32,000 nucleotides of DNA from Candidatus Nitrosopumilus koreensis AR1 (GTDB lineage Archaea; Thermoproteota; Nitrososphaeria; Nitrososphaerales; Nitrosopumilaceae). A program made the translations under genes and the position numbers. Of this stretch, positions 1 through 32,000 are shown piece after piece; positions within the stretch are counted from its first letter, which is position 1, and each line of letters opens with the position of its first letter. The notes beneath the pieces were generated by a model. That model was not told where the DNA came from. It made no database searches and saw only the letters and a list, made by a program, of their open reading frames with translations. The stretch covers positions 360,001-392,000 of the forward strand of contig NC_018655.1 of assembly GCF_000299365.1 (NCBI RefSeq), given 5' to 3'.

Positions 1-2
1 AT

Positions 3-446
3 GATGTGCGACACCTCAAAGATCTAATTATTCAGGCAGTAAAACATAATGGCCTTTCATTCTTAGATGTACTGCAACCATGTCCAACTTACAATGATCT
101 TAATACCAGAGATTGGTATGCTGGAACTGATTTAGTAGATGAAGCACAAAAAAGACATTCAAGAATTTACAAACTAGAAGAGCATGGATATGATCCTGCA
201 GTTCATTTTAATGAAGAGGCAGAAGTAAATGAAAAACTTTCGCAGTCTCTGATTAAATCACTTGAATGGGGAAACAAGATTCCAATTGGTGTATTTTACA
301 AAAATGAAATCATCACTCCTTATACTGTTAGATTAAGAGATAAAATTCCAAATTATTTGGAAAATCCTCCTGCAAAACAAAACATTGCTAAAAATGGATT
401 CTCTAATGCTGATATCTCTCAAATTCTAGATTCACTTGAAGTATAA
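3..446 (+). CDS. 2-oxoacid:ferredoxin oxidoreductase beta subunit, C-terminal part (5' end outside window)
   Basis: The frame is open from the window edge. 'GLSFLDVLQPCPTYNDLNTRDWY' matches the conserved PCPT(F/Y)N region near the C-terminus of TPP-binding OFOR beta subunits. Confidence 0.7.
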   Translation, partial: DVRHLKDLIIQAVKHNGLSFLDVLQPCPTYNDLNTRDWYAGTDLVDEAQKRHSRIYKLEEHGYDPAVHFNEEAEVNEKLSQSLIKSLEWGNKIPIGVFYKNEIITPYTVRLRDKIPNYLENPPAKQNIAKNGFSNADISQILDSLEV

Positions 447-497
447 TTTGTTATCCCAAACCAAACAGGTTATAGGCAAGTTTTGTAGAAGTGTATT

Positions 498-938
498 TTG
501 CATTTGAATATCAACGAGGCAAATACAATCTTCCGAAAATCTATAATCAAGGGTTTTTTTGAACCCCAACTGGTTAACCTAGATTTTAAAAAATCATCTG
601 TAAAACACCCGGTCATAAATGATGATGGTCTTATGCAATCTGATTTGCTTCACATATTTTTTGATGTAGATACCGGTTCTGATTATCCTGATGGTGATGA
701 ATGGTTTATTGTAGATATGTTGTTTCCGCATGACGTAAAATTGCCTGATAACCTCAAAGGAACTGATTACTTTACAACCCTTTCAGTAGATGATGGAAAA
801 ACATACTGGCACCATCGTGAATTAATTCGCTACAAATATGGGAAATCAAAAAAACTCGATCATGCCTTGGAATTTTTAGAATCAAAATACAAGGAACTTC
901 ATGAATTACTGGAACCACTGCAAAAAGATCTTACTTGA
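498..938 (+). CDS. hypothetical protein
   Basis: 146-codon ORF with no motif I recognise. Only a TTG start is available and the first in-frame ATG is far downstream. Its 3' end overlaps 931..1464 convergently by 8 nt. Confidence 0.45.
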   Translation: MHLNINEANTIFRKSIIKGFFEPQLVNLDFKKSSVKHPVINDDGLMQSDLLHIFFDVDTGSDYPDGDEWFIVDMLFPHDVKLPDNLKGTDYFTTLSVDDGKTYWHHRELIRYKYGKSKKLDHALEFLESKYKELHELLEPLQKDLT

Positions 939-1464
939 TTTCTTTCCAAGAATCGCCTTTAAACATAAATTGTTTTTCTGCAGAGGACGCTGTGTTTAAT
1001 CTCCATCTAATTGATTTTGAATCAAACTTGTAACTTACTTCTGTAACATCTGATGGAATTTTTTGAGGATCAAGGTGATAAGGTAATAATTCTAAAACAG
1101 AATCAATTTTCTCTATTGCATTGTCAAACCACTGTTTGTCTTCTGTGTCAATTGTAAAGCCTATTTTTGGATTGCCAGAAAAATTAATGACAATTTTTAA
1201 TGCATTTCCGCTACCTCTTCTCCTCTTCATCTCTTTGAATACCGCCTTTACTTTTTCCCAGCGCTTAAAATCAAACCATTGAAAAAATGCATCATTAAAT
1301 GTAAGTGGTATATCTACATCTAAGAAACTTACAAAATCATCATCATTTGCTTCTATTTCATCTTGAATTATAGTGAAATGAGAATTTAGAAATCCATACA
1401 ACACTTCAATTTCCCATGGTGAAATGCCATAGTAACACAATGTTACATTTAGATTTTCAGACAA
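931..1464 (-). CDS. hypothetical protein
   Basis: 177-codon ORF with an ATG start, an acidic N-terminal half and a basic 'KEMKRRRGSG' segment. No recognisable family. Confidence 0.5.
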   Translation of the reverse strand: MSENLNVTLCYYGISPWEIEVLYGFLNSHFTIIQDEIEANDDDFVSFLDVDIPLTFNDAFFQWFDFKRWEKVKAVFKEMKRRRGSGNALKIVINFSGNPKIGFTIDTEDKQWFDNAIEKIDSVLELLPYHLDPQKIPSDVTEVSYKFDSKSIRWRLNTASSAEKQFMFKGDSWKEIK

Positions 1465-1562
1465 TGATCTCTAGTCTTAAAAATTGTAATTAAAGCTTCA
1501 ATATGCTAAAATTCGAATAAATTGACCTTAAAATTAAAATTAGATGGAAAGACAGCCTCTTT

Positions 1563-1889
1563 ATGAAAAAAGAGTATGTAGTAAGAAGTATTGATGCTGC
1601 CCCTGATGGCGCACCATATGTGATTGTATCGTTATCTTCTGTAAAAGATCTAAAAGAAGGAACTCAGAACCCTCAAAACCCTTTTGGCAGTCCTAAAGTC
1701 ATGGGATTTTCAAACATGAATGATATGATGAAGGATCTTAACAAAATGTTGTCAGGAATGGGTGGTATGGGAATGCAAAGTGGAGTTACTCAATTAAAAC
1801 TAGAAATGCATGAATACAAAGAGATGGGTCTTTCAGTTGGAGACAAAGTCTTTCTAGAATTAAGTAAAGCAGAATCTCTTGGTGTATGA
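1563..1889 (+). CDS. small Met/Gly-rich hypothetical protein
   Basis: 108-codon ORF with an ATG start. The central stretch 'MGFSNMNDMMKDLNKMLSGMGGMGM' has 8 Met in 25 residues. Confidence 0.55.
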   Translation: MKKEYVVRSIDAAPDGAPYVIVSLSSVKDLKEGTQNPQNPFGSPKVMGFSNMNDMMKDLNKMLSGMGGMGMQSGVTQLKLEMHEYKEMGLSVGDKVFLELSKAESLGV

Positions 1890-1890
1890 C

Positions 1891-2445
1891 CTAGAGTATA
1901 GTGTTGAAATATTTCCAAGCATAAAATGCAGCTACAGTTCCAATAACAAAGAGCATTGGTTTCCATGCAAATACTGGAAGGCTAGGCGTTGAAAGTTTTA
2001 CTTTGTAGTTATCCACAATCGCATGAACATTTTTCTTAATCTTATCATGCCATATGCTATACTCTACTTGGTATTTTTTTAAAATCTCTTCTACTTCGTA
2101 AACAACTGGAGTTCTTTGTGAGAATAAATGCTGAAGATAATCTCTTGAGACCTCAACTTCTGCATGAATCCCGATCAGCCCTTTTTTGAGGTCTACCATT
2201 CTTACATGCATCTCCCATGGTTTTTTTAGTTTCAGATTCAAACCACTTCCTATTTGATCAGGTTGTTTGTGTTCAAATTTTACCTTGGTGAATCCCTCAT
2301 CAGTAAAAATCTTCATCAATTCATCAAAACTCTTCTTTACAACAACATGCAGTTGTTCTACTCCTTCTGTACTGTCAACTCCAATCTTGTGTTTTAATCC
2401 ATCTAGAAATGATACTGTCTTTGGATATGTTGTAAGATATTCCAA
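1891..2445 (-). CDS. hypothetical protein with C-terminal transmembrane anchor
   Basis: 184-codon ORF. The C-terminal hydrophobic segment 'PMLFVIGTVAAFYAWKYF' suggests a tail anchor. No recognised catalytic motif. Confidence 0.55.
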   Translation of the reverse strand: MEYLTTYPKTVSFLDGLKHKIGVDSTEGVEQLHVVVKKSFDELMKIFTDEGFTKVKFEHKQPDQIGSGLNLKLKKPWEMHVRMVDLKKGLIGIHAEVEVSRDYLQHLFSQRTPVVYEVEEILKKYQVEYSIWHDKIKKNVHAIVDNYKVKLSTPSLPVFAWKPMLFVIGTVAAFYAWKYFNTIL

Positions 2446-2490
2446 TATTTTGGTGGATGAAATACCTATATTTAAAGCAGAACAACAAAA

Positions 2491-3270
2491 TTACTGGCTT
2501 TTTGGAGGATTTGAAAGACCTCTGACATACACGCATTGTTCAGGATCTATTGCCATTTCTGACGAATCTATTTTTCTATCTGTTAGGGTTGCACCGGAGT
2601 TTCTAACTATTGCAAACGGCTTTGATTCTGCACCTTCTCCCATCTTGTGGTTTGCAATTGTTGCCAAGTTATCTACAACTGCCTGAAATGTTACTTTTAG
2701 TGGATTGCCATCAAGATCTTTTTTGGATCTCATATCTAGTACTGGCTCGATACCTGCACATGCAATTGCAACACCGGATGTTCCAATTCTTGCAGGCATC
2801 AATCTACTGTCAACTAGAATAACTCCTACGTGAATTGAATTCTTTAGAAAAATCTTTCTTCTAAGTTGTTCTGCTACCAAGTATGGGTTTTCTGGATAAA
2901 GAATCACTTTACCTTTTTTTGCATTAGACTTGTCTATTCCTGCATTTGGTGCCATTATGTTATCTGATGATGTAATGACAAATCCTCCTATCCCTCCAAA
3001 AATTTTATCTGATTCTCTAATTACCACTTCTGCAATCTCTGGTCTTAGTTGGTATTTTTTTGAAATATCTAATCCTTTATCTGAAATTGAAATTTTATCA
3101 AGATCTATGATTCTTCCTTGTGAATTTGAGATATATTTCGTTGAAATTACTATGACATCTCCATCTTGTAGTTCAACATTGTTTTTTTCTAGTGTTTTTA
3201 GAAATACCTCAAAAACGTCAAATTTCTCACTCATTCTATCTGCTAATAGAGGTAAAACAGTTAATTGCAC
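2491..3270 (-). CDS. cofE: coenzyme F420-0:L-glutamate ligase (CofE family)
   Basis: Family-typical segments are 'DGDVIVISTKYISNSQGR', 'NAGIDKSNA', 'VGVILVDSRLMPARIGTSGVAIACAGIEP' and 'DLDGNPLKVT..AVVDNLA'. Confidence 0.8.
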   Translation of the reverse strand: MQLTVLPLLADRMSEKFDVFEVFLKTLEKNNVELQDGDVIVISTKYISNSQGRIIDLDKISISDKGLDISKKYQLRPEIAEVVIRESDKIFGGIGGFVITSSDNIMAPNAGIDKSNAKKGKVILYPENPYLVAEQLRRKIFLKNSIHVGVILVDSRLMPARIGTSGVAIACAGIEPVLDMRSKKDLDGNPLKVTFQAVVDNLATIANHKMGEGAESKPFAIVRNSGATLTDRKIDSSEMAIDPEQCVYVRGLSNPPKSQ

Positions 3271-3343
3271 AACAATATTAGGACCTTTTTCTTTTTTATT
3301 GTTCTGAAAAGCTTTTAATCTCTAAAAGAGGGGTTTTTTGATT

Positions 3344-4615
3344 ATGAACATTGTTGAAAAGATTCTTGCACGTGCATCAGGAAAATCGCAAGTCACACCT
3401 GATGATGTAGTGTTTGCAAATGTCGATAAAGTTATGGTTCACGATGTTTCAGGTCCTGGTGTTATCAAAGTATTTGACAAATTAAAAAACAAGGGTGTTG
3501 ATGTCAGTAAATTATGGGATCCATCAAAGGTTTGGGTTGCAGAAGATCACTTTGTCCCATCTGCTGAAAAAGTATCTGCTGAAAATATTGTAAAATTATC
3601 AAATTTTACAAAAAGTTATGGAATTGAAAAACATTTCAAATATGGAATGGGACAATATGGAATTTGTCATACGTTATCTCATGAAGAGGCATTGGTTATG
3701 CCTGGTGATGTCTATGTTGGCGGTGATTCTCATACTAACACAACGGGTGCACTAGGTGCATTTGCATGTGGATTGGGCCATACTGATGTTGCATATGTTT
3801 TACTTAATGGAAAAATTTGGTTTAAGGTTCCAGAAACAGACTATTTTAAACTAAACGGAAAACTCCCCGATCATGTTATGGCCAAAGATTTGATCTTGAA
3901 AATTATTGGTGATATTGGCACTGATGGTGGAAACTATAGAACAATGCAGTTTGGAGGTTCTGGAATTGATGAGATGTCTGTTGAAAGTAGATTGACTTTA
4001 TGTAACATGACTACTGAAGCTGGTGCAAAAAATGGAATTGTAGAGGCTGATCAAAAAGTTGTGGATTATCTTGCAAGTAGAGGTGCAACAAATGCTCATG
4101 TGTTTAGAGGGGATGATGATGCTCAATATGCAAATGTGTATGAATATGAGGCATCTAAACTAGAACCTCTTGTTGCAAAACCATTTTCTCCTGAAAATAT
4201 TGCAGTTGTTAGAGAAGCTCCCTCTGTAGAACTAGACAAGTCATACATTGGTTCTTGTACTGGTGCAAAATATGAGGACTTGGAAGCTGCAGCAAAAATT
4301 CTCAAAGGAAGAACTGTGAAGATTAGAACAGAAATCCTTCCTGCATCTATCTCTATTTACAAACGTGCAATGGAAAACGGATTACTTTCAATTTTCTTAG
4401 ATGCTGGAGTGACAGTTGGTCCCCCAACATGTGGGGCATGCTGTGGTGCACACATGGGAGTGTTGGCCAAAAATGAAATTTGTATAAGCACTACAAACAG
4501 AAACTTCCCTGGAAGAATGGGTCATGTTGAATCAGAGACATACCTATCATCTCCAATGGTAGCAGCTGCTTCTGCAGTAACTGGAAAAATTACTGATCCG
4601 AGGGATTTACAATGA
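3344..4615 (+). CDS. aconitase-family dehydratase large subunit, archaeal/short type (3-isopropylmalate or homoaconitate dehydratase)
   Basis: 'VHDVSGPG', 'GGDSHTNTTGALGAF', 'CNMTTEAGAKNG', 'IGSCTGAKYEDL' and 'TTNRNFPGRMG' are aconitase-superfamily Fe-S/substrate motifs. I placed the start at ATG 3344; the ORF track starts at TTG 3338. Confidence 0.85.
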   Translation: MNIVEKILARASGKSQVTPDDVVFANVDKVMVHDVSGPGVIKVFDKLKNKGVDVSKLWDPSKVWVAEDHFVPSAEKVSAENIVKLSNFTKSYGIEKHFKYGMGQYGICHTLSHEEALVMPGDVYVGGDSHTNTTGALGAFACGLGHTDVAYVLLNGKIWFKVPETDYFKLNGKLPDHVMAKDLILKIIGDIGTDGGNYRTMQFGGSGIDEMSVESRLTLCNMTTEAGAKNGIVEADQKVVDYLASRGATNAHVFRGDDDAQYANVYEYEASKLEPLVAKPFSPENIAVVREAPSVELDKSYIGSCTGAKYEDLEAAAKILKGRTVKIRTEILPASISIYKRAMENGLLSIFLDAGVTVGPPTCGACCGAHMGVLAKNEICISTTNRNFPGRMGHVESETYLSSPMVAAASAVTGKITDPRDLQ

Positions 4616-5094
4616 AAGGAAATGTCATAAAATACGAACGGGATAATATCGATACTGATGTGATTATCCCTGGACAATACCTAAAAGTTCATGATTATGC
4701 AGAACTTGCAACTCATGCAATGGAAGGATTGGATCCTGACTTTCACTCTAAAGTCAAAGAAGGTGATTTTATTTTATCTGGAAAAAATTTTGGATGTGGA
4801 TCGTCACGTGAACATGCTCCAATTGCATTATCTCATTCCGGAGTAAAGGCTGTGTTGGCATTGTCTTTTGCTAGAATTTTTTATAGAAATTCTGTAGATG
4901 GTGCATTTTTGTTACCTATTGAAATTGAAGAAGATGCTTACAAGGGAATCTCCGAAGGTGATGAAATTGATATTGACATCAACAAAAATGAAATCAATAA
5001 TCTAACAAAAAATCAAACATACAAGATGAAGCCTTTCTCTGAAATTATTGGAAAAATAATTGAAGCAGGTGGTCTCTTTAACTACAAACCATAG
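4612..5094 (+). CDS. aconitase-family dehydratase small subunit, archaeal/short type
   Basis: 4-nt overlap with the large subunit. '[16 protein letters not shown]' and '[14 protein letters not shown]' are swivel-domain motifs. Length is 160 aa. Confidence 0.85.
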
Positions 5095-5102
5095 GGTCTA
5101 AA

Positions 5103-6518
5103 ATGGGAAAAACACTTTTTGAAAAAATTTGGGATGCTCATGTTGTTGTTGAAAAACAGTCTGGACCTTCTTTAATTTACATTGACAGACATTTAGTTCA
5201 TGAAGTAACATCTCCTCAGGCCTTTGATGGGCTTAGGATGAACAACAGGAAGGTTAGAAGACCTGATCTTACCATTGCCACAATGGATCACAATGTTCCA
5301 ACAACTGACAGAGGACTTCCAATTTTAGATCAGACATCATCCGTTCAGATTCAAACCCTAGAAAAAAACTGCCACGATTTTGGAATTAAATTATTTGATA
5401 TCAACAGTCCAAACCAAGGAATAGTACATGTTATTGGTCCTCAGCTAGGAATCACTTTACCTGGTTCTACAATTGTCTGTGGTGATAGTCATACATCAAC
5501 TCATGGGGCATTTGGTGCACTAGCATTTGGAATTGGAACAAGTGATGTAGAACATGTTTTAGCATCTCAAACTTTGTGGTTAGAAAAACCAAAACCATTT
5601 GAAATTAGAGTGGAGGGAAAACGAAAGAATTCTCATGCAGTTACTGCTAAAGATGTTGTATTGTCTATTATCAAAAACATTGGCACTGGAGGAGGCACTG
5701 GAACAGTAATTGAATATCGTGGTGAAGGAATTGAAGATCTTTCCATGGAACAAAGAATGACTGTATGCAATATGTCTATTGAAGCAGGAGCCCGTGCGGG
5801 GTTGATTGCTCCTGATGAGAAGACATATGACTATTTGAGAGGTAGGCAATACACCCCAAAAAATTTTGAGTCTCTTGTAGATTATTGGAAAGAAAATCTG
5901 AAGACTGATGATGATGCAAAATTTGAAAAACAATTCACATTACACATTGATGATATTGCACCTCAAGTAAGCTGGGGAACAAATCCTGGAATGACATGTG
6001 ATGTAACAGAATCTGTTCCAACACCTGATGAATTCTCTAAAGGTGATTCTAATCAAAAGAAGGGTGCAGAAAAAGCACTTGATTATATGGACCTAAAACC
6101 TGGAACTCCAATAGAAGAAATAAAAATTGATAGGGTGTTTATTGGTTCTTGCACTAATGCAAGAATAGAAGATCTGGTTGAAGCGTCAAAAATAATCAAA
6201 GGACAAAAAGTTTCTCCTAATGTTCGAGCTATGGTTGTACCTGGTTCTCAAATGGTGAAAAAACAAGCAGAAGAAATGGGTCTTGATAAAATTTTCATTG
6301 ATGCTAATTTTGAATGGAGAGAATCTGGATGTAGTATGTGTCTTGGAATGAATCCTGATATCTTGTCTCCTGGTGAAAGATGTGCTAGCACATCTAACCG
6401 AAATTTTGAAGGAAGACAAGGTACAGGTGGACGAACTCATTTGGTTAGTCCCGTTATGGCAGCAGCAGCTGCAATTCATGGGCATTTTGTTGATGTAAGG
6501 AAGATGGATTTGAGCTAA
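5103..6518 (+). CDS. leuC: 3-isopropylmalate dehydratase large subunit (bacterial/long type)
   Basis: '[15 protein letters not shown]', '[10 protein letters not shown]', '[22 protein letters not shown]', '[11 protein letters not shown]' and '[10 protein letters not shown]'. Length is 471 aa. Confidence 0.9.
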
Positions 6519-6519
6519 A

Positions 6520-7104
6520 ATGGAACCTTTTAAGAAAACAAAAAGTATTGTGACTCCACTTGACAAGGTAAATGTTGACACTGATCAAATTGTGCCAAAA
6601 CAATTTCTAAAATTAGTGCAAAAGTCTGGATTTGGAAAATTTTTGTTCTTTAATTGGCGATATGATGAAAATGAGAAACCAAAATCAGATTTTGTATTAA
6701 ATGATTCAAAATATGATGGCTCTAAAATCTTAGTTGCAGGTGATAATTTTGGATGTGGTTCTAGCCGTGAACACGCAGTATGGGCCCTGCAAGATTATGG
6801 GTTTGCAGTGATTATTGCTCCCTCTTTTGCTGATATCTTCTTTAGCAACTGTTTTAAAAATGGAATCTTGCCTATTTCACTGGATCAAAAAATTGTAGAA
6901 AAACTACAGCATGAAACACAACCAATTGAAGTTGACTTGGAACACCAAACAATCAAAACTTCTTCTGAAACCATATCTTTTGAAATTGATTCTCACAAAA
7001 AGAAAATTCTCTTAGAGGGGCTAGATGACATTGCACAGACATATCAATATGAAAATGAAATTTCTGAATTTGAAAAACAGTCTATAATCCCATCTGTTTT
7101 ATGA
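6520..7104 (+). CDS. leuD: 3-isopropylmalate dehydratase small subunit (long type)
   Basis: It starts 1 nt after the leuC stop. 'VDTDQIVPKQFLK', 'GFGKFLFFNWRY' and '[17 protein letters not shown]'. Length is 194 aa. Confidence 0.9.
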   Translation: MEPFKKTKSIVTPLDKVNVDTDQIVPKQFLKLVQKSGFGKFLFFNWRYDENEKPKSDFVLNDSKYDGSKILVAGDNFGCGSSREHAVWALQDYGFAVIIAPSFADIFFSNCFKNGILPISLDQKIVEKLQHETQPIEVDLEHQTIKTSSETISFEIDSHKKKILLEGLDDIAQTYQYENEISEFEKQSIIPSVL

Positions 7105-7801
7105 TTTTTCTTACCGTCTTTTGGTTTCTTTCCAAGTAAGAAGGAGACTCTGCATCAATCCATTCATTGTCTCCAATATCAAAAGCACTAACTTTTCCCT
7201 CTTTTGATAGTTGTTGTAATATATCGTATGAGAGATTGATCTCTTTCTGTTTTTTCTTTGACTTTATTTTTTTGATAATGTCTTCTCCAAGCATGTATAC
7301 CCCTAAACATTCAGATAACTGCAATTTCATTACTGGCTTTTCTTTGAACTCTTTGATAATTCCATCTTCTACTGATGCAAATCCTGTTTCTTCTTTTCTT
7401 TTTGTTCTAGTTGCAATACATGCAGAACTCTTTTTTTTGCTAAATACCTCTTTCATTTTTTTAAGATCTATTGCACACAAATTATCTACAAACCATAACA
7501 CAAATTCAGATTCTCCTTTGAGTTTTTCTTCAACATGTAACAGATCCCCCCCGGTACCACTCTGTGAATCCTGAACAAAAGAAATGTTTTTTTGATTTCC
7601 GTAATAGTTTTTGATTTGACCTCCCAACCCTTCAAAATCAGAGATTATGATGATCTCTTTTATGAAACTAAATTTTTGCAGATATCTTATCACGTAATCT
7701 ATGACTGGTTTTCCATTAATTGGTGTCATTGCCTTTGGAAAGAATTCTGTATATGGCTTGCCTCGTGTACCTTTGCCCCCGGCTAAAATTATTGCCTTCA
7801 C
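7082..7801 (-). CDS. sugar-phosphate nucleotidyltransferase (NTP_transferase family)
   Basis: The N-terminal 'MKAIILAGGKGTRGKPYT...PKAMTPINGKPVIDY' is the G-x-G-T-R nucleotide-binding signature. It starts 3 nt downstream of the uS9 gene on the same strand. Confidence 0.8.
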   Translation of the reverse strand: MKAIILAGGKGTRGKPYTEFFPKAMTPINGKPVIDYVIRYLQKFSFIKEIIIISDFEGLGGQIKNYYGNQKNISFVQDSQSGTGGDLLHVEEKLKGESEFVLWFVDNLCAIDLKKMKEVFSKKKSSACIATRTKRKEETGFASVEDGIIKEFKEKPVMKLQLSECLGVYMLGEDIIKKIKSKKKQKEINLSYDILQQLSKEGKVSAFDIGDNEWIDAESPSYLERNQKTVRKIIKQMGL

Positions 7802-7804
7802 AGT

Positions 7805-8254
7805 CTAACGATATGATTTTTGTTTTCTTCTTCTTGCACCAGGTCCGCCAAACTTCTTTGGCTCTTTTCTTCTGGCATCACCGCTGATTAGATATTTGTC
7901 ATAATCTGTGATTCTCTTTCTAAGGTCTTCTCTAGTTGATTTTGGGAATGGATGATCTTTTGGATCTTTCTTTGATTTTGTCCATCCTGTTAGGGCTCTA
8001 GAGATTGCAGTTGCAACAGCGCTTGCTTGTCCCATGAAACCTCCTCCTCTTACTCTAACAGAGATGTCGATTTTGTCTCTTAAGTCACCTGTGATTTCAA
8101 GTGGTGCTAAAATTACCTCACGAGCAGTTTCTTGTGGAATCATTTCAACTGGTACATTGTTAATTCTAATCTTACCCTGTCCTTTAGTAATGTAAACATG
8201 TGCACTAGATGTTTTTCTAGTTGCAAAATAAATTTCAGTTTTTGGTGTTGTCAT
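7805..8254 (-). CDS. rps9: 30S ribosomal protein S9 (uS9)
   Basis: 'VRVRGGGFMGQASAVATAISRAL' and the C-terminal '...GARRRKQKSYR'. Confidence 0.92.
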   Translation of the reverse strand: MTTPKTEIYFATRKTSSAHVYITKGQGKIRINNVPVEMIPQETAREVILAPLEITGDLRDKIDISVRVRGGGFMGQASAVATAISRALTGWTKSKKDPKDHPFPKSTREDLRKRITDYDKYLISGDARRKEPKKFGGPGARRRKQKSYR

Positions 8255-8751
8255 TCAGTCCACCCTATCACTCTGCACAATTCTCCCATTGTGGTGTAGT
8301 TTGATGCAGATTTTTTAATTTTTGCTTTTTCAAATTGAATCTTTTCAAATGATTTTAATTCTTTTGGAGAGCCAATGTATGTTCTTAGTCTTTTATGTGC
8401 TGAAATTCCTGATGGTTTTTTTTCATATGGTAACATTCCTCTAATCATTTTTGTGATTATTGTGTCTGGTCTTCTGTAGTGTACAGGACCATGTTTTGGA
8501 TTAATAATGCTGTTGATTTCTAAAAATTCTCTATATTCTTTAATCAAATTTGATCTAGTTCCACTGTACATGATCTTCTCACAATTTACCAGTGAAACTC
8601 TATGTCCTTGTTTTAGTAATTTTGCAACATTTGATGACAGTCTACCTGCAATATGATTAGTTGCATCTACAACAATTGGTCTGTCTGTTCTGACAACCGT
8701 TTCTTGACTAGCCAAGTAATACGACTCCTTTACCTGTTGGGTTCTGTTCAA
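8251..8751 (-). CDS. rpl13: 50S ribosomal protein L13 (uL13)
   Basis: 'VVDATNHIAGRLSSNVAKLLKQGHRVSLVNCEKI' is the typical uL13 N-terminus. The track start gives a 44-nt overlap with L18e. An in-frame TTG at 8715 would shorten the overlap to 8 nt. Confidence 0.88.
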   Translation of the reverse strand: MNRTQQVKESYYLASQETVVRTDRPIVVDATNHIAGRLSSNVAKLLKQGHRVSLVNCEKIMYSGTRSNLIKEYREFLEINSIINPKHGPVHYRRPDTIITKMIRGMLPYEKKPSGISAHKRLRTYIGSPKELKSFEKIQFEKAKIKKSASNYTTMGELCRVIGWTE

Positions 8752-9055
8752 TGAGTTCAGAATAACTGATTAGTTTTCCACCATTCTCGATAATTTTGTT
8801 AGCTGCAGAATTTGAAATTGAAAATGAACATAATGTGATTTTATGAGGCACATTGCCTGTTCCAAGAACCTTTCCTGGAAATACTACAGTGTCATTTTCT
8901 TTGGTTAGTTTGCCTATCTTATTCAAATTGATGTCTCTTCTGGCAATAGATGGTTTTAGCGCATATTCGGCTAATTTTGCCCAAATTGGAGCCTCGTTTT
9001 TAGCTGATGCTGATTTTAAATCCTTTGCCATACGTATAACTACTTGATTAGTCAT
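8708..9055 (-). CDS. rpl18e: 50S ribosomal protein L18e (eL18)
   Basis: 'APIWAKLAEYALKPSIARRDINLNKI...VVFPGKVLGTG' plus its position between rpoD and L13, as in the conserved archaeal cluster. Confidence 0.85.
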   Translation of the reverse strand: MTNQVVIRMAKDLKSASAKNEAPIWAKLAEYALKPSIARRDINLNKIGKLTKENDTVVFPGKVLGTGNVPHKITLCSFSISNSAANKIIENGGKLISYSELIEQNPTGKGVVLLG

Positions 9056-9098
9056 GTGAATAATGCGGTTTAAAACCCAAATATAACGTATATGCTTT

Positions 9099-9764
9099 TT
9101 ATTCGCTAATTTGACCGATTGTATCTTTGAATTCTGACAATCTGTTACTTACTTCTTCTACCCCTGATAAGATGATCTGTTCTGGATTGAGAGCTCCTGT
9201 TGATTCAACAGTGAGGATTCTTTCATCTTCTTTGTCAGTCTCTGTCAGCATTGAAATGTTTGCAGAGTTCCATTTTGCATGCTCTGTGCCGCGTCCGAGT
9301 CTTGCATAGCATTCAATTTTGATTTTCTGACCTGGTGCAAGTTCTACTATTGGAATTTTGTCTGATATTGGAGTAATTGAATCGTCTTCAGATGATATTT
9401 CATTAGATAGAACTGTTCTTGTAACGTCAGAGTCGCCTGAATCTAAAACTAACATTACCTTGCAATTTGAACATCCTGCTTCACTCTGACATTCACATTT
9501 TGATGGTTCGTTGAATCTACTCAAATCTGTTTTGAGTGGTATGAGACCTAATCTATGTGCCAAACCCTCATCTGGTAAAACAGATGTATTTTCAATAATA
9601 TCTACTGTGTCAATTGCAAATACTGGCACTCCATTAAGACAAACCCGTCTGAGGGCATTTGCATACTGCAATGGAACACCTTTGAGCTTCAAAGCTATTT
9701 TTTGATTATCTTTGCTAATTACCTCTAAGGATGACAAATCTTGATGAAAATCTTCAAAGTCCAC
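9099..9764 (-). CDS. rpoD: DNA-directed RNA polymerase subunit D (Rpo3)
   Basis: 'LKGVPLQYANALRRVCLNGVPVFAIDTVDIIENTSVLPDEGLAHRLGLIPLK' is the alpha-like dimerisation motif. The gene sits in the rpoD-L18e-L13-S9 context. Confidence 0.88.
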   Translation of the reverse strand: MDFEDFHQDLSSLEVISKDNQKIALKLKGVPLQYANALRRVCLNGVPVFAIDTVDIIENTSVLPDEGLAHRLGLIPLKTDLSRFNEPSKCECQSEAGCSNCKVMLVLDSGDSDVTRTVLSNEISSEDDSITPISDKIPIVELAPGQKIKIECYARLGRGTEHAKWNSANISMLTETDKEDERILTVESTGALNPEQIILSGVEEVSNRLSEFKDTIGQISE

Positions 9765-9850
9765 ATAAAAATCTAGCTAGTCTTGAGTGTGGACTGCCTT
9801 TATCCGTACTCTGGAAAAATGCTTAAGTCAGTATTTTTTCTAAAAAACTT

Positions 9851-10204
9851 GTGGATTTTGAAAAATTATGTTCTGATATACTGGATTTGGATTCTTCTAT
9901 TAGATACGCTGCTATTCAAAATAATGCTGGCGTCAAAATCACTGGTGGATTTAGAGATGGTGTTAGTCCAATTCTTAGTGATGAGGAGATTCAGATGATG
10001 CACTACCATGCATCCCAAAGATGGCAGACTAGAAAAAACATTGAACACAAAATAGGTCCTGCAAAGTATGCCTTTGCAGAGTATGATAAAATTAAGCGAA
10101 TAACCTTTCCTCTTGATGAAAAACATCTTTTGATGATTACAACTGAAACTAATACTGATCATGCAAATGTCATTAAAAAAATACTTGAATTGGTCAACAA
10201 CTAA
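9851..10204 (+). CDS. hypothetical protein
   Basis: 117-codon ORF with a GTG start and no in-frame ATG near the 5' end. No motif recognised. It is divergent from rpoD. Confidence 0.5.
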   Translation: MDFEKLCSDILDLDSSIRYAAIQNNAGVKITGGFRDGVSPILSDEEIQMMHYHASQRWQTRKNIEHKIGPAKYAFAEYDKIKRITFPLDEKHLLMITTETNTDHANVIKKILELVNN

Positions 10205-10278
10205 CATTGCGTAATCTAGAAACTTTCTAAAATGTTATGTGTAGAGATAAATACCAAATTGTCATACCTTCTTTAGAA

Positions 10279-10965
10279 ATGGCCGATGTGACAGTTGCAA
10301 GGTTCTCTTTTGAAGGAGAGAAATTTGAGATATTGGTAAAACCAGATCCTGCATTAGAATACAAGCTGGGAAAGAAGAAAGATATTTCAGCAATTTTGGT
10401 TTCTGAAGATATATACACTGATTCAGGAAAAGGCACAAAACCTTCCACTGAAAAACTACTCAAAGCTTTCAAGACTGAAGATCTGACAGAGATTGCTCAA
10501 ATAATTATGCAGAAAGGTGATCTTAATCTTACAACTGATCAAAGACGAAAAATGATCGAAGACAAGAAAAAACAGATTGTGTCGTACATTGCAAAGACAT
10601 ACGTGGATCCTAAAACTCACTTGCCTCATCCTCCTTTGAGAGTTGAACAAGCAATGAAAGATGGACGAATTTCAGTTGATCCTCAAAAAAATGTTGAAGA
10701 ACAAGTAAAAGATATCGTAGATAAACTTCGTTCAATAATTGCTCTAAAATCTGAAAATTTGCAATTGGAGATTATCATACCAGCACAATATGCTTCGCAA
10801 TCATATGCTGTTCTAAAATCCGTAGGTTCTCTGAAAAAAGAAGAATGGCAAAATAATGGTTCTCTAAAAGCAATACTTGAAATACCCGCTGCAGCAAGGC
10901 CAAACGTGATCGACAGATTAGGTTCTATAACCAAGGGGTCTGCTTCAGTTGAGGTAATACAATAA
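10279..10965 (+). CDS. SBDS-family ribosome maturation protein (SDO1)
   Basis: 'VARFSFEGEKFEILVKPDPALEYKLGKK', 'TDSGKGTKPSTEKLLKAFKTED' and 'IMQKGDLNLTTDQRRKM'. I placed the start at ATG 10279; the ORF track extends to 10237. Confidence 0.85.
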   Translation: MADVTVARFSFEGEKFEILVKPDPALEYKLGKKKDISAILVSEDIYTDSGKGTKPSTEKLLKAFKTEDLTEIAQIIMQKGDLNLTTDQRRKMIEDKKKQIVSYIAKTYVDPKTHLPHPPLRVEQAMKDGRISVDPQKNVEEQVKDIVDKLRSIIALKSENLQLEIIIPAQYASQSYAVLKSVGSLKKEEWQNNGSLKAILEIPAAARPNVIDRLGSITKGSASVEVIQ

Positions 10966-11645
10966 TGGCAGATAAGAGAAAATACGTTATTCCCGGCGAT
11001 GTTGTAACTACAGGACCTTTTAGACCTGAACAAAATGTAATTCTTGAAGGAAACAAAATAATCTCTACTACTATTGGAATCTCTGAAATTTATGATGACT
11101 CTGTTCGTGTAATCCCATTAACTGGAAAATATATTCCAAAAATTAACGATCTTGTAATTGGTAAAGTCAATTCACATACTTCTTTGTCTTGGGAATTAGA
11201 TATCAATTCATGTTATGTTGGATTTTTGCCAGCACAGGATGTTTTTGGACGTGACTTTTCAGCACATGCTGATGAACTTGCTACCAAACTAAAAACAGGA
11301 GATCTTGTTGCTGCAAGAATTGCAAACTTTGATAGAACAAGAGATCCATTAGTCTCAATTTCTGATAGGGACTTGGGCAAAATTGATTCTGGTGATCTGG
11401 TGGAAATCTCTCCAAGCAAAGTCCCACGCCTAATTGGAAAGAAAGGCAGTATGATTCAAATGATTGAAGAGGCCACTGATGCAGCAATTACAATTGGTCA
11501 AAATGGTTGGGTTGTAGTTTCATGTGAATCCCCAGAGGGATTATTAAAGGCTAAAAAAGCAATTCAAATGGTCAATGAGCAAGCACATGTTGCAAATTTG
11601 ACTGATCAAGTGAAAGAAATGTTAGATAAAAAAGGTGAATCATAA
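10965..11645 (+). CDS. rrp4: exosome complex RNA-binding subunit Rrp4 (S1 + KH)
   Basis: 'YVIPGDVV', an S1-like 'PKINDLVIGKV...WELDI' and a KH-like 'PRLIGKKGSMIQMIEE'. ATG/stop overlaps with neighbouring genes indicate an operon. Confidence 0.85.
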   Translation: MADKRKYVIPGDVVTTGPFRPEQNVILEGNKIISTTIGISEIYDDSVRVIPLTGKYIPKINDLVIGKVNSHTSLSWELDINSCYVGFLPAQDVFGRDFSAHADELATKLKTGDLVAARIANFDRTRDPLVSISDRDLGKIDSGDLVEISPSKVPRLIGKKGSMIQMIEEATDAAITIGQNGWVVVSCESPEGLLKAKKAIQMVNEQAHVANLTDQVKEMLDKKGES

Positions 11646-12379
11646 TGGGTGGAAGAGAAGCAACAATGGTCCTTATGGACGAAAATGGAAAACGTTGTGA
11701 TGGACGTACCGTTGATGAACCAAGAAGAATTATGATTAAAGCTGGAGGGCTAAAAAATGCAGATGGTTCTGCTTACATTGAATTTGGAGATAATAAAATA
11801 CTAGTTGGAGTTTTTGGCCCAAGAGATGTTCATCCAAAACACATGTCAAACACTGACACCGGAATTTTGAGAGTTAGATATCATATGGAACCATTTTCTG
11901 TTGGTGAAAGAAAAAACCCTGCTCCATCAAGAAGAGAGATTGAAATTTCCAAAGTAATCAAAGAAGCATTAGAGCCTGCAGTTATGCTAGACAAATTCCC
12001 AAGAACCGCAGTAGATGTATTTATCGAAGTTTTGCAAGCTGATGGTGGAACTCGTTGTGCAGCCTTAACTGCAGCATCTGTTGCATTAGCTGACGCAGGA
12101 ATTCCAATGAGGGATATGGTTGCCGCAATTGCTGCAGGAAAAGTTGCAGATACTGTGATTCTTGATGTTAATAATGAAGAAGACCAAGCAGGTCAAGCAG
12201 ATATGCCAATTGGATACATGCCAAATCTTGAAAAAATCACTCTATTACAATTAGATGGTGTACTTACTCCTGAAGAATACAAAAAATGTGTTCAAGTTGG
12301 AGTAGATGGATGTAAACTAGTTTATGAATTACAAAAGAAAGCACTCAACGACAAATATTTTGGAAATAAAGGAGATTAA
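11645..12379 (+). CDS. rrp41: exosome complex exonuclease Rrp41 (RNase PH family)
   Basis: 'DGRTVDEPRRIMIKAGGLKNADGSAYIEFGDNKILVGVFGPR' and 'VLQADGGTRCAALTAASVALADAGIPM'. Confidence 0.9.
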   Translation: MGGREATMVLMDENGKRCDGRTVDEPRRIMIKAGGLKNADGSAYIEFGDNKILVGVFGPRDVHPKHMSNTDTGILRVRYHMEPFSVGERKNPAPSRREIEISKVIKEALEPAVMLDKFPRTAVDVFIEVLQADGGTRCAALTAASVALADAGIPMRDMVAAIAAGKVADTVILDVNNEEDQAGQADMPIGYMPNLEKITLLQLDGVLTPEEYKKCVQVGVDGCKLVYELQKKALNDKYFGNKGD

Positions 12380-12382
12380 GAA

Positions 12383-13201
12383 ATGACATCACATACTGTT
12401 ATCGATGAACTAAAGAGAAATCAAATCCTTGAACTATTAGAACAGGGAAAAAGAGTTGATGGCAGAGCATTAGATGAGGTAAGAGATATTTCTATTGAAA
12501 CAAACGCAATTCCAAAAGCAAATGGTTCTGCAAGAGTTCGATTAGGTGATACTGAAGTTGTTTGTGGTGTTAAAATCCAACCAGACAGACCTTTTCCAGA
12601 TACTGGTGACAAAGGTCTTTTCATTTGTACTGCTGAATTATTGCCGCTATCTCATCCTACTGTTGAAACAGGCCCCCCAGGACCTGAAGTAATTGAATTG
12701 GCAAGAGTTGTGGATAGAGGAATCAGAGAAAGTCATATGGTTGATGTTTCACAATTAGTAATTGAAAAAGACAAATCTGTAATCGGTGTTTTTGCAGATA
12801 ATGTTGTTGTTGATTATGATGGAAATCTCTTTGATGCATGTTCTTATGCAACAACTGCTGCATTGCTTTCATCAAAAAGCCCAAAATGGAATTGGGTTAA
12901 TGATGCCCCTGCATTAGTTGAAGGGGAAGACACACAAGTTCCAATTACTACAATTCCTGTATCGGTAACTATGGCTAAAATTGGAAAACACATTATCGTT
13001 GATCCTAATGGTGATGAATGGGAAAGTATGGATGCAAGAATTACAATTACTAGCGATTCTGACGGAAATATCTGTGCCTTACAAAAAGGAGGAGATGATG
13101 GATTTACACAAGAAGAAATTGTACAGTGTGGCGAAATCTCAGTTAGAGTAGGCGCAAAAATTAGAGAAAAATTAAAAGCAGCTCAGCAGGCAGGTCAATA
13201 A
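12383..13201 (+). CDS. rrp42: exosome complex subunit Rrp42 (RNase PH-like, non-catalytic)
   Basis: 'RVDGRALDEVRDISIETNAIPKANGSARVRLGDTEVVCGVK'. It directly follows rrp41. Confidence 0.85.
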   Translation: MTSHTVIDELKRNQILELLEQGKRVDGRALDEVRDISIETNAIPKANGSARVRLGDTEVVCGVKIQPDRPFPDTGDKGLFICTAELLPLSHPTVETGPPGPEVIELARVVDRGIRESHMVDVSQLVIEKDKSVIGVFADNVVVDYDGNLFDACSYATTAALLSSKSPKWNWVNDAPALVEGEDTQVPITTIPVSVTMAKIGKHIIVDPNGDEWESMDARITITSDSDGNICALQKGGDDGFTQEEIVQCGEISVRVGAKIREKLKAAQQAGQ

Positions 13202-13202
13202 A

Positions 13203-13415
13203 ATGGCAAAAGGAAAGAAATCTCTTAAGGGTCTTGGTGCAAGATACGGAATTAAGATCAGAAAACAATATACCAAAATTCATCTTCAACTAAAAGAAAA
13301 ACGAGCATGTCCTGAATGTGGTTCGCAATCATTTGGACGAGATGCCGTGGGAATTTGGTCTTGTAAAAAATGCAGCTTCAAAGTAGCTGGAACAGCATAT
13401 GACGTTAAACTTTAG
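13203..13415 (+). CDS. rpl37ae: 50S ribosomal protein L37Ae (eL43)
   Basis: 'ARYGIKIRKQY' and the zinc ribbon 'CPECGS...WSCKKCSFKVAGTAY'. Confidence 0.9.
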   Translation: MAKGKKSLKGLGARYGIKIRKQYTKIHLQLKEKRACPECGSQSFGRDAVGIWSCKKCSFKVAGTAYDVKL

Positions 13416-13644
13416 CGCAAAAATTACCGTTGACGCAAAAGACAAAACAAAAGCAATTTTTGACTCTGTAAATACTGATAACGAGTTTTATCCTGAAAAT
13501 CCAGTAAAAACCAAAATTAAACTAGACAAAAAAATCATTATTTCAGTTGAATCTGAACATCTCCCACACCTTAGAGCAAATCTAAACTCTACTTTAAGAC
13601 TAATCCAAGCAAGTAATGATTCTATTGAATCGGTAAAGATATAA
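13399..13644 (+). CDS. KEOPS Pcc1-like subunit (putative)
   Basis: 81-aa ORF overlapping L37Ae by 17 nt. '...ISVESEHLPHLRANLNSTLRLIQ' resembles the Pcc1/CTAG family LRA-x-x-NS signature. The position between L37Ae and prefoldin beta is typical of archaeal exosome superoperons. Confidence 0.55.
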   Translation: MTLNFSAKITVDAKDKTKAIFDSVNTDNEFYPENPVKTKIKLDKKIIISVESEHLPHLRANLNSTLRLIQASNDSIESVKI

Positions 13645-13667
13645 TGAAACAAACTTTGTGATAAAAT

Positions 13668-14057
13668 ATGTCAGCAGGACAAATGCCTCCATGGCTTCAA
13701 GAACAATTGATGAAATTACAACAGTCTCAACAAAACCTTCAATCCATCATGACTCAAAAACAACATCTTGAAATGGAAAAAGCCGAGACTGAAAAAGCTC
13801 TTGAGGAACTAAAGAAAGTTGGCGATGCTGATGCAGTTTTCAAACAAGCAGGAACCGTCTTGTTAAAATCAACAAAAAAGGAACTAATTGATGAATTAGA
13901 AGAAAAACAAGAGATGGCAAAAACTCGTGCCACTGTACTAGAAAAGCAAGAGATTCGTGTCAAAGAAACTCTCAAAGAGCAAGAAGCAAAGATAACTGAA
14001 ATGATGAAGAGTGGTTCAGCAGAATCTCCAAAACCTGAAGATAATCCTAGAAAATAA
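13668..14057 (+). CDS. pfdB: prefoldin beta subunit
   Basis: Two heptad-rich helices flank 'VFKQAGTVLLKSTKKELIDELEEK', the beta-hairpin region. The size and context fit. Confidence 0.8.
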   Translation: MSAGQMPPWLQEQLMKLQQSQQNLQSIMTQKQHLEMEKAETEKALEELKKVGDADAVFKQAGTVLLKSTKKELIDELEEKQEMAKTRATVLEKQEIRVKETLKEQEAKITEMMKSGSAESPKPEDNPRK

Positions 14058-14110
14058 TCTCAAAAACAATTTTCATATAAGATATTAACAATTCTTTTCA
14101 ACTATTATTT

Positions 14111-14795
14111 GTGAACTTAGAGAATCTCAGGATTATTGTAGATGAGAGGGAGAGAAAAAGCGGAATTCCTGAATTGCTAAAATCCGTTGGCTTGAATCTT
14201 GAAATGAAAACACTTCCAATAGGTGACTATATTGTTGCGCCTGAAACAGTTGTTGAACGTAAGAGTATTCGTGATTTAATGGCGTCTGTTTTTGATGGCA
14301 GACTATTTGATCAATGCACCAGACTAAAGGAGCATTTTGAAAATCCTATTGTTCTAATGGAGGGAAATGTCGATGAGATTGAAGAGATTGCAGAAAACCC
14401 TTTGATCTTTTATGGTGCAATCTCTACTGTTGTTCTTGATTTTAAAATTCCAGTAATCCCAACCCCTAGTGCAACACACACTGCAAAACTATTGGTGTCT
14501 ATGTGTTCCAGAAAGGATGCTCCAAAAGGACCATATCTTAAAAAATAAAAAATCATCTGATTTAGAACGACAACAGCTTTCAGTTCTTTGCAGTTTGCCT
14601 GGTGTTGGTGAAAAGTTTGCTGTAAGAATGCTTGAAAAGTTTGGAACTCCTCTGAATGTTTTTGCTGCAACTACATCTGAACTTGCAAAAGTAGAAGGAT
14701 TGGGTGAATCTCGCGCAAAGAAAATCAAAAAAACCTTAGACTCTAAAAGCAAACACCTCAAAAAATCTAACCAAAAAACACTACATGATTCTTGA
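14111..14795 (+). pseudogene. short archaeal XPF/ERCC4-type nuclease, reading frame interrupted (+1) at A6-T-A6 (14540-14552)
   Basis: ORF 14111..14548 carries the ERCC4 signature 'IIVDERER...LPIGDYIV...VVERKSIRDL'. ORF 14469..14795, shifted one base forward in frame (+1), carries the (HhH)2 domain 'LPGVGEKFAVRMLEKFGTP...LAKVEGLGESRAKKI'. Skipping T14546 joins them as ...YLKKKKSSDLERQQL... (about 227 aa). Confidence 0.75.
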
Positions 14796-14797
14796 GG

Positions 14798-15277
14798 TTA
14801 TTCTTTGAGTAATTTTCTTTTCAATGGAGTGGCACACATTGGACATTCTTTTCCTGTTTTGTGATCTGTCTTGCATCCTGGACAATAATGCACCCACCTT
14901 CCAACATCTCTGATTCCCTGTGTCATTATTGGTGATATTTTCAAGCCTAGATTTTTTGCAACATTTGAAATGGCAAAATCGTCACTGATTATCTCTCCTT
15001 CTAATTCAATACATAACGCAATGATTGACAAATCTTGTTTTGATAGTTGTGGGTAATCCCCTGTATCTTTTGCAGCACTGATAGCAGCTTTTGTAGAATT
15101 TTCATCAGGCTCTCTTATTTTTAGTCTGTTTGTCTCAAGCAGTGTTCCCAATGCATCTTGATTTTTTTTAATGTGTTTTATTTCATCATAAACTTGTGAT
15201 GTTGTATAGCAATCGCTAGATGATCTAAATGGAACCCCTGCATAAAATGCACTAGCATCTAAAATTCTAAAATCCAA
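14798..15277 (-). CDS. Nob1-like endonuclease (PIN domain + zinc ribbon)
   Basis: N-terminal PIN 'ILDASAFYAG...' with 'DLSIIALCIEL' and 'IISDDFAISNVA'. The C-terminal ribbon is 'CPGCKTDHKTGKECPMC'. The ~159-aa size matches archaeal Nob1. Confidence 0.72.
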   Translation of the reverse strand: MDFRILDASAFYAGVPFRSSSDCYTTSQVYDEIKHIKKNQDALGTLLETNRLKIREPDENSTKAAISAAKDTGDYPQLSKQDLSIIALCIELEGEIISDDFAISNVAKNLGLKISPIMTQGIRDVGRWVHYCPGCKTDHKTGKECPMCATPLKRKLLKE

Positions 15278-16103
15278 GCTTGCTCATTTGTCTTAATCCG
15301 CGTTTCTTCAATCTAATGAATACTGCAGGTTTTTTGTACTTCTTAATAATTATTGGTTCTTCATATCCTGCAGTTTTGACTACTTGTGCATCCATCACAA
15401 TGTTACAATCATGCGAACTGATGATCTCAATTTTTTCATCTGGTACTACAATTGATGCTAATCTATAAACTGGTGCAACTGGAGTGATTATTAAAACATC
15501 TAAACTTTCATGCAAAATTGGACCTCCTAACGAAAAAGAATGGCCTGTGGAACCACTTGGTGTTGCAACAATTACTCCATCCATCTTTTGTTTTACAGTA
15601 TCATTTTGGAATTTTATTTCAATTTCTGCAGTTTTAGTTAGATTTGTTCTACTGATGTAGATCTCATTTAATGCCGGTGGAAATTCTTTTCCTCCACATG
15701 ATGCAATCACTCTAGTTCTCTTGTCTAAGAAAAATTTGTCTTTTTGAATTTGGTTTAACGCATCATCTATCTCTTCTATTGTAATCTCAGCTAAAATTCC
15801 TCTGTTTCCTCCTACATTAATTGTTAAAATTGGTGTTTCATTTTGCAAGTTTCTGAAAACTCGAAGTGTTGTGCCGTCTCCTCCCAGCGTCACAACAAGA
15901 TCCAGTTTGATTTTCTTGAGTTCCTCAAGGGCCTCAATTGTTTTTGCCCCCTCTACTTGGATAGGTGAAATTGTATAAACTTTGGATTTTTTTGCCAATA
16001 GTTTTTTTGCAACATTAATTGCAGCCTTTTCAGATTCCTTGTTCCCTACCTTGCTTATCACTGCAACGTTTTGTAACTTCAACCAGTTTTCTAGAAATGT
16101 CAT
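15267..16103 (-). CDS. NAD(+) kinase
   Basis: 'DLVVTLGGDGTTLR', 'INVGGNRGILAE' and 'DGVIVATPSGSTGHSFSLGGPI' are NAD-kinase signatures. Confidence 0.88.
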   Translation of the reverse strand: MTFLENWLKLQNVAVISKVGNKESEKAAINVAKKLLAKKSKVYTISPIQVEGAKTIEALEELKKIKLDLVVTLGGDGTTLRVFRNLQNETPILTINVGGNRGILAEITIEEIDDALNQIQKDKFFLDKRTRVIASCGGKEFPPALNEIYISRTNLTKTAEIEIKFQNDTVKQKMDGVIVATPSGSTGHSFSLGGPILHESLDVLIITPVAPVYRLASIVVPDEKIEIISSHDCNIVMDAQVVKTAGYEEPIIIKKYKKPAVFIRLKKRGLRQMSKLGF

Positions 16104-16164
16104 TTACTTAAAAATGATATTTTTTGGAAAAACAATTAAGTATGAAAGCAATTCTGTTTAACAC

Positions 16165-17010
16165 ATGAGTTACGCACATCCAGAAGTGTTAGTTGATACG
16201 GAATGGGTATCACAGAATCCTCCAAATGAAAATCGAAAATTAGTTGAAGTTGATTATGATCCTGTAAATGGGTATCAAAAAGGCCACATTAACGGAGCCA
16301 GTCTGATCTGGTGGAAACGTGACATTAATGATCCAATTACAAGAGACATTATCTCAAAGAAGAAATTTGAAGAGTTAATGGCAAAAAATGGAATTACAAA
16401 AGATACTGAAGTAATTCTTTATGGAGACTTTAACAACTGGTTTGCAGCATTTGCTTTCTGGGTATTCAAAATCTATGGACATGAAAATCTGAAGATTATG
16501 AATGGTGGCAGAAAAAAATGGGAATTAGAAAATAGAGATTATACAACTGATGAACCACAATTTGGATCGGTTACATATGAGGCACAACCTCCTGACGAGG
16601 GATTACGTGCATATCTATTTGATGTAAGTCGTGCACTTGGAAAAGAGGATACTGTTATGGTTGATGTTAGATCTCCTGCAGAATTTTCTGGAGAAATCAC
16701 TGCTCCCCCAGAGTATCCAATGGAACATGCACAAAGAGGCGGACATATTCCTGATGCAAATAACATTCCGTGGGCAACTGCAGTCAATGATGCAGATGGA
16801 ACTTTCAAAGCAGTTGAAGAACTAAGACAAAATTATGAACCAAAAGGAGTTACACCTGACAAAGATGTAATTTGTTATTGTAGAATTGGAGAACGTTCTT
16901 CACACAGCTGGTTTGTTCTTAAATATCTACTTGGTTACCCAAAGGTTCGAAACTATGATGGTTCTTGGACTGAATGGGGAAACATGATAGGGAATCCCGT
17001 GGAAAAATAA
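16165..17010 (+). CDS. thiosulfate/3-mercaptopyruvate sulfurtransferase (tandem rhodanese domains)
   Basis: Two rhodanese modules. The active-site loop 'CYCRIGERSSHSW' is in the second one. Confidence 0.85.
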   Translation: MSYAHPEVLVDTEWVSQNPPNENRKLVEVDYDPVNGYQKGHINGASLIWWKRDINDPITRDIISKKKFEELMAKNGITKDTEVILYGDFNNWFAAFAFWVFKIYGHENLKIMNGGRKKWELENRDYTTDEPQFGSVTYEAQPPDEGLRAYLFDVSRALGKEDTVMVDVRSPAEFSGEITAPPEYPMEHAQRGGHIPDANNIPWATAVNDADGTFKAVEELRQNYEPKGVTPDKDVICYCRIGERSSHSWFVLKYLLGYPKVRNYDGSWTEWGNMIGNPVEK

Positions 17011-17011
17011 A

Positions 17012-17323
17012 TTGCTTTTAGACCTTCCTGTTTTAAAGAAAGGATCTTTTTATTTTATCAAAGATTCCGAAACTGATCTTGTCATGGAAGATAAAACCAA
17101 ACGAGGTCTTGAAGTCAAGGAAACGTCTGTAGATGAAAAACTCAATGTCAAGGCCGACAAAGGTATGATTCATGATATGGATGGTATTGGCCATTGGGTT
17201 CCAATTAGATGGTATTTTCCAAAGGATTCCTACGATCTTTTCGCTGTTTCTGTACATGCTGAAGCAATGGAAAAAAAATACACTGAACTAAGGGAGCTTA
17301 CTTGCCCTGACGATGATGACTGA
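17012..17323 (+). CDS. hypothetical protein with acidic C-terminus
   Basis: 103-codon ORF beginning (TTG) 1 nt after the rhodanese stop. The first ATG is at 17084 and would give 79 aa. It ends '...CPDDDD'. No family recognised. Confidence 0.4.
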   Translation: MLLDLPVLKKGSFYFIKDSETDLVMEDKTKRGLEVKETSVDEKLNVKADKGMIHDMDGIGHWVPIRWYFPKDSYDLFAVSVHAEAMEKKYTELRELTCPDDDD

Positions 17324-17359
17324 TAACCTTTTTAAATAAAATCGATTCACAAATCTCAG

Positions 17360-18307
17360 ATGTCATTACTTCTCAAAGATCGAGTATGGTCAATGGAAGC
17401 ACCTACTGCAAAACGTGGTGTTTACCCGTTACATGGATTCAAACTGGGACTTTATAGATTGCCAATTAATCTTGAAGATCCTAATGAGATAAAATCAGTT
17501 CATGATGGTCTTAAAAAGGCATTTGAGATGGACAAGTATGCTGATAGAATTTTTGCAACATATCGTTGGACAGAAAAAAACATGGATGATCCTGATGCAA
17601 AAGGGTATGAGGAAGTTGAGCTGTCGGTAACAGTTGAAATTGTAACAGGAGAGGTTGTAGATATTATTTATCAGATTTTCCCAATTGAAAAATTTGGTGA
17701 TCCTAATTGGGTTAAAGATTATAGAAAGAAAGCAGACCATTTTGCAAAAATGGTGATTGATACTATATTACGTAACACTATCTTGGCAGACAAGATGGTT
17801 TCTTATTTTGCAAAGACAGAAAAAATCTCTGAAGTTGCAGCCATTCAAAAACTTGAGGATCTTACTCCATTAGCAAAGATTGTTCTTGGTGCAAAACCAA
17901 AACCAGTTGAAGCCACTGAGGAAGAAGCAGAAGAAGATGAAGGTGATATTGAAATTCCAGATGGTGCAAAGCCTGGACCAATTGATGTTGAATTTAAACA
18001 AAAAATGAAAGCATCTGCTCCTTACGAAGCACCTGAACACACCATCAAAACCTGGGGTAGAAAAGGTACTGGCAATGGAATTCTGGGTGTCTGGGGTGAA
18101 TTTGTATCAGTTGATTATGATATCTGTGTTGCAGATGGTGGATGTATTGAAGCATGTCCAGTTGGTGTGTATGAGTGGTTTGACACTCCAGGAAATCCAG
18201 CATCTGAAAAGAAACCACTGATGTCAAAAGAACCTGATTGTATCTTTTGTCTTGCATGTGAAGGTGTCTGTCCTCCACAAGCAATCAAAATCTTCGAACA
18301 GAAATAG
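17360..18307 (+). CDS. fusion protein: unknown ~225-aa N-terminal domain + Sulfolobus-type dicluster (3Fe-4S/4Fe-4S) ferredoxin domain
   Basis: The C-terminus reads 'CVADGGCIEACPVGVYEWFDTPGNPASEKK...CIFCLACEGVCP' (CxxDxxCxxxCP ... CxxCxxCxxxCP). It is preceded by the acidic linker 'EATEEEAEEDEGDIEIPD'. Confidence 0.8.
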   Translation: MSLLLKDRVWSMEAPTAKRGVYPLHGFKLGLYRLPINLEDPNEIKSVHDGLKKAFEMDKYADRIFATYRWTEKNMDDPDAKGYEEVELSVTVEIVTGEVVDIIYQIFPIEKFGDPNWVKDYRKKADHFAKMVIDTILRNTILADKMVSYFAKTEKISEVAAIQKLEDLTPLAKIVLGAKPKPVEATEEEAEEDEGDIEIPDGAKPGPIDVEFKQKMKASAPYEAPEHTIKTWGRKGTGNGILGVWGEFVSVDYDICVADGGCIEACPVGVYEWFDTPGNPASEKKPLMSKEPDCIFCLACEGVCPPQAIKIFEQK

Positions 18308-18361
18308 TCAAAATTTATTGCAAGTATAAATAGTGAATAGTGATTCTGGGAAATTAGGGAT

Positions 18362-20434
18362 ATGGCATTCAACCCTTTTACTGCATTTGTTTTTGATCTG
18401 TTTATTCTATCTGCTATTATAATTACTGCATATACTTGCAATTTCTACTATTTGGCATTTCTTTCAAGAAAAAGAAAAGATGTGCTGACAGTTGCTGACT
18501 TGGGTACACCATCAATTACAATACAATTACCGATATACAATGAAAAGTATGTGGCAAAGAGACTGGTTGACTCTGTTTGTAATTTGGATTACCCTCAGGA
18601 TAAAATGAGGATAATGGTACTGGATGATTCTGATGATGATACGGTAGAATTACTTGCCAACACTGTTAACGATTACAAAAAGAAAGGATTTCATATTGAA
18701 CATGTAAGACGTGGAACTAGAAAAGGGTACAAGGCTGGAGCTCTAAAATATGCAATGCAGTCAACTGATACTGAACTTGTTGCAATATTTGATGCTGATT
18801 TTATTCCCCCTACATGGTTTCTAAAACGTGCAATCCCTCACTTTTCAAAACCCAACATTGGACTAGTTCAATGTAGATGGGGTCATGTCAACGAAAATTA
18901 TTCTGCAATAACTCAAGCACAAGCCCTTAGTCTGGACTTTCATTTTCTAATTGAACAAAAAGCAAAAAGCAATTCTCACCTGTTTATGAATTTCAATGGA
19001 ACCGCTGGTATATGGAAACGTGATTGCATTGAAGATGCTGGTGGATGGCATACTGCTACATTGGTTGAAGATCTTGATCTTAGCTATAGGGCCCAAATGA
19101 AAGGCTGGAAATGCCTCTTTCTCCCAGACATTGTAGTTGATGCAGAACTACCTGTTCAGATGAATGCTGCAAAAAGACAACAATTTCGTTGGGCTAAGGG
19201 TTCTATACAATGCGCAATAAAACTTCTTACTGATATTACAATCAAACGGAAAATCGCAATTGAGGCAAAGGTTCAAGCATTTATCCAACTTACTCGTCAT
19301 GTTGTTTTTCCTCTCATGTTAATACAATTTTTAGCACTGCCTATTTTGTTAGCTGGAGAAGTTAATCTTTATGTGATTAGCTTCCTTCCTGCAATAACAA
19401 TTGCAACATATCTTGCAATGGGACCTGGTGCATACATTATGATTATACATAGCATGTATCACAAATCTTGGAAATCAAAAGCAAAGATACTTCCAACATT
19501 ATTGGTCTATAATGCTGGAATGTCTGTAAACAATACTGTGGCCGTGTTTGATGCAGTGCTTGGAAAAAAGAATGAATTCCTTAGAACTCCCAAATATGGT
19601 GTTCTTAAGACAAAAGATGATTGGAAAAATAATGCATACAACTTACCTTTCTCACAAGTAACACTCCTTGAGATTTTCTTTGGTGTGTATGGTGTATTGG
19701 GTATTTTTGTCTCAATATTTTCAAACAATCCTATCTTTGTTCCAATCATTGCTTTGCAAACTATTGGATTCTTCTATATTGCCTATCTGAGCCTGTCTCA
19801 TACTCGATTTAAAAGAAATAAATCAAGTGTTGACCGTGTACTGACTAAGAAAGAGAAAATGGCAAATAGAGTTTACAAACTTTCCATGATTGGAATTGTT
19901 GGAATAATTGTTTTTGGAGGGTTTATGGCAATCTATGGATATAGTGTTGATATCTACCCACTTGATAGGATTAGAGGTAATCTTGATGGAATTATTGCTT
20001 CCTCTGATCCTGATGCAATTCGTGCCCATTTGGTAGCTATTCAAGCAGACATGGATGGAATCATGGCAAATGATCTCATTCCAGAAAAAACCAATGCCGA
20101 TGGTGAACTAATCTCTAAGAATCCTGTTTGGCTATTTTCAACAGAATCTACAAACTTTGTTAGAATTCAAGATAATCTGGACACAATGCTAGCAAGTATT
20201 GATAAAATATCTACTGTTCCCAAAGACAGTTCTGCATATCATACTGGAATGCTGGATGTTAACGATAGAGCTCTTCTCATTCAGACCAACATCATGGATG
20301 CAACTCCATACATGTATGTCAGTGTTGCAAATATGATGTTTTCAACAATTTGGATTGCTGCATTGTTAGGAATCTTTGCGGCATTAAAAAGAAAGAAAGA
20401 ACAACTCAAAAAAGTTGATGAATCTGGAATCTAA
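18362..20434 (+). CDS. membrane-integrated processive family-2 glycosyltransferase (cellulose-synthase-like) with C-terminal TM-ectodomain-TM extension
   Basis: 'ITIQLPIYNEKY', 'VLDDSDDDT', 'FDADFIP', 'QCRWGH', 'LVEDLDLSYR' (TED) and 'QQFRWAKG' (QxxRW). Multiple hydrophobic helices follow residue ~300. Confidence 0.85.
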   Translation: MAFNPFTAFVFDLFILSAIIITAYTCNFYYLAFLSRKRKDVLTVADLGTPSITIQLPIYNEKYVAKRLVDSVCNLDYPQDKMRIMVLDDSDDDTVELLANTVNDYKKKGFHIEHVRRGTRKGYKAGALKYAMQSTDTELVAIFDADFIPPTWFLKRAIPHFSKPNIGLVQCRWGHVNENYSAITQAQALSLDFHFLIEQKAKSNSHLFMNFNGTAGIWKRDCIEDAGGWHTATLVEDLDLSYRAQMKGWKCLFLPDIVVDAELPVQMNAAKRQQFRWAKGSIQCAIKLLTDITIKRKIAIEAKVQAFIQLTRHVVFPLMLIQFLALPILLAGEVNLYVISFLPAITIATYLAMGPGAYIMIIHSMYHKSWKSKAKILPTLLVYNAGMSVNNTVAVFDAVLGKKNEFLRTPKYGVLKTKDDWKNNAYNLPFSQVTLLEIFFGVYGVLGIFVSIFSNNPIFVPIIALQTIGFFYIAYLSLSHTRFKRNKSSVDRVLTKKEKMANRVYKLSMIGIVGIIVFGGFMAIYGYSVDIYPLDRIRGNLDGIIASSDPDAIRAHLVAIQADMDGIMANDLIPEKTNADGELISKNPVWLFSTESTNFVRIQDNLDTMLASIDKISTVPKDSSAYHTGMLDVNDRALLIQTNIMDATPYMYVSVANMMFSTIWIAALLGIFAALKRKKEQLKKVDESGI

Positions 20435-21954
20435 GAAATATTCAGATCCTTTCTGATCTCATCCACTGCTCTGATTCCATAAATATCTCTAATTTGTTGA
20501 ATTCTAACTGCCTCTTTTAACAAATCCCGCCCAATTGCGTTTGTTAAAATTGAGTAAACATCACTGAATCGAATTTCCCACTTGTCTGCACAATCTAGAA
20601 TCTTGCTTACTGCCCATTGTCTTACTTCATGTGGAAGTGGAATCTTTTCTCCCGATTCTATTGAAATCCTGTCAAACAGATTTACAATATCTGAAGTTTG
20701 TGAAGCCATGTTTTCAAGATCTTTTGAATCACCATACTTTGATTCAGCATTCATTCTGATATTTGATTGATATTCTGATAGTTTCAATAACGCCATCATC
20801 TCTTTTGAGGAATCATCAGATGCCTTGTTTGTAACACTTTTGATTGATTGCATCTCTTCAAACAATTTTTCAGTCTTTTTGTGAAATTCTGCCGTTGATG
20901 CATCTTGTCTTTTTAGCATGTCTGATGCAGATGATATTTTTTGTTCAATACTGTTTGTCTTATCAAATACATTTTGTTTGAAATCTGAGAGATCGCTTTG
21001 TACTGCTTTGAGGCCTTCTCCTACAAATGCTGTAGAATCTGCTCTGTGAGACAATGTTCCAATTTCGGTCTCAATTTTGTCAATCTTGCCTGCTAACTCT
21101 TTTATTGATTCCAAACTTATACTGTCTGCTGAACTAGCCTTGGCAGAAACTGTTTCAAATTGCTGCTTTAGGCCTTCAATTACTCCTCCTAACGAATCAA
21201 TCTTTGAGGCTTTGGATGAAATTGAATCAATTGTTGCCTTTATTGCATCTAGTTCTGAATTTAGATTTGAATTATCTGAAACTCCTTCAGTTATTTTTGA
21301 GAGTTCTTGTTTAAGACTCTCGATGATTTGAGCTCCTGTTTCAAGCTTTGCTGTTTTTCCTGAAATCTCTTCAATACTGCTCTTTAGTTTATCCATTTCT
21401 GCACCAACTTCTAAAAATGAATCTGTTTTTCCTGAGACTTTTCTGAGATCATCTCTTACTTCGTCAATTCTTTGGGCAATCTTGATGATCATTTGAGAAT
21501 TGTTTCTAATAGAATTCATGCTGTCTTCTACTTGTTGAGAAATTTCCTGAGTTTTCGTTGATTTTTGTAATTCTGATATTCTGTTAATCTCTTCTTGCAA
21601 TTTTGCTGTTTGATTGTTTATCTTGTTTACCAGATTTGATTGTGTCCTAACTTGATTTAATCCGGCATATAGCTTTTGTGTATCGTCTTCAATGATGTTA
21701 ATTTGCTTTGATTGTTTTTGAATGTGCTCTAATGCTGATGTTAGGGAATCAATCATTCCTTTCATTGAAACTAGAACTTTTTGATTTTCTCCAAAAATCT
21801 TTGACATTACTTTGATCTCTTTTTGTAACGCCTTGTTAGTGTCTGAGACTGATGCTACTTTTTTTAGTAAAACTGATGGACTTGGCTCTCTTTTTACAAC
21901 TTTTTTTGTCTTGTTTGAGGTCTTTTTCTTTGCAGTTTTTGTAGCCATATCCAT
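20431..21954 (-). CDS. long coiled-coil protein with basic N-terminus, internal repeats and a globular C-terminal domain
   Basis: 507-codon ORF. The Lys-rich N-terminus is 'TKTAKKKTSNKTKKVVKR'. About 350 aa are heptad-like and Ser/Lys/Glu-rich. The repeated units include 'ISGKTAKLETGAQIIESLKQEL' and 'ISSKASKIDSLGGVIEGLKQQF'. Confidence 0.7.
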   Translation of the reverse strand: MDMATKTAKKKTSNKTKKVVKREPSPSVLLKKVASVSDTNKALQKEIKVMSKIFGENQKVLVSMKGMIDSLTSALEHIQKQSKQINIIEDDTQKLYAGLNQVRTQSNLVNKINNQTAKLQEEINRISELQKSTKTQEISQQVEDSMNSIRNNSQMIIKIAQRIDEVRDDLRKVSGKTDSFLEVGAEMDKLKSSIEEISGKTAKLETGAQIIESLKQELSKITEGVSDNSNLNSELDAIKATIDSISSKASKIDSLGGVIEGLKQQFETVSAKASSADSISLESIKELAGKIDKIETEIGTLSHRADSTAFVGEGLKAVQSDLSDFKQNVFDKTNSIEQKISSASDMLKRQDASTAEFHKKTEKLFEEMQSIKSVTNKASDDSSKEMMALLKLSEYQSNIRMNAESKYGDSKDLENMASQTSDIVNLFDRISIESGEKIPLPHEVRQWAVSKILDCADKWEIRFSDVYSILTNAIGRDLLKEAVRIQQIRDIYGIRAVDEIRKDLNIS

Positions 21955-22009
21955 TGAATTAAAAATTTAATGATAAAAAAGTTAGGTCTAAAATAAAAAA
22001 TGTAAAGAG

Positions 22010-22117
22010 TTACTTGTTTACAACTTCTGGTTCGTGTAGTAACTCATGAAAGGTCTTTTCAGCCAATCCATTTGCTGTTTCGATAAAACCTCTTGTACAA
22101 TATTCACATTGAATCAT
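22010..22117 (-). CDS. candidate small protein (35 aa) with C2H2-like zinc-finger spacing
   Basis: My own translation is MIQCEYCTRGFIETANGLAEKTFHELLHEPEVVNK (CxxC-x16-HxxxH). It is below the ORF-track size cut-off. A TATA-like TTATTAAT (22141-22148, minus) lies 23 nt upstream of the ATG. Confidence 0.3.
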   Translation of the reverse strand: MIQCEYCTRGFIETANGLAEKTFHELLHEPEVVNK

Positions 22118-22142
22118 ATAGTACGGTATGGTACCGTACTAT
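22118..22142. promoter_or_regulatory. perfect inverted repeat ATAGTACGGTA-TGG-TACCGTACTAT (candidate operator)
   Basis: 11-bp arms and a 3-nt spacer, verified base by base. It fills the interval between the TATA-like box and the sORF ATG at 22117. Confidence 0.5.
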
Positions 22143-22364
22143 TAATAACAAGGTAATGACAACGTAACCAATTATGCAGTCAGATACCCCAGGTCATATC
22201 TCTACATTTAATTCAGTTGACCTAATCATCACTCTGCATTTTGATAATGGCTACTGGGAATAAAGAGGTTAAACATTATGAAATTTTTTCGAGCCTGACT
22301 AGTCAATTACTGTTTTTCAGACTCTATTTTCGAATTTTTAATCAGTAATCATTTTTAAACAAAT

Positions 22365-23705
22365 TTGTCAAGTGATAACATGCAAAACATTCCACTACAG
22401 CTAAATCCTAGTGGAATTCAAAGCTCACTTAATCACACTGTCAATAGTTTGATTGAGCAAATTACTCCTGAACTACCTCATACATCATTTGTTACTGATC
22501 TGGCCTTTATCATGATTATTGGCGCAGTTGTAACTCTTGCATTTTTTAAAATCAAACAACCACTAATCATTGGATATCTTTTCGCAGGAATGTTGATTGG
22601 ACCTTTATCTCCATTTTGGTCTTGGGTGTTACCTGAAGGGGGTCCATCTACTGATGTTTTAGAAGGTGTCGGAATATTATCTGATATCTCTGCATTGAAT
22701 CTCTTTGCTGAGATAGGTGTTATCTTACTTCTCTTTGTTATTGGAATAGAATTTCCATATGCAAAAATTAGAAGCATAGGGCGAGTTGCAGTTGGAGTTG
22801 GAACAATTGGTTTGTTCTCAACTTTGGGTGCTATATTTTTCACAGCAACTGCTCTTGGCATGGAATTCATGGATGCGTTATTCATTGCAGCTGCGTTATC
22901 GATTTCCAGTACTGCAATCATTGTTAAAATTTTAGAGGATATGGGCAAGATCAAAAAAGAATCATCGATACTTGTTTTAGGTATTTTGATTGTAGAAGAC
23001 GTCATTGCAGTTATCTTGATTTCATCATTGCAGTCAATTGCATTAGTTGGATCAGTGTCTGTTGAATCAATAATTGTAGTTGTACTAGTTGCAATTGGAT
23101 TAATTGTTGGTACATTTACTGTTGGAACTCGTGTTATTCCTCCACTTATTGATAGGGTTGCAGCTGCAGAACATCGTGAAATTTTGTTACTCAGCGTTCT
23201 TGGTGTCTGTTTTGGTTATGCATTATTTGCAAACATTGTGGGGCTGTCTGTTGCAATTGGTGCCTTTTTGGCAGGTGTTCTTGTGGCTGAATCAAAATCT
23301 GCTGAAGTTGCAAAACTCCTTTCTAGTCCTATTAAAGACATGTTTGTTGCAATATTCTTTATCTCAGTTGGAGCGTTAATGGATATCTCTCAACTTGGTA
23401 ATTACATTTGGATAGCAATTGCATTGATTGCAGTTGCTACTGGTATGAAATTTGGAGGGAACATGATTGGCAATATTTTGTTTAGACAAAGACGTGGAAA
23501 GGCACTTCGTTCAGCATTCACTTTGGCTGCTCCTAGAGGAGAATTCTCAATTGTAATTGTAAAGGCTGGTGTGGATATTGGTGCAGTTAGTGCATTCTTG
23601 TTCCCTCTTGTAGGTATCATATCGATCATTACTGCATTTCTTTCTCCTTTCTTGGTAAAAGCTGGGGATAAAATAGTCCCCAAATTAGAAAAAGACAATG
23701 TCTGA
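22365..23705 (+). CDS. cation:proton antiporter (CPA2 / Kef-type Na+(K+)/H+ exchanger family)
   Basis: A polytopic membrane protein of roughly a dozen hydrophobic segments. 'QPLIIGYLFAGMLIGP' and 'EIGVILLLFVIGIEF' are typical of the Na_H_Exchanger family. The start is TTG 22365 or ATG 22380. Confidence 0.85.
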   Translation: MSSDNMQNIPLQLNPSGIQSSLNHTVNSLIEQITPELPHTSFVTDLAFIMIIGAVVTLAFFKIKQPLIIGYLFAGMLIGPLSPFWSWVLPEGGPSTDVLEGVGILSDISALNLFAEIGVILLLFVIGIEFPYAKIRSIGRVAVGVGTIGLFSTLGAIFFTATALGMEFMDALFIAAALSISSTAIIVKILEDMGKIKKESSILVLGILIVEDVIAVILISSLQSIALVGSVSVESIIVVVLVAIGLIVGTFTVGTRVIPPLIDRVAAAEHREILLLSVLGVCFGYALFANIVGLSVAIGAFLAGVLVAESKSAEVAKLLSSPIKDMFVAIFFISVGALMDISQLGNYIWIAIALIAVATGMKFGGNMIGNILFRQRRGKALRSAFTLAAPRGEFSIVIVKAGVDIGAVSAFLFPLVGIISIITAFLSPFLVKAGDKIVPKLEKDNV

Positions 23706-24126
23706 TGAACTAAAACGAATGCTGGAACAAGTTCATTCTGGAATTACCACTTTTGATTTTGAAGGAAAAGAAACACCGTGTATTGTAATTGATGCAAAAA
23801 AATATGGTGTTATTCGAGCTAAAATTGAAGGTCAACCTTTTTCTGTTAATACTGATTTGAATATTCTTCAAGATGGGTTGGGTAATGTCTTTGTTGAAGT
23901 TGTGTTATCTTTTTCAATTGGTAATATTTCTGAAAAGTTTCTCATCAATGCAAAAACTGATTTGAAGTTTTTTGAAGCACTTGCTACTACTTCCATGCTT
24001 GTCCTAAATTCACCTGAATCTCAATATGGTAAGGACAATGTTATTGCTATTCAACTACCACGTCCAGAAAAAGCTCATGATGCATTAGAAATCATAAAAT
24101 CTGCCTTAATTCCTAAAAACCAATAG
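23698..24126 (+). CDS. hypothetical soluble protein, translationally coupled to the antiporter
   Basis: 142-codon ORF whose ATG overlaps the antiporter 3' end by 8 nt. No family recognised. Confidence 0.55.
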   Translation: MSDELKRMLEQVHSGITTFDFEGKETPCIVIDAKKYGVIRAKIEGQPFSVNTDLNILQDGLGNVFVEVVLSFSIGNISEKFLINAKTDLKFFEALATTSMLVLNSPESQYGKDNVIAIQLPRPEKAHDALEIIKSALIPKNQ

Positions 24127-24127
24127 G

Positions 24128-24204
24128 TGGTGCAGTTACCGGGATTTGAACCCGGGTCACGTACTTGGCAAGCACGAGTACTAACCAGACTGTACTATAA
24201 CTGC
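24128..24204 (-). tRNA. tRNA-Gly (anticodon GCC), CCA encoded
   Basis: Cloverleaf folded by hand. Acceptor GCAGTTA/TAACTGC, D stem GTAC/GTAC, anticodon stem CGTGC/GTACG with loop TTGCCAA, 4-nt variable loop, T arm CCGGG-TTCAAAT-CCCGG, then discriminator A and CCA. Confidence 0.92.
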
Positions 24205-24267
24205 AACAAACCTAGAGGCTGAATTTGGATATTAAACTGTTTTTAACTATTTTAATGAAGAATCATT

Positions 24268-24531
24268 ATGGATGAAACTCTTCTAAAGAAAATAGATGAA
24301 AAAATTCAAGAAACAATTTCTAACAAAGATGAAATCAAACAACTGATTTCAACATTGTCTGGTATAGATAATTCAAAATCATTTGCTTTGGGGATTGTTG
24401 TTGGAAGAATCTATAATGCATTTTACTATCAATCAAAACGAATTTTGAATCGAGAGCCTACAAAAGTTGAATTTGATGAATTTTTAGAATTTATTCAAAA
24501 TAAGAAATCTGATCTAGAAAATCTATGGTGA
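24268..24531 (+). CDS. hypothetical protein
   Basis: 87-codon ORF with an ATG start and helical character. No motif recognised. Confidence 0.5.
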   Translation: MDETLLKKIDEKIQETISNKDEIKQLISTLSGIDNSKSFALGIVVGRIYNAFYYQSKRILNREPTKVEFDEFLEFIQNKKSDLENLW

Positions 24532-25032
24532 TGCTTTATTCCAATCCAAAACTTTGATTGTTGGCGTTCCTGGTAATTTCACACATGCACTTTTGAGTGC
24601 TTTTTTTGCTGCTGCTAAATGTGCGTCTCCATTGACATAAAGCTCCATAATGCATTGACCTTCCTTTACTCTTGCACCTAAACTAGTAGCTTTTCCCCAT
24701 GCTCTTCTCATACCTTCTGAAATTCTATCTGCACCTGCAGTTGCAATCTGCTTATTTTCTCTTAACATATTGTGTGGGTAAATTCTTAGTCTGGAATAAT
24801 ATCCTGATTCACCGGTTGTTTTTTCTAATGTTTTGTTTGCTGCCAATCTTGTTGATTCTATTGCCATGTGTCTTAACTGCATTTTTTCATTGATGCACAA
24901 CTGGACACAATACTGGTATGTACCTCTTTTTCCACCTTGAAATTTTGCAATTTTGATCTGTGGTTTACCTTTGATGTATTTTCTTCTGGTAAATACTTGG
25001 CCATTGCCTTCTCTGTAATTGGCACCGTGCAT
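24523..25032 (-). CDS. rpl10e: 50S ribosomal protein L10e (uL16)
   Basis: 'YREGNGQVFTRRKYIKGKPQIKIAKF', 'RIYPHNMLRENK' and 'GADRISEGMRRAWGK'. Confidence 0.9.
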   Translation of the reverse strand: MHGANYREGNGQVFTRRKYIKGKPQIKIAKFQGGKRGTYQYCVQLCINEKMQLRHMAIESTRLAANKTLEKTTGESGYYSRLRIYPHNMLRENKQIATAGADRISEGMRRAWGKATSLGARVKEGQCIMELYVNGDAHLAAAKKALKSACVKLPGTPTIKVLDWNKASP

Positions 25033-25129
25033 GATATGATAAAGACCTGAATGCCCATATTTTAACGGTTAGAAGACATTTGTTCGTGTTTTCCAATGCT
25101 TATATGGAAATCATTTGGTTTTCTCCATC

Positions 25130-25693
25130 ATGGAAGAAACCCTTTTGGTAAAAGGCACATTAGTCTCAGATCAGGCATGTGTTTCTGATAAGAATATGAT
25201 TCATGACCTTGAGCTAAAAGGGTACGGAGAAACTGAAAAAGAAAAATTATTTCTAAAACAATTCGAAACGTTGTATCTACTATACACAAACAAACTCATT
25301 CTAAAGAAAGGCAAAAAGCAAATTGATTTTAATTTTTTTATGAATGCTTGCCAAGAAAATGATTCTAAAATTCTTACCAAGTTTTTGATTTACCGTGATC
25401 TCAGAAATCGAGGATATGTTGTAAAAGACGGGTTTGGATTTGGATCTGATTTCAGGGTATATGAAAGGGGACATTTTGGTGAAAAGGGGGCAAAATTTTT
25501 GATATTTGGTCTTAATGAAGGACAACAAGAAAAGATGGGCAGTTTGCAAAAAAAGATTCAAGAAATTACCCAAATGGGAAAAGAGCCAATCATTGCGGTA
25601 ATTGAGAGACGCGGTGAAGTGATCTATTACAAAATAAACAAAATGAATTTTTATGAAAATAAAACAAGACTTGAAGAGTCTTTTAATTTCTAA
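25130..25693 (+). CDS. endA: tRNA-splicing endonuclease, catalytic subunit (EndA)
   Basis: 'LIYRDLRNRGYVVKDGFGFGSDFRVYERG' and '...KFLIFGL' are the conserved catalytic-domain core. I placed the start at ATG 25130; the ORF track uses TTG 25115. Confidence 0.8.
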   Translation: MEETLLVKGTLVSDQACVSDKNMIHDLELKGYGETEKEKLFLKQFETLYLLYTNKLILKKGKKQIDFNFFMNACQENDSKILTKFLIYRDLRNRGYVVKDGFGFGSDFRVYERGHFGEKGAKFLIFGLNEGQQEKMGSLQKKIQEITQMGKEPIIAVIERRGEVIYYKINKMNFYENKTRLEESFNF

Positions 25694-26346
25694 TCTTGGA
25701 AAATCCAGTCTGCTGAATATTTTAACAGATTTTTTTCTTCGGCGTACATGAAATCATAGACATCCAAATACTTTGTCTTGTTTTGCCATAATTCCTCAAA
25801 GTCTTTCATCTTCCTCTCAACTCTCGATCTGTCATTCCATGATGTAAACACGTCAACTGATTCAAAATCCCTTGTTTGTGTAGAAAATGACTCACTTGAT
25901 GTTCCAGTAAATGCAACTACATCATCATTTTCATCTCTGAATATTCCAATTCTTTCTGAAAATGAATCTGCTATCTGCTCTGAATTTGGTATTGCAATTT
26001 TTAGCTCAATCTGACCCTTGTTGACTATGTTTTGTAGCCTTTGGATTTTTGTATCTTTGATCAGCATTCCTTCAAATGATTTTGTGTATTTTTCAGAAAA
26101 AAGTTTTGTAAACAAATTCAGATCTTCCGTTTTGAACTTGTGGCCTGTGACCATTCTTAGTTTGGCACTTCCTTCTGAAAAATTTTCAAACGCCATAGCA
26201 ATTGTTGCAAGTGTCTGAATTGATAGGAAATCAACACACCTGTCATATTCTATACAATTACCTAGACATGGAAAGAAAAATTCTGCTACAATGTCATTTA
26301 TGTCTGAACGATACTCTTCTTTTAACTCAATGTCTCGTAATCCCAA
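25690..26346 (-). CDS. stand-alone PLD-like (HKD-superfamily) domain protein with substituted catalytic residues
   Basis: 'IVAEFFFPCLGNCIEYDRCVDFLS', 'AKLRMVTG' and 'FSERIGIFRDENDDVVAFTGTSSES...ESVDVFTSW' resemble, from memory, the PLD domain found N-terminal to DEAD/DEAH helicases (consensus ~FHEKIGIF...GSxNET...VF.SW). Here H->S, K->R and N->S. Confidence 0.55.
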   Translation of the reverse strand: MGLRDIELKEEYRSDINDIVAEFFFPCLGNCIEYDRCVDFLSIQTLATIAMAFENFSEGSAKLRMVTGHKFKTEDLNLFTKLFSEKYTKSFEGMLIKDTKIQRLQNIVNKGQIELKIAIPNSEQIADSFSERIGIFRDENDDVVAFTGTSSESFSTQTRDFESVDVFTSWNDRSRVERKMKDFEELWQNKTKYLDVYDFMYAEEKNLLKYSADWIFQD

Positions 26347-26558
26347 TGATAGTCGTTCTTGAATTTGTTATTTAAAGAAACAATTCTAAAAAATCTAAAA
26401 TTTTGGTTTATGTTTGAGTATGTCTTGTAGCCTTAGGGTTTTACCACATGTACTAAAATCAGTGTTCTTGAATTGATGATGCATAATCATCATGCCTGGA
26501 ACTTATTTAGAAGAAATGAATCGCACTATTTTTTAGTAATAATGACGATATAATTAAA

Positions 26559-26619
26559 ACAGAAGCAAGACGATCTCTTGTTTGGTAATTGCCAAACATC
26601 ATGTGAACTTGCTTCTTGT
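26559..26619. other. extended imperfect hairpin in a 528-bp ORF-poor gap (candidate ncRNA or leader structure)
   Basis: The outer 9-bp stem pairs 26561-26569 (AGAAGCAAG) with 26608-26616 (CTTGCTTCT). The inner 7-bp stem pairs 26579-26585 with 26592-26598 around a 6-nt loop. A symmetric 9x9 internal loop separates them. T-runs follow at 26633-26638 (T6) and 26656-26660 (T5). Confidence 0.3.
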
Positions 26620-26693
26620 AATTAACTGAGCGTTTTTTATTAAAAGCATTACTGCTTTTTCGTCCATGTTTTTTTGGATTGTATTTGTATGTG

Positions 26694-26786
26694 TTATAAT
26701 TCTAATTCATCTTTTCTTACTTCTTCTTTTTCGTTTTCAGGATCTACTATGTTCAAGTGATATAGTATGGATTTTCTAACGTACAT
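26694..26786 (-). CDS. candidate 30-codon sORF downstream of motif copy A
   Basis: My own translation is MYVRKSILYHLNIVDPENEKEEVRKDELEL. The only support is that its ATG lies 38 nt from the GC-rich element, the same spacing as at three longer genes. Confidence 0.2.
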   Translation of the reverse strand: MYVRKSILYHLNIVDPENEKEEVRKDELEL

Positions 26787-26824
26787 GTAGAAAAATAAAA
26801 TCTGTGATACTTTAACAAGATTCT

Positions 26825-26840
26825 ATGAATACGGGGTGCT
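26825..26840 (-). promoter_or_regulatory. GC-rich promoter-proximal element, copy A (degenerate: AGCACCCCGT+ATTCAT)
   Basis: 8/10 match to the GGCACCCCGC core. A T/A-rich stretch follows, then ATG 26786 after 38 nt. Confidence 0.4.
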
Positions 26841-26874
26841 TTTAAAATAATAGAAAAATGAGCCTAAAAATTGG

Positions 26875-27609
26875 CTACTTTTGAATAGTTGGTTTGAGAT
26901 ATGTTGCTCTCATCCATAACACTACCCCTGACACAATTCCTGCTATTGCAAGTGCTATGGTGGTTGTGATTATGGGTAATCCTTCTTCGGATTCATTTTG
27001 TTGTCCTGTTGTCTCAACTGATTCCATCACTTCCTGGATTGGACTTTTTTGAACATCTGTTTTTGTTGCAGTGTCTTTTTGAACTACATTTGTGTTCTCT
27101 CTTTGAATTGATGGTTCATCAATGTTTGATCCTGCATCATTTTGAACAATAGTGCCTGAGAACATATTTGACTGGTTAAACTCGTTGACACTAGTTTCAT
27201 CTTTGATGTTTTCTAACCATGGATTGGTGATACTTGTATCTTCAATCACGGTAAATTGTATCGTTGAAGTTTCTTTTAGTTCTTCATGACTTGCAATTAT
27301 TGTGTATGTTCCAGTTGTTGAAAACTTTCCTAATGGTGGATGAAACAACCATGAAAATTCTCCTTCATCGTTTGTAGCCACATCTGGTCTAAATACCAGA
27401 TTGCCGTTTGGATCATACACTTCCAATCTTACCGGAATGTGTGATGACTCTACATTAACAAAACCGTCCACAAATATGCTTTCAGTTTTATCTATTTCTG
27501 ATTGTAGTGAAAAGATCCTTATGGACTCTTCTGCACTAGCAAAATCAATCGTAGATATCATAATCAGTGATACTCCAATCAGCATTGCTATGCAAATTTT
27601 TGTATTCAT
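26875..27609 (-). CDS. secreted, C-terminally membrane-anchored surface protein (beta-sandwich-like domain + polar linker)
   Basis: N-terminal signal-like 'MNTKICIAMLIGVSLIMISTIDFASA'. 'VRLEVYDPNGNLVFRPDVATNDEGEFSW...GTYTIIASH' is typical of Ig/CARDB-like folds. A Thr/Gln/Glu-rich linker leads to the TM 'LPIITTTIALAIAGIVSGVVLW' and a basic tail. Confidence 0.7.
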   Translation of the reverse strand: MNTKICIAMLIGVSLIMISTIDFASAEESIRIFSLQSEIDKTESIFVDGFVNVESSHIPVRLEVYDPNGNLVFRPDVATNDEGEFSWLFHPPLGKFSTTGTYTIIASHEELKETSTIQFTVIEDTSITNPWLENIKDETSVNEFNQSNMFSGTIVQNDAGSNIDEPSIQRENTNVVQKDTATKTDVQKSPIQEVMESVETTGQQNESEEGLPIITTTIALAIAGIVSGVVLWMRATYLKPTIQK

Positions 27610-27648
27610 TGAAAAAAGTATCTAAAAATGTTATAATATATTATACAC

Positions 27649-27667
27649 CTATTTGCGGGGTGCCTTT
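27649..27667 (-). promoter_or_regulatory. GC-rich promoter-proximal element, copy B (19-bp repeat CTATTTGCGGGGTGCCTTT as read on +)
   Basis: Identical over 19 bp to 27993-28011. On the minus strand, GGCACCCCGCAAATAG is followed by TATAATATATTATAA, with ATG 27609 39 nt after the 16-nt block. Confidence 0.6.
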
Positions 27668-27975
27668 CAATACTTAAGGTTCAACGAACAGACGAGATTC
27701 TGAAACCTGTCCATCTCTTTGAAAAACATTCTGCCCTTATCTGTCATCTGAAAAATTCTGTTTCTTTTGTCTACATGTTGTTCTACTAACCCTGATTCTA
27801 CAAGTTGTTTGCAACTTTCTATCACTGTGTGATGTGAAAGGTTTGCTTTGTGTGCAATATTTGATACATTTGTGCCATATTGACCTTCATATGATATTAT
27901 GGCAAGTATTTCGTGCATTTGTGCCATTTTTGAACGGTATTGTGCCTTAGCCATGAAACTTCCAACGAATTTCAT
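27667..27975 (-). CDS. small winged-helix transcriptional regulator
   Basis: 'HEILAIISYEGQYGTNVSNIAHKANLSHHTVIESCKQLVESGLVEQ...RNRIFQMTDKGRMFF' is a helix-turn-helix plus wing pattern. Alternative ATG at 27954 (Met8). Confidence 0.75.
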   Translation of the reverse strand: MKFVGSFMAKAQYRSKMAQMHEILAIISYEGQYGTNVSNIAHKANLSHHTVIESCKQLVESGLVEQHVDKRNRIFQMTDKGRMFFKEMDRFQNLVCSLNLKY

Positions 27976-27992
27976 TATAATTGATTTTAGTA

Positions 27993-28011
27993 CTATTTGC
28001 GGGGTGCCTTT
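27993..28011 (-). promoter_or_regulatory. GC-rich promoter-proximal element, copy C (19-bp repeat)
   Basis: It lies in the 70-bp divergent gap between the wHTH gene and the histidine kinase. It is 38 nt from ATG 27954, 17 nt from ATG 27975 and 34 nt upstream of TTG 28046 on the other strand. Confidence 0.6.
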
Positions 28012-28045
28012 AACTTAAATTTACACCTATAATTATTAGAAATAC

Positions 28046-29935
28046 TTGCATGTACGAATTATCTACCTTCTGATACTTGGTATGGCAACTGTTTCTGCAG
28101 TTTATGCAGTTCAGAGCTACGTGACATTTGAAGTAAATTCTGAACAACTAGTTGAATCTACTGCATTGAAGAATCAAGTTATTGCTAACAATTTGATACA
28201 AAATTTAGATCTATTCATTGACAAACGCATATCTGATTTCCAATCTTTGGAAAAAGCCAAAGAGATCCGACAAATTCTTCAATTTTCCAATGAAGAATTT
28301 TCAAAAATACCTGATATTGATGTGTATATGGAAGAAAAGACTTTTTCTTACACAAATTATAATCGATATCTGCCTTTTGTAACACAAGCTGCAGAACAAA
28401 AACATCAAAGCGAACTGTCCTCAATAATTAAAAACTATGATCAAACATATGGATTTGATTTTGCAGATGAATTTTTTGTAACAAATGCATATGGCGCAAA
28501 CATTGTTTTGATTTTGGGAGTTTCTGATTATGTGCAATATGATAAGGAATGGTGGCAAACCACAAAATCTAATGGGGTTTATGTAGGTAATGTACAGTAT
28601 TTTCCTAATTATGACTCTTATTCAATTCCCTTAGGAATTTCTATTTCTGATGAAGACGGTAAATTTCTGGGGGCAATTAAAGTTCTAATTGGATTAGAAC
28701 ATTTACTGTCTGATTTTATTAGTAATTCCATAATTCTTAATGATCAAAATAAGCAGATTTCCCTTTTAGATGAAACTGGACAAATAATTTATTCTAATGG
28801 AATAAAGTTTGACGATAATAACACCGTCCCATATTCTGACAGATTAACCAATGCTGAGGGATTTTTTGAATTTGAACTGGATAACTCTAATCATGTGTTG
28901 TCATATGCTAAATCAACAGATCCAAAAACCGGATTACAGTGGACAGTAGTTATTGCTCAGGACAAAAGAAATATCATAGAATCACTTGATGATGTGAGAA
29001 ACTCTCTAGTACTTCCTTCTGTTATTGGAATCATAGTAACTGTTGTAATTGGTATTATGATTACGATTTTTGTTTCAAAACCTCTTGAAAAATTGACAAA
29101 AATTTATGCTCAGATGTCCTCTGGAAATTTTGATGTACGCGCAGATCCAAATGTAATTCATGAAATAAACATTCTTTCGAATTCTTACAACAATTTTGTT
29201 GCCTCTTTAAAGAAACTAATTCAAACTGAAAAAGACTTGGCTGAGGCCAATGTGAAAGTAAGAAACGAACGCCTAACTGCAATTGGTGAATTGTCAGCTA
29301 GTATGGCCCATGACATGAAAAATCCTTTGGCAGTACTAAAAACTGCTACAGATGTTTTAAAACGCAAGTTTAGTGGGCAGGATGAAAAAGTTGATCAATT
29401 ATTTTCAAATATGGATGATGGAATAAACAGAATCTCTCATCAAATTCAAGATGTATTGGAATATGTTCGTACTACTCCGATGAATGTTACTAAAACAAGT
29501 CTTGTTCATATGATTGATAATGCAATCCGTTCAATCCAAATTCCTTCTTCTGTTGTAATTGAATTTCCAAAACAGGATATTGAGATTGAATGTGATCAAC
29601 AAAAAATTGAGATTGTGTTGATAAATCTAATATTGAATGCAGTTCAAGCCATTGGCCAAAAACCTGGAAAAATAATCTTCAATACTAGAGATGTTGGTGA
29701 TGTGTATGAAATTGAAATTGAGAATAGTGGTAAGCCTATACCTGATGATATTCTGCCAAAAATTTTTGAGCCCTTGTTTACTACCAAACTTCAAGGAACT
29801 GGTTTAGGTCTAGCTACATGTAAAAATGTAATTACTCAACATGGTGGATCGATTTCTGTGCAGAACGGTCCTACAAGATTCACCATTTTATTTCCAAAGA
29901 AAGTAAATGTTAACGATTTAGAGAAAGATAAATAG
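28046..29935 (+). CDS. sensor histidine kinase (TM - Cache-like ectodomain - TM - HAMP - HisKA - HATPase_c)
   Basis: TM1 'IIYLLILGMATVSAVYAV'. The ~290-aa ectodomain contains 'YDKEWWQ...GKFLGAIKVLIGLEHL'. TM2 'LVLPSVIGIIVTVVIGIMITIFV'. HAMP 'KPLEKLTKIYAQMSSGNFDVR'. H-box 'SASMAHDMKNPL'. N-box 'LINLILNAVQA'. G-boxes 'ENSGKPIP' and 'GTGLGLATC'. Confidence 0.9.
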   Translation: MHVRIIYLLILGMATVSAVYAVQSYVTFEVNSEQLVESTALKNQVIANNLIQNLDLFIDKRISDFQSLEKAKEIRQILQFSNEEFSKIPDIDVYMEEKTFSYTNYNRYLPFVTQAAEQKHQSELSSIIKNYDQTYGFDFADEFFVTNAYGANIVLILGVSDYVQYDKEWWQTTKSNGVYVGNVQYFPNYDSYSIPLGISISDEDGKFLGAIKVLIGLEHLLSDFISNSIILNDQNKQISLLDETGQIIYSNGIKFDDNNTVPYSDRLTNAEGFFEFELDNSNHVLSYAKSTDPKTGLQWTVVIAQDKRNIIESLDDVRNSLVLPSVIGIIVTVVIGIMITIFVSKPLEKLTKIYAQMSSGNFDVRADPNVIHEINILSNSYNNFVASLKKLIQTEKDLAEANVKVRNERLTAIGELSASMAHDMKNPLAVLKTATDVLKRKFSGQDEKVDQLFSNMDDGINRISHQIQDVLEYVRTTPMNVTKTSLVHMIDNAIRSIQIPSSVVIEFPKQDIEIECDQQKIEIVLINLILNAVQAIGQKPGKIIFNTRDVGDVYEIEIENSGKPIPDDILPKIFEPLFTTKLQGTGLGLATCKNVITQHGGSISVQNGPTRFTILFPKKVNVNDLEKDK

Positions 29936-29960
29936 GCACATATTCAAAAAATGGTGAATC

Positions 29961-30332
29961 TTGACTACAAACAAACTGATACTGATTGTTGATGATGACA
30001 TTCCGTTGTTAGAAAATACTGCATACATGATAGAGACACTTGGTTATGATGTTGTCACTGCAAAAGATGGTATGGAGGCAGTTGACGTGTATAGATCTGC
30101 ACAACCTTCGATGACTTTTATGGATGTTAAAATGCCCAAGCAAGATGGATTTGATGCGTTTTTCAAAATTAAAGAGTTTGATCCTGATGCAAAAGTTGTA
30201 TTGATTACTGCTTATAATATGGATGAGAAAAAGCACCTAAAAGCTAAGAGTATGAATCTCTTAGAAACAATAGAAAAACCATATGATATGGAAAAACTAG
30301 AAACAACTCTTGATAAATATCTGAACTCATAA
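29961..30332 (+). CDS. stand-alone response-regulator receiver (CheY-like, no output domain)
   Basis: 'LILIVDDDIP', phospho-acceptor context 'MTFMDVKMPKQDG', 'VVLITAY' and 'IEKPYD'. TTG start. Length is 123 aa. Confidence 0.9.
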   Translation: MTTNKLILIVDDDIPLLENTAYMIETLGYDVVTAKDGMEAVDVYRSAQPSMTFMDVKMPKQDGFDAFFKIKEFDPDAKVVLITAYNMDEKKHLKAKSMNLLETIEKPYDMEKLETTLDKYLNS

Positions 30333-31187
30333 TTTTTTTAGATTTTTTACTATTTTGAATCGTTTTTCATAAAAATCTGTCACCTCATCTAAAAATGACT
30401 GATACCATGATTTTAGATCTCTGTCTCCTTTTGTGATCAATTTGTACCATTGTTGATATTCCAGTGAAGATTTTTTTTTCTGAGGATTTTTTGAGATTAG
30501 TAACTGTGTGTAGTACCAACATGAAATCTGTTCAGCCAGATCTGTTTCCTCAATATGTTCAAAATTATCAAGATATTTTGTTGAAAGGTATGTCAGGATT
30601 TCGTATACTGGTATTTTTGAAATTTTTGTAGTTTGGATGTTATCTAAGAACAACCCTTTTGCTAACAATCTTAATCTGTACACCTCGTTGCCTATTGTAT
30701 TTTTCAGATATTCCCATTTTCCAAAAATCCATGGTATCACGTCCTTGTATTTCTCTGCCATCATGTCGATCTCCTTGTTTGTTAGGTCTAAGACATCTAA
30801 GCAATACAAAATACCATGTATTGATAGCCTGTATATGTTGGCAGGTGCCTTTAGTCTACTCTTTCCATCAATAACCACTAAACCTGTCTCGAGAACACCC
30901 ATGGAATGTCTTCCTCGATCATCTCTACCCACAAGAAATTTTCTGTATTGTTTTTCTCTGGATCTAATTTTTGCAGTATCGTTTGCTAGTTCCACTTTTG
31001 CCATCCCCCACGTTGTCTGTGGACCGTTTATGGCAAGTACGTGAAGCATTCTTTGGATATTTTCGTGATGTTTGGGGATGGTTTTTTTCCTATATGAAAA
31101 TTCTCCATACATTCTTCTTGCAGTTGGTCTTGTGTATGTCTTGTATGCATAAAGATTTCCTAGTGTGCCTGGTTTTATTTCTGCCAA
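30327..31187 (-). CDS. hypothetical protein, N-terminal wHTH-like domain + helical C-terminal domain
   Basis: 286-codon ORF with a TTG start. 'ENIQRMLHVLAINGPQTTWGMAKVE...YRKFLVGRDD...GVLETGLVV...YRLSIHGILY' looks like a winged helix. The TATA-like CTATAAAATTATTATA (31211-31226, minus) is correctly placed for a start near 31187. Confidence 0.55.
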   Translation of the reverse strand: MAEIKPGTLGNLYAYKTYTRPTARRMYGEFSYRKKTIPKHHENIQRMLHVLAINGPQTTWGMAKVELANDTAKIRSREKQYRKFLVGRDDRGRHSMGVLETGLVVIDGKSRLKAPANIYRLSIHGILYCLDVLDLTNKEIDMMAEKYKDVIPWIFGKWEYLKNTIGNEVYRLRLLAKGLFLDNIQTTKISKIPVYEILTYLSTKYLDNFEHIEETDLAEQISCWYYTQLLISKNPQKKKSSLEYQQWYKLITKGDRDLKSWYQSFLDEVTDFYEKRFKIVKNLKKL

Positions 31188-31305
31188 TCACACAACTCCA
31201 TCTTTGATCATATAATAATTTTATAGAGAAATTCTACGTTAGCATCCCACAAACAGCTGGACATTTTTTTATTTCATCTTTATAGCTGTGATGAGAATCC
31301 TTCAT

Positions 31306-31321
31306 GGCACCCCGCATTGTC
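31306..31321 (+). promoter_or_regulatory. GC-rich promoter-proximal element, copy D (GGCACCCCGC+ATTGTC)
   Basis: Exact 10-nt core on the + strand. AAATATAAAAAAAA follows, with ATG 31362 40 nt after the 16-nt block. Confidence 0.5.
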
Positions 31322-31361
31322 ACATCTATTGTGAAATATAAAAAAAATTTTCTGGTTTATC

Positions 31362-32000
31362 ATGAGCAAATTTACAATAGAACAAAAACATGTTTCTGAA
31401 AATAACAAAAAACACAGAATTGTTTCGTGTTTTGGTTGTTTTTCACAAATGGAAGTAAAAGAAGGTGTAATTGGATATGGTGGAGATTTTTTCCATCCAC
31501 AATGTTGGAAGGATTTTGAAAAATCTTCTACGGTAACATCTGATCTTAAAACCGGCCAAAAGAAAATTCTGATTATTGGTTTAGGTGAAATTGGATATAC
31601 TAATGCACAATACATGTCAGAAATTGGACTTTGGGTAGATGGCTATGACATTAATCCAGAAACCATGCAACGAGCACTAGATGAAAATGTAATCAAAGAA
31701 AAGGCTGAGAGTTTTTCTGGCTATGATTATTATCTAATCTGCATCTCGACACACAAACCTGAAAACATGTTTGTGCCTTATCTTGATGGTGTATATGAAA
31801 CCGCATATAGGTTACTAAAAGAAGCAAAAAATGGAGCACTATTAGGAATTGATAGTACAGTTCCACAAAACACAACCAGGAAAATCCTAGAAATTCTTAA
31901 CCATAAATTACACGTTGTTCATGTTCCACACAGATACTATAAACATGAAAAAGATGAACATGGTGTACAACAAGAACGCGTAATTGGAGCTTGTGAACAA
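31362..32000 (+). CDS. nucleotide-sugar dehydrogenase-like protein with N-terminal Cys/His zinc-finger extension (3' end outside window)
   Basis: Absent from the ORF track because no stop falls in the window. My own translation gives 213 codons. 'KKILIIGLGEIGYTNA' is a Rossmann GxGxxG, and 'CISTHKP...' and 'LLGIDSTVPQNTTRKI' fit UDP-glucose/ManNAc dehydrogenase N-domains. The N-terminal extension is 'CFGC-x19-HPQC'. Confidence 0.65.
   Translation, partial: MSKFTIEQKHVSENNKKHRIVSCFGCFSQMEVKEGVIGYGGDFFHPQCWKDFEKSSTVTSDLKTGQKKILIIGLGEIGYTNAQYMSEIGLWVDGYDINPETMQRALDENVIKEKAESFSGYDYYLICISTHKPENMFVPYLDGVYETAYRLLKEAKNGALLGIDSTVPQNTTRKILEILNHKLHVVHVPHRYYKHEKDEHGVQQERVIGACEQ

Follow-up and report, generated by a model that had tools for sequence, protein, structure and literature searches.

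The locus raises two questions: what a GC-rich word standing at fixed spacing upstream of at least six genes in Candidatus Nitrosopumilus koreensis AR1 marks, and which protein reads it. In the window, the 32-kb stretch of DNA analysed here, the 8-mer GCACCCCG occurs in exactly four copies, all confined to 26.8-31.4 kb, against a count of 0.105 expected from base composition (Poisson P(≥4) = 4.6e-6). In all four, a start codon lies 45-47 nt and a TATA-like box 16-18 nt downstream of the 10-nt core, and a scan of the rest of the window (27 kb) returned no properly phased copy. Two more exact copies lie outside the window, one after the exopolysaccharide-type (EPS) operon and one adjoining amoA. 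Coverage amounts to about 75 kb of the 1.64-Mb genome, so that regulon size and genome-wide background are sampled figures.

Copies of the element and the genes they precede

Copy A (AGCACCCCGT, 26831-26840, minus strand) is followed by a weak TATA-like box (TAAAGTAT, 26807-26814) and, at 45 nt, by the ATG at 26786 of its predicted target, a 30-codon sORF (MYVRKSILYHLNIVD..., 26694-26786, minus). This small gene, listed in the first-pass annotation, holds up as real: gene and motif are conserved together at three further loci (L001, L002 and L015), where homologues (M.SRKNILYHLNILD...) lie downstream of AGCAACCCGCA with the ATG at index 46. Copy B (GGCACCCCGC, 27655-27664, minus), with its TATA box TATTATAA at 27631-27638, stands 46 nt from the ATG at 27609 of a 244-aa surface protein (26875-27609, minus) in which a signal peptide is followed by an Ig-like/MG2-like middle region and a C-terminal transmembrane anchor; homologues of this protein also lie 3′ of the motif in L005, L013, L021 and L077. 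Copy C (GGCACCCCGC, 27999-28008, minus) occupies the wHTH/kinase divergent gap, with the TATA box AATTATAA at 27975-27982 and a distance of 45 nt to the ATG at 27954 of NKOR_02255 (27667-27954, minus), a 95-aa HTH_45 winged-helix protein (E = 4e-10) and predicted regulon member. Its earlier assigned start at Met8 is borne out by 95-aa homologues, by conservation that begins with MAKAQYRS and by the 95-aa RefSeq protein.

Relative to the kinase, copy C has the inverted orientation, 38-47 nt ahead of TTG 28046. It abuts TTTAACTTAAAT (28009-28020, plus), a putative TATA box of the kinase promoter that is invariant in a 12-locus alignment and precedes the TTG by about 28 nt. The sensor histidine kinase (28046-29935, plus, TTG start) is a transmembrane protein with a periplasmic sensor domain, HAMP, HisKA and HATPase_c; dCache_1 is assigned in its homologues, and its first 12 codons are kept across loci, with changes that are conservative or synonymous. 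The 123-aa response regulator (29961-30332, plus, TTG start) is receiver-only, without an output domain, and by eye its translation retains the acidic residues (including Asp55), Thr83 and Lys105. P286 (NKOR_02270, 286 aa, 30327-31187, minus) starts at TTG 31187 and overlaps the receiver gene by 6 nt at its 3′ end; the TATA-like stretch CTATAAAATTATTATAT (31210-31225, minus), about 27 nt upstream, may belong to its promoter. Both the TTG start of the kinase-receiver operon and that of the 286-aa gene are preceded by an inverted copy at 38-63 nt, the latter by copy E, a degenerate sequence (AGCATCCCACA, 31241-31251, plus) 54 nt from the P286 start. This fifth copy is an addition to the four of the first-pass annotation.

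Copy D (GGCACCCCGC, 31306-31315, plus), with the TATA box AAATATAA at 31334-31341, lies 47 nt from the ATG at 31362 of its predicted target, a zinc-finger/nucleotide-sugar dehydrogenase (31362-32000, plus) whose first 213 codons are inside the window. This gene heads an operon that runs past the window and whose order, as read from L100, L001 and L005, is dehydrogenase (344 aa), polysaccharide deacetylase (243 aa), GT2 chitin-synthase-like protein (479 aa) and deacetylase (804 aa). The first-pass annotation had located all four copies correctly, and its distances of 38, 39, 38 and 40 nt from a 16-nt block to ATG 26786, 27609, 27954 and 31362 agree with the 45, 46, 45 and 47 nt counted from the 10-nt core. 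Its divergent gaps of 70 bp (27976-28045) and 174 bp (31188-31361) were also right, as were its gene identities: the HTH_45 wHTH, the HAMP-HisKA-HATPase kinase, the receiver-only regulator and the nucleotide-sugar dehydrogenase all matched, the 286-aa ORF remaining without a family match.

As part of the explanation favoured below, the regulon in Ca. N. koreensis probably comprises the small wHTH protein, the 244-aa surface protein, 30-aa and 40-aa small proteins, the exopolysaccharide-type operon and a 337-aa secreted protein adjoining amoA. The gene for this last protein bears the motif within the island in L005; in an N. koreensis-type genome it adjoins amoA, far from the island, and again carries the motif (GGCACCCCGCAAATAGG, L102:1764, ATG index 46). 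Regulon membership thus appears to outlast relocation.

Conservation of the element and its link to a kinase/receiver/P286 trio

Across orthologues, the conserved unit is about 11 nt long (RGCACCCCGYA). The 16-nt unit proposed earlier is not upheld, as its AAATAG tail is common to copies B and C and is not conserved in orthologous promoters; nor is the CGCAAAT tail a BRE, because it does not abut the TATA box but stands 12-18 nt ahead of it. In nine distinct orthologous wHTH promoters the core is 100% identical, and the 22-nt TTTAAGTTAAAGGCACCCCGCA around copy C is unchanged in most of them. Nine distinct dehydrogenase promoters give identities of 1.00 for the core, 0.96 for the TATA box and 0.58 for the 5′ flank, while five distinct promoters of the 244-aa protein (copy B) give 0.96 for the core versus 0.52 for the 5′ flank. 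Over the wHTH and dehydrogenase sets, flanks are 0.58-0.79 identical against an invariant core, and the proteins encoded at the compared loci share 59-89% identity. L020, L021 and L082 have equivalents of copy E (GGCATCCCGC or GGCACCCCGC) at -54 to -65, and in L005 the equivalent stands 54 nt upstream. Among island-type instances in all fetched DNA, the ATG falls at index 45-47 in 29 of 36 distinct cases, with the consensus TAWWATAW at index 17-24. The core spans -55 to -46, centred about 50 bp upstream of presumed leaderless start codons, a position relative to TATA box and start codon that, as had been suggested, fits leaderless archaeal promoters. In Thaumarchaeota, the first genes of operons are leaderless as a rule (PMC6028130).

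The island element belongs, as a local variant, to a wider motif family, RGCA-NN-CC-R-CA, that takes the form GGCATGCCACA or GGCATGCCGCA elsewhere and has identical promoter geometry. An ORF of at least 30 codons starts at index 31-60 after 155 of 227 distinct family instances, and at index 45 or 46 in 106 of these 155. The family clusters within about 4 kb of a conserved trio made up of a dCache/HAMP histidine kinase, a receiver-only regulator and P286, and does so in both Nitrososphaerales and Nitrosopumilales. The receiver is convergent with P286 in 56/58 loci and the kinase is found in 38/40. Motif density is highest on either edge of the trio, at 0.96 and 1.5 per kb, and past about 6 kb is no more than 0.05 per kb; GGCATGCC is present in intergenic DNA of 28/50 core-type loci, versus 0.36 expected. 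One genome holds two modules, a core module (NKOR_08155) with GGCAT(G/A)CCACA and the island with GGCACCCCGCA, and 520 kb of DNA from core-type loci contains the island variant a single time; motif variants are paralogue-specific, in step with two paralogous trios in one genome. The form GGCATGCCGCA, used in the core modules of Nitrososphaera, Nitrosotenuis and Nitrosopumilus, differs from the island motif at two central positions only.

This co-conservation of gene neighbourhood and motif in orthologous loci, together with the trio linkage, supports the first-pass proposal of a promoter-upstream cis-element shared by a small regulon and tied to the kinase/receiver pair. The regulon reaches beyond the window, given the copies after the EPS operon and beside amoA, and the element itself is one variant of a family that extends across ammonia-oxidizing archaea. 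As a variant of a trio-associated promoter element, the island word points to a signal-to-gene pathway without earlier description: the literature searched contained no account of the motif/trio pathway and no known thaumarchaeal two-component cis-element.

Candidate readers of the element

We propose, with a probability of roughly 0.6, that GGCACCCCGC(A) is a transcription-factor site marking the regulon of the adjacent trio, with P286 as its binder. Here, the kinase would phosphorylate the receiver, which, having no output domain, would act on P286 via protein-protein contact, and P286 would bind the motif. At -50, P286 would aid TBP/TFB recruitment to the downstream TATA box and activate transcription; at a site overlapping the transcription start or BRE, it would repress. 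Factors of the TrmB and Lrp families can likewise turn to repression where their binding site and the start site overlap.

P286 represents an uncharacterized thaumarchaeal family without a Pfam or NCBIfam match in profile searches. In its AF2 model (pLDDT 88.7), residues 39-121 form an H-H-H-beta-beta winged-helix core, whose structural neighbours are only PadR/MarR/ArsR-type regulators and kleisin-type winged-helix domains; all Foldseek E-values exceed 0.05, with TM-scores of about 0.2-0.45. Neither sequence nor structure gives a confident match to characterized DNA-binding families. A REC-P286 fusion, looked for as support for a physical link, was not found. In 47/69 distinct loci, the P286 start codon lies within an inverted motif, exactly at -5..+4, the start codon reading ATG in loci with T at motif position 5 and GTG in those with C, in what looks like an autoregulatory-operator arrangement. 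Residue 90, at the wing tip and flanked by the invariant R88 and R91, is D wherever motif position 9 is G, and A or S wherever that position is A, a D90/A90 covariation that amounts to one evolutionary event only.

It is possible, though rather doubtful, that NKOR_02255 is instead the binder of GGCACCCCGC, the island variant, either by itself or in partnership with the receiver, with P286 otherwise employed or reading the ancestral variant only. HTH_45 is a bona fide DNA-binding family with PDB relatives AF_1382 and Sso10a, and the gene tracks the GGCACCCCGC variant, being present in all island-type loci that cover the position and in almost no core-type locus. Since the island-subclade P286 no longer has the operator that covered its start codon, and the HTH_45 promoter carries the best-conserved copy, including the 22 invariant nucleotides typical of autoregulation, HTH_45 could read the island variant; L077, however, combines HTH_45 with a P286 whose ATG is still inside a motif copy. 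Against this reading, central motif positions differ even among island genomes (GGCAACCCGC, GGCATCCCGC, GGCACTCCGC) and are therefore poor specificity determinants, and core modules of the three genera named above have the same architecture and the related GGCATGCCGCA without a linked HTH_45 gene, such genes missing from nearly all core-type loci bearing the family. P286 thus seems the likeliest binder, and the small wHTH protein a target or co-regulator. The first-pass annotation had left open which of the two wHTH proteins partners the receiver; because the motif family is linked to the trio across ammonia-oxidizing archaea, P286 is now the likelier, with the choice unsettled.

An unlinked reader, whether a TFB/TBP paralogue-specific upstream element or another trans-encoded regulator, is improbable; trio proximity would then merely reflect co-regulated neighbourhoods. 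The rigid motif-TATA spacing would suit a pre-initiation-complex factor, and ammonia-oxidizing archaea have many TFB paralogues, but a core 16-18 bp upstream of the TATA box is out of reach of TATA-abutting TFB-BRE contacts. One target does lie far from the island, adjoining amoA; against this stand the clustering near the trio in both orders, the P286 start codon embedded in a motif copy, the match of two variants to two paralogous trios and the lack of a phased copy in the window's other 27 kb. Finally, although 37 nt shared by copies B and C at 84% identity suggest local duplication and a tRNA-Gly gene lies a few kb away, a non-regulatory origin (chance GC-rich words, duplicated promoter-cassette remnants or genomic-island recombination/attachment sites) is effectively refuted by the chance probability, by TATA and ATG phasing fixed in more than 100 instances, by a core invariant across lineages amid diverged flanks and by the copies at P286 starts, while the tRNA-Gly sequence has nothing in common with the motif, no integrase is present, and genes for ribosomal protein L10e and a tRNA-splicing endonuclease separate the tRNA from the locus.

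Relation to known systems

Known archaeal upstream activator sites include the Ptr2 UAS of Methanocaldococcus jannaschii, the TFB-RF1 site of Pyrococcus furiosus, the EarA site and the ArnR/ArnR1 boxes at archaellum promoters. The element with P286 as its proposed reader resembles these in being a short specific site at fixed distance upstream of BRE/TATA, presumably serving TBP or TFB recruitment. It differs in sequence, organisms and candidate factor (P286, from outside Pfam families) and in its two-component coupling, and is known here from comparative genomics. P286 residues ~39-130 are nearest, in part, to long-beta-wing wHTH proteins of the PadR/MarR type, and its putative operator lies over its own start; unlike these, P286 is twice as long, has an unmatched helical C-terminal half and gives no sequence matches.

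Characterized archaeal two-component systems with a transcriptional output include FilI-FilR1/FilR2 of Methanosaeta harundinacea and LtrK/LtrR of Methanococcoides burtonii, both treated in the parts consulted of PMC5847659. As proposed here, these pair a histidine kinase with receiver proteins that control archaeal transcription, and FilR2 is also receiver-only. In contrast, FilR1 and LtrR have a DNA-binding domain fused to the receiver, while in the trio the candidate binder P286 is a separate, convergent gene and the cis-element is defined by comparative genomics. The same parts of that survey (Galperin et al., 2018; PMC5847659) describe thaumarchaeal receiver-only regulators adjoining ArsR/HTH_20 genes, such as Nmar_0452-0453, place most receiver-only regulators outside conserved neighbourhoods, and contain no description of the trio with its motif. 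A receiver-only regulator signalling to a separately encoded wHTH protein is common to both as an idea, but the Nmar_0452-0453 type pairs, as portrayed there, are divergent and of the ArsR family, unlike the trio. At the predicted target operon, no export components were recognised; with its GT2 chitin-synthase-like synthase, polysaccharide deacetylases and predicted sensor-kinase control it resembles bacterial PNAG-type exopolysaccharide loci (pgaABCD, icaADBC), which a two-component system likewise controls and from which it differs in being archaeal and in its extra zinc-finger nucleotide-sugar dehydrogenase.

The promoter element and its conservation

Three copies of GGCACCCCGC (copies B, C and D, at 27655-27664 and 27999-28008 on the minus strand and 31306-31315 on the plus strand) and one of the variant AGCACCCCGT (copy A, 26831-26840, minus strand) were recovered by direct sequence match, where the first-pass annotation had placed them. 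The 8-mer common to all four, GCACCCCG, occurs exactly four times in the 32 kb, at these sites and nowhere else, against 0.105 copies expected from base composition (Poisson P(≥4) = 4.6e-6). With each copy oriented to its gene, a TATA-like AT-rich box occupies +17 to +24 of the core and the start codon falls at +45 to +47 (ATG 26786, 27609, 27954 and 31362), which agrees with the 38-40 nt previously counted from the end of a 16-nt block; an ATG follows the core by 45-47 nt in 29 of the 36 island-type instances, those of the kind found in this locus. The core ends 16-18 nt before a TAWWATAW box, at the upstream distance of an archaeal transcription factor site, with TATA boxes and transcription starts assigned from sequence throughout. 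The remaining 27 kb of the window holds no properly phased copy. Matches to the general pattern at 9788-9798 and 28554-28564, the latter within the kinase gene, lack TATA/ATG phasing and were treated as chance (0.4 expected); the former, GGCAGTCCACA on the minus strand, precedes the GTG start of the gene for RNA polymerase subunit D (Rpb3-like) by 24 nt, probably by chance. No copy is associated with a second GT2 glycosyltransferase (690 aa, unrelated to that of the island) or a 507-aa coiled-coil protein, both encoded at 18362-21954, 6-8 kb upstream of the island.

Orthologous loci were obtained via homologues, 59-89% identical, of the small winged-helix protein NKOR_02255 (wHTH). Their gene order is kept: the wHTH gene is divergent from the kinase-receiver pair, and the gene of the 286-aa protein NKOR_02270 (P286) is convergent with the receiver gene and divergent from an operon encoding the dehydrogenase, a polysaccharide deacetylase, a GT2 chitin-synthase-like synthase and a large deacetylase. 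The motif is kept along with the neighbourhood, with GGCACCCCG(C/T) present in every orthologous promoter at unchanged spacing. Across nine wHTH and nine dehydrogenase promoters, all distinct, core identity is 100%, with the TATA box at 0.89-0.96 and flanks at 0.58-0.79, and over three orthologous promoter sets the footprint is 1.00 in the core vs. 0.52-0.79 in the flanks. The 30-codon sORF that follows copy A is likewise conserved together with the motif in three other loci. The information is confined to approximately 11 positions, RGCACCCCGYA, which shortens the 16-nt element originally described. A BRE is a purine-rich hexamer or heptamer that directly abuts the TATA box on its upstream side; the CGCAAAT tail that had been likened to one ends 12-13 nt before the TATA box, and orthologous promoters do not keep the AAATAG seen in copies B and C, tail conservation there ending at CA. 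The BRE reading is thus ruled out, because the tail is too distant from the TATA box. A degenerate inverted copy, copy E (AGCATCCCACA, 31241-31251), lies 54 nt upstream of the TTG of the P286 gene, with equivalents at -54 to -65 in L020, L021 and L082; in L005 the equivalent copy is likewise 54 nt from the start. Copies E and D are 65 nt apart. In one lineage (L005, 6676-6722, minus strand; also L006 and L007) the equivalent pair consists of two exact GGCACCCCGC copies that precede the dehydrogenase operon and are separated by 38 nt, and in L020, L021 and L082 the pair is approximately 243 nt apart with a small ORF in between.

Genes of the island and the conserved trio

The gene calls at the locus were confirmed as an HTH_45 winged-helix protein, a HAMP-HisKA-HATPase kinase, a receiver-only regulator and a nucleotide-sugar dehydrogenase. 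The start of the wHTH at Met8 of the longer ORF, as first proposed, is borne out by homologues of 95 aa, by conservation that begins at MAKAQYRS and by the RefSeq call of 95 aa; the protein belongs to PF14947 (HTH_45 / Sso10a-like; 40.0 bits vs. a Pfam cut-off of 25.5), and its profile matches AF_1382 and Sso10a-2 in the PDB. The kinase gene (28046-29935, plus strand) starts at TTG 28046, its first 12 codons being conserved across loci with conservative or synonymous changes, and matches HisKA (1.3e-12), HATPase_c (1.9e-21) and HAMP (2.2e-5) in Pfam. The adjacent receiver gene (29961-30332, plus strand) begins 25 nt after the kinase stop and encodes 123 aa that comprise a receiver domain alone (Response_reg, 1.2e-22), in keeping with its earlier description as output-less; the phospho-acceptor set is visible in its sequence (acidic residues including Asp55, Thr83 and Lys105), and the pair has the makings of a two-component system, with the classical OmpR/NarL-type DNA-binding output absent. 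The P286 gene (30327-31187, minus strand) starts at TTG 31187, and its product matches NKOR_02270 of Ca. Nitrosopumilus koreensis AR1 at 100% identity. The kinase (28046), receiver (29961) and P286 (31187) genes all start with TTG and every predicted target starts with ATG at the fixed distance; the TTG starts may reflect low constitutive expression of the signalling proteins. The 3′ ends of the receiver and P286 genes overlap by 6 nt (30327-30332), and such tail-to-tail packing is also seen in distant orders (L001, L016, L018), where the two genes overlap or are separated by 0-3 nt.

Members of the P286 family occur widely among ammonia-oxidizing archaea (Nitrosopumilus, Nitrosarchaeum, Nitrosotenuis, Nitrosotalea and Nitrososphaera), with 158 representatives at 50% clustering. 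In the window P286 is followed by the convergent receiver-only gene and then by the kinase gene, and this trio recurs: in a set of 69 distinct loci, P286 and the receiver-only gene converge in 56 of 58 cases, and a dCache/HAMP kinase comes next in 38 of 40. The island form GGCACCCCGC is restricted to a subclade in which P286 is at least approximately 70% identical to that of the window and the HTH_45 gene is present too. The other, core-type loci carry a related word, overall AAGGCA(T/G/C)(G/A)CC(A/G)CAAA, which takes the form GGCATGCCGCA in Nitrososphaera and Nitrosotenuis and GGCATGCCACA, GGCAGGCCACA or GGCATACCACA in the Nitrosopumilaceae; GGCATGCC occurs in the intergenic DNA of 28 of 50 core-type loci vs. 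0.36 expected. The geometry is the same: a (C/A)(T/A)AATAA box follows the word after 16-18 nt, and the start codon after 45-46 nt. Among 227 distinct family instances, 155 precede an ORF of 30 codons or more whose start lies at index 31-60, and 106 of these 155 ORFs start at +45 or +46. Motif density reaches 0.96 per kb at one edge of the trio and 1.5 per kb at the other, and is at most 0.05 per kb beyond approximately 6 kb. One locus is intermediate (L077:4448-9999), in that its HTH_45 gene, 244-aa homologue and dehydrogenase have GGCACCCCGC promoters, but the start codon of its P286 is still an ATG within GGCATCCCAC; this locus may represent a step between the core-type and island-type layouts.

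The signalling and exopolysaccharide island begins after approximately 26.4 kb and is missing from most Nitrosopumilaceae, and the wHTH is carried by just 3 of the species representatives searched. Directly upstream of the locus lie tRNA-Gly(GCC), ribosomal protein L10e and a tRNA-splicing endonuclease (24128-25693). A tRNA-fragment or attachment-site origin of the element was rejected, as the sole tRNA (Gly-GCC, 24128-24204) has no sequence in common with the motif and core genes intervene between it and the locus, and so was a known RNA family, Rfam having matched the tRNA only.

A candidate binder and the predicted pathway

The first-pass annotation had named one of the two winged-helix proteins as the likely DNA-binding partner of the phosphorelay, and of these P286 is now favoured, with somewhat better than even odds, as the candidate binder. 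In 47 of 69 distinct loci, including its paralogue NKOR_08155, the P286 start codon lies within an inverted motif copy at exactly -5 to +4; loci with T at motif position 5 have an ATG start and those with C have GTG. The TATA box 26 nt upstream of this start also serves the divergent target gene. Such a layout resembles an autoregulatory operator over a leaderless start, and argues for P286 as the putative binder. Four alignment columns alone split the loci by motif position 9 (G vs. A), among them residue 90 at the wing tip, between the invariant R88 and R91, which is D in G loci and A or S in A loci; this covariation is suggestive, with a single evolutionary event behind it. A first AF2 model of P286 from 36 close homologues was poor (pLDDT 67) and was superseded by one from a deeper alignment (pLDDT 88.7, pTM 0.88), which predicts that residues 39-121 form a winged-helix core of H-H-H-beta-beta topology, with a helical C-terminal half after it. 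Foldseek searches of the PDB gave no significant whole-protein match with either model; for the second, E-values were at least 0.06, and the partial neighbours were PadR/MarR/ArsR regulators and kleisin-type winged helices. At the sequence level, P286 has no match in Pfam, NCBIfam or PHROGs, and its PDB matches are weak and implausible (E at least 0.02). A Rosetta-stone search found no REC-P286 fusion, and the longer family members contain no Pfam domain.

The small wHTH is an unlikely but serious alternative as the reader of the island variant. In the island subclade the start-codon operator of P286 has been lost, the window's own TTG 31187 having no motif on it, and an HTH_45 gene has appeared whose promoter bears the best-conserved copy, which therefore keeps this protein in contention there. 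HTH_45 genes are, however, missing from almost all core-type loci that carry the family element, and so the element as a whole does not need a linked HTH_45 protein.

With P286 as the putative binder, a pathway can be proposed on comparative grounds. Activators known from archaea sit where the core sits relative to BRE/TATA, and a factor at the core would lie one to two helical turns upstream of these elements. In Thaumarchaeota the first genes of operons are as a rule leaderless (PMC6028130), and the core lies at -55 to -46 from start codons that probably double as transcription starts. Copy C, in inverted orientation, abuts an invariant TTTAACTTAAAT (28009-28020) that is probably the TATA box of the kinase, and thus one and the same bound factor could govern the kinase-receiver operon as well. 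Since an output domain is missing from the receiver, the simplest route would run from the kinase to the phosphorylated receiver, from there to P286 by protein-protein contact, and on to DNA. In the ancestral layout, the leaderless P286 start would lie inside the operator and share one TATA box with the divergent target, such that operator occupancy would switch the direction of transcription. Taken together, we put at about 0.45 the reading that ammonia-oxidizing archaea share a previously unrecognised pathway, in which kinase and receiver would act through P286 at RGCA-NN-CC-R-CA, at -50 of leaderless promoters, with an ancestral operator switch, insulated paralogues and an exopolysaccharide programme in the island. 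P286 would then represent a new winged-helix transcription factor family controlled by a phosphorylated receiver-only protein.

Ammonia-oxidizing archaea are major drivers of global nitrification, and to our knowledge they have no genetic system and their gene regulation is almost uncharted. Galperin et al. (2018; PMC5847659) describe approximately 75% of their response regulators as bare receivers with no known output, and place most thaumarchaeal receiver-only regulators outside conserved neighbourhoods, with functions that could not be inferred. The trio and its defined motif offer a concrete, testable case of receiver-only output, with one protein, an 11-bp probe and predicted targets. In the literature covered by our search, neither the motif nor P286 nor any thaumarchaeal two-component regulon is described, as had been supposed of a regulon with a cis-element, and the motif strings returned unrelated primer sequences only. 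As kinds, an upstream factor site and a two-component regulon are already known; new are the candidate factor family, the putative receiver-only relay and the predicted operator-embedded leaderless start.

Paralogous modules and predicted targets

N. koreensis carries a second, core-type trio (NKOR_08155), with copy GGCATGCCACA over its ATG and upstream of a 54-aa peptide, and copy GGCATACCACA divergent from its kinase and upstream of a 106-aa zinc-ribbon protein, both genes being putative targets. In 520 kb of core-type loci, a single instance of the island variant is seen. As the NKOR_08155 and island copies are distinct within one genome, two operator variants coexist with two paralogous modules; the differences between them (CCACA vs. 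CCGCA, and central TG vs. CC) would insulate NKOR_08155 from NKOR_02270, making this a clean case, provided by nature, of regulatory insulation that follows duplication or transfer.

Further copies were found in the approximately 75 kb of the source genome that was covered. In L100, which is identical to the window over their overlap, an exact copy follows the polysaccharide operon at approximately 37285 in window coordinates, 45 nt upstream of a conserved 40-aa sORF. In L102, from the same assembly, the exact island-type copy GGCACCCCGCAAATAGG lies 46 nt upstream of the gene for a 337-aa secreted protein that directly follows amoA, between amoA and the core-type trio, which itself is approximately 1.3-1.9 kb downstream of amoC-amoX-amoA (L101:6307-13197, L102:1-6580). 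The L005 homologue of the 337-aa protein (79% identity) lies inside the island and is also motif-bearing, and therefore regulon membership outlasts relocation. No motif was found upstream of amoA, amoB, amoC or amoX in the adjoining cluster, nor amoA near the trio in the other fetched loci. The exopolysaccharide operon matches Chitin_synth_2/Glycos_transf_2 and Polysacc_deac_1 in L100, L001 and L005, and thus combines a GT2 processive synthase with a polysaccharide deacetylase as expected of a PNAG-like system; the island module would drive a PNAG-like exopolysaccharide and surface-protein programme. Family-wide, the downstream genes encode small zinc-ribbon proteins (approximately 70 and 117 aa), secreted proteins and short acidic peptides. 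The predicted targets, namely surface proteins, small zinc-ribbon and acidic peptides and the exopolysaccharide operon, point to regulated cell-surface or biofilm behaviour in a sediment Nitrosopumilus.

Several small acidic targets of 40-54 aa end in a common ...GLSW(I/L)F(Q/M)(D/E)E... (L100:3903, L015:575, L005:2997 and L102:3469, all on the minus strand), and an unannotated 218-aa ORF at 25690-26346 on the minus strand has a similar ending, ...DWIFQD. Elsewhere in the window, two tandem aconitase-family large/small subunit pairs (3338-7104, plus strand; 425+160 aa and 471+194 aa), probably paralogous isopropylmalate/homoaconitate-type dehydratases, account for the direct-repeat families D1 and D2.
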